Positions 1 to 64,000 are shown, counted from the first letter of the stretch. The stretch: DNA of 64,000 bases from an uncultured beta proteobacterium (GCA_963711235.1 CAVQDI010000002.1:206395-270394); one strand, 5' to 3'. Notes: generated by a model from the sequence alone, not told the origin. Numbers and translations: made by a program.

Positions 1-131
1 CACGTGCGCGGGTGTGCCAGTGCGCTCGACATGCACGAATCAGGAACACGTAGCGATACAATTGTCGCCGCGATCTCGGTCGTCTCCGGAATCTAAGGGG
101 AGACGGCCACCGAACACTGGGAGAGAACACG

Positions 132-575
132 ATGCTAAGGCGCTTTTCGTACACCTTCGCCGGTCTGGTCGCTTTGATTCTGACTGCCGGGCAAGCGTCG
201 GGGCAGCAACCCGGAGCGATGGAGATTCGCCAAGGCGTGATCGAGCAGATCACAGAGGTGCAGTTGCAAAGCAACCACCATCGCGGTGTCGGGGCTATCG
301 TTGGTGGCCTTGGAGGTCTGGGGATAGGCAGCCTGATCGGCGGCGGCACCGGACGGGATGTGGCGATGGTAGCCGGTGCGCTGGGCGGCGCGCTCTTCGG
401 CAATAATCTCCAGAAGAGGTACGATCAGCCGATCCCTGGGCAGCAGATCATCGTCCGCGTCAAGAGCGGCGTGCTGGTCGCGGTGACGCAGCCGGTCGAT
501 CCGAACCTCAGGACCGGCCAGGCTGTGTACATCGAAGGCAGCGGCGAGGGCGCGCGCGTTATCCCGCAACGGTAG
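132..575 (+). CDS. Secreted glycine-zipper (Gly-zipper_2TM / SlyB-like) protein
   Basis: ATG at 132 preceded by GGGAGA. N-terminal signal peptide. Gly-rich stretch GAIVGGLGGLGIGSLIGGGTG...GALGGALFG typical of glycine-zipper outer-membrane proteins. Confidence 0.6.
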   Translation: MLRRFSYTFAGLVALILTAGQASGQQPGAMEIRQGVIEQITEVQLQSNHHRGVGAIVGGLGGLGIGSLIGGGTGRDVAMVAGALGGALFGNNLQKRYDQPIPGQQIIVRVKSGVLVAVTQPVDPNLRTGQAVYIEGSGEGARVIPQR

Positions 576-761
576 CGGGCTAGTCAGTTTACGGGTCGGT
601 GCGACCGCCCTGTTTATGATCCGCGTGTTGCCGGAAATTGGATTTGACGACGGCAAGGGGATCGGAGCAAGAGCCGCAAGCGCATTATTCGGCGCGATGC
701 CAGCTGGCGCGGGCAGCTGGCCTAAGGCAGGCCGAATGGGTCGCGTGCGACCACGCCGCGC

Positions 762-1325
762 CTAGGCCAGGAATTTCTCGATTGGTTGCCAATAGTTGGC
801 TTTCCATCCTGCCGCAAGGTGCTCCCCCTGGCCCTTGGGAAAACCGGCATGGTCAAGGATGACCAGGGTTCCGGAGCCTTGTTCAATGAGCTCGAACTTC
901 ACGATCGAGTAAGCACCAGGCCCCCAGCTGGCCGCGCGCCAGGCTTGAACGATTCGCTCATCGGGCACTAGCTCGAGGTGTCGGCCCACGATGTAGCCGC
1001 CGAAAAGCGTGAACGCATCTCCCGCTTCACGGCCGATCTCCGTGGGTGTCTTCCCGAGCGCTCCGGACTGCATGGCCGCACTGAGCCGCGTAACCTGGTT
1101 GAACTGTTTGCTGTCGGTGAGCGCTTCATAGACACGTTTGCGGCTGGCTTTGAAAGCGGCTTCCTGGTGAATCGATTCGGCGGTGTGAGAAAGCTCCTCC
1201 TCGGTTTCCGCCCGGGCCCGGCCTGAGCCCAGGGTAAAGCCAGCGAGCGCAACGGCAAAACTGACCATTGCCTGCCGCCGCGACGGCGCATTGGCCTGCG
1301 CGGCGAGATCATTTCCATGGTTCAT
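762..1325 (-). CDS. SRPBCC / AHSA1-like domain protein with twin-arginine-type signal
   Basis: Internal ATG at 1325 (MNHGNDL...SRRQAMVSF). C-terminal part (RVYEALTD...IVGRHLELVPDERIVQAWR...GTLVILDHAGFP) resembles the Activator-of-Hsp90-ATPase/SRPBCC fold. The longer track ORF (to 1451) has no support upstream. Confidence 0.6.
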   Translation of the reverse strand: MNHGNDLAAQANAPSRRQAMVSFAVALAGFTLGSGRARAETEEELSHTAESIHQEAAFKASRKRVYEALTDSKQFNQVTRLSAAMQSGALGKTPTEIGREAGDAFTLFGGYIVGRHLELVPDERIVQAWRAASWGPGAYSIVKFELIEQGSGTLVILDHAGFPKGQGEHLAAGWKANYWQPIEKFLA

Positions 1326-1462
1326 CCTTACCTCCACTTTTTGACGGTTACCTGCGGCGCGGACTCGACTCCATACCCTGGACGAGGGTAGGGAAAAGGC
1401 GTAGCGGTATATAATCGCATTTTCGGCGAGAAGTCGTTCGCCGAAGTCCAACGGAGTGTCTC

Positions 1463-2157
1463 ATGCCGTACAAAATCATGCCTTACCTCGCGCGCGGGCT
1501 CCACGTGCTGCTGTTGTTCGCGGCCGTGCAAGGCGTTGCGCTGGCGCAGCGCACCGATCAGCAGGAGCTGGTCGACGCCGCCGACCAGAGCTTGTCGAAC
1601 CTGTTGCGCGACCCGAACATGAGTTGGCTGCAATACAACTTCGATCGCGCCAAGGCGGTGATGATCGCGCCGGTCGTCGTGAAGGCGGGATTCATCTTCG
1701 GCGGCTCTGGCGGTCGCGCGGTGACCCTCGCCCGTGACCCGCACGACCGGCAAGTGGTCCGGGCCCGCGTTCTACACCCTGGCCACGGCAAGCGTCGGCT
1801 TTCAGGCGGGCATCTCGGTATCCGAGGTCGTGACGCTGGTGATGACGGAGAAGGGGCTGAACTCATTGTTGTCGCCGTCGGCGAAGCTGGGCGGCGATGC
1901 GAGCATCACAGCCGGCCCAGTAGGCGTCGGAGCCAGCTCGGCATTGCTTGCCGATTTCATCTCGTTCAGCCGCTCGAAGGGCCTCTACGGCGGCCTCAAC
2001 CTCGATGGGACAGTGGTCGCAATTTCCAACGAATGGAACGGGTATTACTACAAGGAAGAGGGTCTTGCCGCCGGATATCCTGATCCGGTCGACCGTGCAC
2101 AATGCGGGCGCCAACAAGCTGCTGGAGGACGTCGCCCGCGCCGCTGCGGCGAAGTAG
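1463..2157 (+). pseudogene. SYLF/Ysc84 (DUF500) lipid-binding domain protein, interrupted by two +1 frameshifts
   Basis: Family-like sequence runs through three frames. It reads GFIFGGSGGRAVTLARDPH (frame of 1463), then TGKWSGPAFYTLATASVGFQAGIS...GLYGGLNLDGTVVAISNEWNGYYYKE (frame of 1734), then VLPPDILIRSTVHNAGANKLLEDV (frame of 1948). An extra G lies near 1745 and another near 2061. Confidence 0.6.
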
Positions 2158-2217
2158 CGGAAAGCCTTGCGCGCGGCGCGCATGACGGCGGGTAGCCGCG
2201 GGTAATTCATCGGGCAG

Positions 2218-4098
2218 TCATGCCAGCCCAAGGCGTGCCGGAAGCCAGAGGGAGAAGGTCGGCACGAACACCAGCAACAGCAGAACGATAAACAGAAGCG
2301 CAAGGTATTTGAGCATCGGTCGCCACACGTCCTCCAGCCGCGTCTCGGTAATCGCGCAGGTGGCAAACAGGCCGAGCCCGATCGGTGGCGAGAACAGGCC
2401 GAGCCCCATCGCGATGACCATTACCGTTCCGAAATGAAGCGGATGGACGCCTAGTCGCAACGCAATCGGGGCGAGAAGCGGTCCGAAAATGATCAACGCG
2501 GGGGCTCCCTCCAGCACGGCCCCGAAGACGATCATCAGCAGCACCGACACAACGACAAACGCATTGCTGCCAAACTGCTGCCCCAACGCAATCAGCGACG
2601 AAGACAGGTATTGCGGTATCTGCAGAATCGTCAGTGCGTAGGAGACGCTCGATGCGGCGGCGACGATGAACAGGATGCTGCCAGTAATAGACCCCGATTG
2701 CAGAAACAGCCGCAAGACCGACCTCCAGGTCAGCTCGCGAAACGCCAGTCCGCCGACGACGAAGGCGTACACGACCGCGAAGGCCGAAACTTCGGTTGAC
2801 GTCGCGATGCCGGAGGTCACGCCCTTGCCGATCATCAGGATCATGAGCAAACCGACCAATGCTCCACCGAGGAGCTTGACCATCGGCGTACGGGCGTCGA
2901 AAGCCTCGTCCGGATTGATGCGCGTGCCGAAGTAGATTGCCAGGGCGGCCAGCGACAGCGCCAGGACCGCGGCGGGCACGAGCCCTGCCATGAACAGGCC
3001 GCCGATCGAGATATTGGCCACGAAGCCGAAAATGATCAGGTTGACGCAGGGCGGAATGGTTTCCGCCATGACCGCGGTTGCGGCGAGCAGCCCGGCCGCC
3101 GCGTTGGCGTCCTGTCGGGTCTTCCGCACGGCGGGCATGAGGATGCCGCCAACGGCCGCAATGTCTGCGAGCTTCGAGCCTGAGATTCCTGAGAAGAACG
3201 CGGTGGCGGTGATCATGATCAGATTGAGGCCGCCGCGCATTCGGCCAAACACGCGCAGCAAGAGCTCAATTAATCGTGATGACATGCCGTTGGCTTCCAT
3301 GACCAGGCCGGCGAGGACGAAAAACGGGATCGCCAGGAGCACGAAATGATCCATGCCCGCGAGGATCGTCTGGGAATACACCAGCATCGGAAGCGATGGA
3401 TCAGACAGGAAGAAGAGCAGTGACGAAAAAGCGAGCACGAACGCGATCGGCACACCGAGGATGAGCCCACCAAAAAATCCGCCGAACAGCAAGAACCAGG
3501 GCTTGATCTCGTGCTCAGGCAGCATCGCGTTCCAGCCCCAGATCGCAAGCGACGCCGCGACGACCGTGGCGAGTGTGGTCCAGACCGTGCCGCGGGGCCC
3601 CGCCAGTGCGTTGGCAATCCCGAACAGGGTCATGACCAGGCTACCCAAGAGCACCGGAAGCACAAGAATGTTCTGCGGCAGACCGAAGGATGTCGTTTGC
3701 CCTCTTGAATCGGCGAACAGTTCGCAGGAGGAGAGAAAGAGCGCGACAGAAACGCCGACGATGATCCAGTGGCAGAGCTGCACCATCGCGGGATGCCAAT
3801 GCCGCGGTAGGAGCCCGCGCAGGCTGTCGATGCCGACATGGCGCTCCCGGCCTAGGACCGTGGCGGCGCCGAAGAACACCTGCATGACCATCAATGCCCG
3901 CGCGATTTCCTCTGCCCAATCCACCGGATCGCGCAGGAAGTAGCGATAGATTACCGCCACGAAAACGACCAGGACGTCGAGTGCGAGAATCAGTCCGGAC
4001 AGATATTCGATGGCTTGCAGCAGAGCGGTCAATCCGCGGCCGGCCCGACCCGCGCCGCGGAACGGGACATGGTGCGCACCGGCTCCATTGGCGTTCAT
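2218..4098 (-). CDS. TRAP transporter fused small+large permease (DctQ-DctM fusion)
   Basis: N-terminal DctQ-like 4-TM part followed by a long DctM-like polytopic part (LFFLSDPSLPMLVYSQTILAGMDHFVLLAIPFFVLAG...). Start chosen at the ATG at 4098; the upstream part of the ORF is Arg/Gly-rich and unlike the family. Confidence 0.85.
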   Translation of the reverse strand: MNANGAGAHHVPFRGAGRAGRGLTALLQAIEYLSGLILALDVLVVFVAVIYRYFLRDPVDWAEEIARALMVMQVFFGAATVLGRERHVGIDSLRGLLPRHWHPAMVQLCHWIIVGVSVALFLSSCELFADSRGQTTSFGLPQNILVLPVLLGSLVMTLFGIANALAGPRGTVWTTLATVVAASLAIWGWNAMLPEHEIKPWFLLFGGFFGGLILGVPIAFVLAFSSLLFFLSDPSLPMLVYSQTILAGMDHFVLLAIPFFVLAGLVMEANGMSSRLIELLLRVFGRMRGGLNLIMITATAFFSGISGSKLADIAAVGGILMPAVRKTRQDANAAAGLLAATAVMAETIPPCVNLIIFGFVANISIGGLFMAGLVPAAVLALSLAALAIYFGTRINPDEAFDARTPMVKLLGGALVGLLMILMIGKGVTSGIATSTEVSAFAVVYAFVVGGLAFRELTWRSVLRLFLQSGSITGSILFIVAAASSVSYALTILQIPQYLSSSLIALGQQFGSNAFVVVSVLLMIVFGAVLEGAPALIIFGPLLAPIALRLGVHPLHFGTVMVIAMGLGLFSPPIGLGLFATCAITETRLEDVWRPMLKYLALLFIVLLLLVFVPTFSLWLPARLGLA

Positions 4099-4174
4099 GG
4101 GCGACGGCCGCTGCCAATCAGACCGTGGGCCGCGCAACCGGCCGACGCACGCGCCTTGGCCCTGACCGGTTGCC

Positions 4175-5203
4175 TCAGGTGCGCGCCGCCGCGATGGCGT
4201 CAAACATGGGTTGGGTGACGGGGTATTCCTTGATGAACGAGGCCCATACGCGAACTTCCATCTCCTTGCGCACCTGTTCCCGCTCTGCCTTCGCCATCGG
4301 GGTAAAGGTCACGCCGAGACGCATCAGCTCTGCCGTCGCCGCCTTGCCCTTCTCAGCCGCCACGCCGCGCTCGTAGACCGTGGCATCGTTGGCGGCTTTG
4401 AGGAACGCGGCCCGCATATCGGCTGGGACCTTTTCCAGGCCGTGCTTGCCGATGACGCAGACCATCGGGCTGAAAAGGTGTTCGGTCAGCCAGCAATACT
4501 TGACCTGTTCTGCAAACTTGTACTGCAGGACGCTCGCCGCATCGTGTTCGAAGCCGTCGACGACGCCGGTCTGCAGCGCCGTGTAGAGCTCGTTGATGGG
4601 TATGGGCGTCGGGATGGCACCCATAATCTTGAAAGTCTCGATGAATGCAGGCGCCGGCAACACGCGCAACTTGACGCCCTTGAGATCGGCAAGGCCTTTG
4701 ACGGGATTCTTGGTGTACACGCTGCGCGGGCCAAAATGCGATGCCCAGTCGAGCACCGTGCAGCCGGTGCGGTCAAATAGAATTTTGCCGAGCTTCGGGC
4801 CGACGCCACCGTCCAGGGCCTTGAAGGCATGTGGATAGCTGTCAAAGACGTAACCCAGATCGAGCATGCCGAATTCCGGGGCCACCGTGGCCCAGATCGA
4901 GGAGCCCGTGATCATCATGTCGATGGACCCGACCTTGACCTGCTGGACGATGTCCGCTTCCTTGCCCAGCTGGCTGTCAGGGAAGTAACCGAGCTTCACG
5001 CGGTCACCCACGGCGCCCTGCAGGTTGGCGGCAAACCGCTCGTACCATATGTAGTGCGCGGCATTTTGGTCAGCACTCATCGACGAGGAGATGCGCATCG
5101 TGATGGTCGACTGGGCGCGGAGCCGCGTGGACAGGCTGGCGGTCAGGGCCAGCGTTCCAGCCGACGCGGTTGCCAGAAAACTGCGACGGGAAATTGATTT
5201 CAC
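4175..5203 (-). CDS. TRAP transporter substrate-binding protein (DctP family), Tat-type signal
   Basis: GTG at 5203 preceded by AAGGAGAG. SRRSFLATASAG signal. DctP-family motifs (KLGYFPDSQLGKEADIVQQVKVGSIDMMI, LQTGVVDGFEHD). Confidence 0.85.
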   Translation of the reverse strand: MKSISRRSFLATASAGTLALTASLSTRLRAQSTITMRISSSMSADQNAAHYIWYERFAANLQGAVGDRVKLGYFPDSQLGKEADIVQQVKVGSIDMMITGSSIWATVAPEFGMLDLGYVFDSYPHAFKALDGGVGPKLGKILFDRTGCTVLDWASHFGPRSVYTKNPVKGLADLKGVKLRVLPAPAFIETFKIMGAIPTPIPINELYTALQTGVVDGFEHDAASVLQYKFAEQVKYCWLTEHLFSPMVCVIGKHGLEKVPADMRAAFLKAANDATVYERGVAAEKGKAATAELMRLGVTFTPMAKAEREQVRKEMEVRVWASFIKEYPVTQPMFDAIAAART

Positions 5204-5418
5204 GGTCTCTCTCCTTGGCGCAAGCGCGCCACCCATTTTTGATTCCGACGCCGCGCTCTCACCTAATCGGACGACGCGGCGTAAGGCCGGCCACTATACC
5301 GTGGCTTTCGACCGTGCCTGGAAGTGTAGCAGTCCGAGGCGGAGGACAGGCATTTGGCGGCGTCGGCAAGAAAAAGCCCCGGGGTCTCCGGGGCTTCGGC
5401 GGATTGCCTGCCGAGGGG

Positions 5419-5742
5419 CTAGGAGCCGTGATCGGAGTGTTCCCAGTGCCCCTGGTTGAGACGGTAGTGGCCGTTGTGCTCCGACCACGCATAGGGCACG
5501 TAGCGCTCGCCGTGGCGCTCCTTCAGGTATTCGCCCTTCTTCCAGACGTGGCGATGATGATCAGCGTCCCAATCCCAGTAGCCCGGGGCATAGATGTACC
5601 CGGGTCGTACGGGTACGTCTTCGACCACAGCCGCGGGTGGCGCGATGGTGACATCGACATCGACCCTGGCTACGCCCGCTAGCGGGTACGCGAGCAACGA
5701 GCCAGCAAACCCGGCGGCAAGCAAAGTCGTCAATCTGCGCAT
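5419..5742 (-). CDS. Small secreted Trp/His-rich repeat protein (YXWGXW-repeat-like)
   Basis: ATG at 5742 with GGAGG upstream. Signal peptide MRRLTTLLAAGFAGSLLAYPLAG. Repeats YAPGYWDWDADHH / YVPYAWSEHNGHY / NQGHWEH. Confidence 0.5.
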   Translation of the reverse strand: MRRLTTLLAAGFAGSLLAYPLAGVARVDVDVTIAPPAAVVEDVPVRPGYIYAPGYWDWDADHHRHVWKKGEYLKERHGERYVPYAWSEHNGHYRLNQGHWEHSDHGS

Positions 5743-6150
5743 GACAATCCTCCATCTGAAGTCGCGGAGCTTCATGTTGCCGAATGCACGAGGTGACGCC
5801 AATCGGACGCTGGATGTAATTGCTGTAGTCCGATGTAACGCAACCAGCAGACGAAGTCCTACAAGCGCGTGGCTCATCGGCACGGCCACGTCGGGCGGCT
5901 GAGGGATGGGCGGGTACCAACCTGCTTGCCCGACTGAAACGTGCACCGCATGGGATAAGAGACTGGCGGCGGGGCGCATGGGTCTAACCTTCGGCTTCCC
6001 GGAAAAGTCCGCGTCACCAAGCGACCGTTTCGCGTCGCACCCGACGCTCGCGCGCTGGGCATTCCCGCGCAATGCCTGAGATGTCACGGGTCTGTCATGT
6101 CAGCCTGACATTCTCCTTCGTTTTACCCCCTCGACCCACGGAGAAGGAAA

Positions 6151-7825
6151 ATGGCAGAACTGACGATGCCGGGTACGGTTCAACCAGCGAGCGCCAAACC
6201 GAGCCTCGACGGGGGTTTCAACCCACTAACGATAATCATCTTCTGCGGTTTTCTCGCGGCCGGGATGTTGTTCACGGCCTACAGCCTTTACCAGGATGTG
6301 AACGGCGCCGGAACCGGCGTTACGACGTGGGCGCCATTTCTGCTCCTGGGCGTTGCGCTGTTGATAGCCCTTGGCTTCGAGTTCGTCAACGGATTCCACG
6401 ACACGGCGAATGCCGTCGCCACGGTCATTTATACCCACGCTCTGCCTACACCCTTTGCCGTCGTGTGGTCAGGGGCATTCAACTTCCTTGGCGTCTTGCT
6501 TTCGAGTGGCGCCGTAGCCTTCGGCATTATTACCTTGCTCCCGGTGGAGCTAATTTTGCAGGTTGGAACTTCCGCCGGATTTGCGATGGTGTTTGCGCTG
6601 CTCATTGCGGCAATCGTGTGGAATGCCGGCACCTGGTACCTTGGCTTGCCGGCATCGAGCTCACACACGCTGATAGGATCGATCATCGGTGTCGGTCTCG
6701 CCAACCAATTGATGTTCACCGCAAGCGGCACGAGCGGTGTCGACTGGTCGCAGGCTGTATTGGCCAACCAGTTGATGTCGACCGCCAGTGGCACCAGTGG
6801 AGTCGACTGGTCGCAAGCACAAGATCGGCTACTCGTTGTTGCTCTCACCCATAATAGGCTTCGTATTTTCCGCGCTCTTGCTTCTCTGCCTCAAGTTCCT
6901 GGTCAAGAGCAAGGACCTCTATTCGGAGCCCAAGAGCAGCAAACCGCCGCCCGCATGGATCCGCGGTATCCTGATCTTCACCTGTACCGGCGTGTCGTTT
7001 GCCCACGGCTCCAACGACGGCCAGAAGGGCATGGGTCTCATCATGCTGATTCTGATCGGCACGGTGCCGACAGCCTACGCCCTCAACCGAGCACTCCCCG
7101 CAAGCGCCATGGTGGAATTCGCGAAAACCTCCCAGGCTGCTGCCGCCGTGGTCGAAGCGAAGGCAGCGGGCTTCGACATTCTTGGCGACCCCCGGCCGGC
7201 GGTCACCGCCTACGTCGCGCAACACAAGATCAACGAGGGGACCTATCCTTCGCTTGCCGTGCTGATGCGTAACATCGCCAAAGCCGTCGAGCAGTATGGC
7301 ACTTTCGCCAAGGTTCCCGCTGCGGCTGTCGACAACATGCGCAATGACATGTATCTCGCATCGGAGGCAATTCGCTCTCTGATGAAGGATAAGGAAAATG
7401 ATCTGACGCCCACCGACGTAACGGTTCTCGACGCCTACCGGAAGTCGCTCGACAACGCGACCAAATTCATTCCCCTATGGGTGAAGGTCGTGGTGGCCAT
7501 TGCTTTGGGTCTGGGCACGATGGTGGGCTGGAAGCGGATCGTCGTGACGGTCGGCGAGAAGATTGGCAAGACGCACTTGACCTACGCGCAGGGCGCCTCG
7601 GCGGAGCTGGTCGCCGCAGTCACCATCGCCGCGGCCGACATCTACGGACTGCCGGTGTCGACGACCCACGTCCTGGCGTCCGGCGTCGCCGGAACCATGG
7701 CCGCAAACCACTCGGGCCTGCAGATGTCGACGGTGCGCAATCTCATCATGGCGTGGGTGTTGACCCTTCCTTGCGCGATACTTCTTGCTGGTAGCCTGTA
7801 TTTCGTTTTCAGCAAGATTTTCTGA
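6151..7825 (+). pseudogene. pit: PiT-family inorganic phosphate transporter, reading frame broken near 6819
   Basis: PiT motifs on both sides: [37 protein letters not shown], then in the next frame [14 protein letters not shown]...[20 protein letters not shown]...STTHVLASGVAGTM. One surplus nucleotide lies between WSQA and KIGY. This could be a true pseudogene or an assembly indel. Confidence 0.8.
6700..6825 (+). repeat. Imperfect 63-nt in-frame tandem duplication inside the pit gene
   Basis: Units are 6700-6762 and 6763-6825. By hand alignment about 48 of 63 nt are identical. They encode [21 protein letters not shown] and [21 protein letters not shown], with most differences synonymous. Confidence 0.8.
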
Positions 7826-7886
7826 TCAGGCGCCTGACGCCCGCGTCGCCAGCGGCAGAGCTCCAAAGGCGCCTCCTCCGGGGAGG

Positions 7887-8756
7887 CTACCGTCCTAAAT
7901 ATACCGCGGTGATGGATTCGCGGTTATGGCCCAGTTCGCGGCTTATCGTGAGCCTGACCTCGAGGTCGATGGCCTTTTGCGGTGCGCCCAGGTCTCGGGA
8001 CTTGGGGCCTCCACGGGCGGGGCACGCCCATCCGGTCAACTCTTGGTAGCGGGCCTGGGCGTAGCCGTGGCGATGGCCATGAAAAGCACGGATACCAGCC
8101 CGGTCACACTGGTTGTGAAAGTGCCGCAGATAGGCGCGGTAGGTTGAATAACCGGGTGCAACGAGACTCTGCCCTTTGGCGAGCGTCTTGGCTTCCTGGA
8201 GGAGTTGTCGTTGCGCCTCGGTACGGACGGGAATCTCGCGCGCCCGCCCGCCTTTGGTCCAGGAGTCCTTGAGCACGAGCGAGTCGCCGCGATCGGCCCA
8301 GGTTGGAATGATCTTGATCGATTCCTCACGACGCAGGCCGAATGCCGCCTGCAGGCGTAGCGAGATGCGAATGTGCAGATCGCTTACGCGCTCCAGTTGA
8401 TCGGGGTCGAGATCCTTCGCCTTGCTGACGTTGGTGACGAATACCCGATCGGCAATGGCATAGGCCCTATTGCTGCGAGCGACCACGTTTTCCTTGCCGA
8501 TCTTTTGCGCCCACCAGCGCAGCGCCGACATCCGGTTCTTGATGGTTCCCGGAGAGAGGTTTTCTGCGAGCCAGCGTTGGACCAGCTTCTCTACGTGCTT
8601 GGGCTTCAAGCTGTGCGCGTCCATGTGCCGAAAGCCGATCTGTTCGAGCTGGTTCGCGATATGGTCGAGGATGCGTTCCCGATCAGCCTTGGTCGCATAG
8701 CTGCCGTCACGATTGCGTCGGCATAGTTGCTTCAAGGCAAAATTCAAGTTGCGCAT
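7887..8756 (-). CDS. Tyrosine recombinase / integrase (plasmid/island type with N-terminal integrase domain)
   Basis: ATG at 8756 with AGGAGG upstream. C-terminal catalytic-type residues (GLRREE..., HGHRHGYAQ, LGHNRESITAVYLGR). Confidence 0.75.
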   Translation of the reverse strand: MRNLNFALKQLCRRNRDGSYATKADRERILDHIANQLEQIGFRHMDAHSLKPKHVEKLVQRWLAENLSPGTIKNRMSALRWWAQKIGKENVVARSNRAYAIADRVFVTNVSKAKDLDPDQLERVSDLHIRISLRLQAAFGLRREESIKIIPTWADRGDSLVLKDSWTKGGRAREIPVRTEAQRQLLQEAKTLAKGQSLVAPGYSTYRAYLRHFHNQCDRAGIRAFHGHRHGYAQARYQELTGWACPARGGPKSRDLGAPQKAIDLEVRLTISRELGHNRESITAVYLGR

Positions 8757-9684
8757 GAACACCTCCTTGCCGGGCAACCGCAAGGAAGGGCTCCGGCGCA
8801 TCTTCGTGCGCCCATTAGAGTGGACGGTGGCCGTGAGCTGCGCCAGTTCCACGAAGGCGCCGGAGTACGTTTTTTTGCCGCCGCGGTGTGTGTGCCAGTC
8901 AGGTAAGTGTTTCTGCTCGCCTGCGACGCCGCAGCGACTGCAGGGGGAGGATGAGCACGGGACACCACTCCCGTTTTGTGCGGTTGTTGTGCTGCCCGCC
9001 AGCGCCGCACTGCGAATCGGCGTCGCCTTGGCCTTCCTGCGCGGAACGACCCAAGGCGAGGATCGCTAATGCTTGACTCATCGAACGCCGCTGAGGCACG
9101 CTTTTACAAGCGCGGGTAGTCGTTCGCACCGTCGGTTACGGCTGACAGCAAAGCCTGTATTTCGCGGTGATACATAGGCATCATGTTGGGCCTCTGGCGA
9201 AAGATCAACGCTACAGACGCTGTTTGTTCTGCCGACGATCTTGGCGATGGCGGCAGGGCACCGCGTTGTCCAGCGAACTCGGAGCCCTAGCGGGCGCTTT
9301 GCCGCGGCCAACGCCTATGGCGTTTACGCGAGGACGCGCGGGCTCACCGATGCTCGGAACCACGGGCCGGCTCAGGCCGAATCTTACTTGCCTGGGGGGA
9401 GGCCTCTTGCTCTCGAACTGTCGAGTCGCATTCCAGACCGGCAGCGGAGCCACCGACCCAACCACGGTATCTACGGTGCCAGACGCGATCGCGGTTGAAA
9501 ACCCCAAGAACTTCGGAACGAGGGGGCCTTACCTTGGCAGGCAGGGGAACTCTGCCCGCGTCCGCTAAGGAACGGACCTACCAGCTGCCAAGCATCAGCT
9601 GCCTGCTTGGAGGGCATGCATCCCTTTCACACGGGGGCGCTAGCCCGATCGCAGCGCGACGCCAAGGGCGAGCAACCCGTCTGT

Positions 9685-9690
9685 TATAAT
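9685..9690 (+). promoter_or_regulatory. Possible -10 element (TATAAT) for tRNA-Arg
   Basis: Perfect TATAAT 10 nt upstream of the tRNA 5' end. No convincing -35 element. Confidence 0.3.
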
Positions 9691-9699
9691 TAATTCCAC

Positions 9700-9777
9700 G
9701 CGCCCGTAGCTCAGTTGGATTAGAGTACCTGGCTACGAACCAGGGGGTCGTGGGTTCAAATCCTGCCGGGCGCGCCA
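9700..9777 (+). tRNA. tRNA-Arg (anticodon ACG)
   Basis: Cloverleaf readable by eye: acceptor GCGCCCG/CGGGCGC, anticodon stem CCTGG/CCAGG with loop CTACGAA, T-loop GGTTCAAATCC, encoded CCA. Confidence 0.9.
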
Positions 9778-9778
9778 A
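9732..9778 (+). repeat. att core copy 1 (3' half of tRNA-Arg)
   Basis: GCTACGAACCAGGGGGTCGTGGGTTCAAATCCTGCCGGGCGCGCCA recurs identically at 21715-21761 and 25135-25181. Confidence 0.9.
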
Positions 9779-9798
9779 TATTCAAGCACTTAGCCAGT

Positions 9799-9841
9799 CT
9801 GCGCGACTGGCTTTTTGCTTCTGCGCGACTCCTGCGCGACC
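9799..9841 (+). promoter_or_regulatory. Arm-type repeat array (3 x CTGCGCGAC), left end of island 1
   Basis: Copies start at 9799, 9821 and 9832 (spacing 22 and 11 nt). The same motif and spacing occur at 21579-21621. Confidence 0.6.
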
Positions 9842-9855
9842 TTTTTTCTCACGAA

Positions 9856-10989
9856 TCACCTGTTGGCCACGCGTAAGAGCGTGATGCTTGGCGTGCCCTT
9901 GGCGGCGCAAATCCGATTCGTCGCTGCAATGAGCTCGCCAATCTCCGCGGCGGAGTAATGCGTGGTGATGTCGCCGTTCTTGTGCCCAAGGAGGAGCTTG
10001 CGGGTTTCGAGGCTTACTCCCGCGGACCTTAGTCGGCGCCCATACGTGTGCTTCAAATCGTGCACGCGCACTTGGGCAAAGGTCGGCGGGCAAGGCCGGC
10101 CGAGCAGCGCCGCGTACTCCTTCGCCGCCTCGCGGCGGGCGCGTTGCCACGCGGTATTGTTCATCCGGCCGACTTGCCTGCCTTCGTACGCGAACACATG
10201 CGTCGGATGTTGGCCACGGCGTGCCTCGATAACGGCACGGGCCGTTTCGTTCAGCACGACCAGACGATCTTCTGCATTCTTCACGTGATCTCCTGGAACG
10301 ATGAAGACGGTAGCGTCCAGCTCTGGCACGTTCTGCTCCCACGCCCATTGCAATGCACACACTTCACTTTCTCGGGTGCCAGTGTTTACTTTGAACAGCG
10401 CCATTTCCGCCAAATGCTTCGGTAACCACGAGAACAGCAATCGCTGCTCGTCCCACGCCAAAGGGTACGGCGCTCGCGCGTGAGGATTCTTCGGCATCTC
10501 CAGCAACGGCGGCGCGATCGGTAGCCACGGCTGATTGTCCTCGGTGCGCCACTTCCTTGCCGCCAGGTGCAGAATGTGCCGGACGACTTCGAGCGTTCGC
10601 TTCACCGTCGTCGGACTCACGCTATCGACTTCTAAGCGATGCTTTCTGAACGCGACTAGTTCCGGCGTGTCGTTATGAATCGCGATCAGATCGAGATTGC
10701 CGAGCCACGCCTCGACTAGCCCGATGTGATAGGCGTCGGTCTCGATGCTCCGCTTTGCCGCCTTCTCATTCAGGTATCGGACGCATGCTTTGCCGAAAGT
10801 TCGGCGAGTAGCGCTCTCGCGCTTCGCTTCTTCTTCGGCCTCCGCGATCCTCTTGCGGAGATCGTCTTCGGCAACCGCGAGGGTGACCCGTCCGAGCCTG
10901 GCGTAGATTCGCACCCCTCGATGAACCTTGTTGATGATTCTGTTTCCTCCGGCGTCGATAACGATGCCGGACGTTCTTGAGCGTCCCAT
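9856..10989 (-). CDS. int: Tyrosine-type site-specific integrase
   Basis: ATG at 10989 with AAGGAG upstream. Phage-integrase C-terminal motifs (VHDLKHTYGRRLRSAGVSLETRKLLLGHKNGDITTHYSAAE). Lies directly next to the tRNA 3' end. Confidence 0.9.
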   Translation of the reverse strand: MGRSRTSGIVIDAGGNRIINKVHRGVRIYARLGRVTLAVAEDDLRKRIAEAEEEAKRESATRRTFGKACVRYLNEKAAKRSIETDAYHIGLVEAWLGNLDLIAIHNDTPELVAFRKHRLEVDSVSPTTVKRTLEVVRHILHLAARKWRTEDNQPWLPIAPPLLEMPKNPHARAPYPLAWDEQRLLFSWLPKHLAEMALFKVNTGTRESEVCALQWAWEQNVPELDATVFIVPGDHVKNAEDRLVVLNETARAVIEARRGQHPTHVFAYEGRQVGRMNNTAWQRARREAAKEYAALLGRPCPPTFAQVRVHDLKHTYGRRLRSAGVSLETRKLLLGHKNGDITTHYSAAEIGELIAATNRICAAKGTPSITLLRVANR

Positions 10990-11267
10990 GTTTGAACTCC
11001 TTTCTCGGCGGGACGCCCGGCGCGTGCCTTATGGTGATCCACCCAGGCGTCAAGATCAAGCCGATCGAAAGCGACTCCTGCTGCGCCCATTGGAATCTCA
11101 ATGAGGTATGGCCGTATATCGCGTTCGAAGATCGTCGCCCCTACGCCAAGATAGGCCGCTGCCTGGGCAGGGCGAAGTAGCCGGGAGAGAAGAATAGCCA
11201 ACACTTCGCTACGTCCTAAGAAATCAATGCGCGCATGCGCAAACGCGTAGATTTCCTGATCGAGCAT
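10770..11267 (-). CDS. Excisionase/AlpA-like helix-turn-helix protein (3' boundary uncertain)
   Basis: LLRPAQAAAYLGVGATIFERDIRPYLIEIPMGAAGVAFDRLDLDAWV matches the HTH_17/Xis pattern directly upstream of int. The first in-frame stop is 220 nt inside int, so the true end is doubtful. Confidence 0.45.
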   Translation of the reverse strand: MLDQEIYAFAHARIDFLGRSEVLAILLSRLLRPAQAAAYLGVGATIFERDIRPYLIEIPMGAAGVAFDRLDLDAWVDHHKARAGRPAEKGVQTWDAQERPASLSTPEETESSTRFIEGCESTPGSDGSPSRLPKTISARGSRRPKKKRSARALLAELSAKHASDT

Positions 11268-11603
11268 GGCTTTGCGCAACGTGATGGCGACCGCGTGTCG
11301 GTTCCGCCGAGTCTGGTGACGGCACTGCGACGACGCGATCTTGAAGCCGTAGCCAACGCGTTGGTGGCCGAGACAGGCTTGGTTCACCGCCCGCTTGTCG
11401 ACGGTGAACGCGTGACAGGCGTCTATCGGCGGATTGTGGTCGCTGCAAGCGGACGCTTTGCGATGCTGGATGACGACCTTGGCTTTAGCCTGGTGCCTTG
11501 GCGTCCGGTCCTTGAGCAACGCATCGGCCAGCAGATGAGTGCGACGCTATACGGTGATCAGGTTACATGGAGTTTTAGCCGTCAGCGAGGTCTGTCGAGA
11601 TAG
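11235..11603 (+). pseudogene. C-terminal fragment of a DUF3363-type relaxase-associated protein
   Basis: RRRDLEAVANALVAETGLVHRPLVDGERVTGVYRRIVVAASGRFAMLDDDLGFSLVPWRPVLEQRIGQ resembles the conserved C-terminus of DUF3363 proteins of integrative/conjugative elements. No N-terminal part is present. Confidence 0.55.
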
Positions 11604-11706
11604 TCCACCATTGCATCTGCAGCGATTGCGAACAGACTGGCCGCTGTAATTTGCCGTCGTTTGGCGTTTCGCCAACTTGCCGCGAAGCAGACGCGCATTG
11701 ATTTAG

Positions 11707-11865
11707 ATGGCGAAAACCCGGGCCCATCTGAAGCGATCGACCAAAAGCATCTCGCTACGGCTGTCTGTGCACACGCTTGATCGGATCAAAGCTGCCGCGA
11801 ATGAATGGGACGCCCCATATCAGTCCCTGATTAGGGTATGGCTAGAGGACAAACTTTCCGTGTGA
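11707..11865 (+). CDS. Short CopG/BrnA-like antitoxin C-terminal domain ORF (52 aa, not in the ORF track)
   Basis: MAKTRAHLKRSTKSISLRLSVHTLDRIKAAANEWDAPYQSLIRVWLEDKLSV. The pattern K-x-ISLRL...A...PYQSLI..WL is that of CopG-type antitoxins. A TAG lies immediately upstream, so it is probably truncated. Confidence 0.4.
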   Translation: MAKTRAHLKRSTKSISLRLSVHTLDRIKAAANEWDAPYQSLIRVWLEDKLSV

Positions 11866-12246
11866 GCGCGTCTGCCACGGGACGCAACGCGGTGAAGCAC
11901 GCATGGAGTCGCAAGGATCTCGACAACTTGCCGTCGACCGCGTTGACAGCTACTCTTTCGTACACTAATTTCGAGGTCTAACTTGTGCAAGGCAAGCGAT
12001 CCGGTTCCGGGAGATCGCATCTCATCGCACACCGGTGCTGTGCTGTATTCATGGCTCCTGCAGAAGGCCACAGAAAATTGTTTAAGCCGAACCGCGGTGG
12101 CGTCAACGACGCGCGGAAGGCATTCCTTCCGCCTTAGCAATCGACAACTGGTGGCGACGTGCATTAGGGTTCAAAGGAGGGGGCAATATGCGTAGTCTTC
12201 GTGTCTTCGCAGCAGCGTCGCTGCTGGCCAGAGGACGATCCCAACG

Positions 12247-14571
12247 TTGATCGCGCTTGTGCGTTATCATCGAATCAAAGGACCGAGGGTCCGAGTTGCG
12301 GTGTCAGCGATCCAGGTGGGCGCGTTCCGGCCGACCTCCCCAACCACATTTCGAGGATCAGCCATACGCCTTGCATCACTTCTCGTGGCGTGCTGTTTCC
12401 TGGTCGCGCCATCGCCGACGGGGGCGCAGACCAGGAACGTCCTGGTGCTTTTCTCCAACAATCGCCTGCTTCCCGCCAACATCGAGGTCGATCGCGGTTT
12501 GCGGGAAGACGTCGCGAGTTCGACAGCTCGAAACGTCGCGTTCTTCGCGGAGTTTCTCGATCAGCCCGCCTTCAGCGGTCAAGTATACGAACAAACTGTC
12601 ATCTCCTACTTGCATGACAAATACCTCGCCCGTCCGCCGGCGACTATCGTCGTCACCGGCGAGTTCGCGCTCGAATTCCTGCTTCGCAATCGTGCCCGCT
12701 TGTTCCCTGACGTACCGCTGGTCTTCGTCCCAGTCGACAGGTCCTTCGCGCAGTCGATCCAGCCGTTGCCCGCCGACGTCGTGGTCGTCCCGGTCGAGTA
12801 CGACTATTTGGGCACCATTCAACTTGCGTTGCGCTTGCATCCGCACACCCGGCGGCTGGTAGTGGTGACTGGCACCAGTGATTGGGATCGGAATTGGGAA
12901 TCTGACTTGCGTGTCGGACTCGCCCGCCTGAAGGTTGCTCCGACAGTCGAGTTCATCGCAGGCCTGTCTACCGACGCCGTGGTGAAGCGACTGAGTGAGC
13001 TGGGGCACGGCGACGTGGTGTTTACGCCCGGTTACTTCAGGGACGGCGCGGACCAAATATTCGCGCCACGCGATTCTGTCGCACTCATGGTGGCCGCATC
13101 GGGTGCGCCTATCTATGGGCCGTTTAGCACCTTCATCGGCGCCGGCATCGTAGGCGGACGCATGCCGACCTACATCGATATGGGACGGCAGGCGGCGAGA
13201 TTCGTCAATAGCCTGCTCGACGGTGCCCCGCCCGCAACGCTCCGCTTGCCGGCGAGCATTCCGGCGCAAGTGCAGATCGACTGGCGACAGGTGCAGAAGT
13301 GGAACATTGCCGTGGACGATATTTCGGATGACGCCATCGTATATTTCAGGGAGCCGACGTTCTGGGAGGCGCATCGCATCCAGGCGGTTATCATTGTGGC
13401 GGTGATCCTCCTCCAGGCCGCGCTGATCGCCGCGCTTCTCGTCGAGCGGCGATTGCGCCAGCGGACGGCATCTGCGCTGGAGGAAACCGAAAAGCGCATG
13501 ACTCTAGCAACGCAAGCTGCGCGACTGTCAACGTGGATGTGGGAGATCGCCCGCGACCGAATTTGGATATTCCCGGCATCGCAGCAGCCTGGAGGCCGCT
13601 CAGGCGAATCGCCGGCAACGCAGGAAGACGCGCTGAAGACCGTGCATCCGGCGGACCGCGCGGAGGTTGAGCGGGCGATACGCCAGACGGTCGCGGAGAA
13701 CGCCGAACTCTATATCGAATACCGCGTGGTAGATCCTAACGGCGACGTGCGCTGGATCGCGGCACGTGGGCGGCCAGAGAAGGGTCATAAACAGCGAATC
13801 CTCGGCGTGGCTGCCGATGTCACCGAGCGCAAGGTCGCAGAATTGCAGGCTGCGAAAGACCGCGCGGAACTGCAGCATTTGACTCGCGTGTCCCTGCTGG
13901 GGCAGCTTTCCGCCTCCATTGCCCATCAGCTGAACCAGCCACTCTCGGCAATACTCGGCAACGCCGAAGCCGCGCAGAAGATGCTTGGGCGCGATAAAGT
14001 CGATCTCGCGGAGTTGCGGGAAATCTGCAACGACATCGTCAGCGAGGACCACCGCGCGTCGCAGGTCATTCGCCGGCTGGGCGATCTTTACAAACGCGGC
14101 GGCGCGAAGATGGAGCCGGTCGATCTGAACGAACTGGTTGGCGAGACGCTCGATCTTGTACGCAACGAATTGCTTACTCGCAACATCACAGTGGCCACCG
14201 AGTTCGCATCGGTGCTGCCCACCATCGAGGGTGGCAGGGTTCAGCTGCAGCAGGTCCTGCTCAATCTCATCCTGAACGCTGCCGAAGCGATGAGCGAGAC
14301 CGTCATGGAGCAACGTAAGGTTACAATACGCACACACGTAACCCCCACCGTCGTGAAGTTGTACGTTGTCGATCATGGGCCCGGCATCGCCGCGGATGGC
14401 CTAAGGCACCTGTTCGATGCATTCTGGACTACCAAGGCCGGAGGGATGGGCATGGGCCTCGCGCTTTGCCAATCCATTGTTGCTGCGCATCGAGGCAGCA
14501 TTACGGCGGCGAACAACGTGGACGGTGGTGCCACATTTTGCGTAGCCTTGCCGATAAGGCAAAACCCATGA
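12247..14571 (+). CDS. Sensor histidine kinase with periplasmic ABC-substrate-binding-like domain, PAS, HisKA and HATPase domains
   Basis: TTG start in the track (true start uncertain). Has a TM helix, a PAS-like region (ELYIEYRVVDPNGDVRWIAARG), an H-box SASIAHQLNQPLSAI, and N/G boxes LLNLILNAAEA and DHGPGI...GMGMGLALC. Confidence 0.85.
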   Translation: MIALVRYHRIKGPRVRVAVSAIQVGAFRPTSPTTFRGSAIRLASLLVACCFLVAPSPTGAQTRNVLVLFSNNRLLPANIEVDRGLREDVASSTARNVAFFAEFLDQPAFSGQVYEQTVISYLHDKYLARPPATIVVTGEFALEFLLRNRARLFPDVPLVFVPVDRSFAQSIQPLPADVVVVPVEYDYLGTIQLALRLHPHTRRLVVVTGTSDWDRNWESDLRVGLARLKVAPTVEFIAGLSTDAVVKRLSELGHGDVVFTPGYFRDGADQIFAPRDSVALMVAASGAPIYGPFSTFIGAGIVGGRMPTYIDMGRQAARFVNSLLDGAPPATLRLPASIPAQVQIDWRQVQKWNIAVDDISDDAIVYFREPTFWEAHRIQAVIIVAVILLQAALIAALLVERRLRQRTASALEETEKRMTLATQAARLSTWMWEIARDRIWIFPASQQPGGRSGESPATQEDALKTVHPADRAEVERAIRQTVAENAELYIEYRVVDPNGDVRWIAARGRPEKGHKQRILGVAADVTERKVAELQAAKDRAELQHLTRVSLLGQLSASIAHQLNQPLSAILGNAEAAQKMLGRDKVDLAELREICNDIVSEDHRASQVIRRLGDLYKRGGAKMEPVDLNELVGETLDLVRNELLTRNITVATEFASVLPTIEGGRVQLQQVLLNLILNAAEAMSETVMEQRKVTIRTHVTPTVVKLYVVDHGPGIAADGLRHLFDAFWTTKAGGMGMGLALCQSIVAAHRGSITAANNVDGGATFCVALPIRQNP

Positions 14572-15254
14572 GCGAGACCGCCGCGACGAAGACCATCTTC
14601 CTGGTCGACGACGACCCGGGGGTGTTGAAGGCCCTTTCGCGCGTACTTCGGGAAGACGGCTGGCGCGTCGAGACATTCGAGTCCGCTGAAGCGTTTCTCG
14701 CCCGTTCGGATTTGGATTCGCCCGGATGCCTCGTGCTCGACGTGACCATGCCCGGCCTCGATGGGCTCGAGTTGCAACGTAGACTGACCGAAGGACGGCA
14801 TCTGTTGCCGATCGTCTTTGTCACAGGGAACGGCAACATCCCGATGTCGGTACGGGCGATCAAGGCCGGCGCCACGGATTTCCTCACCAAGCCGGTGAAG
14901 GGTGAGGCGCTGGTAGCTGCTGTGCGGGCGGCGATCGACCAGGACGCGTCGGTGCGTCAGGCGCGGGCCAATACCGCGGAGCTTCGGCAACGCTTTGCCA
15001 GTCTGACACCGCGCGAGCACGAGGTGCTTGAGGCGTTGGCGGCGGGGAAGCTCAACAAGCAGATCGCCGCAGACCTTGGCATCGTCGAGCAGACGGTCAA
15101 ATTCCATCGCGCCCGCATCATGGAGCGGATGCAGGCAAGAACCATCGCCGAACTGATGCACGTCGCGGCACGGCTCGGAATCGGCGCCACGGCGCCGCCA
15201 GCCGATCGGACACCATCCTCAGTCGATCCCTCACATCAATGGCCGCGATCCTAG
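14568..15254 (+). CDS. FixJ/LuxR-family response regulator
   Basis: ATG overlaps the kinase stop (ATGA). Receiver domain (IFLVDDDPGV...LVLDVTMPGLDG...TKP) plus LuxR HTH (LTPREHEVLEALAAGKLNKQIAADLGIVEQTVKFHRARIM). Confidence 0.9.
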   Translation: MSETAATKTIFLVDDDPGVLKALSRVLREDGWRVETFESAEAFLARSDLDSPGCLVLDVTMPGLDGLELQRRLTEGRHLLPIVFVTGNGNIPMSVRAIKAGATDFLTKPVKGEALVAAVRAAIDQDASVRQARANTAELRQRFASLTPREHEVLEALAAGKLNKQIAADLGIVEQTVKFHRARIMERMQARTIAELMHVAARLGIGATAPPADRTPSSVDPSHQWPRS

Positions 15255-15322
15255 CTCAGGTCGTAGGCCACTAGCCCAAAGAATAGTTCCGAACCGGGCT
15301 CCAACACCGTAGTGTTCGGCAG

Positions 15323-15712
15323 GTGACAAGTGTCGATCCCTGTATCGCCGTGGTCGACGACGAGGCGTCCGTTCGCACCATGCTCGGACGCTTGTTGCGT
15401 TTGGCCGACTACCAAGTTGCCGCTTTTGCGGGCGGCGAGGAGTTTCTGGCTTCGCTCGCGGAATCGCGGCCTGACTGCGTGATTCTCGACGTGCACATGC
15501 CCGGCCTCTCCGGGTTCGACGTGCAGTCGCGGCTGCGCGCGGCGCACATTCATGTTCCCGTCGTCTTCATTACCGCGAGCGACGATCTTGCGCTCGGTCG
15601 GACAGCCGAGGAGGCAGGAGGCGTGCGGCTGCTCCGTAAACCTTTCTCCAACGACGAGCTGCTCGATGCAATTGGCATCGCACTCCGTGGCAAGCCGAGC
15701 TTGGCGCCATAA
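15323..15712 (+). CDS. Single-domain response regulator (CheY-like receiver)
   Basis: GTG start. IAVVDDEASV...VILDVHMPGLSGFD...VVFITASDD...LRKPF. Confidence 0.8.
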   Translation: MTSVDPCIAVVDDEASVRTMLGRLLRLADYQVAAFAGGEEFLASLAESRPDCVILDVHMPGLSGFDVQSRLRAAHIHVPVVFITASDDLALGRTAEEAGGVRLLRKPFSNDELLDAIGIALRGKPSLAP

Positions 15713-15860
15713 AAGTGTCACATTGCTGCTGAACCGTTGCCTATACCAAAAGCTAGTGTTCAAGACCCGATTAGATCTGTACAAAACAACACGGTGTGCT
15801 GACCGCACCGGCACGGGCGCGCCGTATGGCGCCCTAAACTCTGCACATGGGAGTCACGAC

Positions 15861-17570
15861 ATGAATTTGCGAAAGCTTTTCTCCGTGTCCATTGCCACTC
15901 TGGCGCTCGCGCTGTCCGCGGCGACACCGGGGCTGGCGCAGCAGAAGCCCAATATCCTTTTCATCATGGGTGATGACATCGGCTGGATGCAGCCAAGCAT
16001 CTATCATCAAGGATTGATGGTCGGCGAAACGCCCAATATCGACCGCATCGGGTACGAGGGCGCCAAGTTCATGACCTATTACGCTGAGCAAAGCTGCACT
16101 GCGGGGCGCAACGCCTTCTTCACCGGCATGCATCCACTGCGCACCGGCATGATCCCGCCGCAATTGCCCGGCAGCCCGTCCTACCTGCGGCCCGGAACGC
16201 CGGCGCTGGCGAAGTTTCTGCGCGACCTCGGCTACAACACGGGCGAGTTCGGCAAGAATCACTTGGGGGACCACACCCAGGCACTGCCGACCGCGCACGG
16301 CTTCCAGGAATACTGGGGCTACTTGTACCACCTGGACGCGATGCAGGGCGTCAGCTTCCCCGACATCAACAAGAGTCCGCTGGTGCAAAGCATCGTACCG
16401 CCGTGCAAGAACACGCCGGTCCGCGGGCTCTCCGACCCTCCCGGTGCGGTAGATCAGAAGACCACGCTCTGCATGATGCCCCCGCGGCCGGTGATCTGGT
16501 GCACGTCCTCCGACGGCACGGAAGCCAACCAGACGTGCAAGGACGAGGGCCCGTTGACGCTAGAGCGATCGAAGACCGTGGACGAGGAGATTTCGGCCAA
16601 AGTGATCGATTTCCTCGAGCGCAACGATCCCAAGAAGACCGGGAAGCCCTTCTTCGTCTGGTACAACCCGGCGCGGATGCATGTCACGACGGTGCTGTCG
16701 GACAAGTACATGGCCATGGTGGGTGAGCCGGGCGGCAAGGACTGGGGCGTAAATGAAGCCGGCATGAAGCAGATGGACGACAACATTGGCTACGTCCTGA
16801 AGAAGCTGGAGGACATGGGTCAGCTCGACAACACGATCGTGGTCTTCACCACCGACAATGGCGCCGAAGTGATCACGTTCCCCGACGGTGGCAACACGCC
16901 CTTCAAGGGCGGGAAGCTGACGACCTGGGAAGGCGGCATGCGGGCTCCGCTGGTCATCCGCTGGCCCGGCCACATCAAGCCGCATACGGTCCTGAGCGAC
17001 ATCTTTGCGTCCCTTGACTGGCTGCCCACGTTTGTCGATATCGCCGGTGGCCCGAAGGGCGACGAGCTGAAGAAGCAGATCGAGGCTGGAAGGTATCCCG
17101 GGATCGTGAAAACGACTCTCGACGGCGTCGACCAGCGCGACTACCTAGAAGGCAAGTCAGCCAAGTCGGCGCGCGACACGTTCTTCTACTACACCGGCGC
17201 CACGCCGTCGGCGGTGCGGTACAAGAACTGGAAAATCTACTTCTCGATGGCGGGGCCGGGTCCGACTGGCGGGCTCACAGGGGCAGAAACCTATCATTGG
17301 CCCCTGGTCGATAATATCAAACGCGACCCCTTCGAGGGGTCGGTCGGTCCCGAATCGAAGACTCTATTCGGCCAGGCGGGTTCGCTTGCGGGGCCAGTCA
17401 CCGCATATATTTACGACTGGAACGTCATTCCGGTCGGACAGTGGCTATGGCTGAAAGAACTTGAATCCTATGTGGCGTACCCCCCCATGCAGGACCCGGA
17501 GAGCTACAACCTGACCCAGGTCCTCCAGCAGATCAAGGAGCAACGCGCGATCAGTCACGCCGGTGACTAA
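15861..17570 (+). CDS. Arylsulfatase (sulfatase family), secreted
   Basis: ATG at 15861 after GGGAG. Signal peptide. NILFIMGDDIGW and the active-site region SCTAGRNAFFTGMHPLRTG (Cys-type formylglycine motif with Ala in place of Pro). TTDNGAE and GGKLTTWEGG. Confidence 0.85.
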   Translation: MNLRKLFSVSIATLALALSAATPGLAQQKPNILFIMGDDIGWMQPSIYHQGLMVGETPNIDRIGYEGAKFMTYYAEQSCTAGRNAFFTGMHPLRTGMIPPQLPGSPSYLRPGTPALAKFLRDLGYNTGEFGKNHLGDHTQALPTAHGFQEYWGYLYHLDAMQGVSFPDINKSPLVQSIVPPCKNTPVRGLSDPPGAVDQKTTLCMMPPRPVIWCTSSDGTEANQTCKDEGPLTLERSKTVDEEISAKVIDFLERNDPKKTGKPFFVWYNPARMHVTTVLSDKYMAMVGEPGGKDWGVNEAGMKQMDDNIGYVLKKLEDMGQLDNTIVVFTTDNGAEVITFPDGGNTPFKGGKLTTWEGGMRAPLVIRWPGHIKPHTVLSDIFASLDWLPTFVDIAGGPKGDELKKQIEAGRYPGIVKTTLDGVDQRDYLEGKSAKSARDTFFYYTGATPSAVRYKNWKIYFSMAGPGPTGGLTGAETYHWPLVDNIKRDPFEGSVGPESKTLFGQAGSLAGPVTAYIYDWNVIPVGQWLWLKELESYVAYPPMQDPESYNLTQVLQQIKEQRAISHAGD

Positions 17571-17644
17571 GACGTTAGGAGTTATCGGTGACTAGGCGGG
17601 CGGCCCGAAGGGGCCGCCCGGTTTCCGATTCGCAAAGGACGCCA

Positions 17645-17818
17645 ATGAAACTGGGTCCCTTGTTTTCAGCGTTAGTTCGTTTTCTTGCACTGCGTGCCCT
17701 GCTCGAGTTAGGCGCGCCCGCACAGTCCCGGACCGACCCGTTGCCCTCGTGGAAGCAGGGCTGGATCGTAATTAGCATGAAGGACGACTGGAAGCAGGTC
17801 TTCTCGTTCGAGCAATGA
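17645..17818 (+). pseudogene. Mini-ORF left by an internal deletion of a secreted HAD-like hydrolase gene
   Basis: Signal peptide + AQSRTDPLPSW (family N-terminus) joined directly to KQGWIVISMKDDWKQVFSFEQ (family C-terminus). About 300 residues appear to be missing. Confidence 0.45.
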
Positions 17819-17975
17819 TGCTATCCAGCCCGCTGGAATTCCTGTCCGTTATTGCTGCCCCCCCTGCGCGCATCAATCATCTTGATCGCGCTTACCCGGG
17901 ATCCGAAACTGAGCGTCGACCTTGGGAGACCGTTCATGAGGCATATCGTTAAGGTGTCACTCGTTGGAGGCTAAC

Positions 17976-18548
17976 ATGAAGAAGCTCTTTACCATCGCGG
18001 GCACCCTTCTTGTTACGGGCGTGGTTGTAGCGGGATTGCTCTACGTCACATTCCCGGTGCCGATGACGACCTACGGCGGTATGGGCCTCAACTACCTCAA
18101 GACGCTATCGACGCCGACAGGCACGGTGAGTACGGAGAAGAATCCGGCCTACAAGGCGCCTGTCTCCGGTGTGCCGTCGCCTCCCCTGGTCGATGCCGCA
18201 TGGCCAAACGCAGCGCCCGGTGATTGGCCCAGTTACAACAGGACGCCGACCTCACAGCGTTACTCGCCGCTCGCCCAGATCAATACCAAGAACGTTGGCG
18301 GCCTGAAGGTCTTGTGCACCTACGACCTCCACACGATCACTGCCTTTGAATCCGGATTGATCATGGTGGACAACGCCTTGATCGGCACCACCGAGTTCGA
18401 GGTTTTCTCGATCATTCCCGCCACTTGCGCCGAGAACTGGCGCACGCACGTGGATTCCGCCGGATCGCTCCTGCCAGCCAACCGCGGCCGGAGCAGTGGG
18501 TTCGGGGGTGGTGGTTTCCGCGGTGGTGGGTTCGGGGGACGGCGCTGA
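17976..18548 (+). pseudogene. N-terminal fragment of a membrane-bound PQQ-dependent dehydrogenase
   Basis: ATG with GGAGG upstream, and an N-terminal TM helix. DWPSYNRTPTSQRYSPLAQINTKNVGGLKVLCTYD is the start of a quinoprotein beta-propeller. It ends after about 170 aa in an unrelated Gly/Arg tail (GFGGGGFRGGGFGGRR). Confidence 0.55.
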
Positions 18549-18670
18549 TTGAATACCGCGAAGGCCCGGAAGAACGATGCTGACGGGCGGTTGGTCCTAG
18601 CCATACGTCTTTTCAGAGCGGGACGGAAGGCTCTTCTTTGGGGAATTCGTTGCACTCAAGAGGAAACGAC

Positions 18671-19294
18671 ATGAAAGCATACATTGCGATGTTCGCTGTA
18701 GCCATGTGTCTCCCTTCGCCGCCGATTCTGGCCCAAGAGTTTTCTTGGGATCCGCTGAAGGACGTGCAGGAAGCGTTCCCCGCAGGCGTACCCAACGAAG
18801 CCAAGATCCTCCAGGCGCGTCTGCAGGTGCGGGAAATGGCGCAGGACGCATTGGCTTCGCTGTACGAAAACTCGCCCGGCGCTCGCCACGCCATCGAGAG
18901 GTCGGCGGGCTATGCGGTATTCAGCACGTTTGGTCTCAAACTCTTCTTCGCTGGGGGCACCAGCGGCAAGGGCATGGTCGTCAACCAGCGCACCGAACGC
19001 GATACCTTCATGAAGATGGTACAGGTCGAGGGCGGCCTGGGATTCGGGGTCAACAAGAACCGGCTAATCTTTGTCTTCACCAATGAGCCCGCCCTACGCA
19101 ACTTCATCGATCAAGGTTGGCAATTCGGAGGCCAAGCCAACGCGTCTGCGATGGCCGGCGGCCAGGGCAGCATGTTTAGTGGCGCCGCTTCGGTAGCCCC
19201 CGGCGTTTACGTATATCAACTGACACAAACGGGGCTCTCGGCCTCGATCACTGTGTCGGGTACGAAGTTCTTCACGGACCCCGACCTGAACTGA
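18671..19294 (+). CDS. Secreted SYLF/Ysc84-like domain protein
   Basis: ATG at 18671. Signal peptide. AGYAVFSTFGLKLFFAGGTSGKGMVVNQ...GGLGFGVNKNRLIFVFTNEPAL...GGQANASAMAGG. Confidence 0.5.
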   Translation: MKAYIAMFAVAMCLPSPPILAQEFSWDPLKDVQEAFPAGVPNEAKILQARLQVREMAQDALASLYENSPGARHAIERSAGYAVFSTFGLKLFFAGGTSGKGMVVNQRTERDTFMKMVQVEGGLGFGVNKNRLIFVFTNEPALRNFIDQGWQFGGQANASAMAGGQGSMFSGAASVAPGVYVYQLTQTGLSASITVSGTKFFTDPDLN

Positions 19295-19499
19295 GCCCCG
19301 TGATACGATCATCGACGGGCTTGCGGATCGACGGTCGCAATCGCGAGCGCATTGAAATGATGAAAGTGGTTGTCGTAATGTTAGGACATTGCTGCGACTG
19401 CGGCCATTTGACCTGACAAATCTTCGGGCAAGAGGACACTAGTTCGCGATATCTTGTTCCCCGCGGCGATTCCTCGCCCCCCTTTAGAGTCAGAAAATC

Positions 19500-20696
19500 G
19501 TGCTCATTGGACACCCGATATTTTGGCTGCTAGTCGCTTCCGTGGTGGCGCCGCTGCTGGCCGAGATTCCAATCGGCTTCAAAGTGCCGGTCGTGGTCCT
19601 CGAAGTCGTGCTCGGAATTGTTATCGGCCCCCACGTCTTCAAATTGGTGCAGTTCGAGGGTTTCGTAGTGACGATGTTCACGATTGCCATGGCCGTGACG
19701 CTGTTCATGGCAGGGATGGAGCTCGACTTCAGCGAAATCAAGGGACGCCCCCTGACCTTGGCAGTCGGCGGCTGGAGTATTTCGGTACTGTTGGGGATCA
19801 CCGTTGTGGGACTCCTCCATGTCATCCCGCGGGTGGACGCACCGCTTATGGTCACGCTGGCGCTATGTACGACGGGACTTGGCGTGCTGGTCCCTGTCTT
19901 TCGCGACGGAGGTCAACTCGAGACCGCGTTCGGCCGTCTCTTCTTGGCTGCCGGCACGCTGGGCGAGGTGGGCCCCATTGTCGCGATGTCGTTGTTACTG
20001 TCAAAGGATTACAGCACTTGGCAAGAGGTTGCTTTCCTGGCGGCCTTCCTTGCAATTGTCGGTGTAGCGATTGTCGTCGGCATGAGCACACGTCCGCCGA
20101 AGCTGCTGGCACTGCTCAGTCGGCACATGCATGCGAGTACGCAATTGCCCGTACGCGTCTCGTTGCTGATGGTGGCTGCCTTGTTCTTGCTGGCGGAGGA
20201 ATTCGGCTTCGAGAGTATCCTCGGAGCGTTCGCGGCGGGTATGGTCGTGGGCCAAGCCACCCGCGGCGAGGACGGTAAATTGTTGCGCGAGAAAATTGAG
20301 GCGGTCTCGTTCGGCTGGTTTTATCCGTTCTTCTTCGTCGGCGCTGGCATCAAGTTCGACATCGTAGCGCTCGGCCGCGATCTCACCACCATGCTGCTGG
20401 TTCCGGCGTTCGCGCTGTTATTCTTGGTTATCCGAGGCGCACCGGTGTTCCTTTATCGCGCTGAGATCTCGAAGGCGCAGGAACTGGCCTTCGCGCTATC
20501 TTCGGCCGTCCCATCGCTGTCCATAATCGTGGTTATCACCGAGATTGGGGTTCGGGCGAAGACGATGAGCTCGGATGTCGCGGCTGCTTTGATCGGCGCT
20601 GCGCTGCTTTCTGTCCTGCTGTTTCCGACAATTGCAGGTGTGATCCTACAAAGAATCGCCGCGCCGCAGATTCATACGCGAGTCGGCGCGTCATAA
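19500..20696 (+). CDS. Cation:proton antiporter (CPA family, Na+/H+ exchanger-like)
   Basis: GTG start. About 12 predicted TM helices. VVLEVVLGIVIGPHV and LGAFAAGMVVGQ motifs typical of Kef/Nha-type CPA2 exchangers. Confidence 0.8.
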   Translation: MLIGHPIFWLLVASVVAPLLAEIPIGFKVPVVVLEVVLGIVIGPHVFKLVQFEGFVVTMFTIAMAVTLFMAGMELDFSEIKGRPLTLAVGGWSISVLLGITVVGLLHVIPRVDAPLMVTLALCTTGLGVLVPVFRDGGQLETAFGRLFLAAGTLGEVGPIVAMSLLLSKDYSTWQEVAFLAAFLAIVGVAIVVGMSTRPPKLLALLSRHMHASTQLPVRVSLLMVAALFLLAEEFGFESILGAFAAGMVVGQATRGEDGKLLREKIEAVSFGWFYPFFFVGAGIKFDIVALGRDLTTMLLVPAFALLFLVIRGAPVFLYRAEISKAQELAFALSSAVPSLSIIVVITEIGVRAKTMSSDVAAALIGAALLSVLLFPTIAGVILQRIAAPQIHTRVGAS

Positions 20697-20731
20697 CCGG
20701 GCGATTCAGGGATCGGCTGCTACAGGGCTGG

Positions 20732-21163
20732 TCACAGGCGGCCAGCATCCTTTGCTTCGAGGATGGCAGCCTGAAGCGCTCTCTTGACCTTCTGGTCCTT
20801 GATGTTGAGCACGCCGCGCTTGGGATGCTCGCCAAAACGTCGGTTTGGCGAGGCTGCGAACCATTCGGTGTCGAACGACAGCCGCACCGTGTTGCCGAGA
20901 TCGAATTTCGTGTCGCGGTCGAGCCCCGCCTTCTGGTCTGCCGCGCGGATTGTAAACTCGCCAGCGTAGCGCTTCTCGACGCCCTGCGACGTTCCATAGG
21001 CAACCCGCACAATCGAGGCTTCTTTGCGCTCCGGGTCCTCTTCGACCTCCACGACAAGTGCGGGCCTGTCCTTTGGCCCAGGTACCCCGACTTCGCCTTC
21101 CGGAAACCGGCACTGAACAATGTCACCGGCCTTCGGTCTTGGCGCCCAAGGGCGCGGGCTCAT
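20732..21163 (-). CDS. PemK/MazF-like toxin-fold protein
   Basis: PKAGDIVQCRFPEGE...KDRPALVVEV follows the PemK pattern (GD-I-x-x-x-FP...RPalVv). Overlaps the upstream small gene by 4 nt. Confidence 0.5.
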   Translation of the reverse strand: MSPRPWAPRPKAGDIVQCRFPEGEVGVPGPKDRPALVVEVEEDPERKEASIVRVAYGTSQGVEKRYAGEFTIRAADQKAGLDRDTKFDLGNTVRLSFDTEWFAASPNRRFGEHPKRGVLNIKDQKVKRALQAAILEAKDAGRL

Positions 21164-21435
21164 TTCAGCAGGCTGCTCAGGGTCCGGCCCTTGCGCTTCG
21201 GCTCGTGCCTGCGGATCGCGGCGAGCTGCGCCTTGGTCAGCGGCGGATAGCCTTCTTCGGATTCGCCGCGCAGGGCATCCTCGCGTAGTCTGGCAAGCGC
21301 GAAGTGCACAGCCTGGGTTTCGGAAAATCCAAGAGCCTTGGCGATCCTGCGCATGGTCACACGGCTAACTGTGGTCAGCGTGTCAACCTTGAAGTTGAGC
21401 AATAACGCCTCTTTCCTCGTTGCATTGTTGGTCAT
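21160..21435 (-). CDS. Putative antitoxin partner of the PemK-like protein
   Basis: 91-aa ORF whose stop overlaps the toxin start (ATGA). No recognisable domain by eye. Confidence 0.4.
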   Translation of the reverse strand: MTNNATRKEALLLNFKVDTLTTVSRVTMRRIAKALGFSETQAVHFALARLREDALRGESEEGYPPLTKAQLAAIRRHEPKRKGRTLSSLLK

Positions 21436-21578
21436 GGAGTCGATGCCGTGGTTGTCATATATAAAAAGTATATATGAAAGCTGGCACGAGTTTCAAGGAC
21501 AAGATCGCCATTTTTCCTGGCACCCACGAAGCCGGACCTTCTGGGGCCGTGGCAAATCCGGCAATGCCGGTCGACATG

Positions 21579-21621
21579 CTGCGCGACTTTTGAAACCGGG
21601 GTGCGCGACTATTGCGCGACT
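21579..21621 (+). promoter_or_regulatory. Arm-type repeat array (3 x TGCGCGACT), right end of island 1
   Basis: Copies start at 21579, 21601 and 21612. The 22/11-nt spacing and orientation are identical to 9799-9841. Confidence 0.6.
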
Positions 21622-21714
21622 TTTCGCGTGAAGGATGTGGAACCATAGGGGCGAAAACTAGCGCGCCGGGCGTTCGCCACTAATTAAATCAATTGCTTAG
21701 AAGCCTTAAATCGC

Positions 21715-21761
21715 GCTACGAACCAGGGGGTCGTGGGTTCAAATCCTGCCGGGCGCGCCAA
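21715..21761 (+). repeat. att core copy 2 (47-nt duplicate of the tRNA-Arg 3' half)
   Basis: Exact match to 9732-9778; there is no 5' half of a tRNA upstream. Confidence 0.9.
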
Positions 21762-21819
21762 AAAATCAAGGGCTTGCAGAAACGCGGGCCCTTTTCTTTT
21801 CCGGCGTTGCGTGACTTTT

Positions 21820-22023
21820 TCACGCAACTGCCCGCAGAAGTGTCATCGCTGGCGTGCTTCGGGTGGCATTGATTCGGTTCACCGCCTCCAGGAGCTCGGC
21901 AATTTCCGCGGCCGAGTAGTGCGTGGTTACGCTCCCGTTGTGGTGTCCCAGCAAAACCTGCCGCGTCTCAAAGCTCACTCCGGCCGCTCGCAGTCGACGG
22001 CCGAACGTATGCTTCAAGTCGAC
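21820..22023 (-). pseudogene. C-terminal fragment of a tyrosine integrase (paralogue of int at 9856-10989)
   Basis: VDLKHTFGRRLRAAGVSFETRQVLLGHHNGSVTTHYSAAEIAELLEAVNRI aligns with the last ~69 residues of the island-1 integrase. Upstream residues are unrelated. Confidence 0.7.
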
Positions 22024-22024
22024 A

Positions 22025-22180
22025 CTCGCCAGTGGGCGCTTCGCAATGCTCGACGACGGCATGGGATTCAGCCTCGTGCCTTGGGCGCCAGTCATTGACA
22101 ACCGACTTGGTCAGTCGATCGCGGCCGTGATGCGTGGTGGCAGCGCCCATTGGGAGATTGGCAAGCAATTATCTCGATAG
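22025..22180 (+). pseudogene. C-terminal fragment of a DUF3363-type protein
   Basis: LASGRFAMLDDGMGFSLVPWAPVIDNRLGQSIAAVMRGGSAHWEIG parallels 11445-11603 of island 1. It abuts the integrase fragment at about 22024. Confidence 0.55.
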
Positions 22181-22468
22181 GGGAATCGCTGTCAGTCCAA
22201 GGCCCACGCAGCATGGCATGTCGCGCAAGCGAAGTACCGAGCCCATACTGAGAAAACGCAGCCATCCTCAATTCGGCCGAGTTCGAACAGCAGACGGTCA
22301 GCTTGGTCATCCAAATTAATCGCATGCAGTCGTTCGCATCGCTTGCTTAACGATTGCTGCCAAGAAAGCTTCTTACTTGACTTCGATTCTTGGGACAGTA
22401 AAATGCCGTGCCCGAGCGCCGAATGGCTTCTGCGGGAAGCGCAGCAAGAAGCTCGATCTCGATCAGTT

Positions 22469-23974
22469 ATGGAGAGAACCGTGAACTTCAGAATACTTCT
22501 ACGGGTAGTGTGCCTTGCGGTCCTGGCGGCAGTCCTGATTGGTTGCCAGAAGACGGACACCGCTGTCGAAAAGGCGGCGACTGACGTAAAGGACAAGGCT
22601 GTCGCGGATGCGAAGGCAGCCGAGGCGCTTGTGAAGGAGAAGGAGGCGCAGGACACCGGCATCGAAGCCTACATCTATGCCTATCCGTTGGTCACTATGG
22701 AGCTGACGCGGCGCGTGTCGACCAACGTAGCGGCGCCCGAGGGCAGCAAGGCGCCGATGGGCCAGCTCGCCAAGCTGCGCGGGTATCCGGCGGTTGATGA
22801 CCATACGGTGACCGCGCCGAATGCGGATACGCTCTACACCGTCGCGTGGCTCGATGTGTCCAAGGAGCCTTGGATTGTCAGCGCGCCCGACATGAACGGG
22901 CGCTTCTTCCTGCTGCCGATGCTGGACGGCTGGACGACGGTATTCGCCGATCCCGGCAAGCGCACCACGGGTACTGGCGCGCAGAAGTTCGCCATCACCG
23001 GCCCGGGTTGGACGGGACCACTTCCGGCGGGGGTCAAGGAGTACAAGTCGCCGACAGGCATAGTGTGGCTGCTTGGCCGCCTCTATTGCACTGGCACGCC
23101 AGAGGACTACAAGGCGGTGCACGCGCTGCAGGACAAGATGACGGTCGTGCCGCTGTCCGCGTACGGCAAATCCTATGCGCCGACGCCGGGAACCGTCGAT
23201 CCAGGCGTCGACATGAAGACGTCAATCCGCGACCAGGTTAACGCGATGGACGCCGCGTCATATTTCAAGCTGTTCGCAGAGCTGCTCAAGACTAATCCCC
23301 CGGTCGCCGAGGACGCGCCGATGGTGGCAACGCTTGCCAAGATCGGGATAGTGCCCGGCCAGGACTTCGATGTGTCCAAGATAGACCCAGCTGTCGCTAA
23401 GGGCCTTGCGGGCGTTCCCAAGCCCGCACAGGACAAGATCATAGTTTGGCTGAAGGAGGGGATCGTTGCCGGCGACCTGAAAATCACCGACGGCTGGTTC
23501 TTCTCGACCAAGGTAGGTATCTATGGCACCGCCTATCGTATGCGGGCACTGGCCACATGGATCGGGCTCGGCGCAAATCGTCCGCAGGATGCGGTCTACC
23601 CCACCTCCGAAGGGCCGGACATTGTCAAGAAGTACAGCGGCGCGAATAAGTATGTCATGCACTTCAACAAAGGTGAGTTGCCACCGGTCAACGGCTTCTG
23701 GTCGCTGACGATGTATGACGCCAACTACTTCTTCGTGCCGAATCCGATCAACCGTTACACGGTGAGCCAGCGCAACAAGCTCAAAGCTAACCCGGACGGA
23801 TCGGTCGATATCTACGTCCAGAACGAATCCCCCGGCAAGGGCAAGGAACAGAACTGGCTGCCGGCGCCGAAGGACCAGTTCATTCTCATGATGCGCCTGT
23901 ACTGGCCCAAGGAAAGGCCGCCATCCATTCTCGATGGCAGCTGGAAGGTTCCGCAGGTCAAAGAGGTCAGCTGA
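22469..23974 (+). CDS. DUF1254/DUF1214 domain lipoprotein
   Basis: ATG at 22469. Lipobox LIGC. IEAYIYAYPLVTMELTRR...NADTLYTVAWLDVSKEPWIVSAPDMNGRFFLLPMLDGWT (DUF1254) and C-terminal MMRLYWPKERPPSILDGSWKVPQVKEV (DUF1214). Confidence 0.8.
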   Translation: MERTVNFRILLRVVCLAVLAAVLIGCQKTDTAVEKAATDVKDKAVADAKAAEALVKEKEAQDTGIEAYIYAYPLVTMELTRRVSTNVAAPEGSKAPMGQLAKLRGYPAVDDHTVTAPNADTLYTVAWLDVSKEPWIVSAPDMNGRFFLLPMLDGWTTVFADPGKRTTGTGAQKFAITGPGWTGPLPAGVKEYKSPTGIVWLLGRLYCTGTPEDYKAVHALQDKMTVVPLSAYGKSYAPTPGTVDPGVDMKTSIRDQVNAMDAASYFKLFAELLKTNPPVAEDAPMVATLAKIGIVPGQDFDVSKIDPAVAKGLAGVPKPAQDKIIVWLKEGIVAGDLKITDGWFFSTKVGIYGTAYRMRALATWIGLGANRPQDAVYPTSEGPDIVKKYSGANKYVMHFNKGELPPVNGFWSLTMYDANYFFVPNPINRYTVSQRNKLKANPDGSVDIYVQNESPGKGKEQNWLPAPKDQFILMMRLYWPKERPPSILDGSWKVPQVKEVS

Positions 23975-24061
23975 AAGCGACGGCCTGAGACGGGGAAGCG
24001 GCGATCAGTCGAATGCGGGCGTCGTGTTTTCTTGTGCCAATGAGAATTGGAAGATCCGACC

Positions 24062-24877
24062 ATGAAGCGTATCCGACCAATTGGCTATGCCCTAAGCGTA
24101 GCGGTGACGCTCGCTGGCGCATCGCTACCAGCGCGCGCCGACCTAAGTGCGGAAGAACTCGCCAAGCTGGCACAGAATCCGGTCGCCAACCTGATCAGCG
24201 TGCCGTTTCAGTACAACGCCAACCTCAACTACGGGCCAGAGAAGGACACGCAGAGCATTCTCAATATCCAACCGGTCATTCCGTTCGAATTGAACAAGGA
24301 CTGGAACCTGATCACGCGTACCATCCTCCCGGTCATCTGGCAGCCGGGACTCGCGCCCGGCGACAGCAGCACCAGCGGCATTGGTGGAACGCAGTTTTCG
24401 GCGTTCTTTTCGCCGTCCAATGCCGAGGGCACGATCTGGGGTGCTGGACCGATTGCACAAATCCCAACGACAACGAACACCAAGCTTGGCTCCGATCGCT
24501 GGGGACTTGGGCCAACGTTTGTCGTCCTGAGGCTGGAAAAGGGCGACCCATGGGTTTACGGTTTCCTTGTCAACAATGTCTGGTCCGTCGGCAGCGGCGC
24601 CGGCGGCTCCTACAACAGTTTCCTGCTGCAGCCGTTCGTGAACTATAACTTCGAGGGCGGCACCTATCTTTCTTCGGCGCCGATCCTGACCGCCAATTGG
24701 AAGGCCAGCGGCAGCAACGTGTGGACGGTGCCGCTCGGGATCGCCCTGGGGCACATCTTCCACCTGGGCAAGCTTCCCGTGAACGCGCAGATCGGCAGCT
24801 ATTACAACGTGGTCAAGCCCGACTTTGGCTCGAACTGGCAGATTCGCGCGCAGGTTCAGCTGATGTTTCCGAAGTAG
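24062..24877 (+). CDS. Outer-membrane beta-barrel protein (MetA-pathway/phenol-degradation-like transporter family)
   Basis: ATG at 24062. Signal peptide ending ARA. NPVANLISVPFQYN motif, alternating beta-strand pattern, and a C-terminal QVQLMFPK. Confidence 0.55.
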   Translation: MKRIRPIGYALSVAVTLAGASLPARADLSAEELAKLAQNPVANLISVPFQYNANLNYGPEKDTQSILNIQPVIPFELNKDWNLITRTILPVIWQPGLAPGDSSTSGIGGTQFSAFFSPSNAEGTIWGAGPIAQIPTTTNTKLGSDRWGLGPTFVVLRLEKGDPWVYGFLVNNVWSVGSGAGGSYNSFLLQPFVNYNFEGGTYLSSAPILTANWKASGSNVWTVPLGIALGHIFHLGKLPVNAQIGSYYNVVKPDFGSNWQIRAQVQLMFPK

Positions 24878-25022
24878 TCTGGTTAAAGCAATAGACGCGG
24901 CGACAACGGTTAGCTGACACGGACTGCAGCGTTTGAGCTTCTGCTTCCACAATATCGAACGTAGCTTTTGGAGGCTCGACGGACCGCTTTGGGCCGCACC
25001 AGCCGATGATGAGCGTAATGCG

Positions 25023-25043
25023 GTGCGTGACTTTTGCGTGACT
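25023..25043 (+). promoter_or_regulatory. Arm-type repeats (2 x TGCGTGACTTT), right end of island 2
   Basis: Copies lie 11 nt apart. A related single copy at 21807-21816 lies at the left end. Confidence 0.45.
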
Positions 25044-25134
25044 TTGGTGTGCGTCAATGGACTCTCGTATACAAATTCAGTGGAGCGATCAGCCGCAAGT
25101 CGTTGATTAATGAAAGCCGCTGGTATCTACAAAA

Positions 25135-25181
25135 GGCTACGAACCAGGGGGTCGTGGGTTCAAATCCTGCCGGGCGCGCCA
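25135..25181 (+). repeat. att core copy 3 (duplicate of the tRNA-Arg 3' half)
   Basis: Exact match to 9732-9778 minus the last base, plus one extra 5' base of the tRNA. Confidence 0.9.
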
Positions 25182-25200
25182 CCAATTCGTGTTACACATC

Positions 25201-25242
25201 AGGAGGTTGCGACGAAACCGTCGCGACCTCCTTACTTTTGTT
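25201..25242 (+). terminator. Rho-independent terminator, probably the ancestral tRNA-Arg terminator
   Basis: Perfect 14-bp stem AGGAGGTTGCGACG / CGTCGCGACCTCCT with loop AAAC, followed by TACTTTTGTT. Lies 20 nt after att copy 3. Confidence 0.6.
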
Positions 25243-26982
25243 ACGCAGCATCCCGTGAGATTCCCGTAAATACCATTCCGTAACGATACCGCTCCAGCGC
25301 GCCCCACGCTCGGTTCTCTCTGCCCATACCAACCGGATGACAGGGGCGAGTCCTGAACAGGATGCTGCGGTCAGGCGTGGGCACGAAGGCTTTTGTCAAC
25401 GGAGTCTGGCGCTGATGGACATGGTTGCATACGACCTCGGGGCCGCAATGTTGCGCTTTCGCCGTGAATATTCACATCCGCATTAAAATTGCTTGCACCC
25501 TCTTTGCACTCAGGACTAATCTCTAATCAACTCGTTCGATTGAGCGCAGCGTCGCTCCCGAAACTCATGTACTGCATGCTACCGATCCTCAGCTTGGGAC
25601 TCGCTGCCCAGGTGCCCGGCTTGTTCTGTGGCGGGAGCATCAACGGTTTCGAGCAGCGGGCGTCGGCGCAAGCCGGCCCGGCTACGACAAAGTAATTCCA
25701 CCCGACCGGAAGACATTCCGCCGGGTGAGTCAGCGGAACTGTCGGAAGGTCGTATTCCTTCCCCTTTTCGACAACTTCCGCCTTGGTTCGTGTGGTGATC
25801 GCCTTGGTACGCGCGTACTCGCGCGGGGGCGTGACGAAAGGAGGGCAGACGCTATGGCGCGCACGACGAACAGCCAACGGGCAACCACGCGGCGTGGGGC
25901 CTCGCGCATCCGGACAGACGCGCAACCGATGAGCGGCAGTTTGCTCTCCGGTCGCGGCTCCGCAGCCTTGCTCCTTTCCGCGCCGCGGCGCGGTAATGCC
26001 GGCATCGGCTGCCTGCAAATTCCTTGCCGAGCTTTCGCCGCTGGGACCAATCGATAAGCGAATCGATTCCTCCCGAGCGCAGGCCCGGCGGCCGAGAGAT
26101 GACGGCGTCGGGCTTTTTGTTTTCCAGCGCCAGACAATTACCTTGACAACGAGGGGCCGAAAATGAAACGCGCAAACATGGAATTCGCAAGACCGCACGG
26201 GTTTCGGGAATTCGAGTTCGTGTGGGCAGGGCCCGATGGAGCGTATTGGCACGCTGTAGACGGTATGGTGGTCCGCGTCGCCGCGGCAGAGCGCGGGCGG
26301 GCACGCGAAGCCGAAGCGTTGGATACGTCTCTGTCAAGGTACGAGATTGGGCGCGGGGATGCTGGTGTGCGCTCAATCGGTTCTGCGCGCGCCGAGAAGT
26401 CGCATGGGCGTGGCGGCTTTGCGTGTGGGCGCAACGCGCCTGGTTCGTGATTCACGTCGTGCAGTGGTTTTGGTGAGAAGTCTTGCGGCGCAAGTCGTCA
26501 AGGCGCAGTGCTGTCACCAGTAGCGGCAACCCGGCGGAGCAATCCGCCGGGGCCGTGCGAGGTGCGCGGCAGCGCGACCCGAAAAGCGCGGCAACGCAAT
26601 GCCACGCCAATCGCCACCGCAAGGCGTCGACTCTACTGTTCTCCGACGGTCGTGAGTGACTCCGGGCGGCTTCGGTGCGGCCATTCGGCCGGCATGGGGG
26701 ACTGCCAGTCATCAACCCTTCTCGGTCATACGTCCGACGAAGCCGACCGTTCGCATCGCCGCGGGAGCGGCCATTCAGTCGCGGCTCGTTAACTGGTGCT
26801 CGAGTACGATTTCGCCAGGCGCACCCTGGAGTGGGCGGCGGAATGTGCCGCCAAGAACCGCTACAAGGAGCGGGCGCTGGCCCGGCCCGGACCGAAGAGC
26901 AGGCGAAGAAAATCGGACGGACACAATTTCCGATTCAGTAAATCACCCTGTGCGGCCTGGATGAGCGAAGTGTCCGTCCCAG

Positions 26983-27450
26983 TTATTTCGCCAGCCGCCT
27001 CAGGTGCAGCACGAGCTGCCAGATCTGTTCGTCGGTCAGCTTTCGGTGGGATGGCATTGATGTGTCCGGCGACCCGAATCTGATGATCCAGAACAGTTGC
27101 CCATCGGGTATGTCATTGACGGTCCTGGCGCAGGCGAAATTGCGCGGAGGAGGACTGAATTGCGTTGCAAGAGGCCCGTTGCCCTCGCCTCGGTCCCCGT
27201 GACAGATCGCGCAACCCGAGTCGCCAGCTTTGCCCAGGTACAAGTGCTCCCCGGCACCGAGGTTGCCGGCGTCGGGCTGAAGCGGATTCGTGCGCGAGTA
27301 GTAGTCCTCGGGAGCTTTGCCCGTGAAGCGGGGCTGGGGGCATTGGGCGGCGGGCGGCGCGGCCTGCACCGGCAGGACGGTCGCGGCGAGCGCCACCAGC
27401 GCCGCCCAGCGCCACCCGAAGCTTACTGATGCGAGTGCCCATGTAGCCAT
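26983..27450 (-). CDS. Monohaem c-type cytochrome, secreted
   Basis: ATG at 27450 with GGAGGA upstream. Signal peptide. CAICH haem motif. Distal ...SMPSH... region. Confidence 0.75.
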   Translation of the reverse strand: MATWALASVSFGWRWAALVALAATVLPVQAAPPAAQCPQPRFTGKAPEDYYSRTNPLQPDAGNLGAGEHLYLGKAGDSGCAICHGDRGEGNGPLATQFSPPPRNFACARTVNDIPDGQLFWIIRFGSPDTSMPSHRKLTDEQIWQLVLHLRRLAK

Positions 27451-27779
27451 CTGTATTTCCTCCAGAATCTCGCGGGCGGTATCGCCAGCGCGCTGGCGCG
27501 TCCGGTCCGATACCGCGATTGCTCTACCAGTGTGAAAGAGAGGGGGCGAGCTTGCAACTACCCGGGGTGGCGGATTTCCGGACGCGGTTGCGCTTCCGGG
27601 CACCACGTACGCCGTCGTCAATGGCGGTGATTGCGGCTGCCCTGTTCGCGGTTTCGCCGTACCTCATTGCCAAAGAACGGAATGCTTGCAACCGAGGCGG
27701 GGTCCATATATTCCAGTTGGGCCAACGGGGGCGACCGGCTGCCCCACGCGCTGCCGCAAAGCTGAAGGTCAGCGTGCGC

Positions 27780-27980
27780 TCAACGCCCGCCACGGGAAAA
27801 CAGATCCTCCATATTCGGCGCAGAAACCAACGGATATTGATTTGGATCCGCTTGCGCCATCATCAGAGCATTCTCATCCGAAAGCCTATACCACAGCGCG
27901 GAAGCAAGTCCCAACAGCGCTAGCATAACGACCAAAACGCAGACGCGAATGGTCGATTTCGTTCTCTCGCGGTGAGCCAT
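27780..27980 (-). CDS. Small single-TM membrane protein, unknown function
   Basis: ATG at 27980 with AGGAGG upstream. One hydrophobic helix (IRVCVLVVMLALLGLASALWY). Confidence 0.35.
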   Translation of the reverse strand: MAHRERTKSTIRVCVLVVMLALLGLASALWYRLSDENALMMAQADPNQYPLVSAPNMEDLFSRGGR

Positions 27981-28589
27981 AGCCTACCTCCTGACTTCAC
28001 CTACTTTCGCACGGACTATCGCTTGTTTAAATGTTGCGACGATAAAGTCCTTAACGTATTGACATTGGTCAAAACGCTTAGTGATATTTGCCCTAATTCC
28101 CTGATAACCGTTTCACTACGATGTGCCTTAATCGCCGTGGCGACGCCCGAGGGACAGGCTTGGCGACGAAACGGTACAAGCGGGTGCGGAGGCGACCGGT
28201 TGTGGCCGACGGAAAGCAGAAATTCTTGCGCCCCCTTGACAAGGGAAGCCATATCAGTCCTTCGGGCCAGAAGCGGACAGCCACGTATTCCCGCAATGCG
28301 GACGCTCGTGCCTACAAATCGCCGATGGCGGTCCGGTGGCCCGCGATCGCGTCGCGCTTGCTGATTGCGCCGTCGAGCTCGGCCGCGTTGTCTCGCATCG
28401 CCGGGGTTACCACGTGCCCTGCAATTCCTCCGCCGGCGTGATCTTAAGTTGCCCGTGCAACTCCTTGATGCGCTTCTCGACCTCCATATTGCGATTGGCT
28501 CTGGCTTCGTCATCGCCGGTGTTGCGTCGCCCTCCCCGCCGGTACGGTTAGTGGCAAGCGCGGAGGTGTTTGCCATCGCGATTGCCATC

Positions 28590-29759
<1,170 letters not shown>

Positions 29760-31093
29760 TTATCTCTCCAGGTATGAATCGCAAAATGACCGCGCGCTCG
29801 CGCACGTGCAGTAGACCCACGGCTCAAGGCTTCCGCTCCGCGCGGCCCAGTGCCAGGTGGTAAATCGCCCCCGAACCGAAATCCTGATACCGGGACTTGC
29901 AGACACTCTGTACGCAATGCTTTATTCTGGACTTATGACAAGGGGGCAACGTTGTCACAGATCAAACAACGTCGAGAGGGTTTTGGCTCGGTTGGGTCAG
30001 TTCGGCCAAGACCACGCGGTCGAGAATTCTCCTCAATATCTCACCCGAGGTGGAACCGGCGCGCCAACCCAATCAACGCTTGGCCGATCAACAAGATAGC
30101 GATTGTGGCGAGCAATGACGGCAACCGCTTCGCGGCTGGGAGCCGGTATTGGACTACCAGTAGCTGCCTAACCAACCGGACGCCTCGCCGACGGCGCGGG
30201 CTTGGTGTTCGCTCAACGCCGGTTAGGGGTTCGCTAGATGATCCAAGGCGCCTGGGGCCAGGCACCTTGGCTCGTTACCAGGGTCAGTCGAGCTTTGCTC
30301 CTGCCGATCGCACGATCGGCCGATTTGCATGAGTCCGCTTGATTCGACGGCTAGGCTGCGCTGCGGACACATTCCGAGTCCGCCGGCGATTACCTGCGAC
30401 GAGCGCTGGACCCGCTGTTCCAGAAGGAAGTCATCACGATGGAGGAGTACAACCTTCGCCGCGGGCTTTTCAAGCGCCACGTCAAGCGCTTCTACTACGC
30501 GTGCCGAAGGTTCGACGAAGGCCTGCGCGGGAGAATGGATGCACGCGAGGCTGCCACCGCCAACGCCGACGCGAGGAACAAGGGCCATAGCACTGCAGAA
30601 GTTAAGTCGAACGGCGCAGGGGCGACCACAGTACCCGATGGCACCGCTCCACAACCTGGCCGGCGGAAGGAGCGGCAACGGTCGGAGCTCAAGGTCACCG
30701 CTGTAGAGAGCCCCGAGCAAGTGGCTAGTGCCGTCGGTTAAAAAGTCCGCACCCGCGGCTCGATCGCGAATCTCCTGCATGCCGCATTGCCGTATTCTTA
30801 GCTGTGCGTTGGCTCCGTCGTGAGCCACTCGCTCGGGCAGGGCATGCACATCGCCCGCAACGAATCGATGCTGCTCTCCCGCGGTGACGACAGCGAGGGA
30901 TTGCCTGCAACGGCTGAGCGCCTGTTCCGTAAAGCAGGATGGCCAGGCGATCTCGGTGTCGGGCGGCGAAGTCACGGTGGGTTAGCGATGCAGGCAATGG
31001 TCACGGCCTTGCCTGTTCGAGGTTCTCATGGGCACCGGCCCTGCGCCTCGTCAATTCGATCATGTCGCGCCGGTGTGCCGAGTCGTGCACGCC

Positions 31094-31972
31094 TCAAGAA
31101 TGCTGCGGCTCTGTTTCGATGGGCTCGATGTGAATGGTGACGTGCGAGCGGGGCAGCTGCTCGATCAGCGCCACCTCGATGCGGTCGCAGAGTGCGTGGG
31201 CATCAGCGACACGTGTCGTGCCCGGGACCAGCAGGTGGAATTCCAAGAACCGCTGTGCACCCGCCTTGCGCGTGCGCAGCGCGTGGAAGCTCGTATATGG
31301 CGGAAGCGCTTCGCGAATGATCGCCTCGGCGTGTTGGACTTCAACCGGGGGCAACGCGGCGTCCATCAAGCCGTCAGCCGAGCGCTTGAGCAAGCCGAAA
31401 CCGGTGTGCACGATATACACTGCCACCGCGATCGCCAACAGCGGGTCCAGGATAGACCACGCCGGCGCGAACATCACGACCGTGAGCCCGCTGACGACGC
31501 CGACCGTGGTCCAGACGTCCGACAGCAGGTGCCTGGCATCGGCCTCTATCGTGATGCTGTCGTGGCTGCGTGCCACCCTGAGCATAACGCGAGCCGTCGC
31601 GTAGTTGATCCCGGCGGCGAGCAGCGCGATGGCGATTCCAGGGGCCAGCGCCGCAAGTGGCTGCGGATCGTGCATTCGGCGAAGCGCGGCGTAGACGATC
31701 GCAACGGCAGCAACCACGATCAGAGCACCCTCGACCCCGCTGGAGAAATACTCGGCCTTGTCGTGACCGTAACGATGTTTCTCGTCGGCGGGGTGCGATG
31801 CGATTGTGAGCGCGCCCAACGCCACCGCGCCGGCGGCGAGATTGACCAGCGCTTCCATCGCGTCGGACCATAGGCTCACCGACCCGGTCAGCAAGTAAGC
31901 GCCGAACTTAAGCCCGAGCGTCACAAGCGACGTGGCAATCGACAACATCGCCATGCGACGTACAGCGCGCAT
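31094..31972 (-). CDS. Cation diffusion facilitator (CDF) family metal efflux transporter
   Basis: Six TM helices. SVSLWSDAMEALVNL and HLLSDVWTTVGVV motifs. C-terminal cytoplasmic domain. Confidence 0.85.
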   Translation of the reverse strand: MRAVRRMAMLSIATSLVTLGLKFGAYLLTGSVSLWSDAMEALVNLAAGAVALGALTIASHPADEKHRYGHDKAEYFSSGVEGALIVVAAVAIVYAALRRMHDPQPLAALAPGIAIALLAAGINYATARVMLRVARSHDSITIEADARHLLSDVWTTVGVVSGLTVVMFAPAWSILDPLLAIAVAVYIVHTGFGLLKRSADGLMDAALPPVEVQHAEAIIREALPPYTSFHALRTRKAGAQRFLEFHLLVPGTTRVADAHALCDRIEVALIEQLPRSHVTIHIEPIETEPQHS

Positions 31973-31978
31973 ATTGCT

Positions 31979-32221
31979 TCAGCGCCGTGCGGCGCAGCAC
32001 TCAAACGAGTTCACTTCGCCCAGCATACGCCAGAGCCTTTGGATTGCATCGAGTAGTATTCGCGTTGCCGTGCAGTCATCCTCGTTGTATTTGAGCAATC
32101 GCCTGCGAAGACTGTTGAGTCGTTCGTCGCCTACCAAGGCGGTGGATTGAGCGTGATGCAGCAGGGCGCCCCGTGGTCGAAGGTCGATGACTTCGCCGGA
32201 CGATGCATGTTGGGTAGTCAT
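31979..32221 (-). pseudogene. Chimeric remnant ORF (cupin N-terminus fused to a RecB/RNaseH-like nuclease C-terminus)
   Basis: HASSGEVIDLRPRGALL...TALVGDERL resembles the start of small cupins. LLKYNEDDCTATRILLDAIQRLW resembles the YNEDDC-AT C-terminal motif of RecB-like nucleases. Confidence 0.3.
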
Positions 32222-32861
32222 AATGATTCCCGCGTGGGAACGGGCCTATCCGGGTTTGCCGTCGAGTCGTGGTCGCGTCAACACCGGCCAATAGCGAATC
32301 GCATACAGGGCAAACGCGCTCGACCAGCATATTGCCGAGGCGATGCTTTTCCAGACCCGTAACGCTCGCGTCGATCGCGATAATCTGCTCAAGATCCCCG
32401 CGCCGCGCAGGTGGGTCATAAGGTTCGCGACTAAAAGGCGTGGTCGCCCGAGATCTGGCGCCGGCTGACAGTCACCCGAGGTGCCGCACGAGGACGATTC
32501 TCCCGAATTCCGGGACGCGCGTACCGACGCGACCGCGTCAAGCAGCGACGAGCAAGCCTCCGAGCAGTGGTTGATCGTCAAGCGGCCCTTAGAGTTACGT
32601 CCGATTACGTCAACGAGGCTTACTTAGAGACCCACAAGCAGCAGCGCAGACGACGCCGCAGCTGCACAAGAATGGGGAAGCCAAGTCGCTCGAGCCCGAT
32701 CTGGCATCCCCAGCATAAATTAGAAGCGCCACTGAACCGCCACTCCCAGGCCCTGGCAGCTCTGAGGACCGGGCGCGAAGGCGCTCGCGCGTTGCCGCAG
32801 AATGGGATTCCGAATGCCGGGATTCGGTCGCAGCCTTGCTGCGAATCTTGGTACTGAATCG

Positions 32862-33185
32862 TCAGGCCTTCTTGACCCAGGCATTACACCAGCCGTTGGC
32901 GCTGACCAGCTTGCCTCCGAACGCGCTGCATGGACCATTGGCGGCGCCCGGTTGTCCCGAATACAAGGCGCAGTTTGAGCACGTCGCGGTCTTGTCCTTG
33001 CGGTTGGCTGCCTTGGTGGCGTCGATCTTGTAGCCCAGCGCCGTGGCCGTCGGATCCGATTCGCTTAGGGTGTCGACCGCCTCGGCTGCCCCGCTGAACA
33101 GCGCAGCCGCGAGTGGTGCGGCAGCGAGACCGGCGACACCGATCTTGATGAAGCGTCGGCGGTTTGACGACATGTGCGTGGTCAT
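32862..33185 (-). CDS. High-potential iron-sulfur protein (HiPIP), Tat-exported
   Basis: ATG at 33185 with GAGGAG upstream. Tat signal (NRRRFIK). Four Cys in the HiPIP pattern (CSNCALY...GPCSAFGGKLVSANGWCNAW). Confidence 0.85.
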   Translation of the reverse strand: MTTHMSSNRRRFIKIGVAGLAAAPLAAALFSGAAEAVDTLSESDPTATALGYKIDATKAANRKDKTATCSNCALYSGQPGAANGPCSAFGGKLVSANGWCNAWVKKA

Positions 33186-33527
33186 GGTGATCTCCTCGGG
33201 TTGGCGATGCGTGTGCCGGTCAGCAGCAGCATCTTGGCAATAGCTGGCGTGTTTGTCGAGCACCGGCCTGGGCATTGGGGCAGGATTCCACGAGGCCGAA
33301 CTTGACCCGCAGTATCGCTTGATGCGGAGGAGAGGCACCCAGACTATCGAGAACTGCCTGCTCAGCCTAAAGGGAGATGGGTGAACTGGAACGCCAAGCG
33401 TTGAGTCGCATGCTGTAAGCGATCTGCCGGCCTCGACATTGGGCGCAGCTCGTGCTGTTCAGCGCCGGCTTTTGGACTTACACTAGACATCCCCTAGTAA
33501 GGCGCGCCTTCGCTGCTTGCCTGCCTG

Positions 33528-34295
33528 ATGACGATCCCTGCCCGCGACCCACTGCCGGCTGCCGCGACGCCGCCGGCCGTGATTTCGATCCGCGACCTGA
33601 GGACATACTGCAGCAACTGCAGCATGCGGCAGTTATGTCTGCCCGTGGGGCTCGATCCGGACCTGTTGCAGGAACTCGACCGCCTGGTTAAGAACCGAGT
33701 GCGGCTCAAGAAGGGGGACGCGCTTTACCGCGCGGGAGATACTTTCTCGGCGCTCTACGCAATTCGCATGGGCTCGTGCAAAACGACGGTGCTGTCCGAG
33801 GACGGCCGCGAGCAGGTGGCGGGCTACCACATGCAGGGCGATGTGCTCGGCATGGACGGCATCGGCACAGAGCGCTATGGTTGTGAGGCAGTTGCGCTGG
33901 AAGACACCGAATGTTGCGTCTTGCCTTTTGGGGAACTCGAGAATCTCACGCACAGCGCCGCGCCTCTGCAACATAACCTGTACCAGTTTCTGTCGCGGGA
34001 GATCGCGCGTGGCCAAAACACAATGCTGCTGCTGGGCAACATGCGGGCCGAAGAACGGCTGGCTGCATTTCTGCTCAACCTGTCGCAGCGCTATCGGGAG
34101 CGTGGCTACTCGTCGACCGAATTCGTGCTGCGCATGTCCCGGCAGGAGATTGGCAGCTATATCGGCATGAAGCTCGAAACAGTGAGCCGGCTGTTTTCCC
34201 GCTTTCAGCAGGAGGGCCTGATCCAGGTCCAGGGCCGCTCCGTCAAACTGCTCGACATTACGACCCTCAAGCAACTCCTTGGCCAGCGCTGCTAG
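33528..34295 (+). CDS. fnr: FNR-type oxygen-sensing Crp/Fnr transcription regulator
   Basis: N-terminal Cys cluster CSNCSMRQLC plus a central Cys. cNMP-like fold. DNA-recognition helix LETVSRLFSRF carries the E--SR signature that reads TTGAT half-sites. Confidence 0.85.
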   Translation: MTIPARDPLPAAATPPAVISIRDLRTYCSNCSMRQLCLPVGLDPDLLQELDRLVKNRVRLKKGDALYRAGDTFSALYAIRMGSCKTTVLSEDGREQVAGYHMQGDVLGMDGIGTERYGCEAVALEDTECCVLPFGELENLTHSAAPLQHNLYQFLSREIARGQNTMLLLGNMRAEERLAAFLLNLSQRYRERGYSSTEFVLRMSRQEIGSYIGMKLETVSRLFSRFQQEGLIQVQGRSVKLLDITTLKQLLGQRC

Positions 34296-34547
34296 CCGCC
34301 TGCAGCCGTCGCGGAAGCGGCGAGGTTTACCATCAACTGTCTCATCCGCAGGCGCGGGCATCGTGGTCGTGCCGTTCTTCGGTGTCACGCCTCCTCAGCG
34401 GACTGCCGAGAGAATAGCCGTCAAGGTACGGATGCCCTGAGCACGGCACCCCAGTGACCAGTATAAACGCAAGCGGTCTTACCAGCTTGCGCGACAGGCC
34501 GATTCAACCCATGGGCGATTGCGGGGCCTGCCTTGAATGGACCCGGT

Positions 34548-34561
34548 TTGATCTAGATCAG
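34548..34561. promoter_or_regulatory. FNR-type box TTGATCTAGATCAG
   Basis: 9/10 match to TTGAT-N4-ATCAA, about 120 nt upstream of the Cyc2-like gene. Confidence 0.55.
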
Positions 34562-34680
34562 GAATGCCACAGTGAAACGCAATTACCGTACGCGGGTCAC
34601 ACGTCGGCTTTGCGCCGGCCCCAAGGGAGATGGCAACCCAACCGGGCTTGCGCGGCCAAGCCAAAAGAAGGAGTGCTGCG

Positions 34681-36129
34681 ATGGATTGCCGAGGTGCAAG
34701 AATAATAGCGAGATCGGCCGGCCTCACACTGCTGGCAGCGACGTTCGCGCTGCTGCTGTTTCTGGCGCTGCTCAGCCCGGCGCAGGCAGTTCCGGCCTTT
34801 GCGCGACAGACCGGGCAAGAGTGCGTTGCCTGTCACGTCAGCTTTCCCGAGCTCACGCCGTACGGTCGCTATTTCAAGCTGACCGGCTACACCATCGGCA
34901 AGACCTTTTTTTCGTCGGAAGGCTTCAACTATGTGCCGATAGCGGTCATGGCGCAGGCATCCATCACCAATATCCAGAACAATAACCAGACGGATCCCAC
35001 CACCGGCCAGACGACGACGCTGGTCCCGCGCAACAACGGCCTGGTGTTCTGCTGTACGAGTGTGTTCTTCGCCACCAAGTTCACCGACTGGTTCGGCATG
35101 ATGGGCCAGTGGACCTACAACAACCTGGCGACGTCGGCCGACGGCACGCTCGGTGGCCACTCCAGCATGGACAACACCGACCTTCGCGCCACCTACAAGT
35201 ACAGCAGTGTGGGTGCGGCGGAGCCGGACTGGATCTTCGGGGCGACGATCAACAACAACCCGACGGTGCAGGACGTCTGGAACAGCACCCCGGCATGGGG
35301 CTTCCCGTACACAGCTGCTCCGCTCGCGATTACTCCGTCGGCCAAGGCGCAGATCTACAACTCGCTGGCGCAACAGGTTGCCGGCCTGGGCGCCTACGCC
35401 TTCTGGCAGAAGACCATCTACGCTGAGGTTTCCTTCTATCGCACCGCCAACGGCGCGTTCTCCGTCTTAAGCGAGGGGCTGCCCGTGGGCATCGATGGCG
35501 GGGTGGCCGCGCTCAAAGGCTACAACCCCTACTGGCGTCTCGCCTACAACAAGGAATGGGGTCCGAACTCGCTGATGGTCGGCACCTATGGGATGTTCCT
35601 GGACCGTTATCCGGACAACCTGATGCAGTCGACCCCGACGGACCGCTACAAGGACGCTGCCGTCGATGCGCAATACCAGTACATCACCGATCCGCACACC
35701 TTTACGGCGCAGCTTAACTACGTCTACGAAAAGCAGAACTACAACGCGAGCTATCCATCTGTCGTAGCGACCGGCGCAGGCATCGGCGCCGGGCCCGCAC
35801 CGGCGAATCCTAGCGATACGCTGCGCCAGTTCCTGGGCAAGGCGACCTATTACTACAATCGGCAGTATGGCGGGACCATCGCATATTTCTCGACAACCGG
35901 CAGTTCGGACAGCGGGCTGTACGGAACCGACGCCAACGGCAATCCGAATACGCCGAACAGCAACGGCTTCATCTTCGAGCTCGATTACCTGCCGATTCAG
36001 AATATCCGGATCATGTTCCAGTACACCGCATACAACAAGTTCGACGGGGCGTCGACCAATTACGACGGCAACGGCCGCAACGCGCACGACAACAACACCG
36101 CGTTCTTCAACGTATGGGTGGCGTTTTGA
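34681..36129 (+). CDS. Fused monohaem cytochrome c - outer-membrane beta-barrel (Cyc2-like cytochrome-porin)
   Basis: ATG at 34681 after AAGGAG. Signal peptide ending AQA. A single CVACH about 12 residues after the cleavage site. About 430 residues of Tyr/Gly/Asn-rich alternating strands, ending in the OMP beta-signal FFNVWVAF. Confidence 0.6.
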   Translation: MDCRGARIIARSAGLTLLAATFALLLFLALLSPAQAVPAFARQTGQECVACHVSFPELTPYGRYFKLTGYTIGKTFFSSEGFNYVPIAVMAQASITNIQNNNQTDPTTGQTTTLVPRNNGLVFCCTSVFFATKFTDWFGMMGQWTYNNLATSADGTLGGHSSMDNTDLRATYKYSSVGAAEPDWIFGATINNNPTVQDVWNSTPAWGFPYTAAPLAITPSAKAQIYNSLAQQVAGLGAYAFWQKTIYAEVSFYRTANGAFSVLSEGLPVGIDGGVAALKGYNPYWRLAYNKEWGPNSLMVGTYGMFLDRYPDNLMQSTPTDRYKDAAVDAQYQYITDPHTFTAQLNYVYEKQNYNASYPSVVATGAGIGAGPAPANPSDTLRQFLGKATYYYNRQYGGTIAYFSTTGSSDSGLYGTDANGNPNTPNSNGFIFELDYLPIQNIRIMFQYTAYNKFDGASTNYDGNGRNAHDNNTAFFNVWVAF

Positions 36130-36202
36130 GCGGACATGAAGCAGCCGCTTCGACGCGGCGCGGCCGGCTCGTCACCGCCATGACCAATTGGGAGACTGGG
36201 CT

Positions 36203-36826
36203 ATGAAGCGCACCACACACGTGACACTCGCGGCAATGCTCCTGACGGGCACGTTTACCGCAGCAGATGCCCAGGACAACGCGGCGGTGGTTCAGAAGGC
36301 GGCGGAGGAGAAGGCCGTCAATCTCTGCTCGACCTGCCATGGGCCACGCGGGATCAGCACTTCTCCGGAATTCCCGATCCTCGCCGCCCAGCGCCAGGGC
36401 TATCTGGTGGCGCAGATCAACGCCTTCCGGCACAAGACCCGGAGCGAGAAAGACGCCCACGATTTCATGTGGGGGATCGCAGGCAATCTCGACGAGTCGA
36501 TCATTGAAGGCATCGCGGCGTATTACGCCGCCCAGCCGCCGGCCCCGGGCCACAGTGATGACCCGGCGCTCGTCGCCAAGGGCAAGGAGTTCTTCGACAA
36601 GGGTGTCCCGGAGCGCGGAATCCCGGCCTGCCAGGTCTGCCACGGCCCCGATGCGTTGGGCAAGGCGGACTTTCCGCGCCTCGCGGGCCAGCATGCCAAG
36701 TACATCGTCAAGCAGCTCAATTACATCCAGGCGCTGGTTCGGGCTGCGCCGGTGATGCACGGTATCGTCAAGGATCTCACTCCAGACGAAATCCAGGCTG
36801 TTGCGGCCTACGTGCAATCGAAATAG
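36203..36826 (+). CDS. Dihaem cytochrome c4-type protein
   Basis: ATG at 36203 after GGAGA. Signal peptide. Two CxxCH motifs (CSTCH, CQVCH), each followed by a Met-containing distal region (FMWG, VMHG). Confidence 0.8.
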   Translation: MKRTTHVTLAAMLLTGTFTAADAQDNAAVVQKAAEEKAVNLCSTCHGPRGISTSPEFPILAAQRQGYLVAQINAFRHKTRSEKDAHDFMWGIAGNLDESIIEGIAAYYAAQPPAPGHSDDPALVAKGKEFFDKGVPERGIPACQVCHGPDALGKADFPRLAGQHAKYIVKQLNYIQALVRAAPVMHGIVKDLTPDEIQAVAAYVQSK

Positions 36827-36829
36827 CTT

Positions 36830-37090
36830 GCTCTCTGCACTGGTGGACCGGCTGCAGCTTGGCTGGCCGTTTGTGTTGGACCGGCGAGCATCGTCGCTGG
36901 CCGCCGGATTGCGAAGCGTAGGGAGTCGAAGAATCGAGCTTCGGGCCAATATGGCTGGTCATCTCCTTCCGCGACATGCGTAGCACGAATTCAGTCGGCG
37001 CGTAGCCGCGCTCGTGATACCGCGACCAATGCCACCAATTCAATGCCGACATGGTAGCCAAACAGAAAGAGTTCATGAGACCAAAACAGC
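36830..37090 (-). pseudogene. Fragment of a second fnr-like gene
   Basis: RYHERGYAPTEFVLRMSRKEMTSHIGPKLD parallels RYRERGYSSTEFVLRMSRQEIGSYIGMKLE of the intact Fnr. Flanking residues are out of frame or unrelated. Confidence 0.5.
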
Positions 37091-37209
37091 AACAATTTCT
37101 CGCCAAGGCGGCGACTTGCATCGATTGTCACGAGGGCGCTGCCCATTCCGCGCTCGATGAATGACTGCTCGAGAAGCGATACGCGCTCGAGGGCGCATGA
37201 TAGACGATT

Positions 37210-37779
37210 CTAGCGCGTGACCGCCTTCGCCGTTCGCGCCTTGCGCGCGATCTGGCGACGGAGCGCGGCATACCTTTCCTCCCCGTTTTCGCCGAACAAG
37301 GGGTCGTCGACGTGCCGTATTGCGGCATCAATCGAAGCCCAGTCCCCGCTGCGCAAAAGCTTGGCTGCCAGAGGAAGCATCGCAGTTTCCTCCGTCTGCA
37401 TATGCTTGCGGAAATCCGCGACGTAGGCCCGGCCGGGCGTCTCGACATGCTCGCGCGACGTGATCGACCCGTTGACGATGTCGTCCAGAGCGCGGACCAA
37501 CGCGTTTCCGTCTTCCTTCAGACGTGCGTGCTGCTCGCTCAGTTCGTCGACGATTGGACGGGCGTTGACCGCGCGCTCCTTGATCCTTGCAAACGCCAGA
37601 TCCTCCTTGGGATGATGCGACACGTCGGGGTAATGCGTCATGTAGAACATGATGTCCAGCATCAATTCGTAGTCGGGCGACTCGCCCTTGTGAAAGAGGT
37701 CGAACTGACCGTCCAGAAGGTCGAGTAACGTCGCGAAATTGACGTGTTCCGTGTGCCAGAGGGCGATGGAGTCGGACAT
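37210..37779 (-). CDS. Hemerythrin-like (HHE cation-binding) domain protein
   Basis: WHTEHVNFATLLDLL..., HHPKEDLAF, and HMQTEETAMLPLA. Paralogous to 44108-44695. Confidence 0.75.
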   Translation of the reverse strand: MSDSIALWHTEHVNFATLLDLLDGQFDLFHKGESPDYELMLDIMFYMTHYPDVSHHPKEDLAFARIKERAVNARPIVDELSEQHARLKEDGNALVRALDDIVNGSITSREHVETPGRAYVADFRKHMQTEETAMLPLAAKLLRSGDWASIDAAIRHVDDPLFGENGEERYAALRRQIARKARTAKAVTR

Positions 37780-38341
37780 GGCTACCTCCCTATTGGAATG
37801 CTTCGGGACGCCGCATCATCTCGGGCAAATTCGCATCGTTCGGGTCACACGCGGCCTGCCCGGATGGACGATCGATACCGGGCAACTTCCGGTCGCCTCG
37901 ACTAGCTGCGCGTAGGTGCTGCTTGTGATATACGCGATAATATGCCTGCTTGTTTTCATTGTACGCGAACATCTGTTGTTGATGCCGGGGCAATCGTTGC
38001 AGCTCGTGTAGCGCAGGGCCCGTAGACGCTTCCATAGGAGGACTTTTTGGGCCCGACTCGGGACCCGCAGTCCGCGCGGTCGCCACGCTGGAACCGCCCG
38101 GCGAAACGACTCGGGCGCCCTGCGCGCTCGTCGCGCACCTTGCGCTCGCGCGCGAGCACGCGCTTGGCACGCGAGTGTGGATGCCTCCGACCGGGGCGCG
38201 GTTGAGCAGGGCTTGGTAGGGCTCGTCACCTTAACGCTCGATCCTTGTCTTGTCCATATCCGGTTCAGTACTTGACCATCTCGCTGCGTAGCTCGGCGCA
38301 GAACCCGAGCGACTGTACACCACCTTCGCGGCCGACGCCGG

Positions 38342-38830
38342 CAGTCTACCGTAGGGTTCCAGAAATACGCGCTTTTCCCGCGGTTGACGGTTGAGCAGGG
38401 TATCGCCTTGTGTCTAGAGATGAAGAAAGTGCCTAAGACGGCGCGGCACGAAATTGTCGCCCGCCACGTCGCGTTCGTGGGATTGCTGGGCTTCGAGCGA
38501 CGCTATCCGCATCAGCTCTCCGCCGCGACGAAACAGCGGGTGTCCATCGCCCGTGCGCTGACAGTTGATTGGCGGTACTGCTAATGGACGAGCCGTTCGC
38601 CGTGCGCGATGCGCAGAACCGCGCCCGCGTGCAGGGGGAGATGGGGCGGCTTGCTGGCCACCGGCGATCCTCAGCTGCGCAAAACAATGGTGCTTGTCAC
38701 GCACAGCATCGAGAAGGCGATGCTGCTGTCCAATCGGTCGTCGTCCCGACCCGACGGCCAAGTCGGGTCAAGGCCAACATCCAGATCGACCTGCCGCGAC
38801 TACGGCGGGAAACCGAAGCAAGCTACTAGC
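38342..38830 (+). pseudogene. ABC transporter ATP-binding protein (nitrate/sulfonate/taurine type), multiply frameshifted and lacking its N-terminus
   Basis: Family sequence alternates between two frames: FQKYALFPRLTVEQ...YPHQLSAATKQRVSIARAL, then LLMDEPFAVRDAQNR, then TMVLVTHSIEKAMLLSNR, then VVVPTRRPSRV...IDLPRLR. Confidence 0.65.
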
Positions 38831-38930
38831 CGCTCCGTTCACGCGGGCTGCCTCCGCTCGACGGTAACTGGCCATGAAAAAAAGCCGTTCTATTTGCCGC
38901 AAATCAATACGCCTCGCTAGCACTTGTTGT

Positions 38931-38944
38931 TTGATTGCAATCGA
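38931..38944. promoter_or_regulatory. FNR-type box TTGATTGCAATCGA
   Basis: 9/10 match to consensus. A weaker one (TTGCCGCAAATCAA) lies at 38894-38907. About 300 nt upstream of the CBS gene. Confidence 0.35.
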
Positions 38945-39246
38945 CGCAGGACGTCAATGCACCCTATTCTCGCAAGAATGTCTCCTTTTTCTATCGGAGC
39001 GGGTGTTGTGCGCGGCGATCTCGTGGCTCGACGGAATCGCCGCGATGGCCCAGGGCGGTGTTCACGACCCGTGTCAGAACCACTGGTCGATGCTCAGGCG
39101 CGCCCGTTGAGAGGGCCTAGCGCTTGTATTTATGGCCGTGCTGATCTCGAGTCTGAAATAGTGTGCCCGCCGTCACGATGGCGGCGTTGTTTCCGGGAAC
39201 CGGAAGGGTAGCCTCGAGCCATTCCACGGCATGGGAGGATGCGTGC

Positions 39247-39687
39247 ATGTTGAATGAACCTATTCGAAACATCATGGAGCGGAAGAAGGTTCTTACCGCT
39301 CCGTCGAATACCAGTGTCAGTACGGCGGCTAAACTGATGGCAAAGAACAAAGTCAGTGCGGTCATGGTCGTCGAAAACAAACGCCTGGTGGGCATTTTTA
39401 CCGAGCGGGATGCCGTATTTCGCGTCATCGCCAAAAACTGTGATGTTGAGACCACCCTGCTGGTCGATGTAATGACGACGGCGCCTAAGACTGTCACGCC
39501 AGACGAGTCATTTGGATATGCGTTGCTCCTGATGCAAGAGAATGGCTTCCGTCACGTACCGGTAGTTGAAAATGGCGAGCTCATCGGAATTGTCTCTGCG
39601 CGCAACGCCCTGGATCCCGAATTGGAGGAGTTTGAATCTGAAGCGCGACGGCGCAAATGCATCCGTCGGCAGTCCAAAGGTGTGTAG
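39247..39687 (+). CDS. CBS domain pair protein
   Basis: ATG at 39247 after GGGAGG. Two CBS repeats (IMERKKVLTAPSNTSV...AVMVVENKRLVGIFTERD; VMTTAPKTVTPDES...HVPVVENGELIGIVSARN). Confidence 0.8.
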   Translation: MLNEPIRNIMERKKVLTAPSNTSVSTAAKLMAKNKVSAVMVVENKRLVGIFTERDAVFRVIAKNCDVETTLLVDVMTTAPKTVTPDESFGYALLLMQENGFRHVPVVENGELIGIVSARNALDPELEEFESEARRRKCIRRQSKGV

Positions 39688-40188
39688 TCGGGCACCACGT
39701 CTCGTAATCAGCCTGTGTCTGGTCTGGCCGCATTTCGGCCTAATGAGGAACGACCCAGCTGGACATTCGCGCCGGTCCAAATTTCTCACGTCCAGTGGTC
39801 TCAACACCAAACCCATCAGTGCGCCAAAAATCCGTCCGCTGTTAATCCTGCGTCGCCAGGCTGGCAATCCAGTCGACGATGGTCAGCGGCAGCTTGCGCG
39901 GCGACCGCCAAGGGATGGTGGGCAGGAATCTAGAGGCGTGAAGGTCCTCCAGCGAGGACGCCCCTGCGCAGCAGGCGACGAACCCGCCGCTGGTACGCGG
40001 CGACCACCTGGGTCAGTTCAAGACCAACGCGGCCGGGCGGTGCGTAACGCCCGGGAAAGTGTTAGGTTTGTTGTCGCGGGTCGCGAACGACTGCTATTGC
40101 GCAGTCCGTAAGTCCGCAACGGATCGTGACGCGCCCGTCGAATTGGATTCAAGGGTAGCAGATCGGCCGGGTAGACTGACCTTTTCTC

Positions 40189-41955
40189 GTGGTTGATGTT
40201 CTTACAACTCGTGAACGCGGAGCACTGACTGGTATGAGGCGTAGCGTCACGACGACCTCGCCGCCCCGCCAACTCAAGGCGGTTACCGTTGCTGCGCTCC
40301 GTACATTGGCGACCCGCTTCGGCGGCGCGGACGATGCCCGTCGCTTCGCGCTGCTGCGCGCGGCCGCAGCTGCAGCGCTTGGCGATATGAAGGTACTGCT
40401 CGCCTATCACGATGTGCTGCTCTTCCTTCTGGCATATCCAGCCACGGCGGCGATGCGTTCACTCGCGGCTCTCGAGCTCACCCGGGTCGCTGCGGTGGCG
40501 CGATACATCGACGCGCACGGTCCCGCGCGGGCACGCGCTGGGCTGCGTGGCAGCGGCATCGCGTGGTCGGCAATCAGCATCGCCTACGGCTATCCGATCG
40601 CCCGTTGGCTGGTGTCCCGCTTTCCGAGATGTGTCGATATCGATTCGTTCGGTGAGCGCGGCGCGCTCCTCGCGGAATGGTTGCGCCCTGGTTTACCTCC
40701 GGCCGAATTCGAGCTCCTCGCGTCCGGCGAGGAATCGCCGGAGGCGCTGCTCGACGCCGGCACGACAGGATGGCGCGGCAGTCGGCTTTCCTGGCTGGTC
40801 GCGCAATTCGAGCGCCTGCCATGTGATCCCGCGTTGCGCGAGTCGCTCTACGACAGCCTCGAACTGTTCGTCTTGCTGAACCCGCGCGACGCGCCGATCT
40901 CACGCACGTTCGTGCGCGGATTGCCTGCCCAAGCGTTCTATCATCGCGGCCCGCTCTTGCGCAGCGTCGATGCCGATCGGCTGATCGCGGCTGCCCTGCC
41001 TCGGGCACGCCGCCTTGGGCGTGGCGCCTGCCAGCATCTGGTCGATGCCGGACGTGGCGTTCTGGCGGTACTCGGTCGTGAGACCGATCCGATCGCCCAT
41101 GCTGACGTTGCGCGGACGCGCCACTACCGCCTTGGGCGCGGTGTCGACATAGCGCTGTATTCGGCTATCCCTGCGCAACGCAGCGCACTCGATTCGCATA
41201 TCGGCTACGTGTTGTTCAAGAACAGTGTCCCGATCGGCTACGGCGGCGGTTGGCCGTTCCTCGGCACCTGCAAGATCGGCATCAACATCTTTGCGCCGTT
41301 TCGAAACGGCGAGTCCGCGTTTCTGATGGCCTCCGTCCTGCGCGTGTACGCCCAGCTGTTCGCGGTGGAGCGGTTTGTCGTGGAACCCTATCAATTCGGC
41401 GCCGGCAACCGTGAGGGCCTTGAATCAGGCGCCTTCTGGTTCTACTTTCGTTTGGGCTTCCGGCCCGTCAAACCCGCGCTGCGCGTGGTCGCGCTGGAGG
41501 AATTCGAGCGAATGAAGCGAAATCCGGGGTACCGCACGCCGTTGTCTGTCCTGCGGCGCTTCGCCCGCTCCGATCTCGAGCGGCCCGTAGTCTGTGGCGC
41601 TCGCGACGCCTGCGATCCGGCTGCGCTGAGTCAGGCGGTGACGACGTGGATAGCGTCACGGTTCCATGGGCGGCGCGATCGCGCGGAAACGGCAGCGCTG
41701 CGTCGCGTGGCTGCGGCGCTGGGGTTAGCGGATGCCGGTGCCTGGAACGACGACGAGCGCAGGGCGTTGCGCGCCATGGCGCCGGTCCTTGCTCAGATCA
41801 AAGACCTTCGCGCGTGGGCTGCGCCGGACAAGCGCCGCCTGGTCGCGCTGATCCGCGCTAAGGGCGGCAACGAGTACCGCCATTTCGCGTTGATGGCGGA
41901 TTTCGCGCGTCTGCGCAACGGATTGAACGTAGTCGCCGAAAACTCAGCGCCGTAA
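40189..41955 (+). CDS. Large hypothetical protein with a GNAT-like core in its second half
   Basis: Long uninterrupted ORF with coding-like composition. GYVLFKNSVPIGYGGGWPF...FVVEPYQFGAGNREGLESGAFWFYFRLGFRP resembles an acetyltransferase-fold segment. Start uncertain (GTG at 40189 or ATG at 40234). Confidence 0.55.
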   Translation: MVDVLTTRERGALTGMRRSVTTTSPPRQLKAVTVAALRTLATRFGGADDARRFALLRAAAAAALGDMKVLLAYHDVLLFLLAYPATAAMRSLAALELTRVAAVARYIDAHGPARARAGLRGSGIAWSAISIAYGYPIARWLVSRFPRCVDIDSFGERGALLAEWLRPGLPPAEFELLASGEESPEALLDAGTTGWRGSRLSWLVAQFERLPCDPALRESLYDSLELFVLLNPRDAPISRTFVRGLPAQAFYHRGPLLRSVDADRLIAAALPRARRLGRGACQHLVDAGRGVLAVLGRETDPIAHADVARTRHYRLGRGVDIALYSAIPAQRSALDSHIGYVLFKNSVPIGYGGGWPFLGTCKIGINIFAPFRNGESAFLMASVLRVYAQLFAVERFVVEPYQFGAGNREGLESGAFWFYFRLGFRPVKPALRVVALEEFERMKRNPGYRTPLSVLRRFARSDLERPVVCGARDACDPAALSQAVTTWIASRFHGRRDRAETAALRRVAAALGLADAGAWNDDERRALRAMAPVLAQIKDLRAWAAPDKRRLVALIRAKGGNEYRHFALMADFARLRNGLNVVAENSAP

Positions 41956-42059
41956 ACAATTGATCTTACGCTTTCCCGACGAACAATCAGAGCTTTCTAG
42001 TTCGTCCGTTCTTGGTCCGCTTTGCGACGGCGGTCCGAAGGTCGGCTCGCGCCAGTTGC

Positions 42060-42137
42060 AGATTCCGTCTCTACTACCCGAAGCAGGCGATTTTCGACAA
42101 GAGCTGGAAGCACAATGACATCGAGAAGGTCAAGTGA
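42060..42137 (+). pseudogene. Isolated C-terminal tail of a DUF1214-family gene
   Basis: RFRLYYPKQAIFDKSWKHNDIEKVK* parallels MMRLYWPKERPPSILDGSWKVPQVKEV of 22469-23974. Nothing family-like lies upstream. Confidence 0.4.
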
Positions 42138-42561
42138 TCACTGATGACCAGCTAACCGGCTGACCGTCCGCTTCAGCGCCATCGAACGTCGGTTATCGAG
42201 AAGGTCGGCGGACCGTTCATTCTGGCTCGATATGTTTGGACGGACAAACAAAACCAAGTCGAAAAATCCCGTGCTATGCGTGATGCCGCGATTTCGAGGT
42301 TGTCATGTCGCACAATCCTATTTTTCAAAGCGGCATCGAGAGCTCGCGCTGGCATGATCGAGTTTTTGCGCAGCACAAGACCCAGAAGCCTTTGGTTTGA
42401 ATCGCGGCCCGCCACCCAGTCGGTAAGAGTCAGGGTGAATGGGAATCATGTTCAATTGGAATCGAATCAATCTGGCCTTTCGGAGGCTGACATGTATTTC
42501 GAACGAACTTTGGACCGAGACACGTGCGTCTTTGCCATTCCGGGCGATTCCCTGCGCCGGC

Positions 42562-42575
42562 TTGATCTAGCTCAA
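42562..42575. promoter_or_regulatory. FNR-type box TTGATCTAGCTCAA
   Basis: 9/10 match, 35-48 nt upstream of the hemN start codon. Confidence 0.5.
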
Positions 42576-42609
42576 GGTCAAGGCCGGGGTCGGCTGGCAC
42601 GATGCTGGC

Positions 42610-44004
42610 ATGGTTTACTCCGCAGCGAGCACGGGCGTCTCATTTGACCCGGATCTAATCCGCAAGTACGACCGCCTTGGCCCACGCTACACCTCCTATC
42701 CAACGGCAGATCGTTTTACCGAAGCGTTTACCGCCGACGATCTGGTTGACGCGCTCTTCAACCGCCAAACCGCCGGAGCGCCGTTGTCGCTGTACGTGCA
42801 CCTGCCGTTTTGCGATACGGTTTGTTACTACTGCGCCTGCAACAAGGTCCTCACCAAGGACCATAGTCGCTCGGCGAAGTACATCCGCTACCTTGGGAAG
42901 GAGGTCGCCATCCTGTCGGCGCTGGTCAGTCCCGAATCGCCAGTCAAGCAGCTGCACTGGGGCGGAGGCACGCCGACGTTTCTGTCAGCGGACGAGATGA
43001 GGCTATTGATGCGCGTCCTGCACGAAAACTTTAGCTTCGACGAGGACGCCGAGCTCGCAATCGAAATCGACCCGCGCAAGGCAAGTCACGCGACCGTTGG
43101 GTTGCTGGCCGAACTGGGCTTTAACCGGATGAGTGTAGGTGTCCAGGATTTCGACTCTGACGTGCAAAGAGCGGTGAACCGCCTCCAAAGCGAGGCCGAA
43201 ACGCTTATCGTCATGGACGCGGCGCGGGCGAACGGCTTCCGCTCAATCAACGTTGATCTAATCTATGGTCTGCCGCGTCAAACAGTACCCGGCTTCTGCA
43301 GAACGCTCGACCAAGTGATCGGGGCGGCACCAGAACGGATCGCACTGTACAGCTACGCCCACGTCCCGCACTTATTCAAGCCGCAGCGGCAGATCAGCGA
43401 AGCCGAATTGCCAACCTCGGACGCCAAGCTTGCGCTCCTCGAGCTGGCGATTGACAAGCTGACGGCTGCGGGTTACGTCTACATTGGCATGGACCATTTC
43501 GCTAAGCCCCATGATGAGCTCGCTGTGGCGCAGCGGCAGGGGAAATTGCACCGCAATTTCCAAGGCTACTCGACCAATGCCGATTGCGATTTACTATCGA
43601 TCGGTATTTCGGCGATCGGCAAGACCGGCACAACTTATAGCCAGAACCTGCGCACTCTGGATGAGTATTACGGCCGGCTCGACGCCGACGCGTTACCGTG
43701 TTTTCGCGGCTGGCGGCTTTCCGCCGACGATCTGTTGCGGCGCGATGTTATCCATGCGCTTATGTCCCACTTCACTGTATCATTCGAGCGAGTCGAAGCC
43801 GTGCATGCGATCGCGTTCAACGAGTATTTCACAGCAGAGCTGAAGGAACTTGAACACCTGGTCGATGACGGATTGATCGAAATCGCGTCAGATACGATCA
43901 TCGTGACGCGGCGCGGCCGGCTTCTGGTCCGTTCCATAGCGATGATATTCGACCGCCATCTGCGCCTGCAGCGCGAGCAGGCACGCTATTCGCGCTTGAT
44001 CTGA
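42610..44004 (+). CDS. hemN: Oxygen-independent coproporphyrinogen III oxidase (radical SAM)
   Basis: RYTSYPTADRF, SLYVHLPFCDTVCYYCACN (CxxxCxxC), GGGTPTFL, and a HemN C-terminal domain. 464 aa. Confidence 0.9.
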   Translation: MVYSAASTGVSFDPDLIRKYDRLGPRYTSYPTADRFTEAFTADDLVDALFNRQTAGAPLSLYVHLPFCDTVCYYCACNKVLTKDHSRSAKYIRYLGKEVAILSALVSPESPVKQLHWGGGTPTFLSADEMRLLMRVLHENFSFDEDAELAIEIDPRKASHATVGLLAELGFNRMSVGVQDFDSDVQRAVNRLQSEAETLIVMDAARANGFRSINVDLIYGLPRQTVPGFCRTLDQVIGAAPERIALYSYAHVPHLFKPQRQISEAELPTSDAKLALLELAIDKLTAAGYVYIGMDHFAKPHDELAVAQRQGKLHRNFQGYSTNADCDLLSIGISAIGKTGTTYSQNLRTLDEYYGRLDADALPCFRGWRLSADDLLRRDVIHALMSHFTVSFERVEAVHAIAFNEYFTAELKELEHLVDDGLIEIASDTIIVTRRGRLLVRSIAMIFDRHLRLQREQARYSRLI

Positions 44005-44049
44005 TCGCTCTCGGCGTTTGGTAGGGGTCTCGGCTCCCTTGGCTTAACA

Positions 44050-44063
44050 TTGATCTGAGTCAG
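44050..44063. promoter_or_regulatory. FNR-type box TTGATCTGAGTCAG
   Basis: 8/10 match, 45-58 nt upstream of the hemerythrin gene start. Confidence 0.4.
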
Positions 44064-44107
44064 GTCCGGAGCCCTGGCGTCGCGGATGCATGTGGGAAGG
44101 GACAGCT

Positions 44108-44695
44108 ATGCAGTCACTTCGCATCATCAAAGACGAACATCGCTCGCTGGCAGCGGTCTTGCACGGCATGCTTTACTTGGTTCACGAGATCCGCGACCGG
44201 GGCGCCAAGCCAAATTTTGCCTTGCTTGGGGCGATGATCTATTACATCGACACGGTTCCGGAACGATTCCACCACCCCAAGGAGGATCAGTACCTGTTTT
44301 GGCTATTGCGCATTCGCCACCCGGATGCGGCGCCGCTGCTTGACCGGCTGAAGTCGGAGCACCAGGCGGGCGCCGAAAGGATACGCACGCTGGAGCAGGC
44401 CTTGATGCGGTACCAGCACGGCGGCGCGGCCGAATTCTTCAACTTCATGGCGGCGGTGGAAGCCTATGCAGCCTTCCACTGGGATCACATGCAAACCGAG
44501 GAAAATGACGTCCTGCCGCTGGCAGAGAAGCATCTCACCGTCGGCGATTGGCAAGCGATCGATGCGGCATTTCTCGGTCACACCGATCCGATGGTCGGCG
44601 TCGACGCAGGAGTCAAGTACGACACGCTGTTCCGTCGCATCGTCAACCTGGCGCCGCCGCCGATCGGCGTGGGACCCGCGAGCGAGCGCGAGTGA
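44108..44695 (+). CDS. Hemerythrin-like domain protein
   Basis: ATG at 44108. IKDEHRSLAAVLHG, FHHPKEDQYLF, and HMQTEENDVLPLAEK. Confidence 0.75.
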   Translation: MQSLRIIKDEHRSLAAVLHGMLYLVHEIRDRGAKPNFALLGAMIYYIDTVPERFHHPKEDQYLFWLLRIRHPDAAPLLDRLKSEHQAGAERIRTLEQALMRYQHGGAAEFFNFMAAVEAYAAFHWDHMQTEENDVLPLAEKHLTVGDWQAIDAAFLGHTDPMVGVDAGVKYDTLFRRIVNLAPPPIGVGPASERE

Positions 44696-45346
44696 CTGGC
44701 GGCTCGACCGGATGCGCAGGTTGCAACGGCGTCGGCATTGACACGAGTAGCTCGGCATCGGCAACGATTACATGCGGCATTGAAGCTCTGATTTACGTAC
44801 TGCCTAACGGCCATCGCGGCCAGTAGACGCATCTATCTGCTCGAACTCACGGCCACCGAACAAACCTGGATGAGCCTCGGTCTCGTGGGACTATCCGCAG
44901 GACCGCATGACGGCGCTGAAAGCCCAGGTGCAGGAAGTGGGCGACCTAGCACCGGTGGCGCAGGCGCAGTTGCTGGCGGGATCGCGCGTGCGAGCTTCGA
45001 GTAATCCCGTGGCCCGAGAATTGGCGACCCGGCTGGGGTTGCTTAGTCAATACCAACCCACCATAGGGAGCAAGGTTGGCTTGGGCGATCTAAGTATCTT
45101 TTCTTGAGTTGTTCTCGTATTTCCCGGGCACGGAGGATCTCCTCCGGCGATGCGATCACCGGTGCGACAAGACTGGGATCGCTGGCGAGAGCCTTAGTCC
45201 TAGGAAACTGGTTCGGATCCGTTCCGGGCCATTGCCCCTGGACGCTGCGCGCCGGCATCTCCGATCCACCCTCCGTGTCGACGGCTTCATCCCGCGTCGG
45301 CGGAGCGGCGGTCGGACCCTCGCTCGAAGCTGCCAGGTCACCGGGG

Positions 45347-46162
45347 CTACGCGGGTGCATGCCAGCCTGCGTCCGCCCACAACTCGCCGCTCACCGCCGA
45401 GTTGGCGAGCATGAAGCAGATCGCATCGGCAATTTCCTCGGGGCGAATCAACCGGCTCAATTGGGTGAAAGGTAATATGTGCTTGCTGATGTAGTCATCA
45501 CCCATTGCGCGCACCATAGGCGTGTCGGTGAACCCCGGGTGGATAAGTCCGCAGCGAACGCCGTAGAAAACCGCCTCCTTCATAATCGTCGCGGCCGCTC
45601 CCTCGAGGCCAGCCTTGGCGCTGGCGTAGGAGATCTGGCCACGGTTGCCCTGCGAGGAAACCGAGCCGATGAACACGATGGCCCCTTGCATGCCCTCCGA
45701 CGGCTGCCAACGCGTGAGGCCGCAGGCGGCGCGGTTCTCGGCGATGCGTCCGATCATCTCGAGCGCCCAGTAGACCGGCGCCACGAGGTTCACATCAATG
45801 ACCTGCTTGAACCGATCCGCCGCATAAATCCGTGCTTTGCCTGTGATCTTGTCGACACGGACGGCAAGATCGTCGCGCGTGATGCCGGCGGCCGGCACGC
45901 ACATGGTGACGGTGTCGAACTGGCTACTGATGGAATCGAAAACCGAAGCGCGAAACGCCTCGTCGGTCGTATCGCCCCGGTAAGGGTAGGCGATCTGCCA
46001 GTCGGCCTTCGCGTTGACTTCAGCGGCGACGCCATCGATGCTCTCGCCTATATCCACAAGCGCCATCGCGCGGACGTTGCGGCGCGCCAATTCAAACGCA
46101 ACGGCCCGTCCAATGCCGCTGGCCGCACCCGTGATTACCGCAACTTTTCCTGGAAACTCCAT
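45347..46162 (-). CDS. Short-chain dehydrogenase/reductase (SDR)
   Basis: ATG at 46162 with AGGAG upstream. TGAASGIGRA NAD(P)-binding motif. Catalytic YASAKAG. PGFTDTPM. Confidence 0.85.
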   Translation of the reverse strand: MEFPGKVAVITGAASGIGRAVAFELARRNVRAMALVDIGESIDGVAAEVNAKADWQIAYPYRGDTTDEAFRASVFDSISSQFDTVTMCVPAAGITRDDLAVRVDKITGKARIYAADRFKQVIDVNLVAPVYWALEMIGRIAENRAACGLTRWQPSEGMQGAIVFIGSVSSQGNRGQISYASAKAGLEGAAATIMKEAVFYGVRCGLIHPGFTDTPMVRAMGDDYISKHILPFTQLSRLIRPEEIADAICFMLANSAVSGELWADAGWHAPA

Positions 46163-46228
46163 GGAGGCTCCTGACGCATTTTGCTGCACCGCAATACGAA
46201 AGCCTATAGCCAAGCCGTATTTGCGCGG

Positions 46229-46242
46229 TTGATGTAACTCAA
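46229..46242. promoter_or_regulatory. FNR-type box TTGATGTAACTCAA
   Basis: 9/10 match in the divergent SDR/dsbB intergenic region, 67 nt from the SDR start. Confidence 0.4.
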
Positions 46243-46462
46243 GGAAACTCCAACGACGCTCGTTGGTACACAGCAGAGATAGGCGAGCGTCGCAAGCTAT
46301 TGATTTAACATATAGCGCCAGGCAAGACCCCCAACGTTCAACGGGACGCCGTTCGCGCCACTCACCGCGTCGTGAACCAGCAATTCAGATCGGGCGCGGG
46401 CGTGGCCAAATTCCCTTGGGTTGCTACCAGGCCCCCTGGGGGCCGCATTGCTTGCCGATCTT

Positions 46463-46972
46463 ATGAATAAGCTTTCGCGTGCGCTGACCTGTCCTGCCCA
46501 AATTTCCATCTTGCTTGGCGTCACCTGCACCGGTCTTGTCGGTGCAAGCTTCTTTGTCCAGCATATACTGGGGATCGAACCGTGCCCGTTGTGCATCATC
46601 CAACGGCTTACGTATCTTGGCCTGATACCCGTTTTCTTTGCCGCCGCCGTGGCGCGCCCCCAGGGACGAGTTCGGCGGGTTCTCCTTTGGACGGCGGCGA
46701 TCCTGACCCTGGAAGGACTCGGGGTCGCCGGCTATCAGACGTACCTGCAGCTTTTTCCGGCGCCAATCGTCGCGTCTTGCAGTGCCGGCCTGGCCTACAT
46801 GCTGGACACCATGGCGGTCAGCGAAGTACTGACCCAACTGCTGCATGCCACGGGAGACTGTTCCGATACGTCCTTCAAGATCTTGGGACTTACGCTGGCG
46901 CAAGCGTCGCTTGTCATTTTCCTGGGCTTCGCCCTGCTCCTGGGCACGTTATTGCGGCGGCGGCCAACCTAA
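46463..46972 (+). CDS. dsbB: Disulfide bond formation protein B
   Basis: ATG at 46463. Four TM helices. First periplasmic loop CPLC and a second Cys pair (SC...GDC). Confidence 0.8.
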   Translation: MNKLSRALTCPAQISILLGVTCTGLVGASFFVQHILGIEPCPLCIIQRLTYLGLIPVFFAAAVARPQGRVRRVLLWTAAILTLEGLGVAGYQTYLQLFPAPIVASCSAGLAYMLDTMAVSEVLTQLLHATGDCSDTSFKILGLTLAQASLVIFLGFALLLGTLLRRRPT

Positions 46973-47114
46973 AACAGTACACTCCCGTTGGGGCACGAGT
47001 GATCACTCGCTTGGGGATGGACTCGATCGTCGTATGCGCGCGCCTCCCGAGCTAGAGCATTTGGCGACGGCAAAGAACGAGCGACTCACATCGGTTTGAC
47101 GCGCCAGCCCGGGA

Positions 47115-47444
47115 TCAGTAACCCGACGACCCCTGAAATGCCACCGGCCTGTCCGGCACCGGAAAACGGTAGTAGAGATCGTTCAGATAGCGGGTGACAG
47201 CGAGGATGTCCTCGTCGCTCCAGGCGAGGCCCGTGTTCATCTGCCATCGAAATACTTGCTTCCTGAGACTTGCCCAGTCTGTCGCCAGCCTCTTGTCGCG
47301 CCAATGCACCTGTGCGCTATGGCAACCGATGCAATGGGTGGAATAGAGGAGCTCGCCGCGGGAGCTGTCCGGCGCTGGCTGGGCCGCAACCGCAATTGCG
47401 CCAGCGGTGCAGGCGGCCATTAGCCCCAATGTCAGTCGTCGCAT
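47115..47444 (-). CDS. Small monohaem c-type cytochrome, secreted
   Basis: Signal peptide MRRLTLGLMAACTAGAIAVAA. A single CIGCH. Last gene of the minus-strand string. Confidence 0.75.
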   Translation of the reverse strand: MRRLTLGLMAACTAGAIAVAAQPAPDSSRGELLYSTHCIGCHSAQVHWRDKRLATDWASLRKQVFRWQMNTGLAWSDEDILAVTRYLNDLYYRFPVPDRPVAFQGSSGY

Positions 47445-47543
47445 CGCAACCGATCAGCGGCCTCCCGGGCCCGCGACAGCTTCGCTACGACGGGTAAGTA
47501 TTCCATCACGGCAGCTTGAGTATTGGGGTTTCTGGCGCGGGGG

Positions 47544-48506
47544 TCAACCGTCGTTCTTAACCATCGGCCATGTCTCATTGGCGTGCTTCAGCAGCGCAGG
47601 ATTGCTGCGGCAGCGGGTGATGAATTCGCGCACCTCCGGCGCATGCCAGGCGTCGCGATAGGCCCGCCACGCATCCTCGAGCGAATCGCGGCGCAGGTCG
47701 GCGGCGGCGAAAGGGAGCGCATTGAGCAGCTTGACCTTGCCGTTGGGCACGACCAGGAGCATCGCCTGCGGTCGCTCGAGCCGCGTTTCCATCTCCGCAA
47801 GAATGTCCCAAGGATAGATCAAAAGGGCCATTCCGGGGCCGATCGACGCGGCGCGTTCTCTCAGCGCGGTAACCGCGGCGCGCCACTCCTCGCTGCTGCA
47901 TGCAATGCGCTGCCAGGCGCCAGCGGCGCGGCCGATGCGCATGAGCGGGCCGGTCACGAATGCGCTGCAGCCGAGCGTTGCCGCCAGATCGAACGCGGCG
48001 ACAATCTCGTGCAGATTAAAGCGGGTGGGAACGAACACCAATTGCGGTGCAAGACCGCGCGCGACCAATCGCTCGATGGCGGCGACCGCCGCGGCGAAGC
48101 TCGATCCCGGTCGCACGCGTTCATGCGTCGCCGCCGTCGCTCCATCGACCGAAATCTGGATGCATTCGACGCCGAGCGCCGAGAGCCGATCGGCCGCGGA
48201 ATCGTCGATGTGGCTGCCGTCGGTCTCGATCTTGAGCGCGATGCCGGCCGCGCCGAGCAGCTCCAGCAGATCCCAGCAATGCGGTACACCCAGCGGCTCG
48301 CCACCACCGAAGGCAACGTAGGCGACGCCGAACGCCGCGATGCGACGCGCAAGGTCGATCGCTTCGTCACGGGGAAGCTCATCGTGCCATGCCTTATCGG
48401 GACCGGACTCCTCGCAGCAGGTGATGCAGCGCGCGGCGCAGCGGTTGGTCAGCTGCCAGGCAAGAAAAAGGGGCGCCCGGTAGTCTTCGACCGAGCGCCC
48501 CGGCAT
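47544..48506 (-). CDS. Radical SAM enzyme, PqqE-like core, paralogue 3
   Basis: LFLAWQLTNRCAARCITCC (CxxxCxxC), GGGEP, and IETDG. The C-terminal part is homologous to a SPASM/twitch region (VVPNGKVKLLNALPFAAADLRRDSLEDAW) but has no auxiliary-cluster cysteines. Confidence 0.85.
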   Translation of the reverse strand: MPGRSVEDYRAPLFLAWQLTNRCAARCITCCEESGPDKAWHDELPRDEAIDLARRIAAFGVAYVAFGGGEPLGVPHCWDLLELLGAAGIALKIETDGSHIDDSAADRLSALGVECIQISVDGATAATHERVRPGSSFAAAVAAIERLVARGLAPQLVFVPTRFNLHEIVAAFDLAATLGCSAFVTGPLMRIGRAAGAWQRIACSSEEWRAAVTALRERAASIGPGMALLIYPWDILAEMETRLERPQAMLLVVPNGKVKLLNALPFAAADLRRDSLEDAWRAYRDAWHAPEVREFITRCRSNPALLKHANETWPMVKNDG

Positions 48507-48525
48507 TGCGGAAGTTTTAGGTATT

Positions 48526-48681
48526 TCAGGTGAAGCGGATGTACGGCTGAGCCATCACCTGCTCGGAAATGTCCTCGAGCTTGGGCGTTTCCCACGCGAG
48601 CTTTTGCGCCGGCTGCACCGTATCGGTCTTGCGTTCATCGCCGGTCTTAGCGGCTTCGATCGTCAGGTTCATCTCGCTCAT
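48526..48681 (-). CDS. 51-aa PqqA-like candidate precursor peptide (not in the ORF track)
   Basis: ATG at 48681 with GGAGGG 4-9 nt upstream; stop TGA at 48526-48528. Lies 10 nt after the stop of the upstream rSAM gene and 19 nt before the start of the next. Translation: MSEMNLTIEAAKTGDERKTDTVQPAQKLAWETPKLEDISEQVMAQPYIRFT. Confidence 0.6.
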   Translation of the reverse strand: MSEMNLTIEAAKTGDERKTDTVQPAQKLAWETPKLEDISEQVMAQPYIRFT

Positions 48682-48691
48682 TTTCCCTCCG

Positions 48692-49654
48692 TCAGGTCAC
48701 ACCCGGGACCACGGACAACAACTGCCAACTGTTGGCTTGCGCGTGACGCGAGGGGTCGGCGACCGCGCGCTCTGCTGCCATTAGCACTGTATCACTTCGC
48801 CAGGCGTTGCGGTAGGCCTCCCAGGCCTCCATTAGTGTATGGCGGCGCAAGTCAGCACAGATCTGCGGCAGCGCGGCGGCGACCTTGACCCAGCCGTTGG
48901 GTAGCACGAGCAGGGTTGCCGGCGGCGTTTGGAGACTGCCGCGCAGGCCTTCCTCGAGATCGAACGGAAGATGGCATAACTCCAATTGACCCTCCAGGAG
49001 CCGGCCCATGCGTCGCAACAGGCGGCGAAACGCCCGGTACTGCGCATCGGTGGGCTCGAGCTTGTCCCACAGCCGTGCGGCAGTGCCGATGCGCATAAGC
49101 CGCCCGGTATTGACGCGGAAGGCACCAAGCGCCCGTGCCCGCTCGATGACCGGCCCAGCCTCGTGAATGTTGAGCCGGGTCGGCGCAAAGGTGATCTCGA
49201 GCGGCAGCCCGGCCGCGCGAGCGGCACGGCAGGCCGCATGGGCTTTGGCGAGCGACGCGCCTGGCCGCTGGCCCTCGTAGACCTGCTGCGTGTCGCCGTC
49301 GAGGCTGATCTGCATCGAGCGGATGGGCAGGCGGGCGAGCCGAGCGGCGAGTTCGGCATCGAAGCGCTGCCCGTTGGTCTCGATCTTGAGCTGAACGCCC
49401 GCCCGCCCGAGTGCCTCGGCCAAGGCAACGAAGTGAGGCACCACCAAAGGTTCACCGCCACACAGCATCACATAGGGCACTTCGTTGCGGGCAATCTCAT
49501 CGGCCAGCCGCAGCGCCTCGCCGACGTCGAGTTCATCCCGCAGCCGCTTGCCTGGCGCCGACTCGGTACAGCAATGCAGGCAGCACAGGTCGCAGTCCCG
49601 CGTGATTTGCCACGAGACGAACAGCGGCGCGCATAGCTGATCGATTCGGTTCAT
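48692..49654 (-). CDS. Radical SAM enzyme, PqqE-like core, paralogue 2
   Basis: LFVSWQITRDCDLCCLHCC, CGGEP, and IETNG. C-terminal LVLPNGWVKVAAALPQICADLRRHTLMEAW. The start ATG overlaps the stop of the prenyltransferase gene (ATGA). Confidence 0.85.
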   Translation of the reverse strand: MNRIDQLCAPLFVSWQITRDCDLCCLHCCTESAPGKRLRDELDVGEALRLADEIARNEVPYVMLCGGEPLVVPHFVALAEALGRAGVQLKIETNGQRFDAELAARLARLPIRSMQISLDGDTQQVYEGQRPGASLAKAHAACRAARAAGLPLEITFAPTRLNIHEAGPVIERARALGAFRVNTGRLMRIGTAARLWDKLEPTDAQYRAFRRLLRRMGRLLEGQLELCHLPFDLEEGLRGSLQTPPATLLVLPNGWVKVAAALPQICADLRRHTLMEAWEAYRNAWRSDTVLMAAERAVADPSRHAQANSWQLLSVVPGVT

Positions 49655-50601
49655 AAGCGCAACGGGTGCAACGCATGCACCAGGACGCCGGCCGTAAAAA
49701 GCCCGACGCAGACAAGATAGCAGCCGACGATGCTGCGCATCGCGGGAACGAAGGCACGCGGCGTTTCGTAGCTGTGCAGCGCAGAGCGGCCGCTGGCCAC
49801 GAGCAGCGGTAGTGCCAGCAAGCCGGCTAGGCAGCTAACGGGAAAGATGCCGCTTGCTACACCGGCCAGCACGACCAGCAACCCGGCTGCCGCAAGGCCG
49901 ACATACAGCCAAACCGCGCGCCGGCGGCCGAGCCGTACGACAAGATTGCGCTTGCCGACCAATCGATCCTGGTGGTAATCCGGAATCGCGTTGACGACCG
50001 CGAGTGCCATGATCAAGCATCCCGGCACCAACGACGCGAGGAATGCACCCCAAGACAGGGCCTGGGTATGCAGGTAGAGACTGCCCAGGACCAGCCAGGG
50101 CCCGTACGACAGGGCGATGACCAGCTCACCCAGACCGCGATAGGCCCAACGTATCGGAGGCGCCACATAGAAGATCGCCGCCATGCCACCTAGCAGCGCG
50201 AAGGCAAGGATCGGCCAACCGCCGCGAACGGCCAGGTAAACGCCAATGGCCAGAGCGCCCGCAAAGGCTACTATCCCGAGCAAGAGTACCCCGCCAGACA
50301 TCGGCGGCAGGTCTGCAGGATTGAACACGCGGTCGGTCCCCATGCGTGAATCGAAATACTCGTTGAACGCCTCGACGCCGATGACCGCAAGGACCACGCC
50401 GCCGAATCCGCTCCAGAAGACAGCTGCGTCGAACGCACCCTCGGTGCCGTAGGCCCACGCCGCTCCGAGCAGGTAGGGCAAGACGCCGGCATAGAGGAAA
50501 AAACGATAGCGCACCATGCTGCAGACGGTGAGCAGCCGGCGCAGCGCCGACCGGTCGACGGCGGCCCGGTCGGCGGACACAGGGGTCAGAGATAGACCCA
50601 T
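49651..50601 (-). CDS. UbiA/MenA-family integral-membrane aromatic prenyltransferase
   Basis: About 8-9 TM helices. First Asp-rich motif NEYFDSRMGTD and second motif DYHQDRLVGKRNLVVRLG (MenA-like N-x3-D-x3-G-x-D / D-x3-D-x2-GK). Start is either the ATG at 50601 (16-nt overlap with the upstream gene) or the ATG at 50517. Confidence 0.8.
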   Translation of the reverse strand: MGLSLTPVSADRAAVDRSALRRLLTVCSMVRYRFFLYAGVLPYLLGAAWAYGTEGAFDAAVFWSGFGGVVLAVIGVEAFNEYFDSRMGTDRVFNPADLPPMSGGVLLLGIVAFAGALAIGVYLAVRGGWPILAFALLGGMAAIFYVAPPIRWAYRGLGELVIALSYGPWLVLGSLYLHTQALSWGAFLASLVPGCLIMALAVVNAIPDYHQDRLVGKRNLVVRLGRRRAVWLYVGLAAAGLLVVLAGVASGIFPVSCLAGLLALPLLVASGRSALHSYETPRAFVPAMRSIVGCYLVCVGLFTAGVLVHALHPLRL

Positions 50602-51587
50602 TGGTGCAGCATCCTGGTCTGTCCCGGATCGGCGGCCAGATCGTTGACGAATTGCGCCACGCGCGGATCGTGCCACGCGCGCCGGAAGTTCGCCCAGATT
50701 TCCGGCAACGACTGGTGGCGAAAATCTCCGCACACGAACGGCAGGGCGTTGATGAGCTTGACCAGTCCGTTGGGGAGCACGATCAGCAGCGCAGCCGGGT
50801 GCTGGAGGCGGTAGCGCAGCTCCTCGAGCAGGCCGGCCTCGTGAAAATAGACGCGCATCCGGCCGCGGTACTCCTCGGTCTTTTCGCGCAGGATGTCGAA
50901 GAAAGCATCGTATCGCTCGTCCGACAACGCAAGGTGCCGCCATGCTTTCACGGCATTGCCGGTGAACATCGTACGGCCGGTATAGAAGCTGTACGCGCCC
51001 AGCCCGTAGGCCAGATCGACGACTGCGCCGATTTCATGGGCGTTAAATCGAGCCGGCGAAAAGTTGATTTCGACGGGGACGCCTGCATCGCGCAGGTTGC
51101 GAAGCCCCTCGACCGTCCGGTCGAAATTTCCGCGTACGCGCATGCGGTTAAAAGTCTGGCCCGACGCACCGTCGAGACTCACCTGCACCGCTTTGACGCC
51201 GAGCGCTTTCATGCGCTCACAGTTTTCGGCGGTCAGATAGTGGCCGTTCGTCTCGACCTTGAGCTGCGCACCGCGCGTGCAGACGTACTCCACCATTTTG
51301 AAGAACAGGGGGTGAAGCATCGGTTCTCCGCCAGAAAACGACAGGTAGGGGACTTCGTGGTCCATCAGCTGATCGAGGACGGCGAACATCTGCGCCTCGT
51401 CGAGTTCGTCGCGGAACGCCTTGCCGGGACCGCTCTCCTCGATGCAATGCAGGCAAGCGAGGTTGCACTCATTGGTGATCTGCCAGGCGACGTAGAGCGG
51501 CGCGGCGAGGTCCTCCGAGCAGGCGTAGGTCGAGGTCGTCGCCGGGATTGCGAACTCGGGTCCGGTATCCGTTGCTAATATTGTCAC
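50586..51587 (-). CDS. Radical SAM enzyme, PqqE-like core, paralogue 1
   Basis: GTG at 51587 with GAGGG upstream. LYVAWQITNECNLACLHC, SGGEP, and VETNG. C-terminal LIVLPNGLVKLINALPFVCGDFRHQSLPEIW. Confidence 0.85.
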   Translation of the reverse strand: MTILATDTGPEFAIPATTSTYACSEDLAAPLYVAWQITNECNLACLHCIEESGPGKAFRDELDEAQMFAVLDQLMDHEVPYLSFSGGEPMLHPLFFKMVEYVCTRGAQLKVETNGHYLTAENCERMKALGVKAVQVSLDGASGQTFNRMRVRGNFDRTVEGLRNLRDAGVPVEINFSPARFNAHEIGAVVDLAYGLGAYSFYTGRTMFTGNAVKAWRHLALSDERYDAFFDILREKTEEYRGRMRVYFHEAGLLEELRYRLQHPAALLIVLPNGLVKLINALPFVCGDFRHQSLPEIWANFRRAWHDPRVAQFVNDLAADPGQTRMLHQWVYL

Positions 51588-51591
51588 GCCC

Positions 51592-51843
51592 TCAACCCTC
51601 GACGAGGCTTCTCTGCCGCAGCTCCGCGATGAACGCGACGACTTCGCGCTCGATCACGTCGGTACTGTCGTTAAAGCGCTCCTTCAGTCGCGTGGCGATC
51701 TCGTGCTCGTCGTGGCCTGCTTCGATCTCGCGCACGACCGCCATGGCCGTCGGATTGAGCGTAAAGACCTTCTCCGAGCGCGTCTCGAAGAGGACGCCGC
51801 CAAATTTCTCCTCGCGTAACTTGACGAATTTTGCGAGCCGCAT
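51592..51843 (-). CDS. PqqD-family peptide-binding (RRE-type) chaperone
   Basis: FGGVLFETRSEKVFTLNPTAMAVVREIEAGHDEHEIATRLKERFNDSTDVIEREVVAFIAELRQRSLV fits the PqqD pattern. Start is the ATG at 51843, or possibly 51897. Confidence 0.7.
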   Translation of the reverse strand: MRLAKFVKLREEKFGGVLFETRSEKVFTLNPTAMAVVREIEAGHDEHEIATRLKERFNDSTDVIEREVVAFIAELRQRSLVEG

Positions 51844-51940
51844 ACTGGTTGGGCCGAAAGAACTGCAGTTTATCTGCAAAGTGGGTCGGAGTAGCATAGC
51901 CGCGGAAAAAGCGGCCGTTCGTCGATTCGACCCACCGGAC

Positions 51941-53236
51941 CTAGGGCGACGGCCCCATCATACCCATTTTCTGTGGCAGCCAGGTCGACAGCGTCGGCCA
52001 GTAGGTGACGATGACCAGGAACACGAGCATGGTGACGAGCCACGGGATGACCGCTCTCGTCAACCGGGTGATGCCAACGCGCGAAATCCCCGAAGCCACG
52101 TACAGGTTCAGGCCGACCGGCGGATGGCAAAGCCCGACCTCCATGTTGACATCGATCAGGATGCCGAGATGCACCGGATTGATCCCGAGCGTCATCGCCG
52201 CGGGGTAAAGAATCGGCGCCATGATGAGGATGACGGAAGACGGGTCCATGAAATTGCCGGCGATGAGCAACAGCAGGTTGGCCAGCAACAGGAACCCCAC
52301 CCAGCCCAGATCCTTGGCAATAATCCAGTCCGCCAGGGCATGCGGAATGTTCTCGTTGGTCAGTATGAAGGAGAACAGCGCCGCATTAGTGATGATATAG
52401 AGCAGCATCGCGCTCATGTTCGCTGAAGTCAGCAGCACCTTGCGCATGTCCCGAAGCGGCATGGCCTTATAGATGAAGACCGACACGAAGAAAGAGTAGA
52501 CTGCGGCCATCGCGGCCGCTTCGGTGGCCGTGAACAGCCCCGAGTAGATGCCGCCGATGATAATGACGACCAACATCAGGCCCCAGACACTCTCGCGAAA
52601 TAATTTCCAGCGAGTAACCCAGCTTTCCCTTGGCATCCGCGGGTAACCGCGCTTCTTCGCGATGTACCAGGTGACAAAACAAAGCATCGTGGTCAGCATG
52701 ATCCCCGGCAGGAGTCCTGCGACGAATAGCGCGCCGATCGACGTATTGGTGGCGATTGCGTAGATGACCTTGGGGATCGACGGCAGCATGAGAATGCCGA
52801 GCGAACCTGCTACCGTGATCACCGCTGCGCCGAATTCCATCGGGAAGCCGCGCTTGACCATCTCCGGCAGGACGATGGATCCGATGGCCACGACCGTGGC
52901 GACACTCGAACCGCAAACCAGCGCAAACATGGCGCAGGCCACGATGCCTGCCAGCGCGAGTCCGCCGTGCCAATGGCCGACCATGGAGGCGGCGAAATTG
53001 ATCATCCGCCGCGCCACGCCACCGTGGGTAAGGAAAGTGCCCGCCAGGATGAAGAACGGGATCGCCATGATCTCGAACCGCTCGATGCCGGTAAACAGCT
53101 TCAACGCGACCGACTCGATCGGCACCTGGGTCATGGTGAACACGAAAGTCAACACCGTGAGCCCCAGCGCGATGGAGATGGGCATGCCGGTGAGCATGAG
53201 CGCGATCAACAGGCCAAAAATGATGGCGGACGTCAT
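51941..53236 (-). CDS. dctM: TRAP C4-dicarboxylate transporter large permease
   Basis: 431 aa, about 12 TM helices. MPISIALGLT..., IPFFILAGTFLTHGGVARRMI, and PPVGLNLYVASGI. Confidence 0.9.
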   Translation of the reverse strand: MTSAIIFGLLIALMLTGMPISIALGLTVLTFVFTMTQVPIESVALKLFTGIERFEIMAIPFFILAGTFLTHGGVARRMINFAASMVGHWHGGLALAGIVACAMFALVCGSSVATVVAIGSIVLPEMVKRGFPMEFGAAVITVAGSLGILMLPSIPKVIYAIATNTSIGALFVAGLLPGIMLTTMLCFVTWYIAKKRGYPRMPRESWVTRWKLFRESVWGLMLVVIIIGGIYSGLFTATEAAAMAAVYSFFVSVFIYKAMPLRDMRKVLLTSANMSAMLLYIITNAALFSFILTNENIPHALADWIIAKDLGWVGFLLLANLLLLIAGNFMDPSSVILIMAPILYPAAMTLGINPVHLGILIDVNMEVGLCHPPVGLNLYVASGISRVGITRLTRAVIPWLVTMLVFLVIVTYWPTLSTWLPQKMGMMGPSP

Positions 53237-53239
53237 CGC

Positions 53240-53860
53240 TCAACGCTTCTCGGAAGGCGTTGCGGGGTGAAGGTTGTCTTCCACCGCCATGCCGATCGGC
53301 AGGATGTCCTTGTCGGAGATTCTCTCGACGCCCGCCACGTCGGTGGGATCGTGATGGGGCAACTCACCGGTGCGGCGGAAGTTCCACGCGACTTGAAGAA
53401 AGCGAAAACACATCAATCCCGACCCACAGGGAATGGCAAGGTAGACCAGCCACATGGGCAACTCCATGTCGGGCGAGGTCTGGTTGGTGTGGGCCAGCTG
53501 CCAGACGAAGCTGGCACCGAACGCGGCCACCACGCCTGTAAACAGAGCTCCTGCGAACAAACCGAAGAAGATGCACTTTCGGCGGGCGCTCTCGGGCAGG
53601 TGATTGATCACCACGTCCACACCGACGTGGACGCCAGTGCGCACGCCGTAAGCGGCGCCGAACTTGGCCATCCACACGAACATGTAGATGCATGCTTCCT
53701 GCGCCCACGAGAGATTGAGCGCGAGCAGCCAATCCTGCACCACGGGAATCGGCAAACCCGCCGCGTAGCGGTGGATGACAGCCACGAAGATGATCAACGT
53801 CGCACCACCCATGAGCAGGGCGATTAGCCACTCCTCCAGATGGTCAAGGAGCTTCAGCAT
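53240..53860 (-). CDS. dctQ: TRAP transporter small permease
   Basis: ATG at 53860. Four TM helices. LEEWLIALLMGGATLIIFVAVIHRY. Stop lies 3 nt before the dctM start. Confidence 0.85.
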   Translation of the reverse strand: MLKLLDHLEEWLIALLMGGATLIIFVAVIHRYAAGLPIPVVQDWLLALNLSWAQEACIYMFVWMAKFGAAYGVRTGVHVGVDVVINHLPESARRKCIFFGLFAGALFTGVVAAFGASFVWQLAHTNQTSPDMELPMWLVYLAIPCGSGLMCFRFLQVAWNFRRTGELPHHDPTDVAGVERISDKDILPIGMAVEDNLHPATPSEKR

Positions 53861-53899
53861 GCCGCCTGTCCCGGGTTTGTCGACTGGTCTTGTCCCACG

Positions 53900-53927
53900 C
53901 AAAAAAAGCCGCTGCGGGCCGCAGCGG
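53900..53927 (-). terminator. Intra-operon rho-independent terminator/attenuator after dctP
   Basis: On the minus strand: GCCGCTGC-GGCCC-GCAGCGGC (8-bp GC stem) followed by TTTTTTT. Confidence 0.5.
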
Positions 53928-53983
53928 CGTTGGTTGCGTCCAGCCGCACCCGTGCCTCCCGCGCGTGGCTCGGTCAGGGCGCC

Positions 53984-54991
53984 TCAGGGCTTGAAGCCGG
54001 TTTCCTTGTAAACAGACTGGATCAGATCTTTGCCGATACGGATTTCCTGGTCACGATGTACCGGCACCAGCGCTTTTTTCCACGTGGCTTTCTGTTCGGG
54101 CGTGAGGGTGATAATCTCGGTCTTACCGGAAGCGTTTACCGCCGCGAGCGCCTTGTCGTTCTCTTCCTTGGCGATGTCGTTAGCGAATTTGGTCGCATCT
54201 TTCATTGCGCCTTCGAGCGTTGCGCGGGTATCGGCAGGCAATCCTTCCCAGAACTTCTTGTTGACGATCACCGCGTATTCGAGCACACCGTGATCGGTCA
54301 TCGTTAGATGCTTCTGCACTTCGTTCATCTTCTGCGTGTAAAAGTTCGATGGCGGATTCTCCGTTCCATCGACGACACCGGTTTGCAGCGCCTGATAGAC
54401 CTCGGAGAATGCCATCACCTGCGGAATTCCCCCCAGAGCGCGAATTTCGGAGTCGAGTACTTTCGACGATTGGATGCGCATCTTCAAACCCTTGACGTCG
54501 CCGGGAAGACGCAGCGGTTTGTTCGCACTGAAGTCCTTGAAGCCGTTGTCCCAATACGCAAGACCGACGATCCCCTTGGATTCAAGCTTCTGGAACAGGG
54601 CTTTACCTACCGGGCCTTCCGTGACCTTGTGTAGCTCCGCAACGTCATCGAAGAGGTAAGGCAGATCAAATACCTCAAATTCGCGTGCACCCAACGGCCC
54701 GAATTTCGCCACCGAGGGTGCCAGCATCTGTACCGCGCCAAGCTGTAGCGCATCGACTTCCTCGCCATCCTTGTAGAGCGTGCTGTTGGGGTACACCTCG
54801 ACCTTGACCCGGCCCTTGGTGCGCTCTTCCGCGAGTTTCTTGAAATACTCGGCACCCTTGCCTTTCGGCGTATCGACGGCAACGACGTGGCTGAACTTGA
54901 TGATGATCGGCTGCTGTGCGGGTGCCCCGAACGCAATCGCTAAACTAGCCAGCGCGACAATTAGTGATGCAAACTTCGTTGCGACCTTCAT
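53984..54991 (-). CDS. dctP: TRAP C4-dicarboxylate-binding periplasmic protein
   Basis: ATG at 54991 with GGAGGAG upstream. Signal peptide. IIKFSHVVAVDTPKGKGAEYFKKLAEERTKGRVKVEVYPNSTLY...LQLGAVQMLAPSVAKF closely follows canonical DctP. Confidence 0.9.
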   Translation of the reverse strand: MKVATKFASLIVALASLAIAFGAPAQQPIIIKFSHVVAVDTPKGKGAEYFKKLAEERTKGRVKVEVYPNSTLYKDGEEVDALQLGAVQMLAPSVAKFGPLGAREFEVFDLPYLFDDVAELHKVTEGPVGKALFQKLESKGIVGLAYWDNGFKDFSANKPLRLPGDVKGLKMRIQSSKVLDSEIRALGGIPQVMAFSEVYQALQTGVVDGTENPPSNFYTQKMNEVQKHLTMTDHGVLEYAVIVNKKFWEGLPADTRATLEGAMKDATKFANDIAKEENDKALAAVNASGKTEIITLTPEQKATWKKALVPVHRDQEIRIGKDLIQSVYKETGFKP

Positions 54992-55022
54992 GTCTCCTCC
55001 ACATAGGGTGCAAAAAGACCTG

Positions 55023-55796
55023 CTATTTCCAGCCAATGCTCACCATCTTGCGACGCATGAAGGCGATCTGCGTTGCGAGCGGCAACTCCTTCGGGCAGAC
55101 ATCGTGGCAAGCGAGCAAGGACATGCAACCGAAAACGCCGCTGTCGTCGCCGACGAGTTCATAGAAATCTGCGTCGCTGCGCGTGTCGCGCGGATCGAGC
55201 CGGAAGCGGGCGATCTTGTTCAGCCCGACCGCGCCGACAAAATCGTCGCGCATGCGCGCGGTGCCGCAACCGGCGACACAACACCCGCATTCGATGCAAC
55301 GATCAAGCTCGTAGATCTTCTGCGCCAGTTCCGGCTCCATGCGTTCCTCGAGCCGGGAAAGGTCCACCTCTTTCTGCCGCGTGTGCACCCAGGCCTGCAG
55401 CCGCTCGCTCATCGCTCGCATCCACTTGCCGGTGTTCACCGAAAGGTCGGCGATCAATTCGAAGACCGGCAGGGGCGCCAGCGTGATCTCCGGCGCCAGG
55501 TTCTGCGTCAGCGTACGGCAGGCGAGCCCTGGGCGCCCATTGATCAGCATGCCGCAGCTGCCGCATATCCCGGCGCGACAGACGAAGTCAAATTGCAGGG
55601 ACGCGTCCTGCTTTTCGCGGATTTCGTTGAGCGCGATGAACAGCGTCATCCCCTCTGCCTCTTCGAGTTCGTAGGCCTGCATGCGCGGAACACTGCCTCG
55701 CTCCTGCGGGTTGTAGCGCAGGACGCTGATCCGCACCTTGCGGTGCGGTCGTTCAGGCGGCACCGGCGGGGATGGCATCGCGGTGGCTTCGGTCAT
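55023..55796 (-). CDS. frdB: Fumarate reductase / succinate dehydrogenase iron-sulfur subunit
   Basis: Cys clusters [32 protein letters not shown] and CHDVCP. The start overlaps the frdA stop (ATGA). Confidence 0.9.
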
Positions 55797-57811
55797 GTCG
55801 CGCCCGATCGTTGCTGGCCTGCGGGGGACGGTGCCAGCGGCTCGTCGATGCGCTCGTTGGGTCCGCGGAAGCGTTCGGGCATTAGCGCCGCGTACGGCAT
55901 CAGGGCCTCCTGTATGACCGTGCGGCTGGCGCTGGCAAGCCGGGTCCTGATCGCCTCCACCTCCGCGGCGCGACGCGCCGTGTCGGGATGATCGACGTAA
56001 TCCTTCGCGCCGTACCCGCGCCACCCCGGCGGCAGCTCCATCTGCATCACGTCGAGCGATTCGCGCGCAAGCGTCGGCAGCACGTCGTCGGCGTTCTTCC
56101 ACGTTGCCAGCGTGCGATTCAGCCATTCGGCGTCGTTGCGCCGCGGATAGTCGTGGCGGAAATGCGCGCCCCGGCTCTCGGTCCGGGTCAGCGCGCCGTA
56201 GGCCACGCACAGCGCCAGTCGCAACATCTTCTGCACCCGGTAGGCGGAGACGAGCTCGGGATTCGGGCCACTTGCGGTCGAGCGCAGACCGATCTTCTGA
56301 CTGCGCTGCAGCAGCGACTGCAGCTCCTCGACTGCGGCGGCGAGCTCCTCGCCAGCGCGGAAGATGCCGACCTTGGCCGTCATGATCTCCTGCATTCGTA
56401 CCCGCAGCGCGTTGGCTTCTTCCCCGCCCCGGTTACCGGCGAGCGCGTCGAGCTTGGCCTGCTCGTGTTCCAGGAACTCGCGGATCAGGCCCGTGGAGAA
56501 TTGCAGGTTGCCCTCGGGACGAGCACAGAAGTCGGCTATGAACTCACCCACGATCATGCCGCCGACGACGGTTTCCGCGACCGAGTTTCCTCCCAGGCGG
56601 TTAAAGCCGTGCAGGTCCCAGCAGGCGGCTTCGCCGGCTGCGTAGAGTCCCTTGAGCGTCGGGCTGCCACCGGTGTGGTCGGTCCGGATCCCACCCATCG
56701 TGTAATGCTGTGCCGGCCGCACCGGTATCCAATCCTTTATCGGGTCGATGCCAAGGAAATAGTGGCAGATCTCCTTCACTTCGCGCAGGTTGCTGTCGAT
56801 GTGTTTGGCCCCGAGCAGGGTAATGTCGAGCCAGAGATGCTCGCCGAAGCGCGACTTCACGCCCGCGCCTCGCCGGATGTGCTCTTCCATGCGCCGGGAT
56901 ACCACGTCGCGCGACGCGAGTTCCTTTTTCTCCGGCTCGTAGTCGGGCATGAAGCGCTTTCCCGCAGCGTCGCGCAGCAACCCACCGTCCCCACGGCAAC
57001 CTTCGGTGACCAGAATGCACGCAGGAAAGATCGCCGTCGGGTGAAACTGGATGGCCTCCATGTTGGCCACCGCCGCCACGCCTGTCTCCAGCGCCAGCGC
57101 CGTGCCGGTACCCTCGCAGATGACGGCGTTGGTCGTCGCACGATAAAGACGGCCCGCGCCGCCGCTCGCAATGGCGGTCGCCTTGGAGACGTAGGCGACC
57201 AGTTCCCCGGTCACGAGGTTACGGACCACTGCGCCGTAGCAGCGAGATCCGTCATGAATCAGCGCCAGGGCCTCCATGCGCTCGTGCACGGTGATCGCGT
57301 TGGCGATTGCCTGGTCGCTCATCGCGTACAGCATGGCGTGGCCCGTGCCGTCGGAAACGTAGCAGGCGCGCCATTTCTTGGTGCCACCGAAGTCGCGTTG
57401 CATCACCAGTCCGTGCGCTTCGTCGCGCTCGGTGATCGTGACCTTCTGGCCGTTGATGATCACCTGCCGGTCACCTTTCTGCACGCGGCTCCACGGCACG
57501 CCCCAGGCGGCAAGCTCGCGCACGGCCTTGGGCGCCGTGTCGACGAACATGCGCACGACGCGCTGATCGGCGCCCCAGTCGCTGCCGCGCACAGTGTCTT
57601 CGAAATGCACGTCCTCGTTGTCACCCATCGCTTTGACGACGTTGCCCAGGCTCGCTTGCATGCCGCCCTGCGCCGCTGCAGAGTGCGATCGCTTGGGCGG
57701 GACGAGCGATAGGATGATGACGTCCTGGCCACGGCGTTTGGCGCCGATGCCGATCCGCAGCCCCGCGAGGCCACCGCCGATCACCAGCACGTCGGTGTAG
57801 ATCACGTTCAT
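55793..57811 (-). CDS. frdA: Fumarate reductase / succinate dehydrogenase flavoprotein subunit
   Basis: [22 protein letters not shown] (covalent-FAD His region), QFHPT, RGEGG-like CRGDGG, and HYTMGG. 672 aa. Confidence 0.9.
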
Positions 57812-58614
57812 CGGGGGCCTCCCACCGCCCCCCCGGCGGCGGGCTGGGGTGACGGTGCCTGCCGCGCAGCCGGCACGTAATGCTCGCCATAGTGGTCACG
57901 GTGCTCGATGCCGATCTTGATATAGGCCGCCAGAGTCGCCACGCCCAGGACCAGGAAAAAGCCCGTCAGCGCCCATTTGGCGAGCTTGAGCCGACGCCGC
58001 AGCGCATTCGCATCGCCGCCTCCGAACCAACCCCATTTTACGGCCAGGCGGTACAGGCCAATCCCGCCGTGCACCTCGACGGTCAGCAGCAGCACAATGT
58101 ACAGCGGCCAGAAGTGTTCGCTCCAGACCCGATCGGCCGATTCGAACGGCCCGATGCGGTCGGGCCGGGTAAGCATGATGTAGAGGTGGACCGAGGCCAG
58201 AAAGAACAGGGCGAAGCCGGTGACGACCTGCCAAAACCAAAGCGTTGTGTCTTCGTGCCGCAGCATCCGCATGTGACCGCGAAAGGTGCTGAACTGACGG
58301 TAGTTAATCGGGAATTTGCGCACCGCCAGCAGGGCGTGCGCTACCACCAGCGCGATGACCAGCGCGACCACGGTCGAGACAATTCCCGGATAGGACCGAC
58401 CGAAGACGAAATAGCCTTCGAAGAATTTCGTAACCATCCACATAACGTCCTTGCCAAGCAGGATCGACGAGACGAAGGCCATATGCGCCCACATGAAAAG
58501 CGCCAGCAGGAGACCCGAGGCGCTCTGCGCCAGGTCAAGTCTCGCCGGCCAATGGCTGCGCCGGGCAGGGTCGGTCAGACCGACGCCGGCGATCAGCGGG
58601 CCGCTATGTTCCAT
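57808..58614 (-). CDS. frdC: Fumarate reductase dihaem cytochrome b membrane subunit (single-subunit, Wolinella/B-type anchor)
   Basis: ATG at 58614 with AAGGAAG upstream. Five TM helices with conserved His residues. Stop overlaps the frdA start (ATGA). Confidence 0.8.
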
Positions 58615-58751
58615 CGCGTACTTCCTTTCCCGGCGTGGTCGACGCCGCGCTCGTTTCCGGGCCCGTCGTCCCGGCTGACCGGCCCCGTCCGCGGGCCGGA
58701 GCGGTCGTCATGGCTAGGGCCTGAAGCTAGCGCGCGGTTCGTTGGCGAGTG

Positions 58752-58765
58752 TTGACCTGCGTCAA
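58752..58765. promoter_or_regulatory. FNR/Dnr-type palindrome TTGACCTGCGTCAA
   Basis: Perfect inverted repeat, 8/10 to TTGAT-N4-ATCAA. Lies in the divergent intergenic region between frdC (138 nt away) and the oxidoreductase operon (106 nt away). Confidence 0.5.
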
Positions 58766-58870
58766 CATAAATTTCGGCAATACGGGGAGAATTCCTGGGT
58801 CGGGAGCAGGTTATTTCCCCAACCAATGAGCCGCCGGGTGCTTGCGGCGAACGCCAAAGCGCAAACAGGC

Positions 58871-59449
58871 ATGTTCCAGATCCGGATTCACGGTCGTGGC
58901 GGTCAGGGCGTGGTATCGGGCGCCGAAATGCTATCCGTCGCGGCATTTCTCGAAGGGCATTATGCCCAGGCGTTTCCCAGCTTCGGGTCGGAGCGCATGG
59001 GGGCGCCCGTAATGGCCTTCTGCCGCATCGACGACAAGGAGATCCGCTTGCGCGAACCGGTGCTGGAACCCGAGGCGCTGATCGTGCAGGACCCGACATT
59101 GCTGCATCAGGTCGACCTGTTCAGCGGCCTCCAGGCGCGTGGCTACATCCTGATCAACTCGACGCGCAGCTTCGAAGAGCTCGGGCTCGGCGCGTTCGCG
59201 CGGGGCGTCGGGCGTTATCGCCTGTGCTCGCTCCCGGCCACCGAGCTGGCACTCAAGCACGTGGGCCGCTCGGTGCCGAACGCGGCGCTTCTCGGCGGTT
59301 TTGCCGCGGTCACCGGGCGGATCGCGCTGGCGTCGGTCATCGCCGCCATCCGCCAGAAGTTTCCTGCCGCGGTGGCGGAGAAGAACGCCGCCGCGGCCAC
59401 GGAAGCGTTCGAGTTTGCCGCTAAAGCGAAGGACACGATCGATGCTTAA
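58871..59449 (+). CDS. 2-oxoacid:ferredoxin oxidoreductase gamma subunit
   Basis: MFQIRIHGRGGQGVVSGAEMLSVAAF...FPSFGSERMGAPV. Confidence 0.85.
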   Translation: MFQIRIHGRGGQGVVSGAEMLSVAAFLEGHYAQAFPSFGSERMGAPVMAFCRIDDKEIRLREPVLEPEALIVQDPTLLHQVDLFSGLQARGYILINSTRSFEELGLGAFARGVGRYRLCSLPATELALKHVGRSVPNAALLGGFAAVTGRIALASVIAAIRQKFPAAVAEKNAAAATEAFEFAAKAKDTIDA

Positions 59450-60695
59450 GCAGACGGAAGGGTCGCGCGCGGTTGCTGAGGCCATCGCGCTCTGCCGGCC
59501 GCAGGTGATCTGCGCTTATCCCATCACGCCACAGACGCATATCGTCGAGGCGCTCGGCGAGATGGTCAAGACGGAAGAGCTGGCCAAGTGTGAGTTCATC
59601 AACGTCGAGTCCGAATTTGCCGCACTATCGGTTGCCATTGGCGCTTCGGCGGCGGGGGTGCGCACTTATACCGCGACCAGCAGCCAAGGCCTGCTGTTCA
59701 TGGCCGAGGCCGTGTACAACGCCGCCGGACTCGGGCTCCCGATCGTGATGACCATCGGCAATCGGGCCATCGGGGCGCCGATCAATATCTGGAATGATCA
59801 CTCCGATAGCATGTCGATGCGCGATGCCGGCTGGATCCAACTCTACGCCGAGACCAACCAGGAAGCGCTCGATCTGCACATTCAGGCGTTCCGCCTCGCC
59901 GAGGCACTGTCCTGTCCGGTGATGGTGTGCATGGACGGCTTCATCCTCACCCATGCCTATGACCGCGTGGACTTGCCGACGCAGCAGGAAGTCGATGCGT
60001 TCCTGCCGCCTTACGAGCCGCGGCAAATGCTTGACCCGGCCGATCCGGTGAGCATCGGCGCGATGGTCGGGCCAGAAGCATTCACCGAAGTGCGCTACCT
60101 GTCGCATCACAAGCAGCTGCGCGCGCTGGGCCTGATTCCGGAGCTGGCCGCCGCATTCCAAAAACAGTTCGGCCGCGAGTCGGGTGGGCTCATCCGGCCC
60201 TACCGCAGCGAAGACGCCGAGACGATCGTGGTCGCGCTCGGCTCGGTCAACGGCACCGTGCAGGAAGTCGTCGATGAAATGCGTGCGGACGGTTCGCGCA
60301 TCGGTTCGGTTTCCATTTGTTCCTTCCGTCCATTTCCGCTCGCTGTCTTGCGTGACGCATTGCAGCACGCCAAGCGCGTGGTCGTGCTGGAAAAGTGTCT
60401 GGCAGTGGGCCTGGGCGGCATTGTTTCCGACGGGGTACGCAAGTCCTTGTCCGGCATCGTACTCAACGGCTACACCGTCATCGCCGGCCTTGGCGGGCGC
60501 GCAATCACGCGAGCGTCACTGAGGCGGCTGTTCGAAGACGCCGAGCGGGACGAGCTCGAACAGGTCACTTTTTTGGACTTGAACGCGGACGTGGTCAGCC
60601 ACGAGCTGGAACGCGAGAGCAAGATGCGCCGCTCCGGACCCACTGCGGAAGCGATCCTGCGCCGCATCGGCACGGTTGCGTCACGGATCGGTTGA
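59442..60695 (+). CDS. 2-oxoacid:ferredoxin oxidoreductase alpha subunit
   Basis: GSRAVAEAIALCRPQVICAYPITPQTHIVE...ESEFAALSVAIGASAAGVRTYTATSSQGL. The start overlaps the gamma subunit stop. Confidence 0.9.
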   Translation: MLKQTEGSRAVAEAIALCRPQVICAYPITPQTHIVEALGEMVKTEELAKCEFINVESEFAALSVAIGASAAGVRTYTATSSQGLLFMAEAVYNAAGLGLPIVMTIGNRAIGAPINIWNDHSDSMSMRDAGWIQLYAETNQEALDLHIQAFRLAEALSCPVMVCMDGFILTHAYDRVDLPTQQEVDAFLPPYEPRQMLDPADPVSIGAMVGPEAFTEVRYLSHHKQLRALGLIPELAAAFQKQFGRESGGLIRPYRSEDAETIVVALGSVNGTVQEVVDEMRADGSRIGSVSICSFRPFPLAVLRDALQHAKRVVVLEKCLAVGLGGIVSDGVRKSLSGIVLNGYTVIAGLGGRAITRASLRRLFEDAERDELEQVTFLDLNADVVSHELERESKMRRSGPTAEAILRRIGTVASRIG

Positions 60696-60711
60696 ACCTG
60701 GAGGAAGTGCC

Positions 60712-61707
60712 GTGCAAGAGCAAGAGCAGCAGATCAAGTTCTATCAGACCGGCACCTTTACCGTCGGCAACCGTCTGCTTGCGGACGATCAGCGCTCGGT
60801 GCAGGCGGACATGCATCGCACGAACTCGCTCAATTCCGGCCATCGCGCCTGCCAAGGCTGCGGCGAAGCCCTGGGCGCGCGCTATGCCATCGATGCGGCA
60901 ATGCAGGCGACCGGCAACCAGCTGATCGCGGTCAACGCGACCGGATGCCTGGAAGTCTTTTCCACGCCCTATCCCGAGACTTCGTGGCAGATTCCCTGGA
61001 TTCACTCGTTGTTCGGCAACGCAGCCGCGGTCGCGTCGGGCGTCGCGGCGGCGCAGCGGGCGCTGGGTCGTACCGACGTACGGGTCATCGCGCAGGGTGG
61101 TGACGGGGGCACGACGGACATTGGTTTCGGCGGCCTGTCCGGTATGTTCGAACGCAACGACGACGTGCTCTATATCTGCTATGACAACGAGGCGTACATG
61201 AACACCGGCGTGCAGCGCTCGAGCGCGACGCCCCCGGCGGCGCGCACGGCCACAACCCCCGCGATGGGACACTCTCCCGGCAACGTCTTCGGCACCGGCA
61301 AGAACGTGCCCCGCATCGCGATGGCGCACGGCATTCCTTACGTCGCGACGGCGAGCGTCTCCAATCTGCGCGACCTAGAGCGCAAGGTCCGGTACGCGAT
61401 GGGAATACGCGGCGCGCGCTACATCCATATCTTCGTGCCCTGTCCCCTCGGCTGGGGCTCGGCGCCGGAAGACACCATCAGGATCGCCCGCCTGGCGGTC
61501 GAGACCGGCCTGTTTCCGCTGTTCGAGGCACAGGACGGGAAAGTCACGGCGAGTACCCCGATTCGACACAAGGTTCCCGTGACCGAATATCTCAAGCTGC
61601 AGAAGCGCTATGCGCATCTGTTCGGAAAGGCGCCGGACCTCGAACGCATCGCACGAATCCAGATGATGGCCGATCGCAATATCGCCGAGTTTGGCTTGCT
61701 GCAATAG
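60712..61707 (+). CDS. 2-oxoacid:ferredoxin oxidoreductase beta (TPP-binding) subunit
   Basis: GTG at 60712, 8 nt after GGAGG. CQGCGEALG, GGDGGTTDIGFGGL, and YICYDNEAYMNTGVQ. Confidence 0.9.
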   Translation: MQEQEQQIKFYQTGTFTVGNRLLADDQRSVQADMHRTNSLNSGHRACQGCGEALGARYAIDAAMQATGNQLIAVNATGCLEVFSTPYPETSWQIPWIHSLFGNAAAVASGVAAAQRALGRTDVRVIAQGGDGGTTDIGFGGLSGMFERNDDVLYICYDNEAYMNTGVQRSSATPPAARTATTPAMGHSPGNVFGTGKNVPRIAMAHGIPYVATASVSNLRDLERKVRYAMGIRGARYIHIFVPCPLGWGSAPEDTIRIARLAVETGLFPLFEAQDGKVTASTPIRHKVPVTEYLKLQKRYAHLFGKAPDLERIARIQMMADRNIAEFGLLQ

Positions 61708-61719
61708 CAGCATCGATCC

Positions 61720-63348
61720 ATGGACAAGCCGTACGCAATCACCCTCGACGTCGGCTCGAGCCTGGCCAACAAGACCGGCGCGTGGCGAACCAACCGGCCC
61801 CTGTATGTCGATCGCCTGCCGCCGTGCAACCACGCTTGCCCTGCCGGCGAAAACATCCAGGGCTGGCTCTATCACGCCGAGTCGGGCGACTACGAAGCGG
61901 CCTGGCGAGTGCTGACGGAGGACAATCCGTTGCCGGCAATCATGGGCCGCGTCTGTTATCACCCGTGCGAGAGCTCGTGCAACCGTGGCCAAGTCGATGA
62001 GCCGGTAGGCATCAACTCGGTCGAGCGCTTTCTAGGCGACGAAGCCCTGAGACGGGGCTGGAAGTTCGCTGCACCCAAGACCGAGAGCGGCAAACGCGTG
62101 CTCATTGTCGGCGCGGGACCCTCCGGATTATCCGCGGCCTATCACCTGCGGCGCTTCGGCCACAGGGTCAAGATCGTCGAGGCTGGTCCGCTGGCCGGCG
62201 GGATGATGCGCTTTGGCATTCCCAAGTACCGGCTGCCGCGCGATGTACTCGACGGCGAAGTGCAACGCATCCTCGACCTGGGTGTCGAACTGGAACTGAA
62301 CTCGAAGGTCACGAGCATCGTCGACACGATGCGCGCCGGCAACTTCGACGCGGCGTTCCTCGCCGTAGGCGCGCATATCGCCAAGCGCGCATACATCCCT
62401 GCGGGCGAGGCCGCGCACATGCTCGATGCCGTATCGGTCCTGCGCAGCATGGAGGGTGAGGCAAAGCCGATGCTGGGCCGCCGCGTTGTGGTCTACGGCG
62501 GCGGCAACACCGCGCTCGACGTCGCGCGCACGGCGAAGCGCCTGGGTGCCACCGAAGCAATCATCGTCTACCGGCGCACGCGCGAGAAGATGCCGGCCCA
62601 CGACTTTGAAATCGAAGAGGCGCTGCAGGAGGGCGTGTTGATCAAGTGGCTGTCGACCATCAAGAACATGGCCGATGAGGGCACATTGACGGTCGAAAAG
62701 ATGGCACTCGACGCCACCGGCTTCCCCCAGCCGACCGGAGAATTCGAGACCCTTGAGGCCGACTCGCTGGTGCTCGCCCTGGGCCAGGACGTGGATCTAT
62801 CACTGCTCGACGGCGTGCCAGGACTCGCCATCAAAGACGGCACCGTTCAAGTCGGGCGCAACATGATGACCGGCTACGCGGGAATTTTCGCCGGTGGCGA
62901 CATGGTGCCGTCGGAACGCACGGTCACCGTCGGGGTCGGTCACGGCAAAAAGGCGGCACGCCATATCGACGCCTGGCTCTCCGGCCGCAGTTACGAACCG
63001 GCCCCCAAGCACGAGCTGGCTACTTTCGACAAGCTCAACCCCTGGTATTACAGCGATGCGCCCAAGACCGTGCGTCCATTGCTCGAGCTTGCCCGCCGCA
63101 CCTCCACTTTTGAGGAGGTCGTAGGCGGTCTCACCGAAGACAATGCGTTATTTGAAGCGCGTCGCTGTCTCTCTTGCGGCAATTGTTTTGAGTGCGACAA
63201 CTGCTACGGGGTCTGTCCCGACAATGCGGTAATCAAACTCGGACCAGGCAAGCGATTCGAGTTTAATTTCGACTATTGCAAGGGCTGCGGGATCTGTGTC
63301 TCCGAATGTCCGTGTGGCGCGATCAAAATGGTTCCCGAGACCAATTGA
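61720..63348 (+). CDS. GltD-like NAD(P)H flavoprotein fused to a 2x[4Fe-4S] ferredoxin (PorD-like) domain
   Basis: N-terminal Cys cluster region (CNHACPAGENIQ, CYHPCESSC). VLIVGAGPSGLSAA and VVVYGGGNTALD dinucleotide folds. C-terminal CLSCGNCFECDNCYGVCP ... CKGCGICVSECPCGA. Confidence 0.85.
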   Translation: MDKPYAITLDVGSSLANKTGAWRTNRPLYVDRLPPCNHACPAGENIQGWLYHAESGDYEAAWRVLTEDNPLPAIMGRVCYHPCESSCNRGQVDEPVGINSVERFLGDEALRRGWKFAAPKTESGKRVLIVGAGPSGLSAAYHLRRFGHRVKIVEAGPLAGGMMRFGIPKYRLPRDVLDGEVQRILDLGVELELNSKVTSIVDTMRAGNFDAAFLAVGAHIAKRAYIPAGEAAHMLDAVSVLRSMEGEAKPMLGRRVVVYGGGNTALDVARTAKRLGATEAIIVYRRTREKMPAHDFEIEEALQEGVLIKWLSTIKNMADEGTLTVEKMALDATGFPQPTGEFETLEADSLVLALGQDVDLSLLDGVPGLAIKDGTVQVGRNMMTGYAGIFAGGDMVPSERTVTVGVGHGKKAARHIDAWLSGRSYEPAPKHELATFDKLNPWYYSDAPKTVRPLLELARRTSTFEEVVGGLTEDNALFEARRCLSCGNCFECDNCYGVCPDNAVIKLGPGKRFEFNFDYCKGCGICVSECPCGAIKMVPETN

Positions 63349-63351
63349 TAA

Positions 63352-64000
<649 letters not shown>

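What the first reader, a model, noticed from the sequence alone, without database searches (positions are those of the whole stretch)
49651..50601. Membrane UbiA/MenA-type prenyltransferase translationally coupled inside a peptide-modification operon
- The protein is polytopic and carries both Asp-rich motifs of the UbiA superfamily: NEYFDSRMGTD and DYHQDRLVGKRNLVVRLG. It looks closest to the MenA pattern.
- Its stop overlaps the start of rSAM-2 (ATGA at 49651-49654). Its start overlaps or abuts rSAM-1.
- As far as I know, prenyltransferases known from RiPP pathways are soluble ABBA/cyanobactin-type or ComQ-type enzymes.
- A UbiA-type enzyme normally prenylates small hydroxy-aromatic acids or quinone precursors.
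- Its presence here argues that the end product is a lipid-anchored aromatic rather than a free peptide.
Basis: partly seen in the sequence, partly recalled or inferred. Interest (0 to 1): 0.7.

Follow-up and report, generated by a model that had tools for sequence, protein, structure and literature searches.

The report
Membrane prenyltransferase in a peptide-maturation cassette
A membrane lipid-attaching enzyme related to the vitamin-K enzyme MenA is a fixed part of a small, undescribed gene cassette found in bacteria and archaea. The cassette modifies a tiny ribosomal peptide with an almost unchanging tail, so it probably makes a new lipid-anchored peptide or cofactor.

Summary
Window 49651-50601 (-) encodes a 316-aa UbiA-superfamily protein with MenA-type Asp-rich motifs. 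Its start overlaps rSAM-1 by 16 nt and its stop overlaps rSAM-2 by 4 nt (ATGA).

It is not a stray housekeeping MenA:
- It fails every curated MenA cut-off.
- It belongs to a monophyletic clade (196/200 bootstraps) inside the MenA-like group, apart from E. coli MenA, UbiA and CyoE.
- Every member of that clade whose context I read sits beside a PqqD-like chaperone, a radical SAM enzyme and a small ORF.

The proteobacterial cassette is PqqD–rSAM1–UbiA–rSAM2–peptide–rSAM3. All six genes occur in that order in 64 of 66 genome loci with enough flank. Divergent lineages (an Aigarchaeota-like contig, a Syntrophomonadaceae MAG) keep only peptide–PqqD–rSAM–UbiA; Acidianus has three rSAMs of its own.

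The peptide's N-terminus varies. Its C-terminal 22 residues (W..P.L.DVS..VMAQP[Y/F]IRFT) are near-invariant across both domains, with synonymous codon variation.

No exporter, immunity gene or protease is conserved. Fumarate reductase genes lie within 8 kb in about a quarter of loci.

I found no family model or paper describing this. Most likely it is a new RiPP-like pathway giving a polyprenylated, membrane-anchored peptide or peptide-derived cofactor. The chemistry is inferred, not shown.

The parts
51592..51843 (-). PqqD-like peptide chaperone (RRE protein), 83 aa. The mechanical ORF runs to 51897, but homologues start at ATG 51843.
   Evidence: Pfam PqqD PF05402 scores 52.2 bits against a 23.4 cut-off. 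All NCBIfam PqqD/MftB/lasso-PqqD models score below their cut-offs. An 82-83 aa gene is called at this position in L001, L002 and L004. It is the first gene of the cassette in 64 of 66 loci.
50586..51587 (-). Radical SAM enzyme 1 (333 aa). It is the paralogue most similar to the single rSAM of the minimal cassettes.
   Evidence: PF04055 scores 80.8 bits. The best NCBIfam hits (AhbD, MftC, NirJ) are all far below their cut-offs. CxxxCxxC and GGEP are kept, but there is no SPASM/twitch cysteine set. The AF2 model (pLDDT 80) best matches the RiPP maturases SkfB 6efn (E 4e-16) and PqqE 6c8v. It shares 41-45% identity with the sole rSAM of L092-L094 (38% with L095).
49651..50601 (-). The finding itself: a MenA-derived UbiA-superfamily membrane prenyltransferase (316 aa, nine predicted TM helices).
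   Evidence: Pfam UbiA scores 88.8 bits. MenA models score 60-108 bits, all below cut-off. By sequence, UBIAD1 8djk gives E 9e-18. By fold, UBIAD1 gives TM 0.70/0.78. The clade is monophyletic in 196 of 200 bootstraps. Motifs align to E. coli MenA. It overlaps rSAM-1 by 16 nt and rSAM-2 by 4 nt.
48692..49654 (-). Radical SAM enzyme 2 (320 aa).
   Evidence: PF04055 scores 75.6 bits. The best NCBIfam hit is MftC at 119.9 bits against a 265 cut-off. The radical SAM cluster motif is intact and no auxiliary-cluster cysteines are present. It is conserved at this position in the six-gene cassette.
48526..48681 (-). Precursor peptide, 51 aa: MSEMNLTIEAAKTGDERKTDTVQPAQKLAWETPKLEDISEQVMAQPYIRFT. It has a variable N-terminal part and a near-invariant 22-residue C-terminal part.
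   Evidence: The ORF has a GGAGGG Shine-Dalgarno sequence upstream. The same ORF is found in 78 loci. There are 549 clusters of it in the protein collection, all named 'hypothetical protein' where named. Among 82 distinct DNA versions, W1, P4, P17, I19, R20, F21 and T22 are invariant while codons vary (Arg uses six codons). Variants at 36-47% enzyme identity still end in QP[Y/F]IRFT or RPYIRFT. No Pfam or NCBIfam model matches it.
48470..48501 (-). Conserved terminator-like RNA hairpin (12-bp stem, 8-nt loop, then TTTTTCTT). It lies 25 nt after the precursor stop and overlaps the first codons of rSAM-3. It may act as an attenuator or as a 3' stabiliser of the precursor transcript.
   Evidence: Found by the consensus scan and in 58 of 83 loci by my own scan. 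On 73 aligned sequences, 82.6% of cells pair against at most 58.8% with slid partners. The covariation score is 0.125 against 0.073 in shuffles (0 of 500 reach it). One pair shows UG, UA, GC and AU. Its function is inferred only.
47544..48506 (-). Radical SAM enzyme 3 (320 aa), the last gene of the cassette.
   Evidence: PF04055 scores 74.8 bits. The best NCBIfam hit is MftC at 111 bits against a 265 cut-off. CxxxCxxC is intact, and it lacks even the single extra Cys that most of the other rSAMs compared, including rSAM-1 and rSAM-2, keep. It is conserved in position.

Best explanation
The gene is the lipid-transfer step of an undescribed ribosomal-peptide maturation pathway.

**Shown**
- A MenA-derived UbiA-family enzyme, a PqqD-like chaperone, one to three SkfB/PqqE/MftC-like radical SAM enzymes that lack auxiliary-cluster cysteines, and a short precursor ORF form one tightly packed, co-oriented cassette.
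- The cassette is conserved from Proteobacteria to Bacillota and to archaea (Acidianus; an Aigarchaeota-like metagenome contig).
- The last 22 residues of the precursor are under strong protein-level purifying selection.

**Inferred mechanism**
1. The PqqD-like protein binds the W-x-x-P-x-L-x-D-V part of the precursor and presents the invariant tail P-(Y/F)-I-R-F-T-COOH to the radical SAM enzyme(s).
2. These enzymes abstract a hydrogen atom and install one or more cross-links or another radical modification.
3. The prenyltransferase has its Asp-rich, Mg2+/diphosphate-binding site open to the cytoplasm and a lateral opening to the bilayer. It transfers a (poly)prenyl chain from a prenyl diphosphate to the modified tail, or to a fragment cut from it.
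4. The product stays anchored in the producer's own membrane.

Because the tail is invariant across domains and no exporter, immunity gene or leader protease is conserved, the product is more likely a housekeeping factor than an antibiotic or pheromone. Candidates are a membrane-bound cofactor, an electron carrier, or a functional lipopeptide used in anaerobic or microaerobic energy metabolism.
For: **Dedicated clade**
- Cassette UbiA proteins are monophyletic (196/200) within the MenA-like group.
- They score 60-108 bits on MenA models, all below cut-off. Their nearest non-cassette relatives pass TIGR00751 (104-123 against 102.15).
- One of those relatives (P0172) has no rSAM or PqqD neighbours.

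**Co-occurrence**
- All six genes occur in the same order in 64 of 66 genome loci with enough flank.
- 285 species-level genomes matched in the scan.
- The minimal core peptide-PqqD-rSAM-UbiA is seen at 36-47% UbiA identity in L005, L092/L102, L093, L094 (Aigarchaeota-like) and L095 (Syntrophomonadaceae MAG). Acidianus ambivalens (L088) has its own three rSAMs.

**Coupling**
- The 16-nt and 4-nt overlaps are in the window sequence.

**Precursor**
- The tail is invariant while codons vary.

**Catalytic competence**
- Both Asp-rich motifs are conserved, and the UBIAD1-like fold is predicted.
- The rSAM-1 fold is closest to RiPP maturases.

**Cofactor-like pattern**
- No conserved exporter, protease or immunity gene appears in the flanks.
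- This is the same logic Haft used to predict mycofactocin (PMC3023750).

**Neighbours**
- FrdCAB lies within 8 kb in about 21-23 of 80 loci, in two arrangements, including alphaproteobacterial Acidocella.
- Other recurring neighbours are NapC/NirT-like and membrane Fe-S proteins, an NqrF-like reductase fused into the operon in L092/L102 and 2-oxoacid:ferredoxin oxidoreductase.
Against: - No chemistry is shown. Neither the acceptor atom, the prenyl chain length nor the radical SAM reaction is known.
- Tyr18 is Phe in two lineages. The canonical UbiA/MenA reaction on an activated phenol cannot be assumed, and no other obvious electron-rich aromatic is present.
- No peptidase is conserved, so release of a small cofactor would need an unlinked protease.
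- The fumarate reductase link holds for only about a quarter of loci, many from related Burkholderiales MAGs. It may reflect shared anaerobic regulation rather than function.
- Co-occurrence was established starting from the UbiA side. My reverse test from the peptide side failed because of my own error.
- The literature search covers open-access text only.
Confidence: 0.6

Rival explanations
1. The UbiA homologue acts on a small non-peptide aromatic or other small molecule, such as a quinone-type head group made elsewhere. The peptide and rSAM part either uses or is coupled to that lipid afterwards, or the enzyme only serves as a membrane dock for the maturation complex. The peptide itself is never directly prenylated.
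For: - The enzyme's nearest relatives all prenylate small aromatics: MenA models and UBIAD1.
- The conserved tail offers no invariant activated phenol, since position 18 is Y or F.
- Quinone-dependent respiratory enzymes are frequent neighbours.
- A UbiE-type methyltransferase lies about 5 kb away in Acidianus.
Against: - The minimal conserved set is only peptide, PqqD, rSAM and UbiA, with no enzyme to make another acceptor.
- The active-site motifs are conserved, so a purely structural role is unlikely.
- The clade has its own signature next to motif 1 (GVE.FNE in place of the MenA-type ..N.AN), which points to a changed acceptor.
Confidence: 0.17
2. The product is a secreted or surface lipopeptide acting as a signal or antimicrobial, analogous to the prenylated ComX pheromone, rather than an intracellular or membrane cofactor.
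For: - Prenylated RiPPs known so far (ComX, prenylated cyanobactins) are secreted signals or natural products (established knowledge).
- The terminator-like hairpin after the precursor gene resembles the way many bacteriocin operons over-express the precursor.
Against: - The core is near-invariant from Proteobacteria to Acidianus and an Aigarchaeota-like contig. Signals and toxins normally diversify (argument in PMC3023750).
- No conserved ABC exporter, leader protease or immunity gene appears in 80 loci.
- There is a single precursor copy per locus.
Confidence: 0.1
3. The cassette modifies a tetrapyrrole. On this reading the radical SAM enzymes are AhbD/NirJ-like haem-pathway enzymes, the UbiA homologue attaches an isoprenoid to a haem-like macrocycle as haem O synthase does, and the small ORF is incidental or a chaperone.
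For: - The top NCBIfam hit of rSAM-1 is AhbD haem b synthase (124 bits), followed by NirJ-family models.
- HemN is near the cassette in the window, in L002/L003 and in three genome loci (L008, L067, L081).
- Glutamyl-tRNA reductase lies near it in L093, and a TP_methylase gene near it in Acidianus.
Against: - All AhbD/NirJ scores are far below their cut-offs (124 against 500) and similar to the MftC/PqqE scores.
- The rSAM-1 fold is closest to SkfB and PqqE.
- No CyoE/CtaB model hits the UbiA protein at E<=0.01, and it groups with MenA rather than CyoE.
- A PqqD chaperone and a peptide under strict selection have no role in this scheme.
Confidence: 0.04
4. It is simply the organism's menaquinone MenA, which happens to lie among radical SAM genes.
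For: - Source databases name homologues '1,4-dihydroxy-2-naphthoate octaprenyltransferase'.
- The best family hits are MenA models.
Against: - It fails all ten MenA-type cut-offs.
- Its clade is separate (196/200).
- It shares 25% identity with E. coli MenA.
- Every context read carries the peptide/PqqD/rSAM set, in two domains of life.
- Its reading frame overlaps the rSAM genes on both sides.
- No men or mqn genes are in the window.
Confidence: 0.03

Closest known systems
Mycofactocin system (MftA precursor, MftB PqqD-like chaperone, MftC radical SAM, MftF glycosyltransferase)
   Same: - It has a short precursor with a variable N-terminus and a C-terminus that is invariant across phyla and into Archaea.
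- It has a stand-alone PqqD-family chaperone.
- An MftC-like radical SAM enzyme is present; MftC is the best or second-best NCBIfam hit for all three rSAMs.
- No exporter or immunity gene is linked.
- A tailoring transferase decorates the peptide-derived core.
- The precursor shows the same bioinformatic signature of protein-level conservation with codon change (PMC3023750).
   Different: - MftC scores are 111-122 bits against a cut-off of 265.
- The SPASM cysteines that bind auxiliary clusters are absent.
- The tail is P(Y/F)IRFT, not CGVY.
- No MftD or MftE homologues are present.
- The tailoring enzyme is a membrane UbiA-type prenyltransferase, not a glycosyltransferase.
- The usual neighbours are respiratory enzymes, not nicotinoprotein dehydrogenases.
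PQQ biosynthesis (PqqA, PqqD, PqqE, PqqB, PqqC)
   Same: - The core logic is peptide plus PqqD plus radical SAM enzyme.
- PqqE is the second-best structural match of rSAM-1.
- From my memory of PqqA sequences (not tested here), the 22-residue tail has the same W-x-x-P...D...Y-I spacing as PqqA, with the aromatic residue at the same distance from the C-terminus.
   Different: - The E-X3-Y motif that defines PqqA (PMC12423496) is absent. Met or Ile sits where the Glu would be, and the Tyr can be Phe.
- There is no PqqB or PqqC.
- PqqE and PqqD models score below their cut-offs, and the Pfam and NCBIfam scans return no family for the peptide.
- PQQ is soluble and periplasmic and has no lipid-transfer step.
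MenA / UBIAD1 (1,4-dihydroxy-2-naphthoate and menadiol polyprenyltransferases)
   Same: - It has the same fold and nine-helix topology.
- It has the same N(D/E)YxDxxxGxD and DxxxD...GK..L.VRLG motifs.
- These are its closest relatives by sequence and by structure.
   Different: - It scores below all curated MenA thresholds.
- It forms a separate clade.
- It has clade-specific residues beside motif 1.
- It sits in a peptide-maturation operon, not among men or mqn genes.
Known peptide prenyltransferases: ComQ (ComX pheromone) and cyanobactin F-family ABBA enzymes (PagF, LynF, TruF and relatives)
   Same: The predicted outcome is the same: an isoprenoid attached to a ribosomal peptide.
   Different: - Those enzymes are soluble (isoprenoid-synthase-like or ABBA fold) and use C5-C15 donors. 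This statement rests on established knowledge and the reviews listed.
- The enzyme here is an integral-membrane UbiA-superfamily protein whose relatives use long polyprenyl donors.
- I found no report of a UbiA-type enzyme in a RiPP pathway.

Membership tests
UbiA prenyltransferase superfamily (PF01040) | Significant match to the family model above the curated threshold | tested here: met
   88.8 bits against a gathering score of 34.2, over residues 40-284.
UbiA prenyltransferase superfamily (PF01040) | Two Asp-rich motifs that bind Mg2+ and the prenyl diphosphate | tested here: met
   NEYFDSRMGTD (residues 80-90) and DYHQD (208-212) align with the E. coli MenA, UbiA and CyoE motifs. N80, D212, G216 and K217 are invariant in the clade.
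UbiA prenyltransferase superfamily (PF01040) | Polytopic all-helical membrane fold of about nine TM helices | tested here: met
   The AF2 model has pLDDT 85.8 and nine long helices. Foldseek matches UBIAD1, DGGGP synthase, ApUbiA and AfUbiA at E<=1e-3.
UbiA prenyltransferase superfamily (PF01040) | Prenyl transfer activity | not testable with these tools
   This needs a membrane-fraction assay.
MenA (DHNA polyprenyltransferase, menaquinone pathway) | Score above the curated equivalog cut-off | tested here: not met
   TIGR00751 scores 69.6 against 102.15, NF004751 scores 107.5 against 264, and all other MenA models are below cut-off. Other cassette members score 60-62 bits on TIGR00751, while non-cassette neighbours score 104-123.
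MenA (DHNA polyprenyltransferase, menaquinone pathway) | Orthology: groups with bona fide MenA in a tree | tested here: not met
   Cassette proteins form their own clade in 196 of 200 bootstraps. They are related to, but separate from, E. coli MenA and the proteins that pass the MenA cut-off. The tree is a simple NJ tree.
MenA (DHNA polyprenyltransferase, menaquinone pathway) | Occurs in a genome with the rest of the men or mqn pathway and acts on DHNA | not testable with these tools
   Only 64 kb of the genome is available. It holds no men, mqn or ubi gene and no second UbiA-family gene.
Haem O synthase (CyoE/CtaB) | Match to CyoE/CtaB models, or grouping with CyoE | tested here: not met
   No such model hits at E<=0.01. 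Identity to E. coli CyoE is 18%, and CyoE is the outgroup in the tree.
RiPP-type pathway (precursor peptide + RRE + maturase) | A short precursor gene with a conserved core, encoded next to the enzymes | tested here: met
   The 51-aa ORF lies at 48526-48681. Its tail is conserved in 82 distinct DNA versions with synonymous variation. It is also present in the minimal cassettes.
RiPP-type pathway (precursor peptide + RRE + maturase) | A RiPP recognition element (PqqD-like domain) | tested here: met
   PF05402 scores 52.2 bits against a 23.4 cut-off. It is present in every cassette examined.
RiPP-type pathway (precursor peptide + RRE + maturase) | The peptide is actually modified by the neighbouring enzymes | not testable with these tools
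   This needs mass spectrometry of the expressed cassette.
SPASM/twitch radical SAM subfamily | C-terminal cysteine motif binding one or two auxiliary [4Fe-4S] clusters | tested here: not met
   Only the CxxxCxxC column set is conserved among 14 cassette rSAMs. One further Cys is present in some and absent in rSAM-3 and Acidianus. There is no Pfam SPASM hit. The C-terminal region still aligns with SPASM proteins, so it looks like a cysteine-less remnant.
PQQ biosynthesis | PqqA with the E-X3-Y motif, PqqE and PqqD above cut-off, and PqqB/PqqC present | tested here: not met
   There is no E-X3-Y in the tail (motif as given in PMC12423496; sequences). PqqE scores 56-79 bits against 381 and PqqD scores 37 against 46. 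No PqqB or PqqC is found in the flanks.
Mycofactocin system | MftC and MftB above cut-off, and MftA ending in CGVY | tested here: not met
   MftC scores 111-122 bits against 265 and MftB scores 24.6 against 33. The tail ends in IRFT.

The most novel reading that the evidence does not exclude
The cassette makes a third kind of ribosomal-peptide-derived redox cofactor, after PQQ and mycofactocin, and the first that is polyprenylated and membrane-bound. On this reading it is a lipid-soluble electron carrier built from the invariant P(Y/F)IRFT tail. It would serve anaerobic respiratory enzymes such as the type-B-like fumarate reductase in organisms, including ubiquinone-type Burkholderiales, that may lack a low-potential quinone. 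It would also be the first case of a UbiA-superfamily enzyme acting on a peptide substrate.
Probability: 0.25. Interest if true: 0.95.

Novelty: new variant of a known kind. Interest (0 to 1): 0.8.

Why it matters
**What would be new**
- Every part belongs to a known family, but the combination is unreported. A MenA-derived integral-membrane prenyltransferase is an obligate core member of a PqqD/radical SAM peptide pathway.
- The precursor's last residues are the same in soil Burkholderiales, Acetobacteraceae, a Syntrophomonadaceae MAG and the archaeon Acidianus.
- If the enzyme prenylates the peptide, the UbiA superfamily gains peptide substrates and RiPP chemistry gains long-chain membrane anchoring.

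**Possible physiological role**
- The invariance, the lack of export genes and the respiratory neighbours follow the pattern that led to the prediction of mycofactocin.
- The product may therefore be a membrane cofactor relevant to how some ubiquinone-only bacteria run fumarate reduction and other low-potential steps.

**Testability and annotation**
- Cultured carriers exist, so it can be tested directly: Rhodopila globiformis DSM 161, Acidianus ambivalens and A. brierleyi.
- Thousands of database entries are currently named '1,4-dihydroxy-2-naphthoate octaprenyltransferase'. That name is probably wrong for this clade.

Tried and rejected
**Searches that failed or found nothing**
- Reverse test from the peptide side. 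I scanned metagenome contigs for D-V-(7 codons)-P-[Y/F]-I-R-F-T-stop but wrote 24 N instead of 22. The six matches were chance hits with no cassette. 'Peptide never occurs without UbiA' therefore remains untested.
- Peptide against NCBIfam and Pfam at E<=10: no family, and no PqqA match.
- Literature. I searched for the tail motif 'PYIRFT' and for combinations of UbiA, MenA, prenyltransferase, RiPP, PqqD, radical SAM, RRE and caldariellaquinone. Nothing describes this cassette. One UbiA+PqqD hit concerned ordinary ubiquinone and PQQ genes in Hyphomicrobium.
- tblastn against 72,556 plasmids: no match.

**Technical failures**
- The first tree script timed out. The second gave a meaningless comb because the Kimura distance was undefined for distant pairs. 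Only the Poisson-distance NJ tree is used.

**Ideas rejected**
- Ordinary MenA, haem O synthase, and membership of the PQQ or mycofactocin systems: each fails a defining feature (see the membership tests).
- Caldariellaquinone biosynthesis in Sulfolobales. From memory, this quinone is tyrosine-derived. The Acidianus precursor has Phe instead of Tyr, and I saw the cassette only in Acidianus. I dropped the idea as unsupported.
- The cytochrome c-like ORF at 47115-47444 as a cassette member: it is found only in the two closest relatives.


Full report
**1. The observation**

The minus strand between 47.5 and 51.9 kb carries a compact, co-oriented gene set:

| Coordinates | Product |
|---|---|
| 51592-51843 | PqqD-like protein |
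| 50586-51587 | rSAM-1 |
| 49651-50601 | UbiA-family protein (the finding) |
| 48692-49654 | rSAM-2 |
| 48526-48681 | 51-aa ORF with a good Shine-Dalgarno sequence |
| 47544-48506 | rSAM-3 |

- The UbiA ORF can be read mechanically back to 50943. The start supported by homologues is ATG 50601, which matches the 316-aa gene call on contig L001.
- That start lies 16 nt upstream of the rSAM-1 stop.
- The UbiA stop shares ATGA with the rSAM-2 start.
They align with the two Asp-rich motifs of E. coli MenA: NDYGDAVKGSD and DINSDRENGKNTLVVRLG.
- Pfam assigns UbiA at 88.8 bits.
- An AlphaFold model (pLDDT 85.8) has nine long helices. Its best PDB matches are UBIAD1 (TM 0.70/0.78), then DGGGP synthase and the archaeal UbiA homologues.

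**2. It is MenA-like but not MenA**

- The best NCBIfam models are all MenA models, but none reaches its curated cut-off. NF004751 scores 107.5 against 264, and TIGR00751 scores 69.6 against 102.15.
- No haem O synthase, UbiA or MqnP model appears at E<=0.01.
- By sequence, the closest solved structure is UBIAD1 (E 9e-18), followed by chlorophyll synthase.
- An exhaustive search of 1.84 billion cluster representatives found full-length relatives down to about 36% identity that share the clade signature GVE.FNEYFD...DRVF.
- The next-closest proteins carry an insertion after motif 1, and several pass the TIGR00751 MenA cut-off at 104-123 bits. Two other cassette members score only 60-62 bits.
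- I built a neighbour-joining tree with E. coli MenA, UbiA and CyoE taken from the K-12 record. The cassette-associated proteins form one clade in 196 of 200 bootstraps. That clade lies inside a MenA-like group that excludes E. coli UbiA in 195 of 200.
- Identity to E. coli MenA is 25%.
- The tree is simple (NJ, Poisson distances, 29 sequences), but it agrees with the model scores.

**3. The neighbourhood is a conserved cassette**

- Contigs carrying close homologues show the same six genes in different surroundings.
- A scan of one genome per species (185,579 species) found 285 genomes with a relative. The best 80 were fetched with 8-kb flanks.
- In 64 of the 66 loci with enough flank, all six genes are present in the same order. 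One of the two exceptions has the peptide gene too; BLAST missed it and the regular-expression search found it.
- Carriers are mostly soil and peat MAGs: Burkholderiales (Casimicrobiaceae, Usitatibacter, Caldimonas), Steroidobacteraceae and Acetobacteraceae (Acidocella, Rhodopila). They include the cultured Rhodopila globiformis DSM 161.

Divergent members (36-47% UbiA identity) keep a smaller core of peptide-PqqD-one rSAM-UbiA:

| Locus | Source | Notes |
|---|---|---|
| L005 | metagenome contig | minimal core |
| L092/L102 | metagenome contigs | followed by an NqrF-like reductase |
| L093 | metagenome contig, 31% GC | minimal core |
| L094 | Aigarchaeota-like contig | minimal core |
| L095 | Syntrophomonadaceae MAG | minimal core |
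| L088 | Acidianus ambivalens | three lineage-specific rSAM paralogues |

A MenA-like protein just outside the clade (P0172) has no such neighbours. The UbiA homologue is therefore a core component and not a passenger.

**4. The precursor peptide**

- The 51-aa ORF has a variable, charged N-terminal half.
- Its C-terminal 22 residues, WETPKLEDVSEQVMAQPYIRFT, hardly change among 78 loci.
- In the divergent cassettes the tails are WKKPKLEDVSEKIMAQPYIRFT, WEKPKLEDVTEKVIPRPYIRFT (Aigarchaeota-like), WKKPQLIDVTGKLMAQPFIRFT (Syntrophomonadaceae MAG) and WEKPEIVDVSQKVMAQPFIRFT (Acidianus; not called as a gene in the record).
- Across 82 distinct DNA versions, W1, P4, P17, I19, R20, F21, T22 and the stop codon position are invariant. 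The codons vary freely: Arg uses six codons, and Pro and Thr use four each. Selection therefore acts on the peptide.
- The protein collection holds 549 clusters of this ORF. Nearly all that carry a name are 'hypothetical protein'; none has an informative one.
- No Pfam or NCBIfam model matches it.
- Position 18 is Tyr in most lineages and Phe in two. This matters for the chemistry (section 6).

**5. The radical SAM enzymes and PqqD**

- All three rSAMs keep CxxxCxxC and the GGEP motif.
- None has the cysteine set of a SPASM or twitch domain, although the C-terminal region still aligns with such proteins. Pfam finds no SPASM domain.
- Their best family hits (MftC, AhbD, NirJ, PqqE and others) are all far below cut-off.
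- The rSAM-1 model (pLDDT 80) is closest to the RiPP maturases SkfB (E 4e-16) and PqqE, then BlsE and SuiB.
- The proteobacterial and Acidianus triplications appear to be independent.
- The PqqD-like protein passes the Pfam threshold.

**6. Mechanism**

*Shown:* the gene content, the order, the coupling, the conservation and the fold assignments.

*Inferred:*
1. PqqD binds the W..P.L.DV segment of the precursor.
2. The rSAM enzyme(s) modify the P(Y/F)IRFT tail by radical chemistry.
3. The MenA-derived enzyme transfers a prenyl or polyprenyl chain to the modified tail, or to a fragment of it, at the cytoplasmic face of the membrane.

The Y/F alternation argues against a phenol-directed aromatic substitution on residue 18 as the general reaction. 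The invariant candidates for the acceptor are:
- Arg20;
- Thr22 (ether formation, as in DGGGP synthase);
- the C-terminal carboxylate (ester formation, as in chlorophyll synthase);
- Phe21;
- a new group created by the rSAM step.

I cannot discriminate among these.

The product probably stays in the producer. The flanks of 80 loci show no conserved exporter, leader protease or immunity gene, and the tail is invariant across domains. This is the pattern Haft used to predict that mycofactocin is a cofactor (PMC3023750).

**7. Context that hints at physiology**

- A fumarate reductase/succinate dehydrogenase operon with a single 268-aa membrane subunit lies at 55023-58614 in the window.
- Such an operon lies within 8 kb of the cassette in about 21-23 of 80 loci. 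It is either directly upstream on the same strand or downstream on the other strand, and this includes alphaproteobacterial Acidocella.
- Other recurrent neighbours are:
  - 2-oxoacid:ferredoxin oxidoreductase;
  - NapC/NirT-like cytochromes and a membrane Fe-S protein;
  - HemN;
  - an NqrF-like reductase fused into the operon in one lineage.
- This fits a role in anaerobic membrane-bound electron transfer. It could equally reflect co-regulation of oxygen-sensitive genes, and many of these loci come from related MAGs.

**8. Comparison with known systems and novelty**

- The closest analogues in logic are mycofactocin and PQQ.
- The closest relatives of the enzyme are MenA and UBIAD1.
- The only known peptide prenyltransferases (ComQ and the cyanobactin ABBA enzymes) are soluble and unrelated in fold.
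- The cassette fails the defining features of the PQQ, mycofactocin, MenA and haem O synthase families (see the membership table).
- No curated model or open-access paper describes it.
- I rate it a new variant of a known kind: a RiPP or peptide-derived-cofactor pathway with a new, membrane-embedded tailoring enzyme. There is a real chance (about 0.25) that it is a new membrane cofactor.

**9. Limits**

- No chemistry is demonstrated.
- The genome outside the 64-kb window could not be checked for other ubiA or menA genes. The window itself has none.
- The peptide-first co-occurrence test was lost to my own pattern error.
- The tree is simple, and the literature search is restricted to open text.

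Noticed in passing
window 48470-48501 (-), and the same position in L002-L087: A GC-rich 12-bp hairpin followed by a T-run sits 25 nt after the precursor stop and overlaps codons 2-13 of rSAM-3. It recurs in 58 of 83 loci. It shows compensatory changes, with one pair seen as UG, UA, GC and AU, and 82.6% of cells pair against at most 58.8% for slid controls. It is absent from the minimal cassettes, where the peptide gene comes first. It may be an attenuator or a stabiliser that raises precursor mRNA relative to rSAM-3.
   Followed up: partly
window 55023-58614 (-); L004, L008, L012, L015, L019, L024-L026, L030, L038, L042, L043, L055, L066, L067, L070, L077, L081, L084: A frdCAB-like operon (flavoprotein 672 aa, Fe-S subunit, single 268-aa Sdh_cyt membrane subunit) lies within 8 kb of the cassette in about a quarter of loci. 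It appears in two different arrangements and in both Beta- and Alphaproteobacteria. Whether these organisms have any low-potential quinone was not checked.
   Followed up: partly
window 47115-47444 (-): A 109-aa ORF with a signal-like N-terminus and a CIGCH haem-binding motif lies just downstream of rSAM-3. Only the two closest relatives (L008, L067) have it, so it is probably not part of the cassette.
   Followed up: partly
L088 (Acidianus ambivalens) 4343-5287 (-), 7028-7999 (+), 8912-9853 (+): The three Acidianus rSAM paralogues share an identical C-terminal stretch of about 39 residues (PYVVADVRKHSMEEIWERYKKGWRHPKVKEWVEEVTKNP), although they are only 57-74% identical overall. This suggests recent gene conversion. 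The precursor ORF at 6654-6752 is not annotated in the record.
   Followed up: no
L102 2429-3520 and 5476-6396; L092 2331-3422: In one divergent lineage the UbiA gene overlaps a membrane-anchored NqrF-like Fer2/FAD/NAD reductase (271 bits against a 295 cut-off). A second MenA-like UbiA gene lies 3 kb downstream, next to molybdenum-cofactor genes.
   Followed up: partly
window 59301-63348 (+), 42610-44695 (+), 2218-5236 (-) and 51941-55036 (-): The cassette is surrounded by genes typical of anaerobic or microaerobic metabolism. These are a 2-oxoacid:ferredoxin oxidoreductase pair with a Fer4_20/Pyr_redox_2 protein, HemN followed by a hemerythrin-domain protein, and two separate TRAP dicarboxylate-type transporters. 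One of the TRAP systems is inserted between frdB and the cassette.
   Followed up: no
window 34630-36129 (+) and 40189-41955 (+): Two long ORFs (499 and 588 aa) with high GC3 have no Pfam match at E<=1e-5. The second lies in the most GC-rich, AT-skewed 2-kb bin of the window.
   Followed up: no
L049 (16.9-kb locus) and L067: L049 has PqqD, rSAM-1 and UbiA but no rSAM-2, peptide or rSAM-3 downstream. L067 has the whole cassette broken into many short ORFs, which could be frameshifts, assembly errors or decay.
   Followed up: no
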